Shown in pieces: positions 1-64,000 of a stretch of DNA of 64,000 bases. Source of the stretch: Methanofastidiosum sp. GTDB taxonomy: Archaea > Methanobacteriota_B > Thermococci > Methanofastidiosales > Methanofastidiosaceae. The first letter of the stretch is position 1. Every line of letters starts with the position of its first letter. The notes under the pieces were generated by a model. That model did not search any database and was not told the origin of the DNA. It saw only the letters and a program-made list of their open reading frames with translations. The position numbers were made by a program, and so were the translations under genes. Location of the stretch: contig JAHKLW010000019.1 of assembly GCA_020854815.1 (NCBI GenBank), positions 10,571-74,570 of the forward strand. Direction: 5' to 3'.

Positions 1-142
1 TTTTTTTATGATTATTTCTTGATTATTGAAATTTGTTTTGGTTTTGAAAATAATCTTAAATATTTTATTAGCTAATTCTAATAAAATTAGGATAACCGAA
101 AAATTTATATAGTATAATGATTGTATAGATAACGGTGATATA

Positions 143-658
143 ATGAGTGAATTAATAAAGAAAATATTAGTTCCAGTAGATGGATCTACACCTTCTCAAA
201 AGGCTGTAGAATATGCTGCATGGGTAGCAAGTAAGACTGGGGCTCAGGTAATGTTGCTCCAAGTAGTAGACGCAGATAAATTAAAACTAACATATGAAGC
301 AATGGATAGATTCTTGCCTGAGTGGGAAGATAAGATAAAAGGAACAGACGACATAAAGAGATACTCTCCTTTTTTTGATGAGCAGCTTAATTGTATGCTT
401 GAAGATCCATTATGTAAGAGGGCAAACAATATTCTAAAAGAAATGACAAAATATGCTGAAAAACTTAGCGTTAAGCCAAAGACAATGATGAAACTCGGAA
501 GAGTTGTCGATACAATTGTACAAACAGCAGAAGATGAAAAATGCGACCATATTATTGTTGGTAAAACAGGGCTTACCGGAATAAAGAGATTGGCCATGGG
601 ACATGTGGCAGAAGATGTAGCTAAATATGCTCCGTGCAGAGTTACAGTTGTCCCTTAA
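143..658 (+). CDS. Universal stress protein (UspA family)
   Basis: N-terminal 'KILVPVDGS...AVEYA' and C-terminal 'HIIVGKTG...GHVAEDV' match the USP family; about 171 aa. Confidence 0.75.
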   Translation: MSELIKKILVPVDGSTPSQKAVEYAAWVASKTGAQVMLLQVVDADKLKLTYEAMDRFLPEWEDKIKGTDDIKRYSPFFDEQLNCMLEDPLCKRANNILKEMTKYAEKLSVKPKTMMKLGRVVDTIVQTAEDEKCDHIIVGKTGLTGIKRLAMGHVAEDVAKYAPCRVTVVP

Positions 659-721
659 TTAAAATATCTTTTTTTTTACATTTTTAATATATACTATTTT
701 TTATTAGATATGAAAAGTAGA

Positions 722-1084
722 TCATAATTTAATTTCAGTATTACTATCAGAATGATGTTGAACTTCGTCAATCTCAATGTCTAAAAAGTAATTGATTACA
801 GTTCTTATGGCAACTATTGCACCTAAAATTGCAACTTCTTCTAAACTAGGTTTTAAAATAGTTCTTATTATATCAGCGGCTATAAGAAACTCCAATCCGA
901 GTAATAAATATGTTCCAAATGATAATCTAAGTATATCATTATCTTTTAGATAAATTTTAGCTTTGATTCTTTTAAGTTCATTATTAAGAAATTTCACAAA
1001 GGATATTATACTACCATAAATAATGACTGCTATTCCTACTAGTCCTATGGCCAAAGAAATATACTCAATAATTTGAACTAACAT
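722..1084 (-). CDS. Small integral membrane protein, DUF1622-like (from memory)
   Basis: About 120 aa with 3-4 hydrophobic helices, beginning 'MLVQIIEYISLAIGLVG'. I recognise this only loosely as the archaeal DUF1622 family. Confidence 0.4.
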   Translation of the reverse strand: MLVQIIEYISLAIGLVGIAVIIYGSIISFVKFLNNELKRIKAKIYLKDNDILRLSFGTYLLLGLEFLIAADIIRTILKPSLEEVAILGAIVAIRTVINYFLDIEIDEVQHHSDSNTEIKL

Positions 1085-1249
1085 CCACCCATCTCTTAGT
1101 TATTATAATACAGTTTCATATATTACTTTTACTATAGGCGTGCAGGAAGCCCAATACAAAATAAAAGTTTAATATTTTATTGATAAAATCAAGCAAAATT
1201 AGAAAAACTTAAAAATTAGAATATGTATAAATTATGTTGGAGGTTTCTT

Positions 1250-2512
1250 ATGTATAAATGTAATTTGGAAAGAATGCGTGATAAAATAAAAACATTTTCT
1301 GAATATGGTGATGCTGGACACGGGGGAATTACAAGATATTCACTTTCCCCAGAGGCAATTCAAGCAAGAAACGAATTTAAAAGAAGAATGGAGGCAATTG
1401 GTGCAACAATTGAAGTGGATGATATCGCCAACATGTACGCAACAATTCAAGGCACATCCCCAGACGCTAAGAGAATTGTAATGGCCTCTCATGTGGACTC
1501 TGTTAAAAATGGAGGTAACTATGATGGCATCTTGGGGGTTGTGTCTGCAATGGAAATTCTTGAAACTGTTAAAGAACAAAAGATTCCTCATAAACATCCG
1601 CTGACTGCTATGATCTGGACAAATGAGGAAGGTTCCCTATACCCACCTGCAATGATGGCATCCGGTATCGTATGTTATGATTACTTACCTGAGAAAATCC
1701 GTGGAAAGTTCAAATATGAAGATATGATGGCTTCAAAGAGTGTCTTAGATCCAACAAAAACTTTTAGAGAGGCTCTGGCCAAATCAGGATTTCAAGGAGA
1801 TAAGAAATATAGGCTCAATCCGGAAAACTATTTGTACATGTTTGAATTACATATTGAACAGGGACCAATTCTTGCGGATGCAGGTAATCATGTGGGTGTT
1901 GTTGACTGCGTACTGGGAATGTTTAATTATAGACTTAGATTTTATGGGCAGACGGTACACGCAGGCACCTTCCCAATGTCAAAGAGAAAAGATGCTTTCT
2001 TTGCTGCCGGACAGGCACTTTGTTATATCCATGCAGAGATCGATAAATTAAATATACCGGAGCTAGTTTATACGACTGGTGAGGTGACATGCCATCCATG
2101 TGTACATACCTGTGTTCCTGACTTCTTTGATTTTTGTATAGATGTAAGGCACGAAGATCCTAAGATACTTGAAAAAGTGCTTGCAATTGTCAAGAGTTGT
2201 GCAGACAGAGAGTGGGTAGGCTGCAAATGCGAAGTTGAAAAGGCATGGAACAGAGATACTGTTTACTTTGATAAGAAGCTCGTTGGATATGTAAAAGAGT
2301 CTGCAGAGAAAGCAGGCATCAAACATCAGTATATTCATTCCGGGGCAGGACATGATGCTCAGTTTGCATCTTATATGATCCCGACAACAATGATTTTTGT
2401 ACAGTCCAAAGACGGCTTATCCCATTGTGAACCAGAGTATTCCACAATTGAGCATTGCACGGAAGGTGCTACAGTTATGCTGAATGCAGTATTAAAAGCG
2501 GACAGAGACTAA
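1250..2512 (+). CDS. M20-family Zn-amidohydrolase (allantoate amidohydrolase / N-carbamoyl-L-amino-acid hydrolase family)
   Basis: 'GGITRYSLSPE', 'ASHVDSV.NGGNYDGILG', 'WTNEEGS' and 'HSGAGHDAQ' are typical of AmaB/AllC-type hydrolases. I place the start at the ATG at 1250, which sits 6 nt after a GGAGG at 1239-1243; the ORF track begins at 1223. Confidence 0.7.
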   Translation: MYKCNLERMRDKIKTFSEYGDAGHGGITRYSLSPEAIQARNEFKRRMEAIGATIEVDDIANMYATIQGTSPDAKRIVMASHVDSVKNGGNYDGILGVVSAMEILETVKEQKIPHKHPLTAMIWTNEEGSLYPPAMMASGIVCYDYLPEKIRGKFKYEDMMASKSVLDPTKTFREALAKSGFQGDKKYRLNPENYLYMFELHIEQGPILADAGNHVGVVDCVLGMFNYRLRFYGQTVHAGTFPMSKRKDAFFAAGQALCYIHAEIDKLNIPELVYTTGEVTCHPCVHTCVPDFFDFCIDVRHEDPKILEKVLAIVKSCADREWVGCKCEVEKAWNRDTVYFDKKLVGYVKESAEKAGIKHQYIHSGAGHDAQFASYMIPTTMIFVQSKDGLSHCEPEYSTIEHCTEGATVMLNAVLKADRD

Positions 2513-2713
2513 GAAGATTTAAGATTTCCTATGTATATCAATGAGGTCAGAGGTGTACGAGAAGCTAAACTTGAAATATTGATTAATAAGAACTATTGTA
2601 GTTGATGAAGCTTAAAAACAATTACTAGTATGATAAGAAGTCTAGCTTCTATATTCGTTGGAAAAATTTAAAAAGAAATCATAGTTTATAGGTTAAAAAT
2701 AGGAGGTGACTTT

Positions 2714-3718
2714 ATCGAAACTATTGTTGTTGCACTTGGTGGAAACGCCATAAAACAAGCTGACGAAAAAGGAACTCATGAAGAGCAGTTCAGAAACGTC
2801 GAAATTGCTTGTGAAGCTATTTTAAAATTAATAAAAGATGGATATGAAGTCGTGATTACACATGGTAATGGGCCTCAGTCAGGGAATCTGATGGTTCAGC
2901 AAGATGCTGCCTCAAACATTGTTCCACCGATGCCAATGGACGCTGTGGGTGCCATGACACAGGGACAAATAGGGTATATGATACAACAAACTCTTCAGAA
3001 TATGATGAAAGAGAAGAAGATGAATATACCAGTTGCCACTGTTGTCACCCAAGTGGTAGTATCAAAAGATGACCCTGATTTCCAAGACCCTTCGAAACCT
3101 GTAGGTAATTTTTTCACAGAGGTAGAAGCAAAAAAAATTGCTGCTGAAACAGGGTATGTGATTGATCCAAAACCCGGTCAAGATCATATTGACAAAAAGA
3201 TGAAAGGACACGTGATTAAGAAAGTAAAACCTACCGGAGACAAACCATACAGAAGAGTTGTTCCTTCTCCAGATCCAGTTAGACCTGCAGAAGCTGTTGC
3301 AATAAAAAAACTTGTAGACAGTAACGTTGTTGTTATTGCATCAGGCGGTGGTGGAGTGCCTGTCGTAGAGGACAAAAATGGTATGTTGATGGGAATTGAT
3401 GGGGTAATAGATAAAGATAAGGCCGGAGAAAGACTTGCAGAAGCGGTTGAAGCTGATATATTTTTAGTACTAACAGATGTAGAAGTGGCTTACTTAAACT
3501 TTGGAAAACCTGATCAAAAGCCTGTGAACAAGATGACAGTTGCCGAAGCTAAGAATTACTTAAAAGAAGGTCATTTTCTTGCAGGTAGTATGGGGCCAAA
3601 AGTTTTAGCTTGTATTAGATTCATAGAAGAAGCAAAGGGGAAAAAAGCTATTATTACATCTCTTAACAAGGCAGAAGATGCACTTATGGAAAAGACTGGG
3701 ACTACCATTGTTCCATAA
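2714..3718 (+). CDS. arcC: Carbamate kinase
   Basis: Very close to archaeal carbamate kinases: 'VVALGGNA', 'VVITHGNGPQ', 'VVPSPDP', 'ASGGGGVPV', 'GHFLAGSMGPKV'. The conserved N-terminus lies upstream of the first canonical start (GTG at 2852). The in-frame ATC at 2714 sits 6 nt after AGGAGGTGA at 2701-2709. Confidence 0.85.
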   Translation: METIVVALGGNAIKQADEKGTHEEQFRNVEIACEAILKLIKDGYEVVITHGNGPQSGNLMVQQDAASNIVPPMPMDAVGAMTQGQIGYMIQQTLQNMMKEKKMNIPVATVVTQVVVSKDDPDFQDPSKPVGNFFTEVEAKKIAAETGYVIDPKPGQDHIDKKMKGHVIKKVKPTGDKPYRRVVPSPDPVRPAEAVAIKKLVDSNVVVIASGGGGVPVVEDKNGMLMGIDGVIDKDKAGERLAEAVEADIFLVLTDVEVAYLNFGKPDQKPVNKMTVAEAKNYLKEGHFLAGSMGPKVLACIRFIEEAKGKKAIITSLNKAEDALMEKTGTTIVP

Positions 3719-3729
3719 GGAGGAGTTAT

Positions 3730-4080
3730 ATGGGAATGATAGTTAAATATGAGAAAGATACAACAATATTTACTCCAAATCTACATTTTGACTGTGATTC
3801 TCGTTGGTATTTTAAGAAGGGTGAGCCAACTGGAACTATGTCTGTCCTGAGGTCTGATTTTAAAAAAGGCGGCTGGGCAGACTGGCATGATCATGCAAGT
3901 GCAGACCAAGCATACTATGTCATAAAAGGAAAAGTAAGAGTTTGGATGGATAGTGAAGACAACTATGCGGACCTTGGTCCTGGTGATATGGTAATTTTCC
4001 CAATGGGGAGAAAGCATAAACTAAAGAATTTAACAGATGGAGAATTATCACTTGTAGCAATGAATGCGCCAGCTTTATAA
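3730..4080 (+). CDS. Cupin-domain protein
   Basis: 116 aa with 'WHDH...YYVIKG' and a 'GDMVIFPMG' cupin beta-barrel signature. Its stop is 8 nt downstream of the carbamate kinase stop, and it has its own GGAGG. Confidence 0.55.
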   Translation: MGMIVKYEKDTTIFTPNLHFDCDSRWYFKKGEPTGTMSVLRSDFKKGGWADWHDHASADQAYYVIKGKVRVWMDSEDNYADLGPGDMVIFPMGRKHKLKNLTDGELSLVAMNAPAL

Positions 4081-4160
4081 TTTTTAATTTTTATTATTGG
4101 ATTTTTTTCTCTTCTACAAATTACAACAACCTATATAAGGAATAAATTAAATCAAACTTT

Positions 4161-5729
4161 ATGAGATATGTGGTAGTTACCGGAGGAGTTATTTCTGGTC
4201 TGGGCAAGGGGGTGACTACTGCCTCTATAGCAAAAATAATTCAATCAATGGGACACAAAGTAACTGTTGTTAAAATAGATCCTTATGTTAACGTAGATGC
4301 AGGAACTATGTCTCCTTTTGAGCATGGAGAAGTTTTTGTTTTAGATGATGGAGGAGAGGTAGACCTAGACCTAGGAAATTATGAAAGATTTCTTAATATA
4401 CACCTGACTAAAGCACACAATATCACTACAGGAAAAGCTTATCTTAAAGTCATTGAAAAGGAAAGAAAGGGAGACTATCTTGGTAAAACTGTTCAGATTA
4501 TCCCTCATATCACTGACGAGATAAAAACTGAAATAAGAAATGTTGCAAGAGGTCATGATGTAACTATTATTGAAGTTGGGGGAACTGTGGGGGATATTGA
4601 GAGTATGCCCTTTCTTGAGGCTTTAAGGCAGCTTTCTATTGAAGAAGATGTTGTTTTTATTCATGTTACACTAGTGCCTACCCTAAGTGTTGTTGGAGAA
4701 CCAAAGACAAAACCAACTCAACATTCAGTAAAAGCACTAAGGGAAGTCGGAATTAGCCCGCATATAATTGTCTGTAGAAGTGTTGAAAAGTTAAATGAAA
4801 AATCAAAAGAAAAAATTGCACTTTTTACAAATGTGAAAGTTGATCATGTTATTAGCGCTCCTGATGTTGAAGATATTCATTATATACCTCTTATTTTTAA
4901 TGAAGAAAAGATAGGGCAGAAGATTTTGGATCAATTCAAAATGGATGGGAAACCAAATCTTTCGTTGTGGAAATCAATTCTTTGTAGAGACTATAAAAAA
5001 GACGTAAATCTTGCAATAGTAGGGAAATATGCGGATCTCCATGACTCCTATCTCAGTATATCCCAGGCACTTAAGCATGCTTCATTTAAAACGTGTTACA
5101 AGACCAGAATATCATGGATAGAGGCTGAAGATTTTGAAAATAAAGAAATATCAAATGAACTTGACAGGTTTGATGGTATATTGGTACCTGGAGGATTTGG
5201 ATCAAGGGGTGTAGAGGGAAAAATAAACGTAATAAAAAACGCTAGAGAAAACAACATTCCTTTTTTAGGAATATGTCTTGGTTTCCAGCTTGCTGTTATA
5301 GAATACGCTAGAAATGTCTGTGGTCTTAAAAGTGCCAATACTACCGAAGTTTGTGATACGCAACAGCCAGTTATTGATTTACTGCCAGAACAAAAAAAGA
5401 TTTCAGCCAAAGGTGGAACTATGAGACTTGGGGCTTCAGAAATTTTGCTTGATAAAGGTTCGATGATATATTCATTGTATAACACAGATAAAATATATGA
5501 GAGGCATAGACATAGGTATGAAGTTAACAAAGAGTATGTTGATATCATACTAAAGAATAAAGGCTTAATATTTTCAGGTAAATCGCCAAATGGTTTGATG
5601 GAAGTTCTAGAAATTAAAGACCATCCTTTCTACTTGGGAACTCAATTTCATCCTGAGTTTAAATCAAGAGTGGAGGCAGTTGCACCAACGTTCTATGGTC
5701 TTGTAAAAGCAATGGGTGAAAAACAATGA
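4161..5729 (+). CDS. pyrG: CTP synthase
   Basis: '[13 protein letters not shown]', '[10 protein letters not shown]', and a C-terminal class-I glutamine amidotransferase domain 'GICLGFQ...HRHRYEVN'; 522 aa. Confidence 0.95.
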
Positions 5730-6307
5730 ATGTAAAATCCTCTGTAAGGAACATAATATCTGAAATAAGTTCCGTTATGGAAGAAATTGATGAAAATACT
5801 GTTGAAGAAGTAATATCTGAGATTTTGAAAGCAAACAAAATATTTATTGTAGGTGCTGGTAGAAGTGGCCTTGTCGGAAAATCATTTGCTATGAGACTTA
5901 TGCAAATAGGTTTCAGAGTCTATGTTGTGGGGGAAACTATAACCCCATCGATGGAAGAAGGAGACTTACTTATTGCGATATCAAATTCTGGAGAAACAAA
6001 AAGTGTTTGTTTGGCATCGCAAATAGCTATGACAATTAAAGGAAACATAGTTGGAATTACTTCCAACAAAAATTCTAAGTTAGCAAAAAAATCTACAAAA
6101 ACAATAATAATAGATGCAAAACATAGGACAGATCCTGCTAGATTTGTGCAAAAAGGATTTCATAATGAAGTACCTTCATTTGCCCCGCTAGGTACGCTCT
6201 TTGAAGTTTCTACGTTTCTATTCTTTGAAGGATTAATAGGATCTCTAATGGAAAGAACTAATAGAAAAGAAGAAGATTTGAAAAAAATGCATTCTCTCCT
6301 TGAATAG
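5726..6307 (+). CDS. SIS-domain sugar-phosphate isomerase (6-phospho-3-hexuloisomerase-like)
   Basis: '[10 protein letters not shown]...ISNSGET' SIS fold, about 193 aa. Its ATG overlaps the pyrG stop (ATGA). Confidence 0.6.
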
Positions 6308-6342
6308 AGGAAATATTTTAATAATATCTTTTAGTAAAACAG

Positions 6343-6417
6343 GGGACCGTGGGGTAGCTTGGCCCATCCTTTTGGCTTCGGGAGCCAGAAACCTGAGTTC
6401 AAATCTCGGCGGTCCCA
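6343..6417 (+). tRNA. tRNA-Pro (anticodon CGG)
   Basis: I hand-folded it. Acceptor stem GGGACCG/CGGTCCC, U8, D-loop with A14/G18G19/A21, anticodon stem TTGGC/GCCAG with loop TTCGGGA (U33, CGG, G37), T-arm CTGAG-TTCAAAT-CTCGG, discriminator A. CCA is not encoded, and there is no intron. An AT-rich TATA-like stretch lies about 25 nt upstream. Confidence 0.7.
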
Positions 6418-6497
6418 TTAAATATATAAATATAAATCTCTTTAATCTATAAGGAATCCTATTTTTTTAGATTAGAGATATCTTGAGGTGTATTTTA

Positions 6498-7640
6498 ATG
6501 GCCGATAAATTGAGAGATGAAATAATGGAAAAAATAAAAAGTGCTACAGGTAATAAACCAACTTTTTGTGTAATAGGTGCCGGAAATGGCGGTCTTGCAA
6601 TGGCAGGATATCTTGCATATTATGGTTTTTCAGTTAACATATGGACCCGAGACAAGGTGAAGATGGAGGCGTTGGCAGCTGCAGGTGGCATTGAAGTTGA
6701 GGGAAAAATAGAAGGGTTTGGAGAGCTAAATAAAACAGATGTAGATTTTCAAAAGTCAATTGAAGATGTAGATGTAATAATGGTCGTCATACCTGCAAAC
6801 GGTCACAGGGAGATTGGTGAAAAACTTGTAAAATATGTAAGGCCTGGGCAAACTATTGTTTTAAATCCAGGCAGAACAGGTGGAGCGTTAGAGCTTTACA
6901 ACATGTTTAGGAAAGAAGGAAAAATAAGAGAAGACCTTATAATCGCAGAAGCTCAGACTTTCTTATTTGTCGCTAGAAAACTCGGAGTCCATAAAGTTAG
7001 GATATTTGATATTAAAAGATCAGTTCCAGTTTCTGCAGTTAGGTCCTATAAGAATCCTGATCTTATTAAAATATTGAGAATGGCATTTCCACAGTTTACT
7101 CCTACATCAGACGTTCTTCACACAAGTTTGGGAAATGTTGCAGTTATGTTCCACCCTGGAGTAATGCTACTTAATACTGGCTGGGTAGAAAATCATGGTA
7201 ATTTTGAATATTATTTAGAAGGGATTTCACCAGGAGTTGCTAAATTATTGGAACATATAGATATGGAAAGAATAAAAATTGCAGAGGCAGTTGGCATAAG
7301 AGTTCCTTCTTTGAAAGATTGGCTCTATTTCTCTTACGGTTCAACTGGTTCTGATCTCTACGAATCAGTACAAACTACCCCTGCGTATAAAGGTGTAATG
7401 GCCCCTCCAACTATCCACCATAGATACATCTTAGAAGACGTTCCAATGAGTCTTGTTCCAATGTCATCACTTGGTAAAAAATTTGGTGTTGAAACAAAAT
7501 GTATTGATTCCCTTATTAATATAGCATGTTGCCAGCAAGAAAGGGATTTTTGGTCTGAAGGCAGAACTGTAGAGCATATGGGGATTAAGAACTTCGACTT
7601 AAAAACAATAAAGAGGCTAATCGCAGGTGAGATAGTATGA
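6498..7640 (+). CDS. NAD(P)-dependent dehydrogenase of the opine (octopine/nopaline) dehydrogenase family
   Basis: N-terminal Rossmann motif 'FCVIGAGNGGLAMAGYLA', and the overall length and pattern resemble the Octopine_DH / ketopantoate-reductase-like fold. The ATG at 6498 follows GAGGTG at 6485-6490. Confidence 0.55.
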   Translation: MADKLRDEIMEKIKSATGNKPTFCVIGAGNGGLAMAGYLAYYGFSVNIWTRDKVKMEALAAAGGIEVEGKIEGFGELNKTDVDFQKSIEDVDVIMVVIPANGHREIGEKLVKYVRPGQTIVLNPGRTGGALELYNMFRKEGKIREDLIIAEAQTFLFVARKLGVHKVRIFDIKRSVPVSAVRSYKNPDLIKILRMAFPQFTPTSDVLHTSLGNVAVMFHPGVMLLNTGWVENHGNFEYYLEGISPGVAKLLEHIDMERIKIAEAVGIRVPSLKDWLYFSYGSTGSDLYESVQTTPAYKGVMAPPTIHHRYILEDVPMSLVPMSSLGKKFGVETKCIDSLINIACCQQERDFWSEGRTVEHMGIKNFDLKTIKRLIAGEIV

Positions 7641-9253
7641 GGGCAGTTCTTGCAACAATAGGGAATTGTATTCACGTTCAAGGAATAAAAAACTTTGAAA
7701 ATTTGTTGATTAGAAATAATATTGATACAGAATTTATTGGAGTATGTGTTGATACAGACAAACTGATAAAAATCATTTTAGAAAAAAATCCCGATATTAT
7801 AGGTCTAAGTTACAGGCTTGAACCCGAAACTGCTAAAATATTATTCAAAAAGTTGAAGAATTCTATTGAAGATAATAAAATTAAATCTAAGTTTTTCTTT
7901 GGAGGAACTCCTGCTGTGTGTGAAATTGCTGAAGAATCTGGACTATTTTCAGGGGTTTTTAGAGGAATAGAAACTGAAGAACAGATACTTGATAAAGTCC
8001 TTGGGAGAGAGGGCGAGTTTAATTCAGTAGAGTATTCTCAAGATCTCTATGAAAGAATTCAAAAATCTTATCCCTTTCCTTTGATAAGACATCATTTTGG
8101 GTTACCTTCTCTTGAAAAAACAATTGAAGGTGTTAAAGAAATTGCAAATAGTAAAACTCTTGATATCATATCCATAGGGCCAGATCAAATAGCACAAGAA
8201 TGTTTTTTTAATCAAGGAAATATTTGTAAAGAGTTCGAAGGTGGTGGTGGGGTACCCCTTCGAAAAAAGGAAGACTTAGGTTCTATATATGAGTCATCAA
8301 GAGTGGGTAACTATCCTCTTTTGAGATGCTATGCTGGCACAAATGATTTGATAAAATGGGGCGATATGTTAAAAGAAACAATTAATAACGCTTGGGGAGC
8401 AATACCCCTGTTCTGGTATTCAGAACTGGATGGGAGGTCAAAAAGGGATTTAGTTAGTGCAATTACTGAAAACCAAAAAACTATAAAATGGCATGCAGAG
8501 AACAATGTTCCAGTTGAGATTAATGATTCACACCAATGGGCCCTTAGAAAAACTACTGACCCCATTGAAGTTGCCTCTGCTTATATCGCAACATATAATG
8601 CTAGAGAACTAGGAGTTAAGTACTACATCCAACAGTTTATGATGAATGTGCCCCCAGAAATTTCTCCTGAGATGGATATTGCAAAAATGTTAGCAAAACT
8701 AGAGATTATATCCGAATTATCAAATGAAGATTTTACAATTCTAAAAATGATAAGAACAGGTCTTGCCTCTCTTTCTGTCGATGAAAACATAGCAAAAGGA
8801 GAACTTGCTTCGTCAATTACAATTGGTATGTATCTAAAACCACATATTGTTCATGTAGTGGGATATTCAGAAGCATATAACGTAGCAACGCCATACGTCA
8901 TCATTGAAAGCTCAAAAATTGCAAGAGGCGTAATAAAAAATTGTCTTAAAGGATTACCTAGCATAGAAGATAACAAGAGGATACTAAAAAGAAAAGAAGA
9001 GATAATCGAGGACACTCGATTGATTATTGAAACTTTGAAATTACTTGGCGAAAGTTCAGATCCTTTAAAAGATCCCTATTCTCTCTATAAAGCTGTTAAA
9101 GTTGGCCTTATGGATGCAGAAAATTTGAAGGGATTTGATCCCGCAAAGGGGACAATTAAAACAGCCGTGATAGATGGAATGGTTCGATGTATTGATGAAA
9201 ATAATGGAGAAGTACTATCTGAGAAGGAGAGAATTAAGAGATTACGTATATAA
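7637..9253 (+). CDS. Uncharacterised protein with N-terminal cobalamin (B12)-binding-like domain
   Basis: Residues 3-110 follow the B12-binding Rossmann pattern: 'AVLATIGNCIHVQG' (the DxHxxG position reads CxHxxG), 'DIIGLSYRL', 'FFFGGTP'. The C-terminal domain of about 400 aa is unassigned. The start overlaps the upstream gene (ATGA). Confidence 0.45.
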   Translation: MRAVLATIGNCIHVQGIKNFENLLIRNNIDTEFIGVCVDTDKLIKIILEKNPDIIGLSYRLEPETAKILFKKLKNSIEDNKIKSKFFFGGTPAVCEIAEESGLFSGVFRGIETEEQILDKVLGREGEFNSVEYSQDLYERIQKSYPFPLIRHHFGLPSLEKTIEGVKEIANSKTLDIISIGPDQIAQECFFNQGNICKEFEGGGGVPLRKKEDLGSIYESSRVGNYPLLRCYAGTNDLIKWGDMLKETINNAWGAIPLFWYSELDGRSKRDLVSAITENQKTIKWHAENNVPVEINDSHQWALRKTTDPIEVASAYIATYNARELGVKYYIQQFMMNVPPEISPEMDIAKMLAKLEIISELSNEDFTILKMIRTGLASLSVDENIAKGELASSITIGMYLKPHIVHVVGYSEAYNVATPYVIIESSKIARGVIKNCLKGLPSIEDNKRILKRKEEIIEDTRLIIETLKLLGESSDPLKDPYSLYKAVKVGLMDAENLKGFDPAKGTIKTAVIDGMVRCIDENNGEVLSEKERIKRLRI

Positions 9254-9267
9254 TAGTTATTAACTAA
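9254..9267. repeat. TAGTTATTAAC motif copy (candidate partition site)
   Basis: The same 10-11-mer recurs at 10436-10446 on the + strand and at 10461-10470 on the - strand, flanking the parA-RHH operon. Confidence 0.35.
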
Positions 9268-9312
9268 TATATATTAAATAATATCTATTATATAATAAAT
9301 ATTAATTAATAT

Positions 9313-9654
9313 TTATTTTAAAAGTGCAGGATCTCTTTTATCGATATATTCTTTTATTGCTTCTTCGACAGTTGAACTTCTTTCCCCAGTATTTAGTGCT
9401 ACTTTTATGGATCTTGGAATGCCCAACTTATCTTTTATTAACGTGTCTAGAGCATTTACAAGTTCTTCGTCAAGTGAAAAACTTTTAATTATCTTTTTCT
9501 TTTTATATAGAGACTTTTCTTCTTCTTTATGTGTAAAGCGTTGGGTCATTATTTCCTTTTTTTCCTTCTCGTGATCAATTTCCTCTTTAGTTAGGATAAC
9601 TCTTCTTTGTATTTCTTTCTCCAAATCATTCTTTAACCCGTCAGTTAAGGCCAT
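9313..9654 (-). CDS. Ribbon-helix-helix DNA-binding protein (ParG-like partner)
   Basis: C-terminal 'SFSLDEELVNALDTLIK' is a typical RHH beta-strand and helix. It lies immediately downstream of parA, with a TGATG start/stop overlap. The start is ambiguous between 9681, 9657 and 9654. Confidence 0.55.
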   Translation of the reverse strand: MALTDGLKNDLEKEIQRRVILTKEEIDHEKEKKEIMTQRFTHKEEEKSLYKKKKIIKSFSLDEELVNALDTLIKDKLGIPRSIKVALNTGERSSTVEEAIKEYIDKRDPALLK

Positions 9655-10397
9655 CATATCCCCTCCAATACTCTTTTGCACAATTGAATATAATCATAGG
9701 CTCCTCTTGAGTTCAAAGAATGTTCAAATATAGTCTTTCCAAGAGCGAAACTTTCAGATAATTTAGTATCAATTCGGATATATGGGCTTATTATGCCCTT
9801 AAAATGGTCCATCCCATCAAAGAATTCAAGATATTCTTTAGTTCTTTTTACCCTTTCATCTACAAATGTTGGAACAATAAGGTCTATTTTCAGATCTTTT
9901 TGGAAGTCTTCTCTTAAATCATAAATAAGTTTGTCAACTTTGAAAAGACCTTTTACTGAAAGATATTCCATTGAGACTGGCACAAGTAGCTTTTTACAAA
10001 AATTTAGTGCATTTTCGTTAAGTATTCCGAGTCCTGTTTGACAGTCTATGAGTGCAAAGTCATAGTTAATTCCTTCTAGGCGCTTCTTTAAAGCATTCTC
10101 TCTATTTCTCCAACCTACCATTTCTAGGGCAACTTGAGATATTGTTTCGTCTGATGCCAATAAATCCAAGTTCTTTCTAGCACCCACAATACATTCCTCA
10201 AAAGGTGCTTCGTCTTTTAGTAGATGATAAATGCTTTTAGTAAATTTAACTCCCAAACATTCTGCATCGTTACCTTGATCATCTATATCTATAATGAGTA
10301 CCTTTTTTCCAGTGAGCGCAAGCGCATGCCCTAGGTTTATAGTCGTGGTAGTTTTTCCAGTTCCACCTTTTTGATTGTATATGGCAATAGTTTCCAA
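9654..10397 (-). CDS. parA: ParA/ParF-type partition ATPase
   Basis: Deviant Walker A 'KGGTGKTTTTINLG' and 'IIDIDDQGN'. The likely start is the TTG at 10397, 4 nt after AGGTGA, giving '(M)ETIAIYNQKGG'. The track's ATG at 10433 adds 12 non-conserved residues. Confidence 0.8.
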   Translation of the reverse strand: METIAIYNQKGGTGKTTTTINLGHALALTGKKVLIIDIDDQGNDAECLGVKFTKSIYHLLKDEAPFEECIVGARKNLDLLASDETISQVALEMVGWRNRENALKKRLEGINYDFALIDCQTGLGILNENALNFCKKLLVPVSMEYLSVKGLFKVDKLIYDLREDFQKDLKIDLIVPTFVDERVKRTKEYLEFFDGMDHFKGIISPYIRIDTKLSESFALGKTIFEHSLNSRGAYDYIQLCKRVLEGI

Positions 10398-10435
10398 GAT
10401 ATCACCTATATTAATAAATATTATATAACACATAT

Positions 10436-10470
10436 TAGTTATTAATTGATATGTATTATATAATAACTAA
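10436..10470. repeat. Two TTAGTTATTA(A) motif copies in inverted orientation upstream of parA
   Basis: TTAGTTATTAA at 10436-10446 and its reverse complement at 10461-10470. Confidence 0.35.
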
Positions 10471-10637
10471 TAACATTATTTATAAGTGTTTTGGCCCTAA
10501 AAATGCATGTTTTTAACTGTTTAGAGTGGGCTAGTTAACGAAGAAACAACATTTAGACCAAGTATATAAATGAAGTGTAAAATATCTTCTATATGTAATA
10601 ATTAATAAATAATAAATATTAGCTAATAGCTATTAAT

Positions 10638-10931
10638 CTATTCAATTAGATTCCCATCTGGGTCTATTAGAATACCTTTTTTCTCAAGATTCTTTCTTAA
10701 TCTCCAAAAAGAAGTAGTTGAAATGCGTTTTTTTGCTTCTTTGAGAAATTTTTCAGCGTTTTTAGGGCTAATAAAGTGTCTTTTAACGAATTCTGTTTCT
10801 ACAAGCATTATCCTATTTTTTCTTCCGCCGCTACCTTTAGATTCTATTAATTTTATTTCACGTTCAATAGCTCTTATCAGTTCTTCTCTGGAAATACCAT
10901 ATTTTTTTGATAACTGGGTTTCTATATCCAA
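10638..10931 (-). CDS. Small basic putative DNA-binding protein
   Basis: 97 aa and Lys/Arg-rich, with a helical 'GISREELIRAIEREI' segment. No confident family assignment. Confidence 0.3.
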   Translation of the reverse strand: MDIETQLSKKYGISREELIRAIEREIKLIESKGSGGRKNRIMLVETEFVKRHFISPKNAEKFLKEAKKRISTTSFWRLRKNLEKKGILIDPDGNLIE

Positions 10932-11117
10932 TAATAAGCCTCCTGCATTTCAAAATTCTGTATTTTGAAATAGAAGAAGTTAATCTATTAATAAGTGTTA
11001 GCTTTTAGGGTTCTTATGCAAATTCGAGGCTTTTGCCGTTTTTGCAATAAAATTTCTTCTGGTTATGCATTTCGAGGTCTGGAATGTATTTTCTAAAAAT
11101 TTGATTAAAATAGGAGA

Positions 11118-11438
11118 GTGATAAATATGGAAAATGTAGAAAAAACAGATAAAAATATAAATAAAAAAGAAAATTCAAAAAGAAACGAAGATAAAGAAAA
11201 TGGAGATAATATGGTAAGAAAAAAAGCAATATCTCGACCGTTTAGAAGTTCTTTGGACATAGCCCCAGTGTTAATAGCTTTTGTAGCAGGTGCTATGTTT
11301 TTGACGGGATTTCTTTTTTCGATAGTTTACATATCAAAAGGAATATCGTCCATCATTGAATTTTTATCAAGTTTTGGTATGGTTATATTAGCCATTGCAC
11401 TTTTGGGGATAGCAATACTTTCGTTCATACGAAGATAG
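11118..11438 (+). CDS. Small membrane protein (inside IS element)
   Basis: Charged N-terminus followed by 2 TM helices. Confidence 0.35.
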   Translation: MINMENVEKTDKNINKKENSKRNEDKENGDNMVRKKAISRPFRSSLDIAPVLIAFVAGAMFLTGFLFSIVYISKGISSIIEFLSSFGMVILAIALLGIAILSFIRR

Positions 11439-11446
11439 GGATATTA

Positions 11447-11737
11447 ATGGATATTAATGACTTATTAAAAATACTTTTAGAAGAGTCAAAGATTAAAGTA
11501 TTTTTAGGAGTATTAATATTCATATTTTCACTTACAATTTATTCAAATTTTTACAAAAATGATTTAATGAGATTAACAGAAATAAATAGGTCTAATACTA
11601 TCGAAATGATTTTTCAAATGTTTATTATTGGGGCGATTCCTACTTTTTTGATAATTTTGATACTTACTAGTGGGTTATATTTACTTTATTATCTTGTAAC
11701 AAAACATCCAGAGGATAGATGGAGACCTACTCAATAG
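11447..11737 (+). CDS. Small membrane protein (inside IS element)
   Basis: 2-3 TM helices; no family recognised. Confidence 0.35.
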   Translation: MDINDLLKILLEESKIKVFLGVLIFIFSLTIYSNFYKNDLMRLTEINRSNTIEMIFQMFIIGAIPTFLIILILTSGLYLLYYLVTKHPEDRWRPTQ

Positions 11738-11921
11738 AAAATAAAAAATAAAAGTTACTGCTTTCTTACAACAATAACTTTCTCACCGTTCACAAACTCA
11801 ACATCCCAAGACAATGTGTCGCCGTTTTTTAGTTCCATCAACTGGCTTATTGCCGTTGGGATTATTGTCTTTAGGGAGTTGTACCCACTTTTTACATAAG
11901 ATACCTTGCTTGTTACCTTAC

Positions 11922-13088
11922 TCATCTTTTCACCTTAACACTCTGTTTGATAAGACCTTCCCACTTGTTGCCTTCCAAGCCCAGTTCAATGCCTGCCATC
12001 TGTGCGGGTGTCTTGCCATTCAAAGCTTGGTGTGGTCTTATGAAGTTGTAATACGCCTTGAAGCCGTCAACAAAGTCCTTTGAAGGCTCGACCTTCTTCA
12101 ATCCTCTCTGCACTTTGTTCCTCTGCCTCATCGAACCGTGAAGCCTTTCTATCTTGTTGTTGTTCCGTTCCTTGTTTGTGATTGCTATTTCCCTGATGTG
12201 CGTTGTGTTCCTCCCGTCGCCTTTTCGGTGTGTCTGGAACTCTTTTCTTACCGCTTCTTGGTAGGCATTAAGGCCGTCAGAAACTAAAATGGTTGGCGTA
12301 ATTCCAGTCACTTGCTTTGCCTCTTTCATCGGCAGTCTTGCGGTATCGACATCCCTTGTCTTACCTTCCGAAATCATGGACGAAATAAGAAAGCGTGTAT
12401 CCGTGTCCATCAAGTTCCAGAGCCAGTTCCATTCACCGTTACACTTCAAGGCCATCTCGTCTATCGCCCACATGCCGGACACGTCGGGAGTAAGTGTCCT
12501 TGTATAGTCTGAAATCAAGGATAGGTATTTTCTTATCCATCGTGATACTGTGGACTGATTGACGGTCACGTTGTAGAACTGTGCCAAGTGCTGTGCTATG
12601 TCGTTCTGTGACACGCCTTTGAAGTACAAATCAAGAGAGAGGACTATTACCCTCTGGTCGCTTGTGTTGTACTTGAACCCGTCATCAATAGAGAATCGCT
12701 TGTTACAGTCCTTGCACTGGTACATCTGCTTCATGTTGTTCTTATTCTTTCTAAATCCTTTCTTTGATAGATTGGTAGAGTTGCAGTTCGGGCATTTTGT
12801 TTTTGTGTCCTTTTTTGGTGTGAATATTCTTGCCTTTGCTTCATCTTCAATCCTGTTTTTCAACTTCATCCAGAATTTCACGGCGTTGATATGCTTGCAC
12901 TCTGCATGCCTATAGAAGTGGTCGGGACAATTGCATGTCCAGACTTTGTAGCCGTGCCTTACCAAATAATACCCTTTTCCACTTTGCGAGTGGATTTTAA
13001 ACTTGTCGTGACTGACCTCGATTGGTTCGTCACCCTTGGCTATGATTGCATAGCCCCTAATCATTCTACTGTTTGTGGTTAATACCAT
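11922..13088 (-). CDS. DDE transposase, IS6-family-like with N-terminal SWIM/zinc-ribbon extension
   Basis: Catalytic triad context 'WAIDEM', 'ILVSDGLNAY', and 'NNNKIERLHGSMRQR', an IS26-like E-x6-R signature. N-terminal 'CNCPDHFYRHAECKH' and 'CPNC...CKDC' zinc fingers. This block is about 47% GC against about 32% around it. Confidence 0.7.
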   Translation of the reverse strand: MVLTTNSRMIRGYAIIAKGDEPIEVSHDKFKIHSQSGKGYYLVRHGYKVWTCNCPDHFYRHAECKHINAVKFWMKLKNRIEDEAKARIFTPKKDTKTKCPNCNSTNLSKKGFRKNKNNMKQMYQCKDCNKRFSIDDGFKYNTSDQRVIVLSLDLYFKGVSQNDIAQHLAQFYNVTVNQSTVSRWIRKYLSLISDYTRTLTPDVSGMWAIDEMALKCNGEWNWLWNLMDTDTRFLISSMISEGKTRDVDTARLPMKEAKQVTGITPTILVSDGLNAYQEAVRKEFQTHRKGDGRNTTHIREIAITNKERNNNKIERLHGSMRQRNKVQRGLKKVEPSKDFVDGFKAYYNFIRPHQALNGKTPAQMAGIELGLEGNKWEGLIKQSVKVKR

Positions 13089-13178
13089 TTCATCGCCATA
13101 AACTTGTAGGCTTTTCTAGTATTTAAGCTTTACGGTAGGAATTACTACCTAAAATATAAGATAAAAGGAGGTTGTTGT

Positions 13179-13337
13179 ATGAGAAAAATAATTGGGATTC
13201 TAAACAAACAAGTAAATATAGGGCATGAAAGACATATGAAATTATGGGAAGTGTTATTTTTTATACTCACATTTTTTTGGGGAGTTATTCTTGTTGAGAT
13301 TATTGACTTCATCGTTGTTACTTTTTTGTTGGATTAG
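13179..13337 (+). CDS. Possible 52-aa membrane peptide with strong SD
   Basis: AAGGAGG at 13165-13171 sits 7 nt before the ATG. It is hydrophobic, and it overlaps the 3' end of the 13254..13811 ORF convergently. Confidence 0.25.
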   Translation: MRKIIGILNKQVNIGHERHMKLWEVLFFILTFFWGVILVEIIDFIVVTFLLD

Positions 13338-13811
13338 AGCCAATACAGTTAGTATGAATATTATTATCGCTATGGTAAGTACATAATAAAAAAATCTTAT
13401 TGCCTCTTTTGTTTTGTCAATAACATCAGTATAATTGGATATGCCTCCAACTATAATCGCGGAACTTGAACGCGTACAAACATTGAAAATACAAATAGAG
13501 AATGCTATTAATACAACATACATAAATTTGCTTAGTCTATACCTTTCTTCTTTATATAAATAGATTAATGCTATTAAAATAAATCCAAGTATTGTAAGGC
13601 TAGATTGAATCATTACAGAATTAAGCAACACTAACTTATCAATCAACAAATTATTAATGGATACGTTCTCATTTTGTTCGATGGGAATGATATTTAGAAC
13701 ACTATCTAAATCTGGTAAAACATATAAATTCATAATCACTAAAGCAAATATAATAAATCCAAGATCTAACCAATTATCTTCAATAAAATTTTTGACCTTT
13801 TCAAAACACAT
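13254..13811 (-). CDS. Integral membrane protein (inside IS element)
   Basis: 185 aa with about 5 TM helices; no family recognised. Confidence 0.4.
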   Translation of the reverse strand: MCFEKVKNFIEDNWLDLGFIIFALVIMNLYVLPDLDSVLNIIPIEQNENVSINNLLIDKLVLLNSVMIQSSLTILGFILIALIYLYKEERYRLSKFMYVVLIAFSICIFNVCTRSSSAIIVGGISNYTDVIDKTKEAIRFFYYVLTIAIIIFILTVLALIQQKSNNDEVNNLNKNNSPKKCEYKK

Positions 13812-13907
13812 ACATCATTTTTTTATCAACTACTTTATATTTTAACCCTACATTCTTTGCGAAAGTTTCAAATTATTTCAATTAATCTTATTAAGAAGCA
13901 AATTAAT

Positions 13908-13951
13908 CTATAATAGTCCGCTGAAAGTGGTTAAGGACATTTCATCGCCAT
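13908..13951 (-). pseudogene. Remnant of transposase 5' end
   Basis: The sequence ATGGCGATGAAATGtccTTAACCAC matches the 5' region ATGGCGATGAAATGgtaTTAACCAC of the intact transposase at 13078-13102. The reading frame ends after 10 codons. Confidence 0.6.
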
Positions 13952-14125
13952 GATTGTTCTTGCTACCAGCATAGGACTTTTTGCAATAAATTTACAACGA
14001 GACCTCGACTTGCATAAGGGATTTTAGTAAAAGTCTAGGTCACGAATTTGCATAAGAACCGCTTTTAGAGTATTAGGCTATAAATTAGTAATAAAATCTT
14101 TTATATATAAATTTATATATTATAA

Positions 14126-14740
14126 ATGTCAATCTTAATATCTGGTGTTCATTTGAAGATACAGGTATACGGATATATTGAAGGAAATGGAGTAAAACTA
14201 GTTGTTAAACCTGCGACTAAACTATTACCTGAAATGTTCAAAGAATATTTGAGAGATATGAAGAAATTTTTCTTTGTATATAACAGAAATATTGATGCCA
14301 ATGAAGTTACTATAAAGAATCCAAAACAGCTTGTAGCTCTATTAAACTATTTTGATAAAAATTATAGGGTTTCCGGAGAATTAGAAGGTACAAAATTATA
14401 CTCTTGGGAAGACATGGGGCTTTTTTTGAATGAGACTATAGATGTTCTAAAAATGAAATCTTTAGAAAGAAAGAATCATAAAATCATTGTTTATTGTTCT
14501 AGGATTGATACTCAATTTATGGTTAAAATATATGGTGAGAAATTGCCAGAATGGATGAGAACTTATGACAAAATAGACAGGGATAAAGTTGTAGAAGACT
14601 TACTTAATGAATCCAATATTAAATTCATCAAAGAAACTGTGGGAGATAAAAGGATATATTATATTGATGAAATCCCTGAAAAACTAGAAGAATGGTTGTC
14701 ACTTAAGGATAAGTTTATAGAGAAATATTCTGCATTATAA
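14126..14740 (+). CDS. Hypothetical protein
   Basis: 204 aa and soluble; family unknown. A 4-nt gap separates it from the next gene. Confidence 0.35.
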   Translation: MSILISGVHLKIQVYGYIEGNGVKLVVKPATKLLPEMFKEYLRDMKKFFFVYNRNIDANEVTIKNPKQLVALLNYFDKNYRVSGELEGTKLYSWEDMGLFLNETIDVLKMKSLERKNHKIIVYCSRIDTQFMVKIYGEKLPEWMRTYDKIDRDKVVEDLLNESNIKFIKETVGDKRIYYIDEIPEKLEEWLSLKDKFIEKYSAL

Positions 14741-14744
14741 AATA

Positions 14745-15185
14745 ATGCAAAAAGGAATCTATTCATTGATTTTAATACTTGAAAATGACCAATATATTGA
14801 AATAGGAAAACTAGGGAATTTTTTATTCAAGAAAGGTTATTATGTATATAACGGTAGCGCTCTTGGTGGATTTGGCAGGGTAAGATACCATCTAAATAAA
14901 AATAAACTTAAAAGGTGGCATATAGACTATCTTCTAGATAAGGCCAAAATAATTAAAATTATCACTTGTGAAATTAATAAAAATCTTGAGCATGATGTCT
15001 CAAAAGGCATGTCTGATAAAAAAGACGCAGAAATTTTGGTACCTGGATTTGGATCATCAGACTGCAGTAAAGGTTGTGCTTCACATTTAATTTATTTCAA
15101 AGAGATGCAACAAATAGATGAAATATATGAAAAATTGGGCCTAAATTTTTTTATCTTTGAAGAAGCTGATTTTAAGAACATATAG
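14745..15185 (+). CDS. GIY-YIG nuclease-superfamily protein (DUF123-like)
   Basis: 'KGIYSLIL...GKLGNF...KGYYVYNGSALGG' fits a GIY...YIG-type motif spacing. Confidence 0.45.
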   Translation: MQKGIYSLILILENDQYIEIGKLGNFLFKKGYYVYNGSALGGFGRVRYHLNKNKLKRWHIDYLLDKAKIIKIITCEINKNLEHDVSKGMSDKKDAEILVPGFGSSDCSKGCASHLIYFKEMQQIDEIYEKLGLNFFIFEEADFKNI

Positions 15186-15743
15186 AGTTTCAAAATCTAA
15201 CTTTAACTTATTTATTATATTATATCCAAAATTATTGTTTTGTAGGTAATTGGTAGTATTTTCCAAAGGATAAAGGGAAGATTGTAATAAGTAAGCAGTT
15301 CCATTGGTCGATAAAAAATAGCCTAAATCTTTTAAGAATAGACGTATGTGTTTCCCTCCATCGATACCTCCGTGATAGGATAAATCAATTAATTTTTGTG
15401 GAGGCAATTCAACTGGTAAATAAGGTGGATTAAAGACAATTAAGTCAAATAAAGCCCCAGGCCTAATTGAAGAAAAAATATTTGAGTAAAAAAGATGAAT
15501 ATTATTTATTGAATTGGCCATGGCATTTATTTTTGATTGAGATAAAGAAAACGGATTCACATCACAACCGAATACTGTATCTATTTCCTTTGCAAGATGC
15601 ATAGAAATAATCCCACTTCCGATACCTATTTCAAGAGCATTTATAGAATTTTTAGGATCAATCGACTCTATCAGTAGATAAGAATCCTCACTTGGAGGAT
15701 ATACTCTTTCATCATGGGTTATTATAAAATCATATATATCCAT
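15141..15743 (-). CDS. N5-glutamine methyltransferase (HemK/Mtq2 family)
   Basis: 'EIGIGSGIISMHLA' SAM motif I and 'VFNPPYLP' (NPPY), about 200 aa. This is the size of archaeal Mtq2. Confidence 0.7.
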   Translation of the reverse strand: MDIYDFIITHDERVYPPSEDSYLLIESIDPKNSINALEIGIGSGIISMHLAKEIDTVFGCDVNPFSLSQSKINAMANSINNIHLFYSNIFSSIRPGALFDLIVFNPPYLPVELPPQKLIDLSYHGGIDGGKHIRLFLKDLGYFLSTNGTAYLLQSSLYPLENTTNYLQNNNFGYNIINKLKLDFETLYVLKISFFKDKKI

Positions 15744-15843
15744 CTTATCACTTAAGACACCATAAAAATTAAATAAAATTATAAATGTAACTGAATATCA
15801 GAGTAACAGTAGACATAATTATAGATATCTAGGGGCCAATAAA

Positions 15844-16491
15844 ATGGTAAGTTTCAAAATGAACTTAATTAATGATGTTTTTTCTAAGGATTATATTAAC
15901 GATTATAATCATCAAATTAAGCATGTAAAAGATTCAGTTTTGACACTTGAAGAGGCGATAAAACTTCTAGAAAAAGAATGTATTTCTGAAATGGATGACA
16001 AATGCAAAATAGTAATGGAGCTAGAAAATGAAGCCAAATTCTATGAAGATAAACTAAAAAAAAGCTTTGAAAAGGGTCGATTACTAGGTCCGAACGGATC
16101 GAAATATGCTGAAATATCTAAAATTATGGGAAGTATTGGTGCAAAGGCCAGATCAGCCTCAGACTTATTGATTAATTTGAAAAATGATAAACTAACTAAA
16201 GATATTATTAGAGATTTAGTAAAGTTAGTAGAAACTGATGAGAGTATCACAAGGGAGATATATCTTACGATGAAAAAAGTAGAAGATATTGACGAAGAGA
16301 AAATTAATAGATTTTCTAAGAAAATAATAAAGAAGAAAATGGAAGTTGACGAGATATCTAGATTACTATTAAATAATTATACTAAACAAGCAGAAAAAGA
16401 AAATTTATCCGAGTCATTCAAGGACTTAATTATTATATTGAAAGATATCCCTGAAGATATAGAAAATGTAGCTTTAATACTTAATAGATAA
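15844..16491 (+). CDS. Hypothetical all-helical protein
   Basis: 215 aa, charged and coiled-coil-like. It lies immediately upstream of the ABC-2 transporter genes. Confidence 0.3.
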   Translation: MVSFKMNLINDVFSKDYINDYNHQIKHVKDSVLTLEEAIKLLEKECISEMDDKCKIVMELENEAKFYEDKLKKSFEKGRLLGPNGSKYAEISKIMGSIGAKARSASDLLINLKNDKLTKDIIRDLVKLVETDESITREIYLTMKKVEDIDEEKINRFSKKIIKKKMEVDEISRLLLNNYTKQAEKENLSESFKDLIIILKDIPEDIENVALILNR

Positions 16492-16504
16492 TCCAGGTAA
16501 TAAA

Positions 16505-17404
16505 ATGAAAGTGATAGAAATAGACAATGTTACGAAAAAATACAATGACAGAATAGCCGTGAATAATTTCTCTTTTATTGCTGAAAGTGGCAAAATTTAT
16601 GGATTTTTAGGTCCAAATGGAGCGGGGAAGACAACTACAATAAGAATGATAATGGGAATAATAGCTCCAGATTCGGGTAGTATCCAAGTATTTGGAAAAA
16701 AATTATCCGAAGAAAGTAAAGAAAGAATTGGGTATATACCTGAAGAGAGAGGTCTTTATAAGAAATATAAAGTTTCAGATCTTTTGCTTTATTTTGGGAG
16801 ACTTAAAGGTTTAAATTCAGAGGATGCTAGAAAAAACACGTTGCTATGGCTTGATAAAGTTGGCCTTAAAGATAGGGCCAATAGTAAAATAGAAGAACTT
16901 TCTAAAGGAATGCAACAAAACATTCAGCTTATTGTATCTCTGATAAATAATCCGGATCTAGTAATATTAGATGAACCTTTTGTAGGACTTGATCCGATCA
17001 ATACAAGGAATATGAAGGAAATTATTTATTCTTTGAAAGAATCAGGCAAAACAATAATTTTTTCTACTCACCAAATGAATGAAGCTGAGAGACTTTGCGA
17101 TCACATATTACTAATCAATAAAGGGACAAAGATAATAGACGAGCCTATAGAGGAAGTAAAAAAGAAATATTCAAAGAATTTTATTTCGGTTGAGTTTAGA
17201 AATAGGTTAGTAAATCTAGACGACATAGATATAATTCAAAATGTTTATTATGAAGGGAATAAAGCTGAGATAGAACTAAGAAAAAATACTAATTATAATG
17301 ATCTTTTGGAAGTCTTGATACACAAGGGAGATATAACTAAGTATGAAATCTCTGAATCTTCACTTGAGAGCATCTTTGTTGAGGTAGTGACAAATGGGAT
17401 CTAA
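16505..17404 (+). CDS. ABC transporter ATP-binding protein (ABC-2 type)
   Basis: Walker A 'GPNGAGKTTT', signature 'LSKGMQQ', Walker B 'ILDEP'. Confidence 0.9.
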   Translation: MKVIEIDNVTKKYNDRIAVNNFSFIAESGKIYGFLGPNGAGKTTTIRMIMGIIAPDSGSIQVFGKKLSEESKERIGYIPEERGLYKKYKVSDLLLYFGRLKGLNSEDARKNTLLWLDKVGLKDRANSKIEELSKGMQQNIQLIVSLINNPDLVILDEPFVGLDPINTRNMKEIIYSLKESGKTIIFSTHQMNEAERLCDHILLINKGTKIIDEPIEEVKKKYSKNFISVEFRNRLVNLDDIDIIQNVYYEGNKAEIELRKNTNYNDLLEVLIHKGDITKYEISESSLESIFVEVVTNGI

Positions 17405-18587
17405 AACAAAAATAGTTGCAGTAACTGAATTTCTGACTAATGTAAAAAGAAAGGAATTTATTATTCTCACCTTTCTTCTTCCTTTAATACTAGTAATGTC
17501 AATGATTATTCCGGTATTTTTCATGCAGACAATATCTCACGAGAAGGAATCACTTGGGGTAGTCGATGAAACAGGTATTGTTTTACCAATTCTTAAAGAA
17601 AGGTATAACGACTATATTATAAAAGACCTATTAAGCGCTGAAGAAGCCAGACAACTCCTTGAGAATAATAACATATCAGGCTATTTAATAATTCCAAGCG
17701 ATTTTATAAACGTTGGGAAAGTCTCATATTATTCAAAAGTTCAATTATCGACATTTTCATCGGCTAATATGAATCTCGAGGCTATACTCTCTGACATCGT
17801 TATTGAAGGCCTCCTAGAAGAAAAGAGGGTTTCTAAAGAAATCATAACAAAAGTTAAGAATCCGATTGAAATGGAAAGAATTACAGTAACTAAGAAAGGT
17901 GAAGAAGTTGAAACGCCTTTTTCTTTTGTCGGGAATTATCTTCTTCCACTATTTTTATTCATGTCAATTATGAATGCAGGAGGATACCTCCTAAATGGGA
18001 TAATTGAAGAAAAAGAAAACAAGGTAGTTGAGGTATTACTTTCAACAATATCGTCTAATGAACTACTCTCAGGAAAGATTTTAGGTTTAGGGGGTTTAGG
18101 GATATTACAGATTAGTATTTGGATGAGTGGGATAGTAATCATAACTTCATTCTTAAAAATCCCCTTAGTTTCTCTAGAAAAAGGTATCTTAATAATGGTA
18201 TTCTTCGTTTTGGGGTACCTATTCTATTCGTCATTATTTGCAATAATCGGTTCTATCTCAACTAGCACTAGAGACTCCCAGCAGATATCTGCATTGGTAT
18301 CGTTTTTAGTCTTTATCCCTCTATTATTGTTTTTTGGGATAGTTCAGAATCCAAATATGGCATTCATAAGATTGCTCGGTATGGTGCCCCCTTTTATTCC
18401 AACAATAATGATGATGAGGATTCTACTTTCTGAAGTTGCAGTAGTCGACATAATCATCTCAGTAATCATACTTTCTATTTCTCTGATAGTTTCAGTAAAA
18501 ATTGCATCGAAAATATTCAAAATAGGTATATTGAGATATGGAACTAAGCCCAGTTTCAATGAAGTATTAAGGTGGGTAAGGGGATAA
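17394..18587 (+). CDS. ABC-2 family transporter permease
   Basis: N-terminal TM helix, a large extracytoplasmic loop, then 5 C-terminal TM helices. Translationally coupled to the ATPase. Confidence 0.75.
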   Translation: MGSKTKIVAVTEFLTNVKRKEFIILTFLLPLILVMSMIIPVFFMQTISHEKESLGVVDETGIVLPILKERYNDYIIKDLLSAEEARQLLENNNISGYLIIPSDFINVGKVSYYSKVQLSTFSSANMNLEAILSDIVIEGLLEEKRVSKEIITKVKNPIEMERITVTKKGEEVETPFSFVGNYLLPLFLFMSIMNAGGYLLNGIIEEKENKVVEVLLSTISSNELLSGKILGLGGLGILQISIWMSGIVIITSFLKIPLVSLEKGILIMVFFVLGYLFYSSLFAIIGSISTSTRDSQQISALVSFLVFIPLLLFFGIVQNPNMAFIRLLGMVPPFIPTIMMMRILLSEVAVVDIIISVIILSISLIVSVKIASKIFKIGILRYGTKPSFNEVLRWVRG

Positions 18588-18593
18588 ATTCTC

Positions 18594-19376
18594 ATGAAAA
18601 GAATAGGGATAGTAGTATGCCAGATATTTGAGGATGAATTACTAGAAATACTTGGGAGTTTCCCCGAAATAGACAAGATATTGATTTATTATAATGAAGC
18701 CTCTAAAGCATTTCAGGAGATAGCTGCCAAAAATCTCCCTCCAGAAAAATTTAGGATAGTAAGAGAGTTATGTTCTGTGAGATTTTTGAAGAGAGAAAGT
18801 GACTTTGAAGTACTTTTGTACCTACTCCCTCTTGCCTTGCATGTAGATCCTCCATTGATAAAAAATGAAGTGGCTTCGGCAGCAAAAGAGTTAGAAAAAC
18901 ATGTTGATTACCTAGTAGTGTTTTTTGGACTTTGCGGGAATTCTCTTGGGGATGTTGAAGCTTTAATGAAAGAAAGCAAGGTAGAAGTTCCAGTTGTTAT
19001 ATTAAAAGATAGTCAAGGAGAAATTGTTGATGATTGTGTTTGTGCATTGATAGGATCAAGAAACAGCTACGTAGAAACAATAAATGAGGAACCTGGCACA
19101 TGGTTTATGACATACGGCTGGGCAAAATATTGGAGAGAGTTGTCATGCGAGACTGTGGGGTCCTTTGACATCAATAAAATGAAGCTTGTGTTTGATAAAA
19201 CAGGATATAAAAGAACTGTTGCTGTAGATCTTGATTTTGGAGACAAAGAGCTTTATTATGAAAGATGTAAAGAGTTTTCAGAGATTTTCAATCTACCAGT
19301 TTGTCATAAAAAAGGAGACATAAATATATTAAAGAAAGCCCTTGGAAAGGCCATAGAAGAGGTATTAGATGATTGA
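18594..19376 (+). CDS. Conserved Cys-motif protein, DUF1638-like (paralogue 1)
   Basis: Motifs 'IGIVVCQIFEDEL', 'GLCGNSLG', 'DDCVCALIGS', 'TYGWAKYW'. Clear paralogue of 39946..40761. Confidence 0.45.
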   Translation: MKRIGIVVCQIFEDELLEILGSFPEIDKILIYYNEASKAFQEIAAKNLPPEKFRIVRELCSVRFLKRESDFEVLLYLLPLALHVDPPLIKNEVASAAKELEKHVDYLVVFFGLCGNSLGDVEALMKESKVEVPVVILKDSQGEIVDDCVCALIGSRNSYVETINEEPGTWFMTYGWAKYWRELSCETVGSFDINKMKLVFDKTGYKRTVAVDLDFGDKELYYERCKEFSEIFNLPVCHKKGDINILKKALGKAIEEVLDD

Positions 19377-20580
19377 CCTTACAAATATCTTGTTGATATT
19401 TTTATTCGCAAAGATATTTGGCGATATTGCAGAAAGGAAAAATATTTCAAGTATTGTAGGCCATGTTATTTGTGGTATAGCATTTGGGCCATTTGTATTG
19501 GGGATAATTTATCCTGGTAAAGAAATAGAAGTGCTGGCCGATATCGGGCTTTTAGTGATAATGCTTTATGCTGGACTTACAAGTGAGTATAAGGAATTAT
19601 TAAAAGCCAAGTATACAGCCATTATTATTGGGGTATTCGGTGTCATTACTTCTTTTGTTTTATGTTTTTCAGTTCCCTGGCTTTTAGGGTTTGGGTTAAT
19701 TCCTTCCTTATTTGTTGGAATCATCCTTACAAACACTGCTGTTGAGATTATAGGGGGGATGGTAGCAAATGAAAGCAATCAGAACGTATCCCACATCCTC
19801 CTTGGGGCTTCTTTTTTTGATGATATAATTGCCATATACCTAGTTGGATTACTGTCAACTATTACAGTTAATCAATCAACATTTAGTCTAGTAGATATAG
19901 GAAACGTGACACTAAAAATAATAATCTTTTTTGTAATTACTATTCTGATAAGTGAATTTTTAATTTCTTCTAAGGGTAAAAGAATTGTTAAATATTTAGT
20001 TGAAGGTGACCAACACCAGTCCATTATGATTGTATTTATTTTCACACTGGTTTTTGCTCTTTTCGCATCTTTTATAGGGCTTCATGAAGTCATTGGTTCA
20101 TTTCTTGCCGGCCTTGTACTTAGCAGGATAAAAGAAAAAGAGGACCCAATGTTATCTTTTAGGATTAGATTTAATGAGGTAACTAGTGAGATGAATACTT
20201 TAATGAGATTTTTATTTATGCCACTATTTTTTGTATATATCGGGCTTTTGTTTAATCGTGAAAATACTCAGATAAATATTCCACTCATAATTTTATTGTT
20301 CATGGGGGCCATGGGTGGAAAGATAATAGGATGTGGTTTGGCCAGTAAACTTTGTAGACTGAACAACAGAAATTCACTTCTTATTGGGGTAGGAATGTGT
20401 GGCCGAGGATCTCTAGAACTTGCAATTGTAAGGTATGGATTTTCTAACGGTGTTATATCAAGTGACTTATACTCATCAATAGTGATAGTTACGCTGCTTT
20501 CTATACTAATTACACCAATCTTATTTGGTAGATTAATAAAGAAATCAGATGTGAATTTCTATGATGTCTCCGTCCCGTAA
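19369..20580 (+). CDS. Monovalent cation:proton antiporter (CPA family, Na+/H+ exchanger-like)
   Basis: About 12 TM helices and a CPA-like pattern. The start overlaps the upstream gene. Confidence 0.6.
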   Translation: MIDLTNILLIFLFAKIFGDIAERKNISSIVGHVICGIAFGPFVLGIIYPGKEIEVLADIGLLVIMLYAGLTSEYKELLKAKYTAIIIGVFGVITSFVLCFSVPWLLGFGLIPSLFVGIILTNTAVEIIGGMVANESNQNVSHILLGASFFDDIIAIYLVGLLSTITVNQSTFSLVDIGNVTLKIIIFFVITILISEFLISSKGKRIVKYLVEGDQHQSIMIVFIFTLVFALFASFIGLHEVIGSFLAGLVLSRIKEKEDPMLSFRIRFNEVTSEMNTLMRFLFMPLFFVYIGLLFNRENTQINIPLIILLFMGAMGGKIIGCGLASKLCRLNNRNSLLIGVGMCGRGSLELAIVRYGFSNGVISSDLYSSIVIVTLLSILITPILFGRLIKKSDVNFYDVSVP

Positions 20581-21711
20581 TACATGATCTGGCCCTACTC
20601 TCTGGCCATCAAATTTTGCTGAATCCCCCCAGACCCTAGCAAATTTGAAGTTTTTGTAGAGATTCTTATGAACTTTTTTGGCAGCGTCGAGTGCAGTAGA
20701 ATCTATTTTCATTGGCATGGCTTCGTTATCAATTTCACTACCTGGAGAACGTGTATAGACCCTAATAATTCCCAAAATAGAAAATATTTCAAAAGGTAAG
20801 ATATCGAGATTAACATTGTTAATTGCAGAAACTGGGATAACTTTGAAATTTTTTACATGTTTCTCGAGTCTTTCCAGGCCTTCTTTACTTCCAGGCAAAT
20901 CCCCTTTAGTTCCAATTATAATAGCTTTTTTATATTCTAAAGAACTATCCAAGACTTCAAAGATATCAGTTAAGGTTACAGGCTCTTTAATAGTAATTAT
21001 GGCATTGTGAACTCTTTCTTCTTGAAGAATCTTTTTAACATCCTGAGAATTGCATTCAACTAGAAAATTCTCACCGATGATTTCAATGCCTCCTGTTGGG
21101 ATTTTTTGAATTTCTATGTTAGGAACTTTTTTATTAATCCTCAAACCTTTTGCCTCGAGCTCTTTTAATATTAGTTCAAGGTCTTTTGCAGGATCAACTG
21201 ACAAATCAACTAGAATTACTATAGCATCGACAGCTCTTATTGCACTAATCAATGGCCCGCCCATGCCTTTCCCAAGGGAAACTCCTTCAATTAACCCAGG
21301 CATATCAACTAGCTGTATCTGTATACCTTTGTATTGAAGCATTGCAGGTGTAGGCTTAACTGTAGTAAAAGCGTAATGCCCAATATCTACATCTTTTCCT
21401 GTAAGCTTGTTTAAAATGGTTGATTTCCCTGAATTTGGAAGACCTGCCAAAGCAACTTGAGCTGCACCTTCTTTCCTAACAAAAAAACTAGTCCCCCCAG
21501 AACCGCCCTTCTTAAGTTCCTTTTCCTTTTCGACTTCCTTTTTTAGCTTTGATAAATTTCTTTTTATCTGAAGCTGCATCTTTTCTGTACCCTTGTGTTT
21601 AGGGATAGTGCTAAGCATAAGTTCGAGAGCAACAAGTTTTTCTTTGGGAGATTTAGCAGATTTATATGCGTCTTCTGCCTTTAGGTATTCGGGGGTAACA
21701 TTTGAGGGCAT
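20545..21711 (-). CDS. Developmentally regulated GTP-binding protein (DRG/Obg-like GTPase with TGS domain)
   Basis: G1 'GLPNSGKST', G2 'FTT', G3 'DMPG', and a C-terminal TGS-like 'DGDIIEI' segment. Confidence 0.8.
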   Translation of the reverse strand: MPSNVTPEYLKAEDAYKSAKSPKEKLVALELMLSTIPKHKGTEKMQLQIKRNLSKLKKEVEKEKELKKGGSGGTSFFVRKEGAAQVALAGLPNSGKSTILNKLTGKDVDIGHYAFTTVKPTPAMLQYKGIQIQLVDMPGLIEGVSLGKGMGGPLISAIRAVDAIVILVDLSVDPAKDLELILKELEAKGLRINKKVPNIEIQKIPTGGIEIIGENFLVECNSQDVKKILQEERVHNAIITIKEPVTLTDIFEVLDSSLEYKKAIIIGTKGDLPGSKEGLERLEKHVKNFKVIPVSAINNVNLDILPFEIFSILGIIRVYTRSPGSEIDNEAMPMKIDSTALDAAKKVHKNLYKNFKFARVWGDSAKFDGQRVGPDHVLRDGDIIEIHI

Positions 21712-21837
21712 GATATCAAACCAGAGTATTCATATTGATATAAAAAACTTATTTATACCCCTTTAAAAAAATTGAGATTATAAGTTATAGCGTAATGTAG
21801 AAATATAGGAAGAGTAAAACATAAACATATATCTGTA

Positions 21838-24800
21838 TCAATTTAGTTTTTTGATTCCAATCAAGAACTTGTCACCGTCTATTTCCCATTCTTTATCAAT
21901 ATAGTTATTATCTTTGGAAAATAGTAAGATTTTGCTTCTTGTTTCTCTCATAATGTAGTCTTCATGATTCTTTAAGTCGGATTCAAAGCTAGATTCAACG
22001 TAAGAGTTGATGTATTCCTCTACATTTAGATTTGCTTGTTTTCGCATTTCCTGTATTCTTCTTATAACTTCTCTTGCTATGGCCTCAGACTTCAGTTCTT
22101 CTGTAATTACTGTGTAAAGATAGACTTTTCCATTCTCAAACTCGCTTAATTCGTACCCTTGCGGTATAAGATAGTTAAAGTTAACATCTTCAAGGGATAT
22201 TTCAAATCCATCAAGATTGAAGAGGCCGTCTTTTTCAAATCCGGATTTTATGAGACAAGGATTATGAGACTTTAATAGCTCGACGACTTTTTTTGCATCT
22301 CCCTTAAATTTAGGGCCAATTGATTTATGATTTGGAAGGATTTCAAGCTCCTGTATTACTTCACCAATTACTATCTCTTTAACATTAATCTGTTTCTTCA
22401 TTATGCCAGATAATGTCTGAACAGCTCTTTTCACATTCTCGTCTTGAGTTTCAACTATGGCCTTCGAAATCGGCCATCTTAACTTAATACCAGCTTTTTG
22501 TCTGGCGTGAAGAGTGCCCTCAATTATGTTTCTAAGTATGGACATGTTTGATTCCAACTCAGAATCAATCAACGAGGAATCATGCGCATCCCAGTCTGAA
22601 AGATGGATTGAGGATTCTCCGACAAAGTTTTTGTATATAGCTTCAGAAATAAAGGGTGATATAGGCGCTAATAGTTTTGATAATCTCTTGAATACATAAA
22701 ATGAAGTAACATAAGCACTTATCTTTTCCTTGTCGTCACCCTCAAGCCACATCCTTTCCCTCACAAGACGAATATACCATCTTGAAAGATCTTCTAATAT
22801 GAATTCCTTTAATTTTCTAGGTATAAAATGTAAATCAAGTGTATCAAAGTTTTCTTCAACTTCTTTTGTAAGAGTATTTATTCTAGAGAGTATCCAACTA
22901 TCCTCGTCTTTTAGATATTTTTTTAGATCCTTTAGGGGTGTATTGATATCAAAGTTATCAAGAGACATGTAAAGGGTAACAAACTTGTAGGCATTCCATA
23001 ATATGTTAAAGGTTCTGTAAATACTTTCAACGTTCTCCCAGTTGAACTTTAGTTTATCCCAGGGTGCAATCTCCCATAGTAAATAGAATCTTGTGACATC
23101 AGCACCATATTTTGCTATGACATCTTTTGGATCAACTACATTTCCAAGAGACTTTGACATTTTCTGCCCAAACTGATCCAAGACGAAATCATTCATCAAA
23201 ACTTGATTGTATGGGGCTCTGTCAAAAACTATGAAGCTTTCAAGCATTAATGTGTAAAACCAACCTCTGGTCTGATCAAGCCCCTCAGTTATGAAATCCA
23301 TTGGAAAAAGTTCATTGAATTTCTCACTATTTTGAGGGTATCCTAGAGAACTCCATGTTGAAGCTCCTGAATCAAACCAGACATCCGCTATATCAGGAAC
23401 ACGCTTCATCTTTTCAGAACATTTAGGGCAGTTTAGAGAAACTTCATCGATATAGGGTTTATGAAGATCCTCTGGAACTTTTCCTCCTAACGATTTTATC
23501 TCATCAATAGAAGAAACAACAGTAATATTTCCACATGAGCATTCCCATATAGGCAAAGGTATACCCCAGAACCTCTGTCTTGAGATACACCAATCTCTTG
23601 CACCTTCAATCCAGTTGTGAAACCTCTTTTCACCGGCCCAATCAGGTACCCATTTTACTTTTTTATTTTCTTTCAATATCTGGTCTTTGATAGCCTCTAC
23701 CTTTACAAACCACTGGTCAGAAGCTCTGTATAACAAAGGAGATTTACATCTCCAACAGTGAGCGTATCTGTGAAAGACTGAATCTCTGAAAACAAGAAAT
23801 CCTTTGTCTTCAATATCATCGATAATAAGATCATTGGCATCTTTGATGTAGATGCCCTTATACTTCCCAGCTTCTTCTGTGAAGTTTCCAGTCCCATTTA
23901 CAGGAGAGAATATTGGAAGCTTAAATTCTACCCCGGCACTGTAATCTTCAGGCCCGTGCCCTGGGGCTGTGTGAACGCAACCAGTACCATCCTCCAATGT
24001 TACATAATTTGTAAGGATAATAGTATGTGCATTTGGCTCTTTGAACTGTTTGTGTATTGGTACATCATCATCAAGTATGTGCCTATATTTAAGGCCCAAT
24101 AGAGCCTCTCCTTTCAAAGTTTCAATGACCTCATAATCATCAACTTCGAATAAGTTCATTAGTTTGTCCAAAAGCTCCTTTGCAACTATCCATACCTCAT
24201 TCCCTGCTTTTACCCTGACATAATCATACCTTGAGTTTACTGCAATAGCAACATTTGCTGGAATAGTCCATGGAGTTGTTGTCCATATAATAATATATTC
24301 ATCTTTTCTGTCAACTAAGGGGAATTTGACATAAATTGAGTCATCTTCTACATCTTTGTACTCATCAGTTGACTCATAGCCGGAGAGTGGTGTTTCGCAT
24401 CTTGGACACCAAGCAACTGTGGCCTTGCCTTTATACAAAAGATTTTTTTCCCATGCTTTCTTAAAGAAGTACCAAGAGGATTCTATATATGAATTAGATA
24501 AGGTCATGTAAGGATTTTCAAAATCTCCAATCATTCCAAATCTCTTATAAAAATCAATCCATATCTTAAGGAAAGATAAGCCCCTCTCCTTGCATGCTTT
24601 TATGAATTTTTCAGTTCCTATTTTTTCTATATCGCTTTTTGTTTGGGTGCCTAATATTTCTTCAATTTTTACCTCTATGGGTAGCCCGTGCATATCAAAT
24701 CCTGGTTGATGCCAAACATTGTATCCATTCATTGACTTGTATTTCAGGACAGGATCTCTCAAAGCTCTTGTCCTAGCGTGACCAATATGTGGCAATCCAT

Positions 24801-24951
24801 TCATATACGGTGGCCCATCAAGAAAGAAATATTTAGGGCCATTTGCTCTTAACTGCTTTAATTTAGCATAGATGTCTATATCGCCCCAATCCTTTAGTAT
24901 TTTTGTTTCTAAAGAAACAGGATTATAGTCTTCAGGAACCTCAGAAACCAT
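21838..24951 (-). CDS. ileS: Isoleucyl-tRNA synthetase
   Basis: 'PPYMNGLPHIGHA' (HIGH) and 'KMSKS'. 1037 aa is the archaeal IleS size, and it has an editing domain and a C-terminal zinc region. Confidence 0.9.
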   Translation of the reverse strand: MVSEVPEDYNPVSLETKILKDWGDIDIYAKLKQLRANGPKYFFLDGPPYMNGLPHIGHARTRALRDPVLKYKSMNGYNVWHQPGFDMHGLPIEVKIEEILGTQTKSDIEKIGTEKFIKACKERGLSFLKIWIDFYKRFGMIGDFENPYMTLSNSYIESSWYFFKKAWEKNLLYKGKATVAWCPRCETPLSGYESTDEYKDVEDDSIYVKFPLVDRKDEYIIIWTTTPWTIPANVAIAVNSRYDYVRVKAGNEVWIVAKELLDKLMNLFEVDDYEVIETLKGEALLGLKYRHILDDDVPIHKQFKEPNAHTIILTNYVTLEDGTGCVHTAPGHGPEDYSAGVEFKLPIFSPVNGTGNFTEEAGKYKGIYIKDANDLIIDDIEDKGFLVFRDSVFHRYAHCWRCKSPLLYRASDQWFVKVEAIKDQILKENKKVKWVPDWAGEKRFHNWIEGARDWCISRQRFWGIPLPIWECSCGNITVVSSIDEIKSLGGKVPEDLHKPYIDEVSLNCPKCSEKMKRVPDIADVWFDSGASTWSSLGYPQNSEKFNELFPMDFITEGLDQTRGWFYTLMLESFIVFDRAPYNQVLMNDFVLDQFGQKMSKSLGNVVDPKDVIAKYGADVTRFYLLWEIAPWDKLKFNWENVESIYRTFNILWNAYKFVTLYMSLDNFDINTPLKDLKKYLKDEDSWILSRINTLTKEVEENFDTLDLHFIPRKLKEFILEDLSRWYIRLVRERMWLEGDDKEKISAYVTSFYVFKRLSKLLAPISPFISEAIYKNFVGESSIHLSDWDAHDSSLIDSELESNMSILRNIIEGTLHARQKAGIKLRWPISKAIVETQDENVKRAVQTLSGIMKKQINVKEIVIGEVIQELEILPNHKSIGPKFKGDAKKVVELLKSHNPCLIKSGFEKDGLFNLDGFEISLEDVNFNYLIPQGYELSEFENGKVYLYTVITEELKSEAIAREVIRRIQEMRKQANLNVEEYINSYVESSFESDLKNHEDYIMRETRSKILLFSKDNNYIDKEWEIDGDKFLIGIKKLN

Positions 24952-24992
24952 GAAGTCAATAACTATAAATGTTTTAAAGCCTTTTGGTAAAT

Positions 24993-25931
24993 CTAATCTT
25001 TTCTCTCTAAAACGAACTTTGGCACTGCGTGTTTTAATGGATCAAAATATTCTATATTCTTTATTTCAACACATTTCATTGAAACTTTAGAATGAAGCGT
25101 AGACGGGAGTCTCAATATTCTTTTTACGTCAACAGTGACTTTTCCATCAACTAGAGACCCATTAATTCGCTCTATATGTTGTAAGAATTCATTTTTTGTC
25201 TTATCCCCAATCCCTTTAATATCTAAAAAATCAACGTGGCGGTCTTTTATTTTTGAGATAATATTTTCTTTCTCTAAAAGAAGTGTATCTACGATATTTT
25301 TACTAAAAGGAAGATCCTTATCTTTCATTTTACCAAAGGTCAGAATAAACATTTTTCTGTAAACGGCGGGATACCCATGAGACAAGAAAAGGTCTTTGGG
25401 TTTTTTGGAACCTGTTACATATTCTAGTACTTCTGATCTTCTCTCAAGCGGGAGTACTTCTTTATCAACTACTCTTAAGTGATAGCCTCTACCAGAATAT
25501 ACTAAAAATAATCGTTTTATTCCCAAATCCCCCATCATTGTGTCCCGTATATGTAAAACGATTTCCTTGGCTTCCGATAGACATTTTTCACATACATTTC
25601 CTTGTTTGCAATCACAGGTTTTAACTACTAGATCTTTTGCATCAATATCAAAAACTAGTTCTGCGCCTTTCCAATCTTCTCGATTTTTAGGTTTAGAGTA
25701 ATATGAAACACTGGTACAAACTGCATAAGGAAAGTTTTTAATCAGAAAATCTGAAAATTGGCCAACGTTATCAAATCCTTTGTACCTGTCATTATATCCG
25801 TTTCCATCATGATCAAACGCAAATTCCCTTTCAGTTATTCGTTCGACTATAAATTCAGGAACATCTTTCTCTTTCCATTCTTCATGGTAATATAGTTTTC
25901 TCTCTCTGAGAGAAGCTTCCTTAAACTCCAT
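24993..25931 (-). CDS. priS: DNA primase small (catalytic) subunit PriS
   Basis: 'REFAFDHDGNGY' and 'AELVFDIDAKD' acidic catalytic motifs of archaeo-eukaryotic primase. Confidence 0.8.
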   Translation of the reverse strand: MEFKEASLRERKLYYHEEWKEKDVPEFIVERITEREFAFDHDGNGYNDRYKGFDNVGQFSDFLIKNFPYAVCTSVSYYSKPKNREDWKGAELVFDIDAKDLVVKTCDCKQGNVCEKCLSEAKEIVLHIRDTMMGDLGIKRLFLVYSGRGYHLRVVDKEVLPLERRSEVLEYVTGSKKPKDLFLSHGYPAVYRKMFILTFGKMKDKDLPFSKNIVDTLLLEKENIISKIKDRHVDFLDIKGIGDKTKNEFLQHIERINGSLVDGKVTVDVKRILRLPSTLHSKVSMKCVEIKNIEYFDPLKHAVPKFVLERKD

Positions 25932-25939
25932 AAATCACC

Positions 25940-27673
25940 TTATTTATGAGTTAAAATAACTGTAACTCCCTTCGAATCTATTTTGTCGACTCTTATAAAT
26001 CCAAAACGTTCAAATTGCACGATGTCGCCTTCTTTTAGAGATGCAATGCCTTCTTCTCCGTATCCGTTAATAGTGGTAAGAGAATTTGGATTAATATCCT
26101 CCCCTTCATATAAAATTCCACGGACTATAACAGATACATTGACATATTTATTAGATACCCATTGTATCTTTTTTATTTTAGAAAGTTCATCTTTAGAAGA
26201 TTTTTCGTCTGTGTGCATAGCTTTGATCAAATTAGGCTGGATATCTATAACGAAGATGTTGTATAGATCTTTCAATCGGAGTATCTGACCTTTAATTATT
26301 TCCTTGAAATCATTTCCTGAAATGTAAAATTTACCATTTATATTAATATTTCTAAAGCCCCTATCTATATCTGGATGGCGCCTTAATTGAATAATTTGAT
26401 ATGACGCATCGATGACGTCAAGAGCCATGGGATCGGCGACGAAGTAGTACCTATCAGAAGTAGAATCGATTACTTTTCTGTTAAGAGATTCGATAAGTGA
26501 CCAATCTATCTCAGGTTCTGATTTTGAAAGGCCAATCTCTTCGGCCACCATATGAATAGCTTCTGGGGTTATGCCTCTTCTTTTAAGACCACGAATTGTT
26601 ACAAGTCGTGGGTCATCCCATCCGGAGACAACATGTTCTTCAATCAAAGGTCTAATTAGTCTTTTAGATGTTGGCGCTCCCTTTACTGTAAATCTAGAAT
26701 ATTCAATAATCTTTGGATTTCTTAAATTTAGAAGACCTCTTATATAATCTTGTAATTCTATTCTAAGTGTAAATTCATTACTTCTGAGTACATGTGTTAC
26801 CCCAAGAACAGAATCTTCAATTGCGCATGCAAAGTCATAAACAGGCCATATCCTGTATTTGTCTCCTTGTATCGGGTGAGGATGATCAACGACTCTTAGC
26901 ATAGTTGGATCTCGCATTACAGTATTTTTCGAAGTCATATCTCCCCTAAGTCTAAGAGAATATTTTCCCTCTTCGGCAGTTTCCATTTCTTTCCAAAGAG
27001 AGAGATTGTCTTGAATTGAGTTAGAAACACACGGACAATCTTTTGAATCGTACCTAAGTTTGGATACATACTCTGCATCACAATTGCAAACATAAGCCCT
27101 ACCCAAATTAATTAAATCTAAGGCATACTTATAGTAAAGTTCCATATCGTCTGACATATTTCGTTCTTCATCCCAAGTTATTTTCAGCCATTTTAAGTCT
27201 TGTTTGATGGCATCATAATATTCAAGTTTTTCCTTTTTGGGATTTGTATCATCAAATCTTAGAATTACTTTACCCTCGTATTTTTTAGCATAATAATAAT
27301 TGAAATAAAATGACATGCCATGCCCGATGTGTGGATATCCATTTGGCTCTGGAGGGAGTCTTGTTACGACTTTTCCCATTTCTGCCCCTTCAAGTGGAGG
27401 GAGTGCTTTTGGGCCTTCTTTTTCCCTTGGTTTTTCCGAAAAATGTTCAGGATATACCTGTCTTAGTTTATATTCTATATCTTTGTTAGACATTTTTGAA
27501 ATCTGAGTAATTGCTTCTTCTACTGATGAGATTACATCCTTTGCCTGTTTTCTCATTTCAGGTAACTCAGCCATGATTTTTCCAGTAACGGCTTTAGAAT
27601 TTGGAGTACCGCCATACTGAAAGGCATTAATAAGAGCATATTTAAGTGCAAGTTTGCGTAAATCTTCACTCAT
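25940..27673 (-). CDS. gltX: Glutamyl-tRNA synthetase (archaeal type)
   Basis: 'PEPNGYPHIGHG' HIGH region; 577 aa is the archaeal GluRS size and domain order. Confidence 0.85.
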   Translation of the reverse strand: MSEDLRKLALKYALINAFQYGGTPNSKAVTGKIMAELPEMRKQAKDVISSVEEAITQISKMSNKDIEYKLRQVYPEHFSEKPREKEGPKALPPLEGAEMGKVVTRLPPEPNGYPHIGHGMSFYFNYYYAKKYEGKVILRFDDTNPKKEKLEYYDAIKQDLKWLKITWDEERNMSDDMELYYKYALDLINLGRAYVCNCDAEYVSKLRYDSKDCPCVSNSIQDNLSLWKEMETAEEGKYSLRLRGDMTSKNTVMRDPTMLRVVDHPHPIQGDKYRIWPVYDFACAIEDSVLGVTHVLRSNEFTLRIELQDYIRGLLNLRNPKIIEYSRFTVKGAPTSKRLIRPLIEEHVVSGWDDPRLVTIRGLKRRGITPEAIHMVAEEIGLSKSEPEIDWSLIESLNRKVIDSTSDRYYFVADPMALDVIDASYQIIQLRRHPDIDRGFRNININGKFYISGNDFKEIIKGQILRLKDLYNIFVIDIQPNLIKAMHTDEKSSKDELSKIKKIQWVSNKYVNVSVIVRGILYEGEDINPNSLTTINGYGEEGIASLKEGDIVQFERFGFIRVDKIDSKGVTVILTHK

Positions 27674-27738
27674 TTAATCACAAAAGATAATATAAGTTCA
27701 ATATTAAAAGGTTATCAATTGAATTGATATTAAAAAAA

Positions 27739-27951
27739 TTAATTAAGATTTTTTTGCGATTTTAACTTTTTTATTGAAGGTAGAAAATATGCTGAGCCCA
27801 TTAGTATAAATCCCAAAAATCCAAATGGGTGAGGTATAATAAATGCTACAAGTATGCCTATACCTGCCAATATCATTCCGTCTCTAGTACATAGAGGACA
27901 TCCTACTGTTGAACAAGATGTATCCTTATTTATAGAAGATTTTTCATCCAT
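27739..27951 (-). CDS. Small membrane protein with CPLC motif
   Basis: About 70 aa with a 'GCPLC' motif followed by 2 TM helices. Confidence 0.25.
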   Translation of the reverse strand: MDEKSSINKDTSCSTVGCPLCTRDGMILAGIGILVAFIIPHPFGFLGFILMGSAYFLPSIKKLKSQKNLN

Positions 27952-28128
27952 ACAAAGCACAAAGCATTAATATTTATAATAATTTCCGTGAATTATTTAT
28001 CACATAATAGTTTTTGTATTTTATATTCCAATAATTAATTATTCTATTAAATTACAGAGTTATAAATTGAAAGCGAAAGATTTATATACTTAATGTTAGG
28101 TTAACATATAGTGTAGGAAATACACGAG

Positions 28129-28599
28129 GTGAATCAAATGACTTGGTTTGATGTGATGGAAGATATGAGAAAAATGCAGGAAGAAATTGAGAGAGCGTTT
28201 CCTGAGTTTTGGAGAAGAACTCCTCTGCTAATTCCTGGAGAGTCTAAAGAAGGAGAAGTAGTAAAATATAGAAGACCATTGACAGATTTGAAAGAAACTG
28301 AAAATGAATTAATAATGGTTCTTGAAATGCCCGGTATAACAAAAGATGACATTGACATAAAAGTAACAGAAGACTCAATTGAGATAAAAGCAGAAAAGAA
28401 ATATGAAACTAAGGAAGAAGATGAGAAAAAAGGATATTTTTTCCAGGAAAGAAGATATCAAGGATTTTACCGATCAATTCCATTGCCATCTGGAATAAAG
28501 GCTGAAGAAACCGAAGCTAAATTTGATAATGGCATACTAGAGATAACGATGAAGAAAGCAGAAGAAAAAGAAAAGGCGCTAAAAGTAAATGTCAAATAA
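28129..28599 (+). CDS. Small heat-shock protein (Hsp20/alpha-crystallin family)
   Basis: Alpha-crystallin domain 'ELIMVLEMPG...KAEKKYE...GFYRSIPLP...NGILEI'. Confidence 0.85.
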   Translation: MNQMTWFDVMEDMRKMQEEIERAFPEFWRRTPLLIPGESKEGEVVKYRRPLTDLKETENELIMVLEMPGITKDDIDIKVTEDSIEIKAEKKYETKEEDEKKGYFFQERRYQGFYRSIPLPSGIKAEETEAKFDNGILEITMKKAEEKEKALKVNVK

Positions 28600-28627
28600 T
28601 TTTACTTTATTTTTTTAATTATTTAGT

Positions 28628-30070
28628 CTAAACAAGTCTATGTTGAATTGGAGGTACATAACTAGCTACTTTCTTGATTTTAAAATCATTTTCTAAAAGA
28701 GATTTAATCTGTAATGGCGGAACTCCCAAGGATATTTCTCTTGTTCTCCCATATCTTCCCTTACTAACAACTTTTGCGTTTAGAATACCAAGCATATCCA
28801 GTTCTGATATCAAATCAGATACTCTTCTTTGAGTAAGATTATCAAGTTTCAAAATATTGCTTAAGTCTTTGTATATGTTAAATACATCTCCTGTAATAAT
28901 CTCCCCAGGCATGTATTTTTCTAAAAGGTATACAGAATAAAGAATAAGTTTTGATTGTGTGGGAAGTGTTTTAATTACTTCAGAAATTCTATCCTGTTCA
29001 ATTCTATCCTTTGCAACTCTTACGTGAGGTTCTGTAACTTTTTTGGCATTTTGTCTTTCAGCTATCTCACCGGCTGTTCTTAAGAGGTCAAGAGCCCTCC
29101 TAGCGTCTCCGTGCTCTTGAGCTGCGAAAGCTGCACAAAGTGGTATTACACCAGGAGTGATTGCTGATTCATTAAACGATATTTTTGACCTATCTTCCAA
29201 TATATCCATTAGTTGCGGTGCATCATAAGGCGGAAATATAATTTCCTCTTCACCAAGAGAGCTCTTCACTCTAGGGTCCAAAAACTCGATGAATTTTAAA
29301 TCATTTGAAATGCCTATGATACTGACCCTAGCGTTTTCCAAGTCCCCATTAATTCTCGTTAAATTATAAAGAACATCATCTCCTCCTTTTTTGAGGAGCT
29401 GGTCAACTTCATCAAGAATAATAATAACAAGTTTCTTTTCACTATCAAGACTCTGAGAGAAAACGTCATAGATTTTATCTGTAGGCCAACCCGTAAGGGG
29501 AACTGACTGACCAAAGTATTCGGATAATTTTGATAGTAGCCTATATTGAGTATCTACTACTTCACAATTAATATAAATAAAAGTAATTGGCATATCCATT
29601 TTAACATTTGAATTAAGATCAGGTTTTGGAAGTCCTGTATTACAATCAATTGAAGGAGAAGTTTTCAAAAATGCCTTCCCACCAACTTTTTTTACAAGGC
29701 CGTTTCCAACATATTTTACAACGACTGTTTTACCTGTCCCAGTTTTACCATAAACAAAAATATTTGAAGGTGTTTCACCTTTAAGTGCGGATACTAATAT
29801 AGCTGCAAGTTTTTCAATTTCATTTTTTCTATGTGGTAATATTTCAGGAGTATATGAATGGCGTAAAACTTCTTTATTTTTAAAAATTGAATTAGACAAA
29901 AGAAGTTCATCAAATAAGTCATCGAGTGATGATTGTTTATTTGACATGAAATCTTCAACACTTGAAGCAATAGTATATTGTAGCTCCTCTTTGTCTGAAA
30001 CTTCAGAGAAAGTTTTTGTCTTAGAATTTTCGTCGTATTTTAAAGGTATTCCTGCGTTGTCACCATTCAA
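28628..30070 (-). CDS. orc1: Orc1/Cdc6 replication initiator
   Basis: 'LPHRKNEIEKLA', Walker A 'GKTGTGKT', Walker B 'IILDEVD', a sensor region, and a C-terminal winged helix. An N-terminal extension of about 70 aa. Confidence 0.9.
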   Translation of the reverse strand: MNGDNAGIPLKYDENSKTKTFSEVSDKEELQYTIASSVEDFMSNKQSSLDDLFDELLLSNSIFKNKEVLRHSYTPEILPHRKNEIEKLAAILVSALKGETPSNIFVYGKTGTGKTVVVKYVGNGLVKKVGGKAFLKTSPSIDCNTGLPKPDLNSNVKMDMPITFIYINCEVVDTQYRLLSKLSEYFGQSVPLTGWPTDKIYDVFSQSLDSEKKLVIIILDEVDQLLKKGGDDVLYNLTRINGDLENARVSIIGISNDLKFIEFLDPRVKSSLGEEEIIFPPYDAPQLMDILEDRSKISFNESAITPGVIPLCAAFAAQEHGDARRALDLLRTAGEIAERQNAKKVTEPHVRVAKDRIEQDRISEVIKTLPTQSKLILYSVYLLEKYMPGEIITGDVFNIYKDLSNILKLDNLTQRRVSDLISELDMLGILNAKVVSKGRYGRTREISLGVPPLQIKSLLENDFKIKKVASYVPPIQHRLV

Positions 30071-30119
30071 TTATATCACACTACTACTTTACTAATAACT
30101 ATCCTTTTTATATATTTCT

Positions 30120-30145
30120 CCCACCCCCTTATTTCCTTTGGAGAT
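30120..30145 (-). repeat. Origin recognition box (ORB-like) 1
   Basis: The reverse complement ATCTCCAAAGGAAATAAGGGGGTGGG carries a TCCA..GGA dyad plus a G-string, like archaeal ORB elements. Confidence 0.55.
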
Positions 30146-30149
30146 TTAC

Positions 30150-30395
30150 TTTAATAAAAAAAATTTGATTGAAAAGAAAAGAATCTGCACTATTTTAAAG
30201 AAACAGAGGTTAATTTGGCCTTTTCTATAATAATATCTTTTAGTTAAAATTTAAGATTATATAGATTTAATCTGTGTTTGTTTGCTCAAATGATTTTTAT
30301 GATAGGAAAAATTTATATAGTTAAAAAAACATATTTAATTAGGAATCTATAAAAATTTGTATTAGTTAGTAAAAACAAATAATAAAAATTTGTTT
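30150..30395. other. AT-rich duplex unwinding element of predicted oriC
   Basis: About 245 bp of more than 85% A+T, lying between inverted ORB-like boxes and next to orc1. Confidence 0.5.
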
Positions 30396-30420
30396 CGAGT
30401 GGAAGTAGAGGGGTATCCCT
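30396..30420 (+). repeat. ORB-like box 2 (mini-ORB)
   Basis: CGAGTGGAAGTAGAGGGGTATCCC shares a GGAAnTA..GGGGT core with box 1, in the opposite orientation. Confidence 0.5.
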
Positions 30421-30458
30421 GTAAATAATAATTTAAATGAATATTCCATTATTCTATT

Positions 30459-31355
30459 ATGCAAGACAATGATACTTACTTTGAAAGCTATCAAAAAGCT
30501 GGAGATATACTTAAGATTGTAAAAGAAGAATCAAGAAAACTAGTTTTAAATAATTACAAAGTAGTTGACTTGGTAGAATTTATAGAAAATAAAGTCATTG
30601 AAATGGGTGGGCTGCCAGCCTTTCCATGTAATATTTCTATTAATAGCGTAGCTGCACATTATACTCCGAATATCGATTCAGATTTAGTTCTTAAGAGTGG
30701 CGATTATGTAAAGATCGATATTGGATGCCATATCGATGGATGTATTGCTGATACTGCATATACTGTTAAAGTCGATGAGAATGATGATGATCTTATAAAG
30801 GCTTCACAAGAGGCCTTAAAAAACGCAATAGCAGCAGTCGAACCCGGCGTTAAGACCAATTATATTGGAAAGATAATAGAAGAAACAATTAAAGATTTTA
30901 ATTTTAATCCGATAAAAGAACTTTGTGGTCATGGTCTTAGGCCTTATGTTCTCCATTCAGGGATCACAATACCAAATTACAATAGTAACATTGGAACAAA
31001 ACTTAAGGAAGGAGACACTTTAGCAATAGAGCCTTTTGCATCCACTAAAGCTGGAAAGCTTAAGACTTCTGAAGAAGTTTACATTTTTAAATATCTTCAA
31101 GATAGACCCCTAAGAGATCCTGGCTCAAAGAAACTATTGAATGTTATTAAACAAAACTATAGAACTTTGCCTTTTGCAGAGAGATGGCTTGAAAAAAATC
31201 ATGCTGGCCTTAAAATTAACTTCTCTTTGAGAACACTTATTAGGGCAAATGTTATTTATCCTTATAATGTATTATTAGATAGTGAAGGAGGATTGGTGTC
31301 TCAGGCTGAAAATAGCTTGATTGTAACTTCAAGTGGCTGTGAAGTATACACCTAG
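30459..31355 (+). CDS. map: Methionine aminopeptidase, type 2 (archaeal)
   Basis: Pita-bread fold motifs 'AAHYTP', 'DYVKIDIGCHIDG', 'GHGL', and the typical archaeal size of 298 aa. Confidence 0.85.
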   Translation: MQDNDTYFESYQKAGDILKIVKEESRKLVLNNYKVVDLVEFIENKVIEMGGLPAFPCNISINSVAAHYTPNIDSDLVLKSGDYVKIDIGCHIDGCIADTAYTVKVDENDDDLIKASQEALKNAIAAVEPGVKTNYIGKIIEETIKDFNFNPIKELCGHGLRPYVLHSGITIPNYNSNIGTKLKEGDTLAIEPFASTKAGKLKTSEEVYIFKYLQDRPLRDPGSKKLLNVIKQNYRTLPFAERWLEKNHAGLKINFSLRTLIRANVIYPYNVLLDSEGGLVSQAENSLIVTSSGCEVYT

Positions 31356-31369
31356 ATAATATGATATGT

Positions 31370-31498
31370 ATGATTTGTGGAAAACAGGTCATTTACCCAT
31401 ATATATGCAGACTTTGTGGAAGAACAATATGCATATCATGTGTTTTAGAAGGGCAAATCTGCAAAGAATGCATAAAAACTGGAAAAAAATTTAAATAA
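31370..31498 (+). CDS. Possible 42-aa zinc-ribbon mini-protein
   Basis: Seven Cys in CxxC-type spacing (MICGKQVIYPYICRLCGRTICISCVLEGQICKECIK...). It is absent from the ORF track because of its size, and an overlapping alternative frame is also open. Confidence 0.3.
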   Translation: MICGKQVIYPYICRLCGRTICISCVLEGQICKECIKTGKKFK

Positions 31499-31597
31499 AA
31501 TATACTATTCGTTATATTTATTTAAACATATCGCTAATTCCGAAACTCTTTTATATGAATAATTATTAACAAAACACAATCCTAGGGGGTAATTTTA

Positions 31598-31999
31598 ATG
31601 AAACACATTGTTTTCGACGAAAAGAAATGCGCCGGTTGTAACCTCTGTGAATTATTTTGTTCATCCAAGTGGTACGATGCATTTAATCCAAGAAAATCTA
31701 GAATTAGAATTAAAACGGAAGATTATGTTGAGCCTAACTATAGCGTTTGTTTACAGTGCGACGATGCCCCATGTGTCGAAGCATGTCCAACAGATGCATT
31801 AGTAATTGATCAAGACTTAGAAAGAGTCGTTCTCATTGAAGATTTATGTATTGGTTGTAGATTATGTGTTAGAGCCTGCCCGTATGATGGTATTTATTGG
31901 CATAAAGATTACAAACTCCCAATTAAATGTAATTTATGTGAAGGGGATCCCGAATGCGTAAAGATATGTCCCAAAAAAGCCCTTGAGGTAGGTGAATAA
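31598..31999 (+). CDS. 4Fe-4S ferredoxin (polyferredoxin, 4 Cys clusters)
   Basis: Four CxxCxxCxxxCP-type motifs. The stop overlaps the aor start. Confidence 0.85.
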   Translation: MKHIVFDEKKCAGCNLCELFCSSKWYDAFNPRKSRIRIKTEDYVEPNYSVCLQCDDAPCVEACPTDALVIDQDLERVVLIEDLCIGCRLCVRACPYDGIYWHKDYKLPIKCNLCEGDPECVKICPKKALEVGE

Positions 32000-33818
32000 A
32001 ATGATTTATAGTTATACAGGTAAAATATTACATATAGATCTTACAACAGGAAAAACTGAAGTAGAAACTCCAAATGAACAATTTTATAGAAAATGGCTTG
32101 GTGGAAATGGATTTGTTATAAAATACCTTTATGATGGTCTAAAAAAAGGAACTGATCCTCTAGCTCCTGAAGCAGTTTCTGTTTTTGCATCTGGCCCTTT
32201 GAGTGGTACTTTGTCGCACGGTGCAGGTAGAACCCACTTTGGAGCGAAATCTCCTCAGACGGGATTACTTGCCGATAGTAGCGCTGGTGGAGGGCTTTCT
32301 GCAATGTTAAAATATGCAGGATATGACGCAGTTGTAATTAAAGGAAAAGCTGCTTCACCCGTAATGATAGTTATTAATAACGATAAAGTTGAGATAAGAG
32401 AAGCAGAGCGATTCTGGGGGCTTTTGACAATAGAAACACAACACAGACTCAAAAAAGAATTAACGCCAGAATATAAAATAGCCTGTATAGGACCAGCAGG
32501 TGAAAAGTTGGTACCTATGACTTCAGTTATTACTGATACTAGAGTTGCCGGAAGAAGTGGTAACGGGGCTGTTTGGGGATCAAAGAATCTTAAAGCTGTA
32601 GCTATATATGGGGACAACGACGTTAAAGTAGCGGACATGGAAAAAGTAAAAACATTATATGCTGAATTTGCTCAGAAGGCGAAGGAAACTTTAGTAGGTC
32701 TTTCAAAATACGGAACTACCGCTCTCCCTGCAAGTATTAATGCATTTGGAGGTATGGGAACAAGAAATAATCAGTTCGAAATATTTGAGCATGTTGATGG
32801 GATCGGAGGAGAAACACTTAATACCCAACATTTAATTAGACATAGATCATGTTTTAGTTGCTGTATCCACTGTGCAAAAGACTTCAAAGTCAACAAATGG
32901 GACAGTGTTTCTGAAGGGCCTGAATATGAAACTCAATTTTCTTATGGTAGTATGCCAGCTATAGCTGACGCTGATTATGTAATTGCGGCAGACAGACTTT
33001 CAGATGAGTATGGAATAGATACCATTTCTACAGGCGTAACTGCTTCAATGGTCATGGAGTTAATGGAGAGAGGTCTCTTAACAGAAAAGGACACTGGTGG
33101 CAAAACATACAAATTTGGCAATGGGGAAGATCTCTTAGAACTAGTTAGAATAATTGGAGAAAAGAGAGGGAAATTTGGAGAATTACTTGGAAAAGGGACA
33201 AGAGCACTAGCAGAAAAATTAGGCGGCGACGCTTATAAGTACGCATATAATGTTAAAGGCCTTGAACCTGCAGGTCACTCCCCAAGAGCCCAAAAGACAA
33301 TGTCGGTAGGATATGCAACCTCACCAAGAGGAGGAAGCCACCACGATGCAAGACCAATTGAATATGGATTACCTCCTGAGAAGAGAAACACGACAGAAGG
33401 GAGAGCATTGAATGCTTTTAATACACAGAACTGGACATGCCTAGGGGATTCACTTGTAGTTTGCCACTTTGAAGAGAAGATATATGGCACATCTGTTGCT
33501 CAAGTGCATTCGGACTGGATAAATGCAGTAACTGGGTGGGACACAACTCTTGACGAAGTAAAATTAATGGCAGAGAGAATATATAATCTTGAAAGATTAT
33601 TTACTATCAGAGAATCGGGAAAAGCAAGAACTGGTGACACGCTTCCATGGAGAGTCATGAACGAGCCAATCCCATCAGGAACTTCAAAAGGAATGTATAC
33701 TACACAAGAAGAACTTGACAAAATGCTCGATGAATACTATGATCTTAGGGGCTGGGACAGAAAAGGAGTTCCAACAAAGGCAACATTAAAAAGACTTGGA
33801 TTAGAAGAGTACTCTTAA
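31992..33818 (+). CDS. aor: Aldehyde:ferredoxin oxidoreductase (tungsten-containing AOR family)
   Basis: N-terminal 'YTGKILHIDLTTGK...WLGGNGF', a C-x-x-C cluster, and the full-length AOR pattern at 608 aa. Confidence 0.9.
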   Translation: MNKMIYSYTGKILHIDLTTGKTEVETPNEQFYRKWLGGNGFVIKYLYDGLKKGTDPLAPEAVSVFASGPLSGTLSHGAGRTHFGAKSPQTGLLADSSAGGGLSAMLKYAGYDAVVIKGKAASPVMIVINNDKVEIREAERFWGLLTIETQHRLKKELTPEYKIACIGPAGEKLVPMTSVITDTRVAGRSGNGAVWGSKNLKAVAIYGDNDVKVADMEKVKTLYAEFAQKAKETLVGLSKYGTTALPASINAFGGMGTRNNQFEIFEHVDGIGGETLNTQHLIRHRSCFSCCIHCAKDFKVNKWDSVSEGPEYETQFSYGSMPAIADADYVIAADRLSDEYGIDTISTGVTASMVMELMERGLLTEKDTGGKTYKFGNGEDLLELVRIIGEKRGKFGELLGKGTRALAEKLGGDAYKYAYNVKGLEPAGHSPRAQKTMSVGYATSPRGGSHHDARPIEYGLPPEKRNTTEGRALNAFNTQNWTCLGDSLVVCHFEEKIYGTSVAQVHSDWINAVTGWDTTLDEVKLMAERIYNLERLFTIRESGKARTGDTLPWRVMNEPIPSGTSKGMYTTQEELDKMLDEYYDLRGWDRKGVPTKATLKRLGLEEYS

Positions 33819-33954
33819 AAAAATATATTTTTCTATTTTAATTAATTTTTAAATCAACTATTTTTATATTATATTTCATTAATATCTCTTTAATTACTCA
33901 GTTTATTAATAATAGAAAAGTTTATATATAAACTAATAATTATATGTTTAAATA

Positions 33955-35073
33955 GTGGTAGTTATTATGAAGGATAAATCATTTTTCATAGTTTTAATTT
34001 TATTTTTCTTAGGAATATTTTTCATGCCAATCAATTCTCCAGTATTTCAAGAATCATTATTTAGCGCCTTTTACCTTCTTCACGACTATGCAAGATTACA
34101 TTTTCTGACATGTTTAGTTCCTGCAATGTTTATCGCTGGCGCAATAAGTATTTTTGTAAAAAAAGATGTTGTATTGAAATATCTTGGCAGTGAAAGTAGT
34201 AAACTTTATTCTTATTCAATAGCATCTGTTTCAGGATCTATACTTGCGGTATGTTCTTGTACCATACTCCCACTATTTGCATCAATTAGGAAAAGAGGTG
34301 CAGGATTAGGGCCTGCAATAACTTTCTTGTTTTCAGGACCTGCAATAAATATCGCCGCTATATTTCTTACTTTTAGTGTTTTAGGATTTGATATTGGATT
34401 AGCTAGAGTTATTTCTGCAGTTGGGCTGTCCATTATTGTTGGTTTATCAATGGCCTTAATTTTTAGAGAGAGATCGGAAGGTGGCAAACTTTATTTAGAA
34501 GAAAGTGCACAAGTTTCAGTTTCCTCAAAAATATTATCTATGTTTTTCTTATCATTAATAATGATCCTAGTAGTAAATGGTTTATCAATAGGCCTGCCTC
34601 TGAAATATACTCTCACAGGGATTCTAGTTTTAATCGTGGCTTTAATCGTGATTTTTAAGTTTTCTAAAGAAACTTCAAAGTCATGGCTCAATGAAACATG
34701 GCATTTTGCAAAAATGTTAATCCCTCTTCTTTTTATTGGTGTCTTTATAGCCGGATTCATAATGCCATTACTCCCACAACATTTGATAGAGCAGATAGTA
34801 GGTAAAAATAATCTCTTAGGAAATCTAATCGCTTCTGTCTTTGGAGCATTTATGTACTTCTCAACGTTGACTGAAATACCTATATTACAAGCACTAATAT
34901 CAAAAGGAATGGCCAAAGGCCCAGCTCTGGCCTTATTATTGGCTGGCCCTAGTTTGAGTTTACCTAATATGCTCGTGATTAGAAGGGTATTGGGTTCCAA
35001 AAGAACTATAGTTTATGTAATCCTAGTTGTTATATACTCCACAATCGCCGGATTTATATTTGGTATTTTATAA
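33955..35073 (+). CDS. Predicted permease (DUF318/UPF0718-like, 2x duplicated TM domain)
   Basis: About 10 TM helices and an internal 'SGSILAVCSCTILP' motif. This family often neighbours ArsR and redox-active disulfide proteins. Confidence 0.5.
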   Translation: MVVIMKDKSFFIVLILFFLGIFFMPINSPVFQESLFSAFYLLHDYARLHFLTCLVPAMFIAGAISIFVKKDVVLKYLGSESSKLYSYSIASVSGSILAVCSCTILPLFASIRKRGAGLGPAITFLFSGPAINIAAIFLTFSVLGFDIGLARVISAVGLSIIVGLSMALIFRERSEGGKLYLEESAQVSVSSKILSMFFLSLIMILVVNGLSIGLPLKYTLTGILVLIVALIVIFKFSKETSKSWLNETWHFAKMLIPLLFIGVFIAGFIMPLLPQHLIEQIVGKNNLLGNLIASVFGAFMYFSTLTEIPILQALISKGMAKGPALALLLAGPSLSLPNMLVIRRVLGSKRTIVYVILVVIYSTIAGFIFGIL

Positions 35074-35108
35074 TTTCTTATTGTTAAATATGTATAAATA
35101 TTTTATGA

Positions 35109-35558
35109 TTATGGCATCAAAACTTTGTCTATAGTATAGATTATTCCATTTGAGCAGCTTATATCCGGACTTATAACTGTTGAATTTTCAAGTTTGACAG
35201 TTTCAACGTCATTTGCGCAAAAACATAATATTGTTGGGGTCAGACTAACATCTTTCCCATTTAGGGTGATTAACTTATTTTTTTCTTCCTTCTTTATTTC
35301 TGCTATTTTTATAAGATCAGATACGGTGTATTTACCAGATACTATGTGAAACTTCAATATTTCTTCTAATTTAGTTTTATTATTTAAGAAATCCTTTAGG
35401 TCTCCTTCTTCTATTGTTGCAAATGCACTATCTTGTGGAACAAAGACTGTAAATGGACCATGGCTTGTTAAAAAATCCATTAATCCAGCAATTTTTACTG
35501 CATTGACAAAAGTATTAAAAATTCCTATATCTATAATAGTTTCAATAATATTCTTCAT
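35109..35558 (-). CDS. Fasciclin (FAS1) domain protein
   Basis: 'GPFTVFVPQDSAF' and 'LKFHIV...TLNG' FAS1 signatures. Confidence 0.7.
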   Translation of the reverse strand: MKNIIETIIDIGIFNTFVNAVKIAGLMDFLTSHGPFTVFVPQDSAFATIEEGDLKDFLNNKTKLEEILKFHIVSGKYTVSDLIKIAEIKKEEKNKLITLNGKDVSLTPTILCFCANDVETVKLENSTVISPDISCSNGIIYTIDKVLMP

Positions 35559-35600
35559 TAGATAACTTCCTATAGGGCTGTGATTATAAATTATATTTAA

Positions 35601-35924
35601 TTATTTCTTACATTCACAGTTTATGTTACCTTTTAGTATTTCTTTCCAATCCCCTAGTATATCATGTGTCCAACAATCGTCGGCGCCTGCAGCTTCTCTC
35701 ATCACCAAAGCAAAAATATAACTGAGTTCCTTTACTGTTGCCCCCGCTTCTAGAGCCCCTTTGAAATGTTTTAAGACACATGGTTTTGATCTAGCCTTAA
35801 TAGAAAGTGCAAAGCATATGAACTGATACGTCTTCTCATCTATTGTTCTTTTATCTTTGTATAGTTCGTCCATCTCGTCTAATAATTTTGTAAATTCAGG
35901 GAAGAATTCTTCTAACATTCTCAT
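35601..35924 (-). CDS. Carboxymuconolactone decarboxylase / AhpD-like family protein
   Basis: 107 aa with an AhpD-like helical core and a 'CxxH' region ('CWTHD'). Confidence 0.55.
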   Translation of the reverse strand: MRMLEEFFPEFTKLLDEMDELYKDKRTIDEKTYQFICFALSIKARSKPCVLKHFKGALEAGATVKELSYIFALVMREAAGADDCWTHDILGDWKEILKGNINCECKK

Positions 35925-35938
35925 ATATAATCCTCCAA

Positions 35939-36157
35939 TTATTTGATTCCAAGAATCTTATTAAGTTCCTCTTCTGATGGATTTCCAACTTTTACAACTT
36001 TTCCATCTATTAATATTGCTGGGCTACCCATTATACCTTCATTGATAAGATCATTAATATCAGAGCTGTATTCAACACTTGCATTTATTTTTTCCTCGTT
36101 TGCCATTCTTTTTATTTTTTCATACAGATTTTCGCACGTTGCACATCCACTTCCCAA
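35939..36157 (-). CDS. Thioredoxin-like small redox-active disulfide protein
   Basis: 72 aa, 'GSGCATCEN' CxxC and 'MGSPAILIDGKVV', a glutaredoxin/thioredoxin-fold mini-protein. Confidence 0.7.
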   Translation of the reverse strand: MGSGCATCENLYEKIKRMANEEKINASVEYSSDINDLINEGIMGSPAILIDGKVVKVGNPSEEELNKILGIK

Positions 36158-36176
36158 AACTTTTATTTTTATAGAA

Positions 36177-36449
36177 TCAATCCTCCTTATTTACTATATT
36201 TAGAATTTTCCCAACCCTAGGGTCTTTTATTTTATATAATATTTTTTTTCCATCTCTTCTTGATTCAATAATGTCCCAATCTTGTAATTTTGAGAGGTGC
36301 ATAGAAGTATTTGGCTGAGATCTTTTTATCAATTCAGGTATTTCACATGCACATCGTTCTCCAGAGACAAGTATACTTAGGATTTTGTATCTTGTAGCCT
36401 CTCCCATACCTTTAAGAAGTAGGATATTTCTTTTTTCATTTGAAGTCAT
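36177..36449 (-). CDS. ArsR/SmtB-family transcriptional regulator
   Basis: 'ATRYKILSILVSGERCACEI' HTH with a CxC metal/redox site. Confidence 0.8.
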   Translation of the reverse strand: MTSNEKRNILLLKGMGEATRYKILSILVSGERCACEIPELIKRSQPNTSMHLSKLQDWDIIESRRDGKKILYKIKDPRVGKILNIVNKED

Positions 36450-36650
36450 GTGCCATTATTTATATATTGATATATAAAGTTTTTCAAAAATATTTTCAAA
36501 AGATGATTTGTTGGATTAAATTATAAAACAATCTTTGATTTTGAATTATCAAAAACGTATTGTTTTGGATAATACCAAAATATTTATAAATATATTATAA
36601 ATAACTACTTATATGTTTATATATGAAATGCTACTCTGGAGGAATAAATA

Positions 36651-37148
36651 ATGAGAAAATACTTATCAATCCTTCTTATAATTACAACTTTATTAATATT
36701 TTCTGCATGTGTTAGCAACAGCGCAGAGAAGCCACAAACGAATACACAACCAAATACAAATCAAGGAAACACTAACACTGTTCCAGAAAAAGTAAATGTA
36801 TTAAAAGTTGAAGTAATTCATTTTCATCCAAGAGTAGGATGTGTCAGTTGTACTACATTAGGTGCATACACAGAAGAAACAGTTAATAAATATTTTTCAA
36901 AAGAGCTCCAATCTGGAAGAATTACTTTTAGACATGTTAATTATGAGCTAACAGAAAATCAGGAACTTGTCTTATTATATAGACCACCCGGCTCTGCATT
37001 GTGTATAGGGGTATACGATGATCAAGGTCACCTTTTCATTGAAGAAAACTATGGTGGCTGGTATCGACTTAACAATAAAGATACTTTTTTTCCCTATATG
37101 AAACAGCTTATTGAAATGAGACTGAATGGGGATCTTACCAAAATATAA
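36651..37148 (+). CDS. Lipoprotein with CxxC motif
   Basis: Signal peptide plus lipobox 'IFSAC', and 'VGCVSCTT'. Confidence 0.4.
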   Translation: MRKYLSILLIITTLLIFSACVSNSAEKPQTNTQPNTNQGNTNTVPEKVNVLKVEVIHFHPRVGCVSCTTLGAYTEETVNKYFSKELQSGRITFRHVNYELTENQELVLLYRPPGSALCIGVYDDQGHLFIEENYGGWYRLNNKDTFFPYMKQLIEMRLNGDLTKI

Positions 37149-37172
37149 TAGTCCTTTTTTATTGGTGATATT

Positions 37173-38138
37173 GTGGATCAATCTAACAATGATAAGATGC
37201 TGGATGATAAAATTCAACACTTGACAAAGTTATATCTTTCTCATGCTATTTCCAAAGACGAATTTGAATCTAGAAAGAAAGGGATACTGGCCTCATATTC
37301 GACAGATGTTATTAAAGACGAGAACAAAGAACTCCCTACAAAAAATAAATATCCAAATAAAATTTTATTAATAATTCCATTATTTGTTTTAATTATTGGG
37401 GCAGGATATTTATTCTTTACCAAAGGAAATACTATATCTTTAATGCCTTTATTTGAATCTTTAGGTAGAAGTAATATTCCTCTTATAGCAGCTTTCTTCA
37501 TAGGTTTAATGACTACAATAAGTCCGTGCCCACTTGCAACTAACATCACCGCTATAGCTTATATCTCTAAAAAAATAGGGAATAGTAAACACACAATTCT
37601 GGTAGGTATTATTTATACTATTGGTAGAATGATTGTATACATAGGTATAGCCGCAGTAATAGTATGGATTGGAATTAGTACATTTTCAATATCAATTATG
37701 CTTCAAAAATATGGGAAATTACTTTTAGGGCCACTTATGTTAGTTTTTGGTATTTTAATGCTTAACATCATCAATATTAGTTTTGGGAAAAGTAGCGAAA
37801 GAATGTCTAAGCTTAAGGAATATTTGTCTGAGAAAGGACTAATTGGGAGTCTATTATTGGGAATGTTATTCGCTTTAGCGTTCTGCCCAATAAGCGGTGT
37901 ATTTTACTTTGGCATGCTTATACCTTTGGCACTTCAGAACAGTGATCCAATCCTTATACCTTCGATATTTGCAATTGCAACAGGATTACCTGTAATCATA
38001 TTTTCACTAATATTAGTTTTCAGTGTTTCAAAGATTGGAGATGTTATGAAAAAAGTCCAAACTTTTGAAAAGTGGATGAGAAAAGCCGTTGCATTTATAT
38101 TTATTTTAGTTGGGGTCTATTATATGTTCCTTATATGA
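37173..38138 (+). CDS. CcdA/DsbD-family thiol:disulfide transporter with N-terminal SHOCT-like segment
   Basis: TM core 'LMTTISPCPLATNITAIAYIS' (DsbD_2 family) with 6 TM helices. The N-terminal 60 aa, 'ISKDEFESRKKGILASY', resembles a SHOCT motif. Confidence 0.6.
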   Translation: MDQSNNDKMLDDKIQHLTKLYLSHAISKDEFESRKKGILASYSTDVIKDENKELPTKNKYPNKILLIIPLFVLIIGAGYLFFTKGNTISLMPLFESLGRSNIPLIAAFFIGLMTTISPCPLATNITAIAYISKKIGNSKHTILVGIIYTIGRMIVYIGIAAVIVWIGISTFSISIMLQKYGKLLLGPLMLVFGILMLNIINISFGKSSERMSKLKEYLSEKGLIGSLLLGMLFALAFCPISGVFYFGMLIPLALQNSDPILIPSIFAIATGLPVIIFSLILVFSVSKIGDVMKKVQTFEKWMRKAVAFIFILVGVYYMFLI

Positions 38139-38270
38139 AGATAAACCTATAAGATTTTATTCTTTCTTAGGAATAATAAGTAGATTAAATAATGGTTAAT
38201 TTAATTTATAATAAAAAGCCTTTTATAATTAGTAATAATAGTTTAATAACTTACGATTGGAGGTAAAATT

Positions 38271-38762
38271 ATGAGAAAACTAATTGGAATATTCGTAGCA
38301 ATTATATTAACTGTTTCGATGTTGATAACGCCAATATATGCAGCCCAAAATACTCCGCCAACTCTCGAAGGCGGGGTTCTATTCTATACTTTCCAGGGAA
38401 ATACCTTTTCTTACAAATTTCAAGTTATGTATGAAGATGCCGATGGAGATTTACCTGCATATATGTTTGTCTACATTAACGGCTCTAGGAAATTAATGGA
38501 AAAACAAGATATTTCAGATAATAATTCAAAAGACGGCATTTTATATGTAGTACCATTATCTGAAAACGATTTATTTAAAATGGCCCCAAAGGCAAGAGGC
38601 TGGGAAATTGAATACTGGTTTAGAACTAACGATGGGCATGGTCCTGTAACTACTGCAAAATCAAACTTATTTGCATTAGACTATGATGCCATGGGTCTTG
38701 TATCCTCAAACTCTGCAGGCGGAAGCAGTTCTGGCGGTTGCAGTAGATGTGCAAGCGGATAA
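38271..38762 (+). CDS. Secreted hypothetical protein
   Basis: Signal peptide and a C-terminal Gly/Ser/Cys-rich tail. Confidence 0.3.
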   Translation: MRKLIGIFVAIILTVSMLITPIYAAQNTPPTLEGGVLFYTFQGNTFSYKFQVMYEDADGDLPAYMFVYINGSRKLMEKQDISDNNSKDGILYVVPLSENDLFKMAPKARGWEIEYWFRTNDGHGPVTTAKSNLFALDYDAMGLVSSNSAGGSSSGGCSRCASG

Positions 38763-38810
38763 TATTTTAATATTTATATTTTTTTATTCAATCCTTTGTA
38801 CGGTGTATAT

Positions 38811-39944
38811 ATGGAAGAAAATAAACATAAGAAAGGATTGGGTATATTTGAAAAATATCTCACTGTTTGGGTATTCCTCTGTATTGGCGCTGGAATAGTT
38901 TTAGGAAAAATAGCACCGACAGTTGCAGTAGCCATAGATTCATTTTCATATTATCAAGTTTCAATACCTATTGCAATCTGCCTATTCTTCATGATGTACC
39001 CTATAATGGTTAAGATTGATTTTTCAGAAGTTGTAAAAGCAGCAAAAACTCCAAAACCTGTTGGAATGACATTGTTTATCAACTGGGCGATAAAGCCTTT
39101 TTCTATGTTCGTCATAGCTTCATTTTTTCTTGGAGTTTTATTTAAAGGATACTTACCAGGAACTGAAATACTAATTACAGGCCAAGAAGTTGAACTTTGG
39201 AGAAGTTACATATCTGGAACAATTCTTTTGGGAATTGCGCCGTGTACTGCAATGGTCTTAGTTTGGAGTTATTTGGCTAGAGGAAACGATGGCCTTACCT
39301 TAGTAATGGTCGCCATAAATTCACTTACCATGCTATTCTTATATGCGCCTTTAGGTGGGCTATTACTTGGAGTAAACGCAATGCCAATACCCTGGCAAAC
39401 AATACTATTATCTGTTACAATATATGTTGGATTGCCACTACTTGCAGGCTATATTACAAGAAAACAACTTATTAAATCAAAAGGACTCCAATGGTTTAAA
39501 GAAAAATTCTTACATAGACTTACTCCTGTTAGTATTATTGCTCTTTTAATAACATTAGTGCTACTATTCTCTCTCAAAGGAGAATTAATAATTAATTATC
39601 CACTGACTATATTTTGGATTGCCATACCCTTGTTCATCCAGACTCTATTTATTTTTGCATTAGGATATTTTGCTCTGTCAAAAATCTTAAAACTTGGATA
39701 TAGAGATGCCGCTCCTGCATCAATGATAGGTGCTTCTAATCACTTTGAAGTTGCAATTGCAACAGCTACTACCTTGTTTGGTCTTTCATCTGGTGCAGCA
39801 CTTGCAACAGTTGTAGGTGTTTTAATAGAAGTGCCAACAATGTTACTTTTAGTTTCAATCTGTAAAAAAACATGCTACTTATTCCCAGGATGCGATCTTC
39901 CTTGGCCACAATGCAAAAAAAGTGCCAATAAATCTATTTTTTAA
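38811..39944 (+). CDS. acr3: Arsenite efflux transporter, ACR3 family
   Basis: '[20 protein letters not shown]' N-terminus and 10 TM helices, the ACR3 pattern. The start is trimmed to MEENK. Confidence 0.8.
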
Positions 39945-39945
39945 T

Positions 39946-40761
39946 TTATTTTTCTATTTCTTTCAAAGCTCTATTGAATGAATCTCTTAATGAATTAATA
40001 GTTCCTTCTCTTATTACAACTTCACTATTAAAATGCGATGCAAACTCTTTGCATTTGGCCCTAAAATTAGACTTATCAATAAAATCAAGTTCTATACCTA
40101 TTACTCTTTTATAGTCAGAGCTTCCAAGAGTCAGATTAAACTTTTCTTTAATATTCATCTCAGATAACTCGGCCATTCTTTTTGAGTCAAGATTTCTAGT
40201 CTTTTCTTCCAAAAGTCTTGCCCAGTGTTTTGCCCAACCAGGAGTCATAAAAAAATTATTTGTGGTCTGTTCTAACTCTTTTAGATAATTTTCACTTGAC
40301 CCTATAAGGGCGCAGATACAATCATCCATTATCTCTCCCTTTTCATTAGTTAGAATATCAAACGGGACTATTATTTTGTTATTAATCAGTAATTCTCGTA
40401 TAGAACCTAAGGCATTACCACACAGCCCATAAAGTAGGAGTATATAATCAACATGCTTTTCAATTTCTTTTGAGGCGTTTACCACTTCTCTTTTGATATC
40501 TTCTGCATATAAGTGAAGTGCAAAAGGCAGGATATTAACAACTACCTCAAGAGGGGCTTGTCTTTTTAGAAATCTTGTTGAGCATAACTCCCTTGCAATT
40601 GTAATTTTTTCATAGTTGTATTTAGTTTCAAGCATTTTTTGAAACTCTTTTGAAGAATCACTTGATACAAGTATGATCCTTCCTATATTATCATATTCAG
40701 ATAGTAACTTTAACAGTTCTTCTTCAAAGATTTCACATGCAACTATACCTATTCTCTTCAT
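39946..40761 (-). CDS. Conserved Cys-motif protein, DUF1638-like (paralogue 2)
   Basis: 'IGIVACEIFEEEL', 'GLCGNALG', 'DDCICALIGS', 'TPGWAKHW'. The start is trimmed to MKRIG, removing a hydrophobic N-terminal extension from the track. Confidence 0.45.
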   Translation of the reverse strand: MKRIGIVACEIFEEELLKLLSEYDNIGRIILVSSDSSKEFQKMLETKYNYEKITIARELCSTRFLKRQAPLEVVVNILPFALHLYAEDIKREVVNASKEIEKHVDYILLLYGLCGNALGSIRELLINNKIIVPFDILTNEKGEIMDDCICALIGSSENYLKELEQTTNNFFMTPGWAKHWARLLEEKTRNLDSKRMAELSEMNIKEKFNLTLGSSDYKRVIGIELDFIDKSNFRAKCKEFASHFNSEVVIREGTINSLRDSFNRALKEIEK

Positions 40762-40849
40762 AATCTCTTGTCTAACGTTATTAGGTTTATTTAAAAGAAT
40801 TCTTATTATAATAGAAATATTTATATATGCGCATATATACATAAATATT

Positions 40850-41131
40850 ATGGATATGCAGGTAGAGATATTCAAAGCACTAGGCGATGAAACTCGTCTT
40901 AAAATTGTTAAATGCCTATTAATTCAAGAGTACTGTGCATGCGAGTTCACGTTTGATATTCAAAAAGACCAGACTACAATATCGAGGCATCTTAAGATTT
41001 TAGTCGATGCGGGTATATTAAAATCTGAAAAGAAAGGTAGGAATATTATCTACAGTATAAAAGACAAGGCCACAATCGACATGTTAAAAAATTTTGGCGT
41101 TGAAGGAATGGCGTGTTGTGAGGGAGATTAA
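40850..41131 (+). CDS. arsR: ArsR-family regulator (arsenic-type, CxC)
   Basis: 'LGDETRLKIVKCLLIQEYCACEF' plus a C-terminal 'CC' pair. The ATG is at 40850. Confidence 0.8.
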   Translation: MDMQVEIFKALGDETRLKIVKCLLIQEYCACEFTFDIQKDQTTISRHLKILVDAGILKSEKKGRNIIYSIKDKATIDMLKNFGVEGMACCEGD

Positions 41132-41133
41132 AT

Positions 41134-41880
41134 ATGAGAGATGAAGATATTAAGAGAATTGTAAGAGAAAATTATTCAAAAATAGCATCTTCTAACTGTG
41201 ATTGCAATTGCGGATGTGGAGGTGGGAATAATAATGAACTAATTGCTAAATCATTGGGTTATTCAGACACACAGATTGGAAATGTATCTGAGGCCAATCT
41301 TGGATTGGGTTGTGGAAATCCTACTGCACTTGGCGAGATAAAGGAAGGAGAAACTGTACTAGATCTTGGTTCAGGGGCAGGACTTGACTGTTTTCTTGCT
41401 GCAGATAAAGTTGGAGAAAAAGGAAAGACAATAGGTGTCGACTTCACTGAGACAATGGTCCAAAAAGCAACGCAAAATGCAAAAAAATATGGATATAAGA
41501 ACGTTGAATTTAGACATGGCGACATAGAAAATCTTCCAATTGATGATGGTTCGGTAGATGTCATATTAAGTAATTGTGTGATTAATCTTGTGCCTGATAA
41601 GGCCAAAGCCTTCAATGAAGCTCACAGAGTTCTAAAGAAAGGAGGAAAAATGTACATATCAGATATAGTCTTGCTTCAAGATCTAAGTGATGATTTAAGA
41701 AAAAATGAGATGCTTCTTGTTAGCTGTATTGCGGGTGCAATATTAAAAGAAGATTACCTTAAAATAATCAAAGATACAGGATTTGAAATCTTTACTACCT
41801 CTAGTGATGAAGAAATAAGCATAAGGCAATATTATGGATTGCCTATTGAAAGTTTGAGCATTGTAGCAATAAAGAAATAA
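41134..41880 (+). CDS. arsM: Arsenite S-adenosylmethionine methyltransferase
   Basis: Cys-rich N-terminus 'CDCNCGCGGG', 'LGLGCGNP', SAM motif 'VLDLGSGAG', and 'ILSNCVINL'. Confidence 0.85.
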   Translation: MRDEDIKRIVRENYSKIASSNCDCNCGCGGGNNNELIAKSLGYSDTQIGNVSEANLGLGCGNPTALGEIKEGETVLDLGSGAGLDCFLAADKVGEKGKTIGVDFTETMVQKATQNAKKYGYKNVEFRHGDIENLPIDDGSVDVILSNCVINLVPDKAKAFNEAHRVLKKGGKMYISDIVLLQDLSDDLRKNEMLLVSCIAGAILKEDYLKIIKDTGFEIFTTSSDEEISIRQYYGLPIESLSIVAIKK

Positions 41881-41922
41881 ACAGTAATTATTATTATCTT
41901 CTTTACTTTGAGAATTAATAAT

Positions 41923-44104
41923 TCATGTTCCTACTCTCTTCTTTTTAATATCGAATAATTTTTTAGTATCTTTAAAAAATCTTTCTTGAATTACTAAAAA
42001 AGAGGGTAAAAACAACAGAGTTATCCCCGCGCAGCTGAATACACCAACAAAGAGAAGTTTACCCATAACATCAAGGAAATTAAGAGTTGCAGCTAGAATT
42101 GCCATAAATCCAAATCCGGATACAAAAGAAGAGAGAATAACTGGCTCAAATACACCTCTAACAGTATTTACTATCCTTTCAACCATAATGGGGCTTTTCT
42201 CTAATCTAAATCTGTTTATTGTTTGAATGGCAAAATCAATTCCAATCCCCGCCATAATTGACATAATTCCAACAAGTCCTGAGTCTATAGTTGTACCCAT
42301 AAATCCTGCTATACCCATCATCCAGATAACACCTACTCCTACGGATAGTAGAGGGATAATTCCATATCGAACTGACATAAAAGTCAACATTACACATGCT
42401 AAGATCCCAATTAATCCCAAAATTGAAAGTTTTGACATCTCTGGCATAATAATGTCTGTTAATTCTCTAATCATTGCCATAGTGCCACCAGGCTGAACTG
42501 AAAGGGGGGTCAAACTTAATACTTTTTTAACATCATCATAAACTTGAAGCTGATCAGCACCCTTAGAAACATCTAATCTTATGATGAGATATCCTAAACT
42601 ATCAGACACTTCAAGTCTTCTCTTTAAATCTTCCTTTGGTAGATATATGTCTTTAATATCTAAGTTGAATGAAGAGCCTTCAATACCATAAACATTAATC
42701 AGCTGATTATTTAGTAGATATACCTCTTTTAGTACATTTGAAGAGAGCACATTTTCTGATTTTATTAGAACTAACATTGAGTCATATCTCTGAAATTTAT
42801 CCTTTAAGATATTAAATACCTTTATCACTTCAGAATTTTCTGGCAATGAACTCTCTTCAGTTTCTTCTATGAATTTAAGATAATTTATGCCTGATGCGAG
42901 TAATAGTGTTATAAAAATACCGGCCACAAGAAAGGATTTTGGTCTTTTAGCCTGTAGCTCAGTAAATCTGACAATATTTTTATCTAATTTTTTATTTCTT
43001 ATTTCAATTCCACTAACACTCCATTCCTTCAAAGGCATTAGACATGGCAAAAAGAAAAAAGCCCCTATCAAGCAGTTTATTATGCCTAGCGATAGCGTCT
43101 GACCAAGATGCACAACTGAGAGCATACTAGAAAAAGTAAGGGCCGCAAAACCTGCAATAGTAGTGGTACTTGATCCAATAGTACCTTTACCAACACCCGC
43201 AACCATTGCGACTACTCTTGTCTCATTCGTTGCTCCTTTTTTTGCTTCCTCTCTGTACCTTGACATCATAAATATTCCATACTCAGTTCCAAGACCAATA
43301 ATAATGGCCCCAAAAGTCCCCGTGGCCATACTTATAGGTACGTCCATAAGGGCTAGTTGTCCTGTAGTCCAGATCATTCCAAGAAGAGGAGGTGCTATAA
43401 CTAAAAATGATTTTAAATGAAAAATCAAAGTCAACAGTATAAGTATGATTAACAATGCAAAGGCAACAGTTTTTATTATATCCTCTTATAGAATTTCTAG
43501 CAAAGTTTTAATCAGAATTGGGGATCCAGTAACATTATAATTTAACCCATAAAGATTTTCTTTTTCTACTTCTTCCTCGACTATTTTAATTATTGAATTA
43601 ATGCTTGTTTGATCATAAACAAAGCTAGTAGTCCTGACCAATACAATTGCTGCTGAATAGTCACTTGAGAGTAATTGGGGAATAGTATCTGCAAAATTTT
43701 TCAAATATGTATCATTATCAGGAATTTCTCCAAAAATAGAATAATAAACTGTCCCGGGGCCTAAAGAGTCCAGAATTTCCGGACGAGATTCTGACCTCTG
43801 CTCTAGCCTATATATACTTTCTAATGATTTTTTGTTTCTTATATCTGAAACTTCATTAAGATCAGTTTCTAAAAGGATAATTATGGCCTCTTCTGCGCCA
43901 AACTCATTTGTGATTAGCTCTTGAGTCTTTACTACATCAAACTCTTGAAGGTATTTCTTTCATTAAATCAGATTCAAAACTAAGATTTAGAGACTGGGCA
44001 GCGAAAAATACAGTTAGTATTAACATTACAATTACGATAATTTTAGAATATCTGTATTCCAATATACCTAATTTTCCCAGAGCAGTTTTTCTTAAATCAT
44101 ACAC
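41923..44104 (-). pseudogene. MMPL/RND-superfamily exporter gene disrupted by frameshift and in-frame TAA
   Basis: Three collinear pieces: an N-terminal TM1 piece (GTG at 44104), a periplasmic domain (through 43489), and the TM2-12 part (41923-43485). They are joined by a +1 frame change near 43940-43975 and an in-frame TAA at 43486-43488. Flanking residues 'LLEIL*EDIIKTVAF' continue in frame. Confidence 0.6.
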
Positions 44105-44483
44105 CGGACTACTTCCAATTATTTATTCATATTTTAAATGGCCTCTTAGTTATTAACATTTGTGATGAAAATAATTTTAATTATCCAAGTAAAATATTTA
44201 TAAAAGACCCATACTATAATTAGTATTATTACAACAAAAGAACCAAAGTGTCTTATATATGGCTCAGAAAAGATTTTTGTAATTATCTAAGGAATTCCAG
44301 GCCATGGTCTTTTAAAAAACTCTCAAAAAGGAGAATTTATCCTGGGTGGCTGTAAGACCAAACCAGAAGCGCCAAGATATCACTGCAAGAGATGTAAGAA
44401 CGAGTGGGGTAAGTTGAAGGATGGCCCTGAATATTTTTGAGTTAGAGATTAGTCAAAAAATAGAATAATTAAAGAAAAATAGA

Positions 44484-44699
44484 TTATTTTTTATCTTTTA
44501 ACTCTGCAAAACTTTTCCAACCTAATTCAGGCATTTCAGCTTGCATCATTGCCCTATCTGCCGAACCAAGACCATACATCTTGTCTATCGCCCTCAAAGC
44601 TTCACCAATTTCACCACTCATGTCGTTAGGTTTCGTCGTTGATTTATTCTCTCTTAATATTAGTAACCAATCTGTATAATTTTTTTCTACTGGCATGTG
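44484..44699 (-). CDS. Small hypothetical protein
   Basis: About 70 aa, starting from the internal Met 'MPVEKNYTDW'. Confidence 0.25.
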   Translation of the reverse strand, partial: HMPVEKNYTDWLLILRENKSTTKPNDMSGEIGEALRAIDKMYGLGSADRAMMQAEMPELGWKSFAELKDKK

Positions 44700-44973
44700 T
44701 ATCACCACATTAATTTTTCTTTTTATGTTTATAAATTTTTCGTCAATTACATTAAAAATAAATATTAATATCGACAATTCTAGGATTGCCTAAAATTATT
44801 TCCTTCACCTAATAAGCTATACAGATATCTAAAATAATAAAAAAATATTCCATAAACAGGTAAAAATCATTATATGGAACTTTTGGATATTATTCAAAGA
44901 ATCAATGATGTTATTTCTTTCTAGAATAAATCTTTACGGCATAGTTATTTCTAATCTTAAAATTAGGGCCAAA

Positions 44974-45879
44974 TCAAAACTTCATTAGTTCTTCTTCCCA
45001 TTCTTTTTTGCATTCACAATCGTACTCTAATATTTTTGCATCGTTATTAATTGAGAATCCTAAAATTTTTTTTTCAATTTCTCTATTACACCTCTTACAA
45101 TTTTTAGGGCCACGTGATCTACCAAATGCCACAGGATGGCAAATAATATCCGATCTCAATTTTGAAGTCTTTTTTAGAATTTCCAATATACTCCACCCCC
45201 AAGGTGGCGAATACTCTCCTTTTTTCCAGAGGTACTCAACAAGGGTATTCTTATGGACTGTCATAGGATTAAATGAAATCACATCAGCAATATTTTCAAT
45301 AGCTTTTGCAGAGTTTATCGCATCATGTATGGCTTCTTTCTCAGTTAGATATGGAGGCTTAATCATCAAATAGGCCTTATTTTTAACACCTAGATTTTTT
45401 AAAATATCACTTGCAGAAATATAATCTTCAAAGGTAAATCCCTTGTTGATTGAATGCTTTAGTATTTTGTTATTTGATGATTCCAATCCAATAGCAACTT
45501 CAATTTGAAGATCATTATTTCCTATTAATTCATTCAAGTAATCTTCTTCAATATATTCTGGCCTAGATTCTATTGTTACCTCTGAAATTCCATTCTCAGA
45601 AAGAAATGAAATTATTTTCTTTGCGCAATCAGAATTGACCTCTTTTAGGTCAAGAAAACTTCCAGATGTGAACAGTTTGACCTTCCTTATTTCCTCATCA
45701 TTAGCATTATTAAATTCATCAATAAATATGCTAAATATATCAATTGAAGAATCACTTGGAGAATCCTCAAAATATGAGCACATATTACACCTTCTCCACC
45801 TGCACCCAACAGTTGGGAGAATAATTGAAAGTGCTTTGGATTCTTTACCCTGAACTTTTTCTCTATTATAAAAGTACAT
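44974..45879 (-). CDS. Radical-SAM-like protein with CX4CX2C motif (archaeal TIGR01210/RaSEA-like, tentative)
   Basis: 'LPTVGCRWRRCNMCSY' near the N-terminus, a TIM-barrel-like middle, and a C-terminal Cys cluster 'CKRC...DCEC'. Confidence 0.4.
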   Translation of the reverse strand: MYFYNREKVQGKESKALSIILPTVGCRWRRCNMCSYFEDSPSDSSIDIFSIFIDEFNNANDEEIRKVKLFTSGSFLDLKEVNSDCAKKIISFLSENGISEVTIESRPEYIEEDYLNELIGNNDLQIEVAIGLESSNNKILKHSINKGFTFEDYISASDILKNLGVKNKAYLMIKPPYLTEKEAIHDAINSAKAIENIADVISFNPMTVHKNTLVEYLWKKGEYSPPWGWSILEILKKTSKLRSDIICHPVAFGRSRGPKNCKRCNREIEKKILGFSINNDAKILEYDCECKKEWEEELMKF

Positions 45880-45911
45880 TAACTTTTTTAATTAAATTCA
45901 GTTTAAAAACT

Positions 45912-46301
45912 TCACTCAAAGAGACAGTTCATGCAATTAACAGCTACAACTGAAATTACAAATGCAGCAATTGCAAATATAATCCAAATTCTTCTTCTAT
46001 AATACTTCTCAGAAATATAGATAACAAAAGCAGATGTTGAAATAAAGTAACATAATAATGGAAATATAGGCATCGTGACTAGTAAAAATAGATTATACCC
46101 CATCAGGTAAAGTGACCACTCAATACCGCTCCAGCTGATACCAATAAAAATGACGCCAAAAAGGAATAACTCTTCTGCTTTCTTGTAATTATTTTCCCTT
46201 AAAAAAAGAGAATAAATAATTAAAAAAGAGCTCAATATAGAGCTTAATATTGAATAGTGAAATCCTAGAGATTCGAGCCCCATTTTATTCCAACACTGCA
46301 C
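45912..46301 (-). CDS. Small membrane protein
   Basis: 129 aa with 4 TM helices. It is the last gene after ilvD, with a 17-nt overlap. Confidence 0.35.
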
Positions 46302-47934
46302 CCTTATCAGATGAAGACACTAGTTTTCTATATCTCAAGAGCATTCCTGGAATATTCTTCTTCGGCAGTTTTGCATTTTTTAGTCTCTGTTCTATTTCTT
46401 CATCTGTAAGTGCAACTTCAAGTTTTCTCTTTGGTATATCTATTTTGATTATATCCCCATCCTTTACAGCAGCTATTGCCCCTTTGTCAAAGGCTTCTGG
46501 GGATACATGGCCTATACATGGGCCTCTTGTCCCTCCTGAAAATCTTCCGTCTGTAATTAAGGCCACTGATTCAGACAGCCCCATGCCTGCTATCAAACTT
46601 GTTGGCTCTAACATCTCCCTCATTCCAGGTCCACCCTTTGGCCCTTCGTATCTTATGACAACAACCATTCCAGGTTTAATTTTACCTGAAAGTATGGCTT
46701 TTGTAGCTGTCTCTTCACTTTCAAAGACTTTGGCCTTACCCTCAAACTTCATTATCTTCTCACTAACAGCAGTCTGTTTCACAACAGAGCCTTTAGGAGC
46801 AAGATTTCCCTTAAGAATGGCAATTCCACCCTGTTTGTGGTAAGGATTATCAACATTTCGAATTGTTTGAGATTTTATTATCTTTACTTTCTTTAGTACG
46901 TCACCAAGTGTATTTCCCATAACTGTTTTTGTTTCAAGATTTAGTTTGTTCTTTAATCTTATGAGAATTTGTGGAATACCGCCGGCATCATCAAAGTCTC
47001 TCATAAAGAAAGGTCCACCTGGCCTTAGATTTACAAGGTGTGGCGTCTCTTTAGAAATCTTATCAAATAGTGTTAAGGGCAGGGCAATACCGAATGCATT
47101 AGCAACTGCTGGCAGATGCAGAACAGTGTTTGATGATCCACCTATTCCCATATCAACTCTAATTGCATTTTCAAAGCTCATCTTAGTAATTATGTCTTTT
47201 GGTTTCAAGTCCTTCTTAACAAGTTCTACTACAAGCTTCCCTGTTTGATAAGCTATTTCTTCTTTTCTCTTATCAGTTGCATGAACAGTAGCGCTCCCAG
47301 GAATTGAAAGACCCAACGCTTCAGTCATACAAGCCATTGAGTTTGCCGTAAATAGACCTGCACATGCTCCAGCACCTGGACAACTTCTCTTTTCTATTTC
47401 TCTAAGTTCCTTCTCATATATATCTCCTTTTTTAAAGCTACCAATGGCCTCAAAGATTGATATCAGATCAAGTTGCTTACCTTTGTATTCTCCTGGCTCC
47501 ATTGGGCCTCCAGTGACCATAACAGCTGGAATATTTATCCTACCGGCAGCCATAAGCATACCTGGCGTTATCTTGTCACAATTTGTAACTCCTACCCACC
47601 CATCAAAGAGATGAGAAGAAACCATAAGTTCAACAGAATCAGCAATTATGTCTCGTGATGGCAGAGAATATCTCATGCCTTGATGCCCCATAGCAATTCC
47701 ATCACATATGCCTGGCATACCAAATTCAAACGGGATACCACCCGCATCTCTAATACCTTTCTTTACAAGGTCTGTAAGTTTTCTAAGATTAATGTGGCCT
47801 GGCACTATTTCTGAATAAGCTGAGGCTACACCTATAAACGGTTTCTTAAAGTCCGCATCTTTTAGTCCATCAGCCCTCAACAGTCCTCTTGCCCCTGCCT
47901 TATCAATATCCTCTTTAATTATTGAACTTCTCAC
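46285..47934 (-). CDS. ilvD: Dihydroxy-acid dehydratase
   Basis: '[12 protein letters not shown]', '[11 protein letters not shown]', '[11 protein letters not shown]'. Confidence 0.95.
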
Positions 47935-49499
47935 TTACTCACATCCACAAACTTTGATAATCCATATTCAACGCTATCTACCAGAGAGTACCAGCTTGCT
48001 GTTATTATGTTTTCAGAAACTCCAACGGTATCCCACATCTTGTTGTAACCATGAGTCCTTATCAAAACTCTGACAACTGACCCAGTTCCTTCCTCACCTT
48101 CAAGAACCCTAACTTTATAGTCGGTAAGATTAAAGTTTTTTATTTCAGGATAAGCTCCAATTAGAGCTTTTCTTAGAGCCTTGTCCAGAGCATTTACAGG
48201 GCCGTTACCCTCTGCAGCTGTATGGAACTCTTTATCATTTACTCTAAGCTTTATTGTAGCTTCAGAGCGGGATTCCATATCTCCTCTTTTGTCAATAACA
48301 ACTCTAAATCCTTCAAGATCGAAGAACTTCTTGTAAGTTCCTAGAGCTTTCTTCATCAAAAGCTCAAATGAGGCCTCTGCACCTTCAAACTGATAACCTT
48401 CGTTTTCAAGTTTTTTTATCTTTTCAAGTATGAAATCAAGTTTAGCATCAGCAGATTCTAGGTCAACACCGTACTCTTTGGCCTTAAAAATAATATTGCT
48501 TCTACCTGATAATTCAGAAACTATGACTCTTGTCCTGTTTCCTACAAGTTCTGGTTTAATATGCTCATATGTATCCGGGTGTCTTTGAATAGCACTGACG
48601 TGTATTCCACCTTTATGAGCAAATGCACTTGAGCCCACATATGGTTGATGCATCTCAGGAGAGATATTCCCGAGTTCTGCTATGTATGCTGAAACATTCT
48701 TTAGTTTACTTAGCTGTTCATCTGAGATACAGTTAAGCTTCATCTTAATTTTAAGGCCAGGAATTATTGAGCAAAGATTTGCATTACCGCATCTCTCTCC
48801 ATATCCATTGATAGTCCCTTGAACATGTACCGCTCCATTTTTGACGGCTTCAAGTGAGTTTGCAACAGCGCATTCTGAATCATTATGGGCGTGAATACCA
48901 ATCTTACTTTTTACATCTGATTTAATTTCACTAATAATACTTCCAATCTCAAAGGGCAGGCTCCCTCCATTTGTATCACATAAAGATATGCAGTCTGCAC
49001 CCGCTTTGTCAGCTTCTTTAATTGTCGACATGGCATATTCTTTGTTTCTCTTATATCCGTCAAAGAAATGCTCCGCGTCGTAAATAACTTCAATTCCATG
49101 CTCCTTTAAGAATACAATAGAATCATAGATCATCTCTAAGTTCTTTTCAAGTGGAATTTTTAATGCTTCAATTACATGAAAATCCCAACTCTTTCCAAAA
49201 ATCGATGCAACTTCTGTGTCCACATCTATAATTGCCTTTAAGTTAGGATCATCTTCAGCCTTTAGCTTTGCTCTTCTTGTGCTCCCAAATGCACAAATTT
49301 TTGAAGTAGACAGAGAAAGAGCTTTGGCATTTTTAAAAAACTCTACATCCTTAGGATTTGAGCCAGGCCATCCACCCTCGATGTAATGTATTCCTAGTTC
49401 GTCAAGCTTTTCACATACCTTCAACTTATCATTAGCGGAGAAGGATATACCTTCTCCCTGTGTTCCGTCTCTCAAGGTTGTATCAAAAAGCCTTATCAT
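47931..49499 (-). CDS. cimA: (R)-citramalate synthase (CimA, GSU1798-type)
   Basis: '[10 protein letters not shown]', '[19 protein letters not shown]', '[16 protein letters not shown]', '[14 protein letters not shown]'. Matches the citramalate synthase subgroup of the LeuA family. Confidence 0.8.
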
Positions 49500-49509
49500 T
49501 TTTTTCTCC

Positions 49510-50634
49510 TTATTCTTTCATCTTCTTGACTATTTCATCTCCAACCTCAGTTGTCTTAGAAGTTCCACCAAGATCCTGTGTTCTTACCTTTCCTTCTTCC
49601 AATACTTTGACTACAGCCTTTTCAATCAATGCCGCTGTTTTTGGCTCTCCGATAGTTTCTAGCATCATAACTCCACTCAATATTGTGGCAAGTGGATTTG
49701 AAACATTCTTTCCCTTGTATTTTGGCGCAGAGCCATGTATTGGCTCAAACATTGAAACACCATCAGGATTAATATTTCCTCCAGCTGCAAGACCTAGACC
49801 TCCTTGGATCATAGCTCCAAGATCAGTGATTATATCTCCAAACATATTTGGAGCAACAACAACCTGGTACCACTGTGGCTGTTTCACAAACCACATTGTA
49901 ATCGCATCGACAAATGCGAATTCAGTTTCATAACCAGGATATTCCTTTGATACATCTTCAAAAACGTCTCTCCATAAACTGTAAATATTTGTCAAGACGT
50001 TGGCCTTATCAACAGATGTTACTCTTTTCTTACCCTTCATCTTAGCAAGTTCAAATGCATATCTTATAACCCTCTCAGAACCTGCTCTCGAGATCATACC
50101 TATTTGATATGCTATCTCTTCAGGTCTATCGATATCAATACCCATATTAAACTTTACTTCGTAAAGATCTCTTATTACCTCAAGTTCTTCTTTGTTCTTT
50201 GTTCCTTTGAACCTTCCACCAATTCCTATGTAGAAATCTTCTGTGTTCTCTCTAATAACGTGGAAGTTGATGTCTTTGTAGGATTTATCCTTTAGTGGAC
50301 AAGGAACATTTGGATAAGATACAATTGGTCTTAAATTTACATATTGATCAAAATAAAATCTCATCTTGAGGAGGATACCCTTTTCAAGTACTCCAGGGGC
50401 GACCCTTGGGTCACCAATAGCACCAAAGTATATTGCATCCTTTTTCTTAAGTTCCTTTAGAGTTTCTTCAGTAATTAATTCTCTAGTTTTTAAGTATTGT
50501 TCAGACCCGTTTTGGTAGTATTCCCATTCAATACCTAAACCTGTTATGTCGCATGCTGCGTCTATTACCTTCTTTCCTTCTTCGATTATCTCAGGTCCTA
50601 TGCCGTCACCGGGCATTATGGCTATTTTTTTCAT
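49510..50634 (-). CDS. leuB: 3-isopropylmalate dehydrogenase
   Basis: '[13 protein letters not shown]' and '[12 protein letters not shown]'. Confidence 0.85.
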
Positions 50635-51118
50635 TTAGAGCCTCCTTCACGTATTCCATCAACCCACCCTTTTCTACTATTTTAAGCAAAAAGGCAGGTA
50701 GTGGTTTGAATTCAAAGACCTCACCAGATCTTTTGTTCTTTATAGTTCCTCTTTTCAGATCGACTAAAAGTTCATCTCCTTCATTGGCCTTAATATCACA
50801 TTCAATTAATGTCAGACCTAAATTAATAGAATTTCTAAAAAATATTCTTGCATAACTTTTTGCAATAACACAAGATATGCCTGCTCCCATCAGCGCTCTT
50901 GGTGCATGTTCTCTGGAGGATCCACATCCAAAGTTTCTTCCAGCAACTATCATGTCACCTTGCTTTACTATATTTACGAATTCTGGCCTTACTTTTACAA
51001 AAGCGTTTTTTGCAAGTTCTTTGGGATCTCCAGTAACTAAAAATTCAGCAGGTATTATCTGATCAGTGTCAACATTGTCCCCGAATTTAATGGCTCTCCC
51101 TTCAAGAATTTCCTTCAT
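50606..51118 (-). CDS. leuD: 3-isopropylmalate dehydratase small subunit
   Basis: '[10 protein letters not shown]' and '[14 protein letters not shown]'. Confidence 0.9.
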
Positions 51119-52374
51119 TAAAGCACCTCTCGTGGATCAACTATTCTTCCTTCTAATGCAGAAGCCGTCACTACAGCAGGATTTGCTAAATAGACCTCTG
51201 AGTTCTTGTGGCCCATTCTCCCTATGAAGTTCCTGTTTGTAGTAGCAACACATTTTTCACCGTCAGCAAGTATACCCATGTATCCACCAAGGCATGCGCC
51301 ACATGTTGGTCCACAGACAAAACAGTCAGCCTTTTCAAAGATGTCAATTAATCCTTCTTTTAAAGCTTGGTAAAAGACTTCCTTTGTTGCAGGAACAACA
51401 AGCATTCTAACTTCTGGGTTAATCTTTCTACCCTTTAGAATTTCAGCTGCTATCCTTAAATCTTCAATTCTGCCGTTAGTGCAGGATCCAAGATATGCTT
51501 GGTCAATCTTCACGTCAACATCAGAAGCAGGGGCGGTGTTACTCGGTAAAAAGGGCTTTGCAACAGTAGGTGGTATATCTGCTGCATCATATTTTAGCTC
51601 TTCAATATAATAAGCATCAGCATCCGAATAAACTGGATTGTAGCTTCCCCTTACTCTTTCCTGAAGATATTCAAATACCTTATCATCTGGAGGTATAATG
51701 CCAGCTTTTCCTCCTGCCTCTATAGCCATATTTGAAATGGATATCCTATCAGAAAGTGTTAAGTTCTCAATAGTATTCCCATAATATTCCATAGCTTGAT
51801 ATAAAGCGCCCTCAACTCCAATATCTCCTATCACATGGAGTATGATATCTTTTCCATAAACATAATTGTCAAGCTTACCGTTGACTGTAATTTTAATGCT
51901 GTCAGGTACTTTTAACCAAAGCTTACCAATAGCCATAACAGCCGCAGCTTCAGTTGAACCTATACCTGTTGAGAATGCCCCTAAAGCACCGTAACTACAA
52001 GTATGTGAATCTGCACCTACAATTAGCCTACCTGGTGCAACAAACCCCTTCTCGATCATAAGTTGGTGACATACTCCACCCCTTCCAACCTCAAAGTAGT
52101 TTTCTATTTCATATTTTTTTGCAAAATCTCTCATCCTTTTTGCCTGCTCAGCAGAGGCAACATCCTTGTTAGGAACATAATGGTCTGGAATAAGGACTAT
52201 CTTCTCTTTAAACGGTTTTGTGCCTTTTGGGAGCTTTTCAAACTGCTCAAATGCAGGCAGTCCAGTTACGTCATTTACCATGACGTAATCCACATTAGCT
52301 TCAACTATCTGCCCAGCCTCAGTATTGACCCCGGCTTTATTTCCTATTATTTTTTCTGATATGGTCTTTCCCAT
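51118..52374 (-). CDS. leuC: 3-isopropylmalate dehydratase large subunit
   Basis: 'GADSHT', 'GSCTNGR' and 'CGPTCGAC' aconitase-family motifs. Confidence 0.9.
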   Translation of the reverse strand: MGKTISEKIIGNKAGVNTEAGQIVEANVDYVMVNDVTGLPAFEQFEKLPKGTKPFKEKIVLIPDHYVPNKDVASAEQAKRMRDFAKKYEIENYFEVGRGGVCHQLMIEKGFVAPGRLIVGADSHTCSYGALGAFSTGIGSTEAAAVMAIGKLWLKVPDSIKITVNGKLDNYVYGKDIILHVIGDIGVEGALYQAMEYYGNTIENLTLSDRISISNMAIEAGGKAGIIPPDDKVFEYLQERVRGSYNPVYSDADAYYIEELKYDAADIPPTVAKPFLPSNTAPASDVDVKIDQAYLGSCTNGRIEDLRIAAEILKGRKINPEVRMLVVPATKEVFYQALKEGLIDIFEKADCFVCGPTCGACLGGYMGILADGEKCVATTNRNFIGRMGHKNSEVYLANPAVVTASALEGRIVDPREVL

Positions 52375-52408
52375 AAAAATCAACTAAAAAATAAAAATTT
52401 AAATTATT

Positions 52409-53404
52409 TTATTTTTTTTCAGGTTTTAAGAACATTTTCCGGATGTCCTTACCTACTTCTTCTATGAGTTTTTCGCTACCCTCTTTTCTTGCTCTTGTGA
52501 GAACAGGTCTTCCTGTGTAGTTCTCCATCATGAATTCTCTTGCAAATTCACCTGATTTGATGTTATCAAGAACTTCGTACATTCTTTCTCTGACTGAGTC
52601 ATCGATTATCATTGGACCTCTTGTTCTTCCACCATATTCTGCGGTGTTTGAAACTCTTTCCCACATTAGCTCTAGCCCACCTTCATAGAAAAGATCTACA
52701 ATTAACTTCATTTCATTCAAACATTCAAAATAAGCAATTTCTGGCTGGTAACCTTCACTTACCAATGTTTCAAAACCAGCTGTGATAAGTTCCGTAATTC
52801 CACCACAAAGAACACATTGCTCTCCAAATATATCGGTTATAGCTTCTTCTTCAAATGTAGTTTCAACTACCCCTGCTTTTGTTAAGTTCATTGCTTTTGC
52901 CATTGCAAGTGCGGTATGTTTTGCCTTTCCAGTGTAATCCTGCTCAACAGCTAAAAGCGCTGGAGCTCCAAAGCCTTCCTTGTAAAGTCTTCTAAGTTCA
53001 CTACCTGGTGTTTTAGGCGCAACCATTACTACATCAACAAATTCTGGTGGCTTAATCTGATTAAATGTTATATTAAATCCATGAGAAAAGCTAAGAACAT
53101 CGCCTTCCTTTAGATTGTCTTTTATGTATTTTGAGTATACATGTGGCTGGACCTCATCAGGTATCAAGATGTGAACGATGTCTCCTGCCTTTGCAGCATC
53201 TTCAACACTCATCGTCTTAATCCCCGCATCCTTAGCACAGTTCCATGACTTTCCACCTTCATTTACTCCAACGACAACGTCAATACCGCTATCGTGTAAA
53301 CATAGGGCCTGTGCCCTTCCTTGATTTCCGTAACCTATTACTGCTACCTTTTTACCTTGTAAATATTTAAGGTCTGCATCACAATCATAATACATTGTTG
53401 CCAT
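52409..53404 (-). CDS. ilvC: Ketol-acid reductoisomerase
   Basis: 'VAVIGYGNQGRAQA' and 'GGITELI'. Confidence 0.95.
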   Translation of the reverse strand: MATMYYDCDADLKYLQGKKVAVIGYGNQGRAQALCLHDSGIDVVVGVNEGGKSWNCAKDAGIKTMSVEDAAKAGDIVHILIPDEVQPHVYSKYIKDNLKEGDVLSFSHGFNITFNQIKPPEFVDVVMVAPKTPGSELRRLYKEGFGAPALLAVEQDYTGKAKHTALAMAKAMNLTKAGVVETTFEEEAITDIFGEQCVLCGGITELITAGFETLVSEGYQPEIAYFECLNEMKLIVDLFYEGGLELMWERVSNTAEYGGRTRGPMIIDDSVRERMYEVLDNIKSGEFAREFMMENYTGRPVLTRARKEGSEKLIEEVGKDIRKMFLKPEKK

Positions 53405-53407
53405 AAT

Positions 53408-53905
53408 TTAACCTCCGCTTTTCTTTTCAATATCCCTAGAAATGGCAGTAACTCCCGTCCTGAAGAGTTCTTTTATGCCAAAGTTCTTCATTGTCTCAAC
53501 AAATCTGTCAATATCAAGCGGGTCTGCTGTTATCTCTAGGGTTATTGTTCTTATACTAATATCTACTATATTTGATTTAAATGCATTGGCTATTTCTATA
53601 ACCTCTGCCCTATTTTCCTTGTCAGCATAAACCTTCAATAGACATAGATCCCTTACTACAGATGTATTCGTATCCAAGATATTTACTTTAACAACCTCTA
53701 TGAGTTTGTTTAGTTGTTTTTCTATCTTTTCGATTTCTCGTTCATCCCCAGTCATTACTATAGTCATTCGGCTCATACCTTCTTTTTCTGAAGGAGAAAC
53801 AGTTAAGGAATGAATATTAATACCTCTTCTAGAAAACATCCCACTCATCCTCGTTAGGGATCCTGCTTCATCTTCCACTAGAACTGATATTATCTGTGTT
53901 GGCAT
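53408..53905 (-). CDS. ilvN: Acetolactate synthase small (regulatory) subunit
   Basis: ACT domain 'ISVLVEDEAGSLTRMSGMFSRRGINI'. Confidence 0.9.
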   Translation of the reverse strand: MPTQIISVLVEDEAGSLTRMSGMFSRRGINIHSLTVSPSEKEGMSRMTIVMTGDEREIEKIEKQLNKLIEVVKVNILDTNTSVVRDLCLLKVYADKENRAEVIEIANAFKSNIVDISIRTITLEITADPLDIDRFVETMKNFGIKELFRTGVTAISRDIEKKSGG

Positions 53906-55605
53906 CTTCCCACTCCTATCATCTCATCAACACTGCCTCCAGGCGGGATCATTGGAAGAATATTTGTTTCAGACTCTATCTTAAAATCTAAGACTGAAAC
54001 AACGCCCGAATCAAAAGCATTTTTCAGTGCCTTTTCGATGTCACTTGCCTTTTCAACTCTTTCTCCATATGCACCAAAAGATTCTGCAAGTTTTACAAAG
54101 TCAGGTATTGTTCCAAGTTTTGTTCCAGCATATCTCTTATCCCAGAATAACTCCTGCCACTGTCTAACCATACCTAGGAATGAGTTGTTTAATACAGCGA
54201 CAACTACAGGTATATTTTCAGCCATTGCAGTTGCTAACTCTTGACAGACCATTAAAAATGACCCGTCACCAGCAATATCCAAAACTTGACTATCTGGCTT
54301 TGCAACCTTTGCCCCAATTGCAGCTGGGAACCCAAATCCCATCGTTCCAAGTCCCCCTGAGGACATAAACTGCCTTGGCTTTTTTGTAATATAGTAGTGA
54401 GCTGCAAACATCTGATTCTGGCCTACCTCTGTAGTGACAATAGCATTGTCGTCAAGGAAATTATTAATTGTCTTAATTATAAGTTCAGGTGTAAGCTTCC
54501 CATTATGTTTTACGGTTTCACATTCTTCACACATGCTATGAAGCTGATTGACTCTCTTTCTCCAAATATTTGTGTCTTTTTTAACATCTTCATATTTCTT
54601 GATAAATTTAATTAAGTCCCTTATCACAAGATTGGCATCTCCTACAAGTGGGAAATCTACAGGGATATTTTTGTTTAATTCTGAAGAATCTATATCACAG
54701 TGAATTTTTATTGCATCAGGTGCGAAAGATTCAAGACCCCAACCTGTTGTTCTATCGGAGAATCTACATCCAATGACTAATAGAACATCACAGTTATTGA
54801 TCATTTTATTTGCACCAAGTCTCCCATGCATCCCTACCATCCCAAGAGAAAGAGGGTGAGTTTCAGCTATAGCACCCTTCCCCATTAGAGTAGTCGCTAC
54901 TCCAGCCCCGAGATACTCTGCCAAAATCCTTAAGTCTTCAGAGGCGTTTGCAAGTATTACCCCCCCTCCTGCAAGGATTAAAGGTCTTTCTGCCTCAACA
55001 AGTTTTTGTGCAATTCTCTTAAGCTGAAGTGGATTTGGAACTATGCTTGGATTATACCCGGCAAATTTTACCTCTCCGTGATGATACTCTTTCGATGTTT
55101 TTTGTTGGACATCATTAGGCAAATCTATAACTACTGCACCTTTCCTGCCTGTATTTGCTATCTTAAATGCACCTTTGATTGTCCTGGATAAATGGTCTGT
55201 AGATTTTACCAAGAAGTTGTGCTTTGTTATAGGCATCGTGATTCCAAATGTGTCTGCCTCTTGAAATGCATCAGTACCAATTGCTTTAGTTGAAACTTGA
55301 GCTGTAAAAGCCACAATAGGAATAGAGTCCATTGTCGCATTCAATAAACCAGTTATAAGATTAGTCGCACCAGGGCCGGAAGTTGCCATACAAACTCCCG
55401 GACCTCCAGATGCCCTAGCATAACCATCAGCAGCGTGAGCCGCTCCTTGCTCATGTCTCACAAGGATACTTCTAATATCCTTTTCTTCATAAAGTTCATC
55501 ATAAAGAGGTATTAATTGGCCTCCGGGAAACCCAAAGATATGTTTAACATTTTCCTCTTTTAGACATTTGACAACGATTTCTGTTCCTTTTAGACCATCA
55601 TTCAT
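53890..55605 (-). CDS. ilvB: Acetolactate synthase large subunit
   Basis: TPP motif 'GDGSFLM...NN' and an N-terminal 'GFPGG' (truncated quote). Confidence 0.9.
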   Translation of the reverse strand: MNDGLKGTEIVVKCLKEENVKHIFGFPGGQLIPLYDELYEEKDIRSILVRHEQGAAHAADGYARASGGPGVCMATSGPGATNLITGLLNATMDSIPIVAFTAQVSTKAIGTDAFQEADTFGITMPITKHNFLVKSTDHLSRTIKGAFKIANTGRKGAVVIDLPNDVQQKTSKEYHHGEVKFAGYNPSIVPNPLQLKRIAQKLVEAERPLILAGGGVILANASEDLRILAEYLGAGVATTLMGKGAIAETHPLSLGMVGMHGRLGANKMINNCDVLLVIGCRFSDRTTGWGLESFAPDAIKIHCDIDSSELNKNIPVDFPLVGDANLVIRDLIKFIKKYEDVKKDTNIWRKRVNQLHSMCEECETVKHNGKLTPELIIKTINNFLDDNAIVTTEVGQNQMFAAHYYITKKPRQFMSSGGLGTMGFGFPAAIGAKVAKPDSQVLDIAGDGSFLMVCQELATAMAENIPVVVAVLNNSFLGMVRQWQELFWDKRYAGTKLGTIPDFVKLAESFGAYGERVEKASDIEKALKNAFDSGVVSVLDFKIESETNILPMIPPGGSVDEMIGVGRCQHR

Positions 55606-57167
55606 TTCGTTTTCGCCTCTTTACCTATTTTTCTTAGTTTATTTATGGCTTCAATTGCCGCATTGACACTTGTCATGACTATATCCGAGCCAACACTCTT
55701 TCCAATTGCCTTAATACTGTCCTCATTTATTATCCTGACAGATACTTGACATAGCGCATCAGATCCACCTGTGATTGCTTCAAGTCTGTACTCTTCAAGT
55801 GTGATCTTTTCAGGAACAATAGATTTTATTGCATTTAAAGCCGCATCAACTGCACCATTGCCTATGTTTGAACCAATCTTTTTGTTTCCATTGATATTTA
55901 GAATTGCTGTCGCTGTTGGTGTAATATGAAGGCCCGATATTATTGACATCTCTTCAAGTTTTACTTCTTTCTCTTCATCTGGTACCTTTCCGACATATCC
56001 TGCAGCTATTGCTATTAAGTCTTCATCTGTGATCTTCTTGCCACTCTCTCTTATTCTCTTTACATCATCGACAATCTCAAGAACCTGTTCTTTTGTGAGA
56101 CCAATTCCAAAGTCCTTAAGTTTTTTTTCAACAGCATGTATACCTGTATGTTTTCCAACAACAATCTCGCTTTCCCTTCCAACTAACTTAGGTGTGAGGG
56201 GTTCATAACAGAAGGCTTTGCTTAATACACCATGGACATGTATGCCCGATTCATGGGCAAAAGCATTTTCACCAACAATAGCCTTATTCGGTTGTACAAC
56301 AACACCTGATATTCTTGAAACTAGTTTAGAGATATATGTTAGTCTTGTGGTATCAAGAGAGAATCTGACACCGTAAAGTGCCATGAGGCTCATAACTGTT
56401 TCCTCTAATGAAGCATTTCCTGCTCTCTCCCCAAGACCATTAATTGTGCAGTGGACCTGTTTGGCACCACTTTCAACTGAAGCAAGAGAATTAGCAACTG
56501 CAAGACCAAAATCATTATGGCAATGGACACTTATTGGTACATTGATATCATCAACAAGTTCTTTTATCAGGTATCTCATTGCTTTTGGCATAATTGTACC
56601 AACGGTATCTGGGACATTGATATAATCTACACCTGCATCTCTTACAGCCCTATGCATCTCTTTAAGGTACTCAAGTTCAGTTCGAGTTGCATCTTCACAT
56701 GAAAATTCTACTTCAACGCCGTGATCCTTTGCATATTCAACACCCTCTATGGCTTTATCCATAATTTCTTCTTTAGACATCTTGAGCTTAAACTCACGAT
56801 GTAGGGGGGATGTAGCAATAAAAGTGTGAACTCTATCAACATTACATTCTAATGCGATGTCAATATCTTTTTTGTTAGATCTTGCAAGGCCGCAAACCTT
56901 TGCCTTTAAACCCATATCGCATACTTTTTTAATAGCATCTTTCTCTCCGGCAGATGTTATGGGAAATCCAGCCTCAATAGCATCAACCCCTAATAGATCA
57001 AGACTTTCAGCTATCTTCATCTTTTCCTCTATGTTAAATGCTACTCCAGGGGTCTGTTCTCCATCTCTAAGAGTTGTATCAAATATCTTGATACCTTGAA
57101 TATTCATCTTTTCTAGTACTTTCTTATTATAGTCGCTTACACAAATAACTTCTTCCATATTATCCAC
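55602..57167 (-). CDS. leuA: 2-isopropylmalate synthase
   Basis: '[14 protein letters not shown]', 'HCHNDFGLAVANSL', and a C-terminal LeuA-dimer domain. Confidence 0.85.
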   Translation of the reverse strand: MDNMEEVICVSDYNKKVLEKMNIQGIKIFDTTLRDGEQTPGVAFNIEEKMKIAESLDLLGVDAIEAGFPITSAGEKDAIKKVCDMGLKAKVCGLARSNKKDIDIALECNVDRVHTFIATSPLHREFKLKMSKEEIMDKAIEGVEYAKDHGVEVEFSCEDATRTELEYLKEMHRAVRDAGVDYINVPDTVGTIMPKAMRYLIKELVDDINVPISVHCHNDFGLAVANSLASVESGAKQVHCTINGLGERAGNASLEETVMSLMALYGVRFSLDTTRLTYISKLVSRISGVVVQPNKAIVGENAFAHESGIHVHGVLSKAFCYEPLTPKLVGRESEIVVGKHTGIHAVEKKLKDFGIGLTKEQVLEIVDDVKRIRESGKKITDEDLIAIAAGYVGKVPDEEKEVKLEEMSIISGLHITPTATAILNINGNKKIGSNIGNGAVDAALNAIKSIVPEKITLEEYRLEAITGGSDALCQVSVRIINEDSIKAIGKSVGSDIVMTSVNAAIEAINKLRKIGKEAKTK

Positions 57168-57411
57168 CTATCAAAATAAATTATATAGTAAGTTCTCTCA
57201 AATGAAAAAAAATCACTTACAATCTTGATATTGCAGGTAAGACTACGGAGAAAATTTATACAGAATTTATACCTTTGCGAGGGGCAAAAATGCACCCCCC
57301 CTAATCACTAACTCCATAGTATGCACCTAATGCATTTTAATGCCAATTTATTTCTTTTTAAAGGTTTCGGTTATTTTTGCCTAAAATTTAAAAGAAAATA
57401 AAAATATTTTA

Positions 57412-60150
57412 TTATATAGTAGTTTTTTTAGTTTCTAGTTTTCTAGCAATGTATTTTTCTATTTCAACCACAATGAAGCTTGTTGTTGCGACTAGAGTTA
57501 AAGGAATCCACCATATTGCTGGAAACGGAGCAGTTCTAAAAGGACTTGTTCCGAACAAAGGCTCTGAGTAGACTAAGATGACTTGTAAGACCAAAGTAGT
57601 CAATGCCCCAAGTATTAACCATTTATTTCTAAGTGGATTTATTTTAAACGCAGTACCCTTTAGAGATCTTGCTGTGAAAAGATACCCTACTTCAATCATT
57701 ATTATTGTTGTGAATGCAATTGTCTGTGCCTGTGGCATAAATTCAAGAGCATTATCTACAGTCTTAAAGAATAGCAGAAACATTGAAAATATCATTGTCA
57801 CTTCAATGATAGAAACTATTCCTACTCTTCTTATAAAGAACTTGTTGAATAGTTTTTCATTGGGGTCTCTTGGCGGTCTTTGTAATAATCCTTTTTCAGC
57901 TGGCTCCCATATAAGAGGAATTGCGCATGCAATAGCGATAATTAAATTGACCCATAATATCTGTACTGGCTCTATTGGTAATCTATGGCTAAAAACTGGT
58001 ATTAATGGAGCTAAGAATAATGCACCTGCCATCGCAAGTCCTTGACCTCCATTTGTTGGCATTATGTACAAGATAACTTTCCAGATATTATCATAGACGT
58101 GTCTACCTTCTTCAACAGCATCAACAATAGTAGCAAAATTATCATCAGCTAAAATTATGTCCGATGCTTCCTTGCTTACCTCAGTTCCACCAATACCCAT
58201 AGCAACGCCTATATCTGCAGCCTTCAAAGCTGGGGCATCATTCACACCATCTCCTGTCATTGCAACTATATGTCCTTTTCTCTGAAGTTGTTTTGTAATT
58301 CTATACTTATGCTCTGGCTCGACTCTTGCGTATACTGAAACATTATTAACTACTTCGAAAAGTTGATCATCTGTCATTTCTGAAATCTCTTTTCCTGTCA
58401 ATACTTCGTCTTCACCATCACCTATCTTTAGTTGCCTTGCAACAGCTTTTGCTGTTAAGGCATGGTCTCCAGTAATCATTATGGAACGAATCCCTGCTGT
58501 TTTACATTTTTCTATTGCATCAATAGCTTCTTTTCTGGGCGGATCTATCATACCTTGGGCGCCAACAAAAGTTAAATCAGAGATATCTTTTTCATCGAGT
58601 GAAAGTTTATCTTTAGGAACTTTCTTATAAGCCATGGCCAATACCCTCAAGGCATCCTTGGCCATATCTTCTACATTCTTCAATATTAATTCTTTATCTA
58701 ACGGTAATTTTTTCCCATCAACTAGTTGATTCTTGCAAGATTTTAGAATTCTTTCGGGAGAACCTTTTACATAGATGATGTTCTCTTCCCCATCTTCATG
58801 CAATGTTGCCATGTACTGCTGTTTTGGCTCAAATGGTATTTCATCTAATTTTAGAAGTTTTTCATCGACACCAGCTTTGATTGCAGAAACAACCAATGCT
58901 GCTTCTGTATGACTTCCTTTAGCAATATATCTTTCTTTTTCTTTTAAAATCCCAGAATTATTGCATAGAAATCCGGTTCTTAAAGTTTGTATTAATTCAG
59001 GTGTTAACTTTGCTTGAGTATTTCCATCTTTTTCTAAGATTTGGCCTACTGGTTCGTATCCTACACCTTCAATAAAATACATTTTGTTTCCACTAAACAT
59101 TCGGACAGCTGTCATCTCATTTTTGGTCAGAGTTCCAGTTTTATCCGAACATATTACTGTCACACTTCCTAAAGTTTCTGCAGCTGGTAAGTTTCTGACA
59201 ATAGCATTTTTTCTTGCCATAACGGTGGAACCGACTGCAAAAGCAGCGATTATAGCTCCAGCAAGTCCTTCTGGTATCAATGCCACAATCATACCAATCA
59301 TGGCGAGAAACATATAGACAATTTCGTATCCCTCTAGTATTCCCAACCCAAACATCAGTACTCCAAATGAAACAATTGAAATAATCAATAACTTGACAAA
59401 TGCAGAAATCTTTTTTAGTATTGGAGGAGTTGTCTGGCCAGAGCTTTTCATGAGCTTTGCTATTTTTCCAATTTCAGTTTCTTCTGCTGTTGCATATACG
59501 ATACCTTGCCCTCTTCCACTAATTACAAAGGTTCCCCCATAAGCCATGCAGTATTTTCCTTCATTATTTTTATTATTAGGATCGTCCTCAGGCCCTTTTC
59601 GAACTGGCATGGACTCTCCTGTAAGCATTGATTCATCTAAGTGCAAACTCTTTGAAGATAGTATCCTAAGGTCGGCAGGGATTTTATCTCCAGATTCTAT
59701 AATTACGATGTCTCCTGGGACAAGTTCTATTGCAGGGATAATCTTGTGTTCTCCATCTCTTATTACCTTGCATTTATCAACAAGCATATCCTTAAGAGCG
59801 TCAATTGAGGCTTCAGCTTTCCCTTCTTGGATAAAACCAATAATTGCTGTTGCTAAAACAACACCTACGATAACCCACATGTCCATTATAATGTCTTCTT
59901 CTCCCATGAAAGCCCATAGGAAAAAGCATGCCAATGCTGCAACTATAAGAACAATTAGTAAAGGATTATTAAATTGCATTAAAAATCTTATAAGCGGCCC
60001 TCTTTTCTTGAATTTAATTTCATTATATCCATATTTTTCGAGTCTTTTGGTCGCTTCATCAGAAGAGAGACCGCCCGTGGATGTTCCCAACTTCTTTAGT
60101 ATGTCATTACTAGTTAATTTACACCAATCTAATTTTGTTTCCACAAACAT
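57412..60150 (-). CDS. P-type cation-transporting ATPase (P2-type)
   Basis: 'DKTGTLT', 'TGDHALTA', 'MTGDGVNDAPAL', 'PEGL' in TM4; 912 aa with 10 TM helices. Confidence 0.85.
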   Translation of the reverse strand: MFVETKLDWCKLTSNDILKKLGTSTGGLSSDEATKRLEKYGYNEIKFKKRGPLIRFLMQFNNPLLIVLIVAALACFFLWAFMGEEDIIMDMWVIVGVVLATAIIGFIQEGKAEASIDALKDMLVDKCKVIRDGEHKIIPAIELVPGDIVIIESGDKIPADLRILSSKSLHLDESMLTGESMPVRKGPEDDPNNKNNEGKYCMAYGGTFVISGRGQGIVYATAEETEIGKIAKLMKSSGQTTPPILKKISAFVKLLIISIVSFGVLMFGLGILEGYEIVYMFLAMIGMIVALIPEGLAGAIIAAFAVGSTVMARKNAIVRNLPAAETLGSVTVICSDKTGTLTKNEMTAVRMFSGNKMYFIEGVGYEPVGQILEKDGNTQAKLTPELIQTLRTGFLCNNSGILKEKERYIAKGSHTEAALVVSAIKAGVDEKLLKLDEIPFEPKQQYMATLHEDGEENIIYVKGSPERILKSCKNQLVDGKKLPLDKELILKNVEDMAKDALRVLAMAYKKVPKDKLSLDEKDISDLTFVGAQGMIDPPRKEAIDAIEKCKTAGIRSIMITGDHALTAKAVARQLKIGDGEDEVLTGKEISEMTDDQLFEVVNNVSVYARVEPEHKYRITKQLQRKGHIVAMTGDGVNDAPALKAADIGVAMGIGGTEVSKEASDIILADDNFATIVDAVEEGRHVYDNIWKVILYIMPTNGGQGLAMAGALFLAPLIPVFSHRLPIEPVQILWVNLIIAIACAIPLIWEPAEKGLLQRPPRDPNEKLFNKFFIRRVGIVSIIEVTMIFSMFLLFFKTVDNALEFMPQAQTIAFTTIIMIEVGYLFTARSLKGTAFKINPLRNKWLILGALTTLVLQVILVYSEPLFGTSPFRTAPFPAIWWIPLTLVATTSFIVVEIEKYIARKLETKKTTI

Positions 60151-60424
60151 CCCTCCTTTATTATTTTTATTTTACCAGATGAGGTAATTAACTTCTATTT
60201 ATAAAATTTTCGTTTACCCTAATTTTTCTCCTATTCATTACGTTTTCATGAAATGTTTCAACCTGAGATATTATATTCAAAAAACTAATCACTGCCTATT
60301 TGTTCAACTTATTAAATATTTCATGAATATATATTTAATTTATTTATAATTATTAATCCGTAATCTTTATAAATCTCCAAAATTTTGACCATTTGTTCCT
60401 TAGTAGAACTAGGAGGATGTTCTG

Positions 60425-61141
60425 ATGGTAAGAGAATTAATAAAAAATCTAAACCAAAGGAGCATTTTAACACTCCCAATTCTCTCTATTTTAGTTTTGG
60501 GAATGATAGGATGTGTCTTTGAAAAAGATAGTGTATCAGAAAGCGAATTACTAATAGTTAAGGCAAATCAAGAGCTTATACAATCTACCAAAAACTTGGA
60601 TATATATCTTGAGAACATATTAGGATTAAACGAAGAGGATCTAGCTACTTACATTTTTGACTTCAGAACTTACGAAGAAGGTATAGCAAAAGGCCAATAT
60701 TTTGTGAATAATTACAACTTCTTCGATGAACATAAATTACTCTTAGAAGAGATAGAAGTCAATAACAGTAAAGCTTTAGAATTATTCGACCAAGCTTTAA
60801 ATACAGGCCCTGATAGCGTTGAAGAAGAATATATCCTAATGAAGATATCAGTGATTAGTAAATATAAAGAGGCAGTTACTATTTCAAAAAATCTTACTGA
60901 AAAACAGGAAACATTTAAACGCTACCTTGATAATTCGCTCAGTCAAAGCATGACTACATGTACCCCATGTGGGGATGTACCAAAAGCGATTGGATGGAAA
61001 ACTGCAATACCTGCTGACTGGATGAATGCCAACATTTTTTCATTAAAGAACCAGATATCACAAACGCTTGCTGAAGCTAAAACTATCGATAACGAAGCAG
61101 AAGAGTTCTGGAATTTAAAATCTAAATCCAAATTAGAATAA
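60425..61141 (+). CDS. Putative lipoprotein
   Basis: Signal peptide with an 'LGMIGC' lipobox-like site; helical soluble domain. Confidence 0.35.
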   Translation: MVRELIKNLNQRSILTLPILSILVLGMIGCVFEKDSVSESELLIVKANQELIQSTKNLDIYLENILGLNEEDLATYIFDFRTYEEGIAKGQYFVNNYNFFDEHKLLLEEIEVNNSKALELFDQALNTGPDSVEEEYILMKISVISKYKEAVTISKNLTEKQETFKRYLDNSLSQSMTTCTPCGDVPKAIGWKTAIPADWMNANIFSLKNQISQTLAEAKTIDNEAEEFWNLKSKSKLE

Positions 61142-61243
61142 ATATTTTATTTCTTAATTTTTAATTAAAAATTGAACTCTAAATTCCGGATTCAATAATA
61201 ACTTATTTAAACAATTTAATAATATAGTGATAGGCTGAGACTT

Positions 61244-62098
61244 ATGGAATCCATTATTAATAATTCTAATGATCGTTCAACAAAAGGAATTATTTATTTT
61301 GTATTAATTACCTTTATCGTTACATATCTAATGCTTGCATTTGTTTATATTAATGGTGGGCTTACATACCAGAATACATTTGCATTTCTAATTGCCATGA
61401 TGTTTGTGCCTCTAATTGTATCTGTTATACTTACCAAATTCTATCTTAAAAGAAAACTTTCATCTTTTGGAATAAACAGAGGCAAGAGTATTAAATATTA
61501 TTTAGCAGCATACTTCTATCCTTTTTTAGCCATTGGACTCGGAGTTCTTCTTTTTCTAATAATGGGTCTTGGAACTCTTAGAACTGACATTAATTTAATA
61601 TTCCCAAATCAGTTGGGCATTCCTATCTATATTTTTTTAATCAACTATTCAATTGCGCCTATTTTTCCGAACTCTATATTTGCATTTGGTGAAGAGTATG
61701 GATGGCGTGGATACCTTCAAGATCTTTTACTTGAAAAATTTTCTATTCTAAAAACTCTAGTGATAACAGGAGTTATCTGGGGACTATGGCACGCACCTTT
61801 AATTGCAATGGGATATAACTATCACCAATATCCTTTACCGGGCGTATTTCTCTTCACACTTTGGACTATATTTGTAGGGATATTTTTTGGGTGGTTAAAA
61901 ATTAAATCAAAATCAGTTTTGACTGCAGCACTTGGGCACGGTGCAATAAACGCCTATGTTGGATTTGGGATAATCTTTGCACAAACTAATAACCAGCTCT
62001 TAGGGGTACCTTTTGGAATACCGGGGCTACTAGCATTCCTACTACTTGCAATAATATTTCTTTGGGATCTAAAGAGAAGTTATCCCAAGGAGTTCTGA
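61244..62098 (+). CDS. CPBP-family intramembrane metalloprotease (CAAX protease/Abi)
   Basis: 'FGEEYGWRGYL', 'GLWHAP', 'GHGAINA'. Confidence 0.75.
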   Translation: MESIINNSNDRSTKGIIYFVLITFIVTYLMLAFVYINGGLTYQNTFAFLIAMMFVPLIVSVILTKFYLKRKLSSFGINRGKSIKYYLAAYFYPFLAIGLGVLLFLIMGLGTLRTDINLIFPNQLGIPIYIFLINYSIAPIFPNSIFAFGEEYGWRGYLQDLLLEKFSILKTLVITGVIWGLWHAPLIAMGYNYHQYPLPGVFLFTLWTIFVGIFFGWLKIKSKSVLTAALGHGAINAYVGFGIIFAQTNNQLLGVPFGIPGLLAFLLLAIIFLWDLKRSYPKEF

Positions 62099-63118
62099 TA
62101 TTGCCGTCTCTAAGATATCAATGGATTTAAGATACTCGTCAGTGTCGATACATTCCATATCTGTATGATCTAAAGATGAGTCACCTGGACCATAGGTAAC
62201 TATGTTCTCTGTCAATCTAACAAGGAGATTCATATCGGAAGATCCTGTTTTTTTCTTATATTTCGGGGAAAATCCATTTTCCCTTATAGCCTTTACTAAT
62301 GTTTTTGCAAGTATGTTATTCTTTGAAGTGATTACTCCATTGACGCCTTCGACTAGCTCAATTTCACCATCAAGCAGTTGGTTTATTTCTTTCAATACCT
62401 CCTGATGTGATAATCCTGGAGGAACTCTAAAATCTATGGTAACTCTACATTCACTTGGTACCACATTACTATCGGACTCTGCGCATATTGAAGTTGGCGA
62501 GTAACTAAGTGACTCAAAAAGAGTATTTCCTTTATGTAAATTAGAAACTTTATTTGAAAAATCTATGAACTTTTGGATTGGATTTTCTTCTTCTGAAGAT
62601 GAGTGTGAAGCCTTACCTTCGAACAATACCTTCAGTAGCAATCTGCCTTTGTAACCTATTGTGATACCATCAGCAGAACCGGGTTCACCTAAGAATATGA
62701 AATCTGCTTTTACTTTTTTCATTAATTCCATAGTGCCCCTGGAATTTGGGGCCTCTTCCCCAGTAACCCCAGCAAAGATAAGTGTTCCTTTAAATTTTTT
62801 ATTTTTGAACCTAATAAAGGCAGAAAGTAGAGCTGCAAGAGGCGATTTGGCATCACATGCACCTCTACCGTATATCTTTTTATCTTCAACTCTAAAAGGA
62901 ACTTCTCCACTAACTGTATCCATGTGACTTGTTAGAAGAATGTAAGGCGAGCCGGAACCAATCGTTGAAATAACATTCCATTCCTTATCCTGCTCAACAT
63001 TAAATTTTATATTTTTAAGAAAATTAAACAAAAAATCAGAAACTTCTTTCTCCTTTCCCGATGGACTATAAATTTTTATTATATCTTCAAGTAGTTTAAT
63101 TTCTTCCAATAATTTCAC
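62069..63118 (-). CDS. M20 peptidase family deacetylase (ArgE/LysK-type)
   Basis: 'LLTSHMDTV', 'GRGACDAKS', 'GEEAPNSRG'. It overlaps the upstream aminotransferase by 23 nt. Confidence 0.65.
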   Translation of the reverse strand: MKLLEEIKLLEDIIKIYSPSGKEKEVSDFLFNFLKNIKFNVEQDKEWNVISTIGSGSPYILLTSHMDTVSGEVPFRVEDKKIYGRGACDAKSPLAALLSAFIRFKNKKFKGTLIFAGVTGEEAPNSRGTMELMKKVKADFIFLGEPGSADGITIGYKGRLLLKVLFEGKASHSSSEEENPIQKFIDFSNKVSNLHKGNTLFESLSYSPTSICAESDSNVVPSECRVTIDFRVPPGLSHQEVLKEINQLLDGEIELVEGVNGVITSKNNILAKTLVKAIRENGFSPKYKKKTGSSDMNLLVRLTENIVTYGPGDSSLDHTDMECIDTDEYLKSIDILETAISELLGITSL

Positions 63119-64000
63119 CCGTTGCCTCTACAACCCTATCAATATGTTCCTTTTCAATTATTAAAGGCGGGAGGTATCGGACTACAAGTTTCCCTGCTGT
63201 AAGTGCAAGTACTTTTTTCTCCATAAGTTGTGCAAGATAGGGCCCTACCTTCTGCTTCATCTCAATTCCAATCATAAGGCCAAAACCTCTTATATCTTTG
63301 TATACACTTTCATCGATATTCTTCTTCAGCTGACCTAAGAAGTATTCTCCGTTTTCTTTTGATCTTTCTACAAGCTTTTCTTCCATTAGAGTCCTTATTG
63401 CTGCAAGTGACGCGTTACATGCAAGAGGATTTCCCCCAAATGTAGAACCGTGTTCGCCCTTATCAAGATTTGATAGATCTTCCCTGATAACAGTCGCTCC
63501 CATAGGTATACCGCCGGCTATTCCTTTTCCAAGACATAATATATCTGGTGAAACATTGTATCTATTTATTGCAAAAAGTTCTCCAGTTCTCCCAAATCCT
63601 GTCTGGACCTCATCCACAATCATCAATATTCCTTTTTGATCACAAATTTCTCTGATACCTTTCATAAACTCCACGTTGGCGGGTTTAACTCCACCCTCCC
63701 CTTGGATGGGCTCTACAATAATTGCAGCGGTATCGTCTGTAATTAACTCTTGAAGTTTTTCTAAATTATTGTAAGCTGTATGGCAAAAACCTGGTATCAG
63801 GGGCAAGAAAGGTTTTTTGTATTCAGCCTTCCATGTAGCTGAAAGTGCCCCCATTGTTCTTCCATGAAACCCAAATGTGAATGAAACAATGTCAGTCTTT
63901 CCAGTGATTTTTCTTGAAAACTTTAATGCAGCTTCAACAGCTTCCGCACCAGAGTTTGATAAAAATGATTTTGTAAGCCCTTTCGGAGTAATTTCAGCTA
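63096..64000 (-). CDS. argD: Acetylornithine / LysW-aminoadipate-semialdehyde aminotransferase (class III), 5' end beyond window
   Basis: 'IVDEVQTGFGRTGELFA', PLP Lys 'LCLGKGIAGG'. The reading frame stays open to position 64000. Confidence 0.8.
   Translation of the reverse strand, partial: AEITPKGLTKSFLSNSGAEAVEAALKFSRKITGKTDIVSFTFGFHGRTMGALSATWKAEYKKPFLPLIPGFCHTAYNNLEKLQELITDDTAAIIVEPIQGEGGVKPANVEFMKGIREICDQKGILMIVDEVQTGFGRTGELFAINRYNVSPDILCLGKGIAGGIPMGATVIREDLSNLDKGEHGSTFGGNPLACNASLAAIRTLMEEKLVERSKENGEYFLGQLKKNIDESVYKDIRGFGLMIGIEMKQKVGPYLAQLMEKKVLALTAGKLVVRYLPPLIIEKEHIDRVVEATGEIIGRN

Follow-up and report, generated by a model that had tools for sequence, protein, structure and literature searches.

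The closest described relatives of the two archaeal proteins considered here are PGA1_c13340 of Phaeobacter inhibens and SPO2162 of Ruegeria pomeroyi, members of the domain family DUF1638 (PF07796) that genetic evidence links to B12-dependent methyl transfer together with a RamA-like activase and that carry the same signature (C...E-E, L-H, YGxCG, DDC, GW..W). In transposon fitness data the P. inhibens gene is cofit with the three pieces of a split MetH and with a RamA-like activase, methionine rescues the mutant, and DUF1638 and the RamA-like gene have a common phyletic pattern in alpha-proteobacteria; the authors offered no specific function for DUF1638 (PMC5764234). The Ruegeria orthologue is regarded as part of cobalamin 'recharging', and DUF1638 is induced together with RamA on methylated substrates (PMC12478193). 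A first-pass annotation of the DNA described below had called the function of the family unknown, which understates the published fitness data that tie DUF1638 to RamA-like B12 reactivation (PMC5764234). In a paper on mlp methyltransferase gene clusters DUF1638 is unmentioned. Corrinoid methyltransferase systems drive methylotrophic methanogenesis, acetogenic demethylation and marine osmolyte catabolism, and DUF1638 is one of their few recurrent components without assigned biochemistry.

The window analysed, a stretch of 64,000 nucleotides from Methanofastidiosum sp., encodes two DUF1638 proteins, referred to as A and B. Compared with the bacterial forms of ∼210 aa they are long, with an extra beta-alpha-beta segment (∼residues 25-70), and unlike typical family members they have no corrinoid gene neighbours in the window, B being located in an ars island. 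The RamA/RACo (RACE) activators co-occur and co-localise with DUF1638 in bacteria and are presumed to act in the same process, but share no homology with it; A and B lack ASKHA ATPase and ferredoxin domains, and the window contains no RamA gene. ArsD/CopZ-type metallochaperones are small cytosolic Cys-rich proteins of ArsR-type efflux operons, a context common to B and to the DUF1638 copies of three other methanogen loci (L059, L079, and L077), but their fold and sequence are unrelated to DUF1638, most members of which lie outside resistance operons. Pfam searches of A and B gave no match to ArsD or HMA domains, and none to Asp_Glu_race of the Asp/Glu/hydantoin racemase superfamily at E ≤ 1. 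KefF and KefG are flavodoxin-like quinone oxidoreductases that act as ancillary subunits of CPA2 K+ efflux systems; they resemble A, as a lead only, in being soluble alpha/beta proteins whose genes are translationally coupled to a CPA2 antiporter, but are otherwise unrelated to DUF1638.

Paralogues A and B and their gene contexts

Both open reading frames are present as first annotated, A at 18594..19376 and B at 39946..40761, and they are clear paralogues, with 42% identity over their full length (BLASTP, E 9e-77). The four sequence blocks pointed out earlier occur in both proteins (CQIFEDEL/CEIFEEEL, GLCGNSLG/GLCGNALG, DDCVCALIGS/DDCICALIGS, and TYGWAKYW/TPGWAKHW for A/B), and the suspected relationship to DUF1638 is confirmed by the Pfam HMM, which scores 117.2 bits for A and 105.9 bits for B against a gathering threshold of 27 bits. 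A and B are thus ordinary members of a known and already annotated domain family; an NCBI entry from a Candidatus Methanofastidiosum MAG matches A at 100% identity, and NCBIfam holds no model for either protein. Neighbour-joining trees group A and B with a third copy (L029) in a single clade (193 of 200 bootstraps), which places the duplication within Methanofastidiosa. Orthologues of B (81-90% identity) are at least as conserved as those of A in the same genomes (72-95%), indicating that B is under purifying selection.

Paralogue A is part of the following operon:

15844..16491, + strand, 215-aa conserved protein outside known families, opening the A operon (no Pfam match)
16505..17404, + strand, DrrA-like ABC transporter ATPase (ABC_tran and DrrA1-3_C; syntenic)
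17394..18587, + strand, ABC-2 family permease (ABC2_membrane_3, 158.6 bits)
18594..19376, + strand, paralogue A, 260 aa (PF07796, 117.2 bits; AF2 pLDDT 92.5)
19369..20580, + strand, CPA2-type cation/H+ antiporter, membrane domain only (Na_H_Exchanger, 191 bits)

As had been described, A follows an ABC-2 transporter and overlaps the start of a cation/H+ antiporter gene: the permease stop at 18587 lies 6 nt before A, and the end of A and the beginning of the antiporter gene share 8 nt (ATGATTGA). The antiporter matches the TIGR00932 CPA2 model weakly, below cut-off (119.5 bits; cut-off 238.3). In tblastn comparisons every A-type locus with enough contig has the order hyp215 - ABC ATPase - ABC-2 - A - CPA2 - (convergent GTPase), including 13 loci with the full upstream set and orthologue identities down to 72%, all within one closely related lineage; the 215-aa protein is syntenic in 13 Methanofastidiosa loci at 48-71% identity. 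A sigma-70 promoter and terminator scan of the operon, with a sigma-70 model that is unsuited to archaea, gave background level.

Paralogue B is found on the opposite strand within an ars island (its remainder, from ArsP to the 163-aa gene, spanning 33955..38762):

33955-35073, + strand, ArsP
36177-36449, - strand, second ArsR
36651-37148, + strand, ArsF-family protein
37173-38138, + strand, ArsG-family permease
38271-38762, + strand, 163-aa protein with no assigned family
38796..39944, + strand, ACR3 arsenite efflux transporter (TIGR00832 equivalog, 396 bits, cut-off 283), convergent with B
39946..40761, - strand, paralogue B, 271 aa from MKRIG (PF07796, 105.9 bits; AF2 pLDDT 88.6)
40789..40799, - strand, TTCTTTTAAAT box, TATA-like (TTTTAAA), ∼29-35 nt upstream of the B ATG, in conserved alignment columns
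40818..40843, no strand assigned, 26-bp palindrome TATTTATATATGC-GCATATATACATA in the B/arsR intergenic region, an inverted repeat overlapping the arsR TATA region
40850..41131, + strand, arsR, ArsR/SmtB metalloregulator (HTH_5; NF033788, 82.9 bits), divergent from B
41134..41880, + strand, arsM, arsenite S-adenosylmethionine methyltransferase (NF008823, 317 bits, cut-off 263)

ACR3 and B are convergent, with 1 nt between their stop codons, and arsR-arsM diverges from B across 88 bp. The latter arrangement is present in all 10 B-type loci with enough flank, whereas the gene content on the other side of B varies, with ACR3 in certain genomes and, in others, the 163-aa gene together with ArsG, ArsF, ArsR, and ArsP, so that the constant partner of B is arsR-arsM and not ACR3. 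Through this kept placement within an ArsR-headed ars cluster, found in 10 of 10 loci, B qualifies operationally as an ars component. The position between an ACR3 pump and a divergent arsR-arsM pair that was first noted for B hence holds for the window on both sides, but for ACR3 only in some genomes. Among the associations that had been put forward for a co-occurrence analysis, those of A with ABC-2 and of B with arsR-arsM are constant in Methanofastidiosa, and that with ACR3 is variable. The ArsF- and ArsG-family proteins (36651-38138) are homologues of an aromatic-arsenical detoxification system, here in the ars island of a methanogen.

In an alignment of 12 genomes the palindrome is nearly invariant while its flanking bases vary, making it a candidate ArsR operator, and the TTCTTTTAAAT box would serve as a TATA-like promoter element of B. 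The palindrome is (TA)-rich, sits at the arsR end of the sequence between the two genes and is not repeated at other ars promoters, and ArsR control of B is accordingly only putative. Its use as a mark of an ars regulon was rejected, as it has a single occurrence in the window and no other ars promoter carries it; a (TA)n palindrome before the second arsR is only loosely similar. A start of B at TTG 40875 was likewise rejected, since the longer ORF would cross the conserved promoter and palindrome. Some database entries of B type (P0025 and P0029) begin ∼27 codons upstream (window 40762-40875), and these starts are probably mis-called, because the extension would run over the same two conserved elements.

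Conserved residues and predicted fold

Residue conservation was scored over 116 full-length representatives (50% clustering) and 90 genome-extracted copies. The conserved set consists of C9, E15 (with E13), L82-H83, Y111-G112-x-C114, D146-D147-C148, Y159, W180, and Y205, of which a family signature of C9, E15, L82-H83, Y111-G112-x-C114, D147-C148, Y159, and W180 is present in A, B and at least 90% of the 116 representatives and 90 copies. The invariant Cys and His pattern that the first-pass annotation had taken from the two paralogues therefore stands for C9, H83, C114, and C148 (with E15 and D147) but not for C60, H103, C150, and C225, which are invariant within Methanofastidiosa only; an alignment with further family members had been called for to confirm the conserved Cys, and it upholds C9, C114, and C148 and restricts C60, C150, and C225 to this lineage. 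C150 is the second Cys of the DDC-x-C motif. One family member has three Cys in total, exactly C9, C114, and C148, and the short forms (∼210 aa) lack the segment of residues ∼25-70 while keeping the first Cys and all other conserved residues. The canonical CxxCxxC Fe-S motif is absent from DUF1638, the three invariant Cys and the His being placed in separate loops, and the residue pattern makes a metal or Fe-S site plausible.

The extra C148-x-C150 pair was considered as a mark of resistance-operon copies and rejected, as it is a Methanofastidiosa trait found in both A and B and is absent from the metal(loid)-linked loci L046, L059, L077, L079, and L081. Sequence comparison of resistance-operon copies with other copies found no distinguishing residues.

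Structure prediction, which had been suggested as a way of looking for a metal site, gave confident two-lobed alpha/beta models for both paralogues (AlphaFold2; pLDDT 92.5 and pTM 0.90 for A, pLDDT 88.6 and pTM 0.87 for B). The order of elements is identical in the two models, and a 12-residue insertion in B forms an extra helix at 193-200 in the second lobe. In the models strand 1 terminates at C9, H83 and C114 come after strands 71-78 and 106-110, respectively, and C148 lies ahead of helix 150-153. The conserved residues are thereby found immediately behind beta-strands, either in a loop or where a helix begins, the usual ligand-site positions of alpha/beta folds, and this topology suggests that C9, C114, C148, H83, E15, and D147 may together constitute one site. 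Neither A nor the family profile returned a significant hit in sequence searches of the PDB, and Foldseek against the PDB found only matches of TM < 0.4 and no solved relative.

Distribution of the family and neighbourhoods of other copies

An exhaustive search of 1.84 billion representatives with a profile of the long form recovered 362 clusters at E ≤ 1e-3. The short-form branch comprises at least 6,543 clusters at 90% identity and includes Nitrospinae and Chloroflexota, its taxonomy being sparse in that cluster-member look-ups gave almost none. A scan with one genome per species detected 156 relatives of the long form, the best 80 of which belong to Methanofastidiosa, Methanomassiliicoccales (the majority), Methanolobus, Methanosarcina, other Methanosarcinales, and Methanotrichaceae, so that among these best 80 the long-form subfamily occurs in methyl-dependent and acetoclastic methanogen orders. 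The earlier statement that the family is largely restricted to methanogenic archaea is accordingly true of the long-form subfamily only, the much larger short-form branch being bacterial. Five loci from bins labelled Eggerthellaceae, Anaerovoracaceae, or Bacteroides salyersiae (L060, L074, L082, L085, and L086) contain Methanomethylophilaceae-like DUF1638 genes, which probably reflects contamination of the bins.

Six bacterial short-form loci, picked solely on length of available sequence, were inspected. Five of them encode, within 6 kb of DUF1638, a B12-binding corrinoid protein together with an MttB-family or URO-D methyltransferase, and five a RACo/RamA-type activase within the same distance; DUF1638 immediately follows the corrinoid protein gene in three and overlaps the URO-D gene in one. 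As three of the six represent one architecture from one sample, these amount to about four independent cases. The neighbourhoods agree with the published genetics (PMC5764234) and point to the family as an accessory of corrinoid methyltransferase systems whose range extends beyond methanogens. A corrinoid/RamA/RACo neighbourhood, typical of the family rather than a formal criterion of membership, is thus found in five of the six bacterial loci and in the Methanomassiliicoccales locus L046 (below), but not for A or B. A hydantoinase_A/MutL-like ATPase of ∼660 aa recurs with DUF1638 and RACo in corrinoid methyltransferase clusters (L012 1-402, L094 1-1065, L095 8541-10541, and L096 10196-12241), and one bacterial corrinoid cluster has a TusA/DsrE protein directly after DUF1638 (L094 6667-7290). 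A Methanofastidiosa ars island (L003 13437-13799) and the surroundings of a DUF1638/URO-D/RACo cluster (L096 7862-8583) also encode DGC-domain (PF08859) proteins.

Most copies in methanogens other than Methanofastidiosa stand alone among housekeeping neighbours, and most of those in Methanomassiliicoccales have no informative neighbour. Over 58 such loci the most frequent neighbour family occurs in at most 13, and the recurrent ones are housekeeping genes (for example ProRS and PRPP synthetase). A smaller number of copies are linked to metal(loid) genes:

L077 (Methanotrichaceae), ArsR - rhodanese - ACR3 - Fe-S protein - DsrE - DsrE - DsrH - DUF1638 - radical SAM, all on one strand
L046 (Methanomassiliicoccales), MtaA-family methylcobalamin:CoM methyltransferase gene ending 5 nt before DUF1638, with ArsP and ACR3 within 3 kb
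L059, L079, L081 (Methanoplasma and relatives), ArsR/SmtB regulator - 'cadmium family' P1B ATPase - DUF1638, overlapping or adjacent

The ACR3 protein of L077 is an equivalog match (440 bits), and the P1B (ZntA-like) ATPases of L059, L079, and L081 have the CPC motif and no N-terminal metal-binding domain. Metal(loid)-linked copies fall on four separate branches of the tree, which implies that recruitment to metal(loid) operons was repeated, and several of the genomes concerned encode two or three DUF1638 paralogues, as does Methanofastidiosum. Elsewhere, DUF1638 has as its neighbour an MntR/DtxR-type repressor (Methanomethylophilus alvus), a BCCT transporter (Methanolobus) or DUF2284 (Methanosarcina), and CobW GTPases also occur beside it.

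Some features of these loci are recorded for their own sake. In the Methanotrichaceae MAG the sulfur-relay genes (rhodanese and DsrE-DsrE-DsrH) and the radical SAM gene beside DUF1638 extend over L077 1013-7290, a locus unrelated to L094 with its TusA/DsrE gene. The DUF2284 gene upstream of DUF1638 in a Methanosarcina MAG (L050 668-1318) encodes a predicted metal-binding protein, and NCBIfam lists an ArsM/DUF2284 fusion family, another indirect link of DUF1638 to ArsM. Two Methanomethylophilaceae MAGs (L057 and L058) have two DUF1638 copies within ∼2 kb, one of those in L057 being a short form.

Possible roles of DUF1638 and further features of the window

It is proposed, tentatively and with a likelihood somewhat short of even, that DUF1638 is a Cys3-His accessory factor of corrinoid methyl transfer, that methanogens have put additional copies of it under metal(loid)-responsive control and that B is a copy of it for arsenic stress. 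The three invariant Cys, the His and the acidic residues would form one site that holds a metal ion, an Fe-S cluster or reactive thiolates, and DUF1638 would most likely work beside the ATP-dependent RamA/RACo reductive activase to maintain the corrinoid protein in a loaded, catalytically active form. A would be the constitutive, housekeeping-type copy, co-transcribed with the ABC-2 exporter and the CPA2 antiporter, and B an arsenic-stress isoform expressed from an ArsR-controlled divergent promoter region. Arsenite, being thiophilic, would poison the Cys3 site, and it also intercepts the methyl-Co(III)/Co(I) corrinoids of methanogens, such that an extra or replacement copy could keep methyl transfer going under arsenic stress. 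Members of the Methanofastidiosum lineage are H2-dependent methanogens that reduce methylated thiols (10.1101/548461, PMC9635834), and because methane is made only by methyl transfer from these compounds, the proposed role of DUF1638 would be central to them. Arsenite and other soft metal(loid)s attack thiolate sites. Methylcobalamin, cob(I)alamin, and MtaA are also known to react with them in a side reaction that accompanies methanogenesis (Thomas 2011 and Wuerfel 2012, via PMC13262295), and it is likewise by a side reaction, through MtaA and methylcobalamin, that methanogens methylate arsenic (PMC13262295). H2-dependent methyl-reducing methanogens also demethylate dimethylarsenite through genes yet to be found (PMC10579292).

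The proposal draws on observed family membership, residue conservation, fold class, synteny and the family-wide corrinoid context; the nature of the Cys3-His site, the control of B by ArsR and its role as a stress isoform would follow from these by inference. Against it, neither operon in the window contains a corrinoid methyltransferase, corrinoid protein or RamA gene. Further points against it are the uninformative housekeeping surroundings of most Methanomassiliicoccales copies, the failure of any sequence feature to set resistance-operon copies apart, the position of the palindrome near arsR and its single occurrence, and the confinement of the A synteny to one closely related lineage. A more specific version, to be regarded as unlikely, has B as an ArsR-controlled link between corrinoid methyl transfer and arsenic, which would either repair or replace the Cys3His factor and corrinoid proteins inactivated when As(III) or other thiophilic metal(loid)s intercept methyl-Co(III)/Co(I), or take part in the corrinoid-dependent arsenical methylation or demethylation of H2-dependent methyl-reducing methanogens. 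If true, methylotrophic metabolism would have in DUF1638 a metal(loid)-sensitive node, recruited more than once into ArsR/SmtB-controlled efflux operons. As far as the literature searched shows, the Cys3-His signature, the fixed ars-island paralogue and the repeated recruitment into ArsR/SmtB efflux operons are new.

DUF1638 could instead be a cytosolic binder or chaperone of thiophilic metal(loid)s, in which the Cys3(His) site captures As(III), Cd(II), Zn(II), or Pb(II) and the ion is buffered or passed to ACR3, ArsM or a P1B-2 ATPase, by analogy with ArsD/CopZ; B would then act for the ars system, and A possibly for the ABC-2/CPA2 exporters. As(III) is usually coordinated by three thiolates, copies in ArsR/SmtB-headed efflux operons are distributed over four branches, a separate partner would make sense for the adjacent Zn/Cd-type ATPases without an N-terminal metal-binding domain, and CobW or MntR/DtxR genes are found near DUF1638 in other loci. 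This role is nevertheless improbable, given that the bulk of the family is in corrinoid methyltransferase clusters or housekeeping contexts, that the resistance-operon copies have no extra metal-binding features, that Pfam detects no similarity to ArsD or HMA domains, and that the P. inhibens mutant exhibits methionine auxotrophy and not metal sensitivity (PMC5764234). A thiol enzyme, racemase- or isomerase-like or transferring sulfur or persulfide, with catalytic Cys, His, and Asp and only indirect links to corrinoids and ars genes, is suggested by a possibly racemase-like fold and by the DsrE/TusA/rhodanese neighbours and is judged very doubtful.

A further alternative separates the function of the family from its surroundings in the window. 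Both copies would perform a generic family function, and genome compaction and inherited synteny would account for their neighbours with no functional coupling. Transporters and ArsR-family regulators are common in archaeal genomes, no neighbour family outside Methanofastidiosa exceeds 13 of 58 loci, the recurrent ones being housekeeping genes, and all the synteny data for A and B derive from one family-level lineage. On the other hand, the B-arsR-arsM unit has remained intact while the opposite flank was rearranged, the translational coupling of A (6-nt gap and 8-nt overlap) is kept down to 72% orthologue identity, and linkage to ars or metal-efflux genes was acquired anew on three further branches. 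Incidental neighbourhoods are judged improbable. The Cys3-His-carboxylate signature, the confident models and the ArsR/SmtB-linked copies beside ACR3, ArsM, or Zn/Cd pumps together provide testable handles on the role of DUF1638. The same handles bear on arsenic and heavy-metal interference with methane-forming methyl transfer, a question relevant to arsenic methylation and demethylation in paddy soil (PMC10579292).

Elsewhere in the window, a 538-aa protein (7637-9253) has an N-terminal B12-binding domain as its only recognisable part, and its gene and the stop of an octopine-dehydrogenase-like gene (6483-7640) overlap; the two genes (6483-9253) are kept in another Methanofastidiosum genome ∼6 kb upstream of the A operon. 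An IS240-type DDE transposase gene (11922-13088, - strand) is missing from the syntenic stretch of L001 and is therefore probably a recent insertion. A Cdc6/Orc1 gene (28628-30070, - strand) is followed by a 390-bp non-coding gap that represents a possible replication origin, both within 28628-30458.

Follow-up and report, generated by a model that had tools for sequence, protein, structure and literature searches.

INTRODUCTION

Origins of chromosomal replication in archaea have been defined as AT-rich regions that are flanked by origin recognition boxes (ORBs) and lie beside an initiator gene (PMC4010727). In Pyrococcus abyssi and P. furiosus, oriC is located upstream of orc1/cdc6, a single gene in Pyrococcus, and combines AT-rich DNA with two inverted long ORBs. 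These inverted ORBs bind Cdc6, and the TTCC core of their TTCC...GAA dyad matters for binding (PMC1904270). In oriC1 of Sulfolobus (Saccharolobus), an AT-rich duplex unwinding element (DUE) beside orc1-1 has ORB2 and ORB3 in inverted orientation on its two sides, and both ORBs are required in vivo; one Orc1-1 monomer occupies each ORB with a fixed polarity, and MCM is recruited between them (PMC12141716). The Sulfolobus DUE also contains, midway, an essential conserved non-ORB motif named ucm. It is the binding site of UBP, which is found only in Desulfurococcales and Sulfolobales (PMC12141716). Haloarchaeal oriC1 regions (Haloferax, Haloarcula, and Halobacterium) have inverted ORBs with a terminal G-string, an AT-rich stretch, and cdc6/orc1 (PMC4010727). 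The possession of such a sequence is no proof of its use, since Thermococcus kodakarensis needs neither Cdc6 nor its origin to replicate (PMC5663688).

Here we analyze a stretch of 64,000 nucleotides (64 kb) of Methanofastidiosum sp. DNA, called the window below, with position 1 at its first letter. A sequence-only reading of this DNA had proposed a replication origin beside its orc1/cdc6 gene. We come to the same prediction, likewise from sequence, on the strength of inverted ORBs, an orc1 gene of the ORB-binding clade, and an architecture that is conserved across the class. We propose that positions 30102 to 30439 are an oriC1-type chromosomal replication origin of "Candidatus Methanofastidiosum," and we put the probability of this reading at roughly 0.8. 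Every sequence-level property of an Orc1-dependent archaeal origin that could be tested was found at the locus, which supports the proposal, with the polarity of its strand-composition switch as a caveat. A literature search found no description of a Methanofastidiosum origin, which does not prove absence.

RESULTS

Gene neighborhood and the Orc1 initiator

The genes around the locus are as follows.

28628-30070, minus strand: orc1/cdc6 initiator, 480 aa (Pfam Cdc6_C, Cdc6_lid, and AAA)
30459-31355, plus strand: map, M24 methionine aminopeptidase (Pfam Peptidase_M24, E = 4.6e-28)
28129-28599, plus strand: hsp20 (Pfam), between orc1 and gltX
25940-27673, minus strand: GluRS (gltX) (Pfam)
24993-25931, minus strand: PriS (Pfam)
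21838-24951, minus strand: IleRS (Pfam)

The start codon of orc1 is TTG, with a Shine-Dalgarno-like GTGAT at 30075-30079 in a block that is conserved in the genus. The map gene is transcribed divergently from orc1 and is the same neighbor in same-genus loci. The sequence-only reading had placed this divergent gene after the second box and priS and gltX on the far side of orc1; Pfam identified all three where they were expected, with the amendment that hsp20 intervenes between orc1 and gltX.

The Orc1 protein encoded in the window is 96% identical to the orc1/cdc6 product of a metagenome-assembled genome that NCBI names Methanofastidiosum, a match that assigns the window to "Candidatus Methanofastidiosum," an uncultured genus of the class Methanofastidiosia. 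Its closest solved structures are 2V1U (Aeropyrum pernix ORC1, from the ORC1-ORB4 complex; E = 1.4e-107) and 2QBY_A (S. solfataricus Orc1-1; E = 6e-105), both of them ORB-binding initiators crystallized on origin DNA. Matches to Orc1-3 (E = 4.7e-44) and to the Orc2 type (1e-18) were far weaker. The recognition helix of the winged-helix domain (TQRRVSDLISELDMLGIL) and the wing (GRYGRTREISL) are conserved, and their residues are invariant among 23 relatives. By these sequence comparisons, the orc1 adjacent to the boxes is a member of the ORB-binding (Orc1-1/Cdc6-1) clade. An N-terminal extension of ~45 residues and an insertion of ~30 residues after Walker A distinguish the protein from 2V1U and 2QBY_A, which lack both.

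Two inverted ORBs flank an AT-rich spacer

Three elements make up the core of the orc1-map intergenic region.

30120-30145, minus strand: proximal ORB (box 1), read on the minus strand as ATCTCCAAAGGAAATAAGGGGGTGGG
30146-30392, no strand: AT-rich spacer, presumed duplex unwinding element, 82.4% A+T over 30146-30395
30393-30416, plus strand: distal ORB (box 2), TTTCGAGTGGAAGTAGAGGGGTAT, in the orientation opposite to box 1

The letters of the window confirm both boxes at the positions given by the sequence-only reading (30120-30145 and 30396-30414) and in opposite orientations. Box 1, whose plus-strand letters are CCCACCCCCTTATTTCCTTTGGAGAT, has its G-string toward orc1 and its dyad toward the spacer; the dyad attributed to it earlier, TCCAAAGGA, is present. 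For box 2, the plus-strand letters at 30396-30414 are CGAGTGGAAGTAGAGGGGT. In the ORB consensus a short linker joins the TTCC..GGAA dyad to a GGGG(T) G-string, and the boxes conform to it except in the left half-dyad of box 2, which is degenerate (TTCG, not TTCC); its right half and G-string are intact. As oligonucleotides, the boxes take the forms TCTCCAAAGGAAATAAGGGGGT and TTTCGAGTGGAAGTAGAGGGGT in the window and TCTCCAGTGGAAATAAAGGGGT and TTTCCACTGGAAATAAAGGGGT in the canonical version of the genus.

Exact matches to GGAAnTAnnGGGGT in the 64 kb are limited to box 1 and box 2, on opposite strands. The core that the boxes had been said to share can be written as GGAANTANNGGGGT, and it matches perfectly only at these two sites (n = 2 in the window). 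When one mismatch was allowed, there were five matches against 0.88 expected, a count reached in 0 of 100 shuffles; the remaining three all fall within coding sequence. The dyad-only pattern TCCANNGGAAA occurs 21 times in the window against 22.6 expected. Since it is not enriched, the dyad alone carries no weight.

We also scanned the window with an ORB weight matrix trained on 233 ORBs from 72 loci outside Methanofastidiosum, using 200 shuffles. Box 1 had the top score at 29.2 bits (training median, 31; best of 200 shuffles, 23.1). Box 2 came second with 13.5 bits, ahead of the next match in the window at 8.0, but its score exceeds the shuffle maximum by no more than about one standard deviation and is not significant on its own. 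The low score arises because a C-to-G change turns the TTCC core into TTCG; in Pyrococcus, this core matters for Cdc6 binding (PMC1904270). Support for box 2 comes from where it lies, from how it is oriented, and from the canonical ORBs of relatives to which it is orthologous. The search for further copies that the sequence-only reading had called for was carried out with both the core and the matrix, and no additional ORB or mini-ORB was found elsewhere in the 64-kb window. A degenerate middle ORB at about 30218-30231, as seen in relatives, was considered and rejected; its matrix score did not exceed background, and the resemblance was too weak.

The inverted ORBs lie on opposite strands, 250 bp apart (30146-30395), around DNA that is 82.4% A+T and peaks at 87% in a 100-bp subwindow. 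The AT-rich character claimed for this spacer thus holds; the figures given for it (about 245 bp and more than 85% A+T) do not. AT-richness and helix stability are not distinctive of the spacer within the window. It ranks fourth among the least stable 250-bp stretches, after the intergenic segments 33814-34063, 36455-36704, and 10399-10648, the first two of which are also more AT-rich. Rfam detected no RNA family in the orc1-map intergenic region, and the sole match in the window was a tRNA-Pro at 6343. The word AAAAATTTG has seven copies in the window, three of them in the spacer and all three on the plus strand; the third spacer copy directly abuts the distal ORB.

Conservation of the architecture among relatives

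For comparison we used 15 same-genus loci (Orc1 93 to 99% identical) and 6 class-level relatives (Orc1 64 to 69% identical). A profile scan of contigs with the Orc1 alignment yielded one close relative (L001) among the matches listed; the other 79 scanned loci served as the ORB training and comparison set.

Both the elements and their arrangement are conserved in the 15 same-genus and 6 class-level loci. Upstream of orc1, every relative has an ORB on the reverse strand, then an AT-rich spacer, then one or two ORBs on the forward strand, AAATATATAAAAAGG, and the orc1 start. Intergenic identity to the window ranges from 60 to 78% across 13 distinct same-genus sequences (93% for L092), with a mean conservation of 81% over the whole intergenic region. 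Within it, the proximal ORB and the BRE/TATA of orc1 form a 47-nt block with 98% column conservation in the 13 distinct sequences, and the distal ORB lies inside a 40-nt block that is 91% conserved. In 14 same-genus loci, the sequence aligned with box 2 of the window is a canonical distal ORB (GTTTCCAnTGGAAATAAAGGGGT). Class-level relatives, which have different neighbor genes, all possess an AT-rich spacer upstream of orc1 that is bordered by inverted ORBs of canonical sequence (TTCCAGTGGAAAcaAAGGGGT). Farther afield, at least one upstream ORB was present in 66 of 77 loci of euryarchaeal Orc1 orthologs from other orders. The reverse-then-forward arrangement with G-strings pointing outward was found at 27 of the 77 loci and the opposite arrangement at 2, so the ORB geometry of the window is the norm.

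The boxes of the window are nonetheless weaker than those of every relative, and the substitutions, three of which are in the proximal ORB, fall at positions that are invariant in relatives. The proximal ORB has the variants CCAAAGG and AAGGGGG, found only in the window, where the 12 other distinct genus sequences read C(C/G)CAGTGG and AAAGGGG. The distal ORB variant TCGAGTGG is confined to the window and its near-twin L092.

An ordinary AT-rich region between divergent promoters might by chance contain two G-rich words that resemble ORBs. The lack of enrichment of the dyad word, the several other intergenic regions that are equally AT-rich, and the modest margin of box 2 over the shuffle maximum are all compatible with this explanation. 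Coincidence would, however, have to put the two top-ranking ORB matches of the whole window only 250 bp apart, inverted, and beside orc1, and to do so at sites whose orthologs in 21 related loci are canonical ORBs. We regard chance resemblance as effectively refuted, with a negligible probability.

Comparison with described origins

The window shares with the Pyrococcus oriC the position upstream of orc1/cdc6, the two inverted ORBs in AT-rich DNA, and the TTCC...GAA dyad core (PMC1904270). The differences lie in the boxes and in the surrounding genes. Pyrococcus ORBs are 34 bp long with a longer linker between dyad and G run (TTCCAGTGGAAATGAAACTCTGGGGGG), whereas the linker in the window is short. 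Pyrococcus has numerous mini-ORBs of 13 bp, as well as another cluster of ORBs within dp1, and the window has two ORBs and neither of these features. Downstream of orc1, Pyrococcus has polD, in contrast to hsp20, gltX, and priS in the window. With no mini-ORBs, no dp1 cluster, and no polD beside orc1, the locus in the window is not an oriC of the Thermococcales type.

Some class-level relatives keep parts of the Thermococcales-type layout. Its gene order (RPA, origin, orc1, polD DP1, and DP2) is retained in the class-level loci L085, L087, L088, and L115. In L001, an extra canonical ORB is located downstream of orc1, in an open reading frame at the position that DP1 has in those relatives.

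Like oriC1 of Sulfolobus, the locus has inverted ORBs that flank an AT-rich presumed DUE beside an orc1-1-type gene (PMC12141716). The Sulfolobus spacer is ~100 bp compared with 250 bp in the window, and a third ORB is present in Sulfolobus oriC1. In the middle of its spacer the window, too, has a conserved element, which parallels ucm in position only; ucm is a binding site for UBP (PMC12141716), whereas the element in the window resembles a BRE/TATA. With haloarchaeal oriC1 the locus has in common the inverted ORBs, the terminal G-string, the AT-rich stretch, and the adjoining cdc6/orc1 (PMC4010727), and the skew pattern described below is that of Haloferax volcanii ori3 (PMC12999951). Of the solved structures, the A. 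pernix ORC1-ORB4 complex (2V1U) is the closest, and its recognition helix and wing are conserved in the Orc1 of the window.

Promoter-like elements at the boxes and in the spacer

Four further elements were identified in the intergenic region.

30102-30119, minus strand: BRE/TATA-like putative promoter of orc1, AGAAATATATAAAAAGGA, immediately next to the proximal ORB on its G-string side
30304-30320, plus strand: central BRE/TATA element in the middle of the spacer, AGGAAAAATTTATATAG (consensus)
30338-30358, plus strand: conserved block 3' of the central TATA, covering the predicted start site
30420-30439, plus strand: BRE/TATA-like putative promoter of map, TGTAAATAATAATTTAAATG, 4 nt past the distal ORB

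The BRE/TATA of orc1 does not vary among the 16 same-genus sequences and is almost unchanged in class-level relatives. It fits the promoter pattern of the window itself and is a putative promoter. At this junction the ORB G-string GGGGTGGG is followed by AGAAATATATAAAAAGGA, and at the junction on the map side GGGGTATCCC is followed by TGTAAATAATAATTTAAATG. The TATA block of map (30423-30437) is 99% conserved within the genus, and this element, too, probably acts as a promoter. The ATG of map follows the BRE/TATA after only ~20 nt; its mRNA is therefore probably leaderless.

Given that both ORBs abut BRE/TATA elements, an alternative hypothesis is that the boxes are mainly Orc1 operators, serving autoregulation of orc1 and control of map, at an origin that is a relic or dormant and not in normal use, while replication begins at another site or through recombination. 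The degeneration of the window ORBs relative to those of all relatives fits this idea, and T. kodakarensis provides an example of an archaeon that dispenses with Cdc6 and oriC (PMC5663688). Autoregulation alone, on the other hand, would not need an ORB-spacer-ORB geometry that is conserved across the class, nor a distal ORB 250 bp away from the orc1 promoter. We consider this hypothesis unlikely, for these reasons and for those from strand composition given below.

The central BRE/TATA points toward the distal ORB and away from orc1, with a predicted start site at ~30342. It matches the BRE/TATA pattern found upstream of many genes in the window, and its 15-mer GAAAAATTTATATAG occurs twice in the window, once in the middle of the spacer and once 31 nt upstream of the gene starting at 143. 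Across the class, the element is about 75 bp away from the distal ORB; its TATA-like core is 70 to 83 nt from the dyad of that ORB in 11 of the 12 lineages examined, among them class-level relatives with a different neighbor gene. The neighbor genes have proximal promoters of their own. In other orders, TATA-like words are common in the spacers, and none was found at a consistent distance. The block at 30338-30358, for which the genus consensus on the minus strand is AAATTTTTATAAAATCCCATT, has a mean column conservation of 93% in the 13 distinct same-genus sequences. The central element could simply serve map as a distal promoter and provide it with a long leader; a further role is considered in the Discussion.

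Strand composition changes at the locus

We regressed the plus-strand skew of each gene on gene orientation and on the side of the locus over the 64 kb. Raw GC skew is dominated by coding-strand effects (orientation coefficient of 0.155 for all positions and 0.41 for first positions), and because it mostly follows gene orientation, it is uninformative until corrected. For third-position GC (GC3) skew, the side term was -0.095 ± 0.014, and the profile of |t| over possible splits peaked at 29 to 30 kb. The best GC3-skew changepoint falls in the orc1-map interval (t = -6.7), a value reached by 0 of 500 gene-order permutations, and 17 of 20 same-strand gene blocks conform to the step. First-position skew changes with the same sign (t = -4.0), and noncoding DNA shifts from +0.070 on the left to -0.051 on the right. 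Second codon positions and A/T skew showed no step at the locus in the window. The coincidence of the GC3-skew step with the ORB-spacer-ORB region suggests that the locus is tied to fork direction.

The plus strand is G-rich to the left of the locus and C-rich to the right, which gives a local maximum of the cumulative third-position skew and a local minimum of the cumulative first-position skew. The GC-skew check proposed in the sequence-only reading, applied here to the window, therefore found a step exactly at the locus, but with a third-position cumulative maximum in place of the anticipated minimum. According to the bacterial rule, a skew polarity of this kind (a cumulative maximum) is a terminus signature.

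Under that rule, the locus would be a zone where forks converge, in effect a terminus-like switch, perhaps with ORB-bound Orc1 blocking or pausing forks that come from an origin elsewhere. The polarity of third positions and noncoding DNA agrees with this model, as does gene orientation at long range; most coding bases beyond ~10 kb point toward the locus, and the coding bases co-directional with forks leaving the locus amount to 46% on the left and 32% on the right over the whole window. The immediate flanking genes (~10 kb on the left and 5 kb on the right), however, diverge from the locus, and a terminus beside orc1 and its ORBs would, to our knowledge, be without precedent, which counts against convergence. 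Same-genus loci have the same skew sign as the window even when nonorthologous flanking genes are included, which also argues against it.

Comparison with more distant lineages is less uniform. Three class-level relatives have the canonical, opposite sign in their ±10-kb flanks (+0.088 ± 0.027 at L115 and +0.037 ± 0.017 for the three loci pooled), and the opposite sign at the ORB locus of L115 is a point in favor of fork convergence in the window. No skew signal was detected in the pooled ±6 kb around 77 other Orc1 loci (0.011 ± 0.012 for low-GC and -0.011 ± 0.009 for high-GC loci).

Skew polarity differs among archaea, though; at ori3 of H. volcanii, a mapped and active origin, first-position skew is reported to have a minimum and third-position and noncoding skew a maximum (PMC12999951). 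The pattern in the window is the same, and its reversed polarity therefore does not contradict archaeal origin activity. On balance, we find fork convergence very improbable. The polarity and the long-range gene orientation, which by bacterial rules are unlike those expected of departing forks, could also be cited for the operator hypothesis. Against it stand the match to an active H. volcanii origin and the composition step itself, which a dormant origin would not give exactly at the locus. Our confidence in the origin reading is not higher mainly because the skew sign differs between lineages.

DISCUSSION

The proposed origin is ordinary in kind, an instance of the well-known ORB/Orc1 element, and what makes it worth following are the promoter-like element at its center and the reversed sign of its skew. 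The homologous systems of Sulfolobus (oriC1) and Pyrococcus (oriC) (PMC12141716, PMC1904270, PMC4010727) lead us to infer a mechanism in which Orc1/Cdc6 monomers would bind the two inverted ORBs with fixed polarity, the dyad half facing the spacer and the G-string facing outward. The bound initiators would recruit MCM hexamers onto the 250-bp AT-rich spacer, the spacer duplex would open in vivo, and two forks would depart in opposite directions. Orc1 occupancy would also be expected to repress the orc1 and map promoters and thereby to make the initiator autoregulatory, because the G-string end of each ORB abuts the BRE/TATA of the gene that reads outward.

We speculate further, and with considerable doubt, that the central BRE/TATA is a functional part of the origin, a euryarchaeal counterpart of ucm/UBP, and that the genus has reversed its replication-linked G/C asymmetry relative to its sister lineage. 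Binding of TBP/TFB, or a short transcript within the unwinding element, might help to open the origin or to space the two MCM loading sites. A literature search found no promoter described within the unwinding element of an archaeal origin, which does not prove absence. If this speculation is true, the skew reversal would point to another division of labor or repair bias at the fork.

The Methanofastidiosia are uncultured methanogens, and a placed origin would be a reference for closing and orienting their genomes. It would also serve estimates of growth rate from metagenome coverage (peak-to-trough ratios) and aid comparative work on the rearrangement of the Thermococcales-like cassette RPA-oriC-orc1-polD. 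The reversed skew step bears on what shapes archaeal nucleotide skews (PMC12999951), and the central element bears on whether lineages outside Sulfolobales have ucm-like accessory origin elements (PMC12141716).

Nucleotide skew at the predicted origin

The orientation-corrected GC skew of third codon positions, followed over window positions 1 to 64000, changes sign exactly in the intergenic region between orc1 and map (30071-30458), and first codon positions and noncoding DNA show a weaker switch at the same place. To the left of this step the + strand is rich in G, and to its right it is rich in C; this polarity is the reverse both of the bacterial rule and of that in L115, a locus from a class-level relative.

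An IS240/IS6-like transposase gene of the DDE type, encoding an rve_3 domain, occupies 11922-13088 on the - strand, in a stretch with 44.8% GC compared with about 34% elsewhere; this is probably an insertion sequence. It is adjoined by a gene for a ParA/MinD-like ATPase (9654-10433, - strand). Just past the left end of the window, the near-identical contig L112 encodes a phage-type integrase (614-1408), directly left of the counterpart of the window gene at 143-658.

Elements within the AT-rich spacer

The 250-bp spacer between the two predicted origin recognition boxes (ORBs) contains a promoter-like element and a repeated word.

30304-30358, + strand: consensus BRE/TATA-like element (exact consensus match GAAAAATTTATATAG, mid-spacer) and downstream conserved block
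30159-30167, 30351-30359, and 30384-30392, + strand: copies of AAAAATTTG

The GAAAAATTTATATAG sequence is the same as that in the promoter of the gene starting at 143. The element is oriented away from orc1, and the conserved block that follows it lies at the predicted start site. The distance from the TATA-like core to the distal ORB is 70 to 83 nt in 11 of 12 lineages, including class-level relatives that have other neighbor genes. Of the seven copies of AAAAATTTG in the 64 kb, three fall in the spacer, each read on the + strand. The last of these three directly adjoins the distal ORB and, like the second, is contained in ATAAAAATTTG, an 11-nt direct repeat with a spacing of 33 nt.

ORB substitutions and the Orc1 protein

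Both ORBs of the window (30120-30145 and 30393-30416) carry changes at positions that are otherwise invariant across the genus. The proximal ORB reads CCAAAGG and AAGGGGG, where the counterparts in 12 other distinct sequences are CCAGTGG or GCAGTGG and AAAGGGG; in the distal ORB, TTCG replaces TTCC, a change otherwise found only in the same-genus near-twin L092. These substitutions may be genuine strain variation that weakens binding, or else sequence error.

Compared with two archaeal Orc1 proteins solved with DNA (2V1U and 2QBY_A), the window Orc1 (gene at 28628-30070, - strand) has an N-terminal extension of about 45 residues and, past the Walker A region, an insertion of about 30 residues. 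The first codon of the extension is TTG, with GTGAT in front of it. Differences between relatives in this extension lie mostly at third codon positions, which suggests that it is translated.

Gene order in class-level relatives

The Thermococcales-like order RPA, origin, orc1, polD DP1, and DP2 is kept in L085/L115, L087, and L088, and in all of them a mini-ORB separates the TATA of orc1 from its start codon. In L001, another class-level relative, an additional canonical ORB lies downstream of orc1 (position 2198), inside an unannotated open reading frame that sits where those loci have DP1. The Thermococcales-like layout, the mini-ORB, and the extra downstream ORB are all lost from the genus of the window, in which hsp20, gltX, and priS lie downstream of orc1 in place of the relatives' layout.
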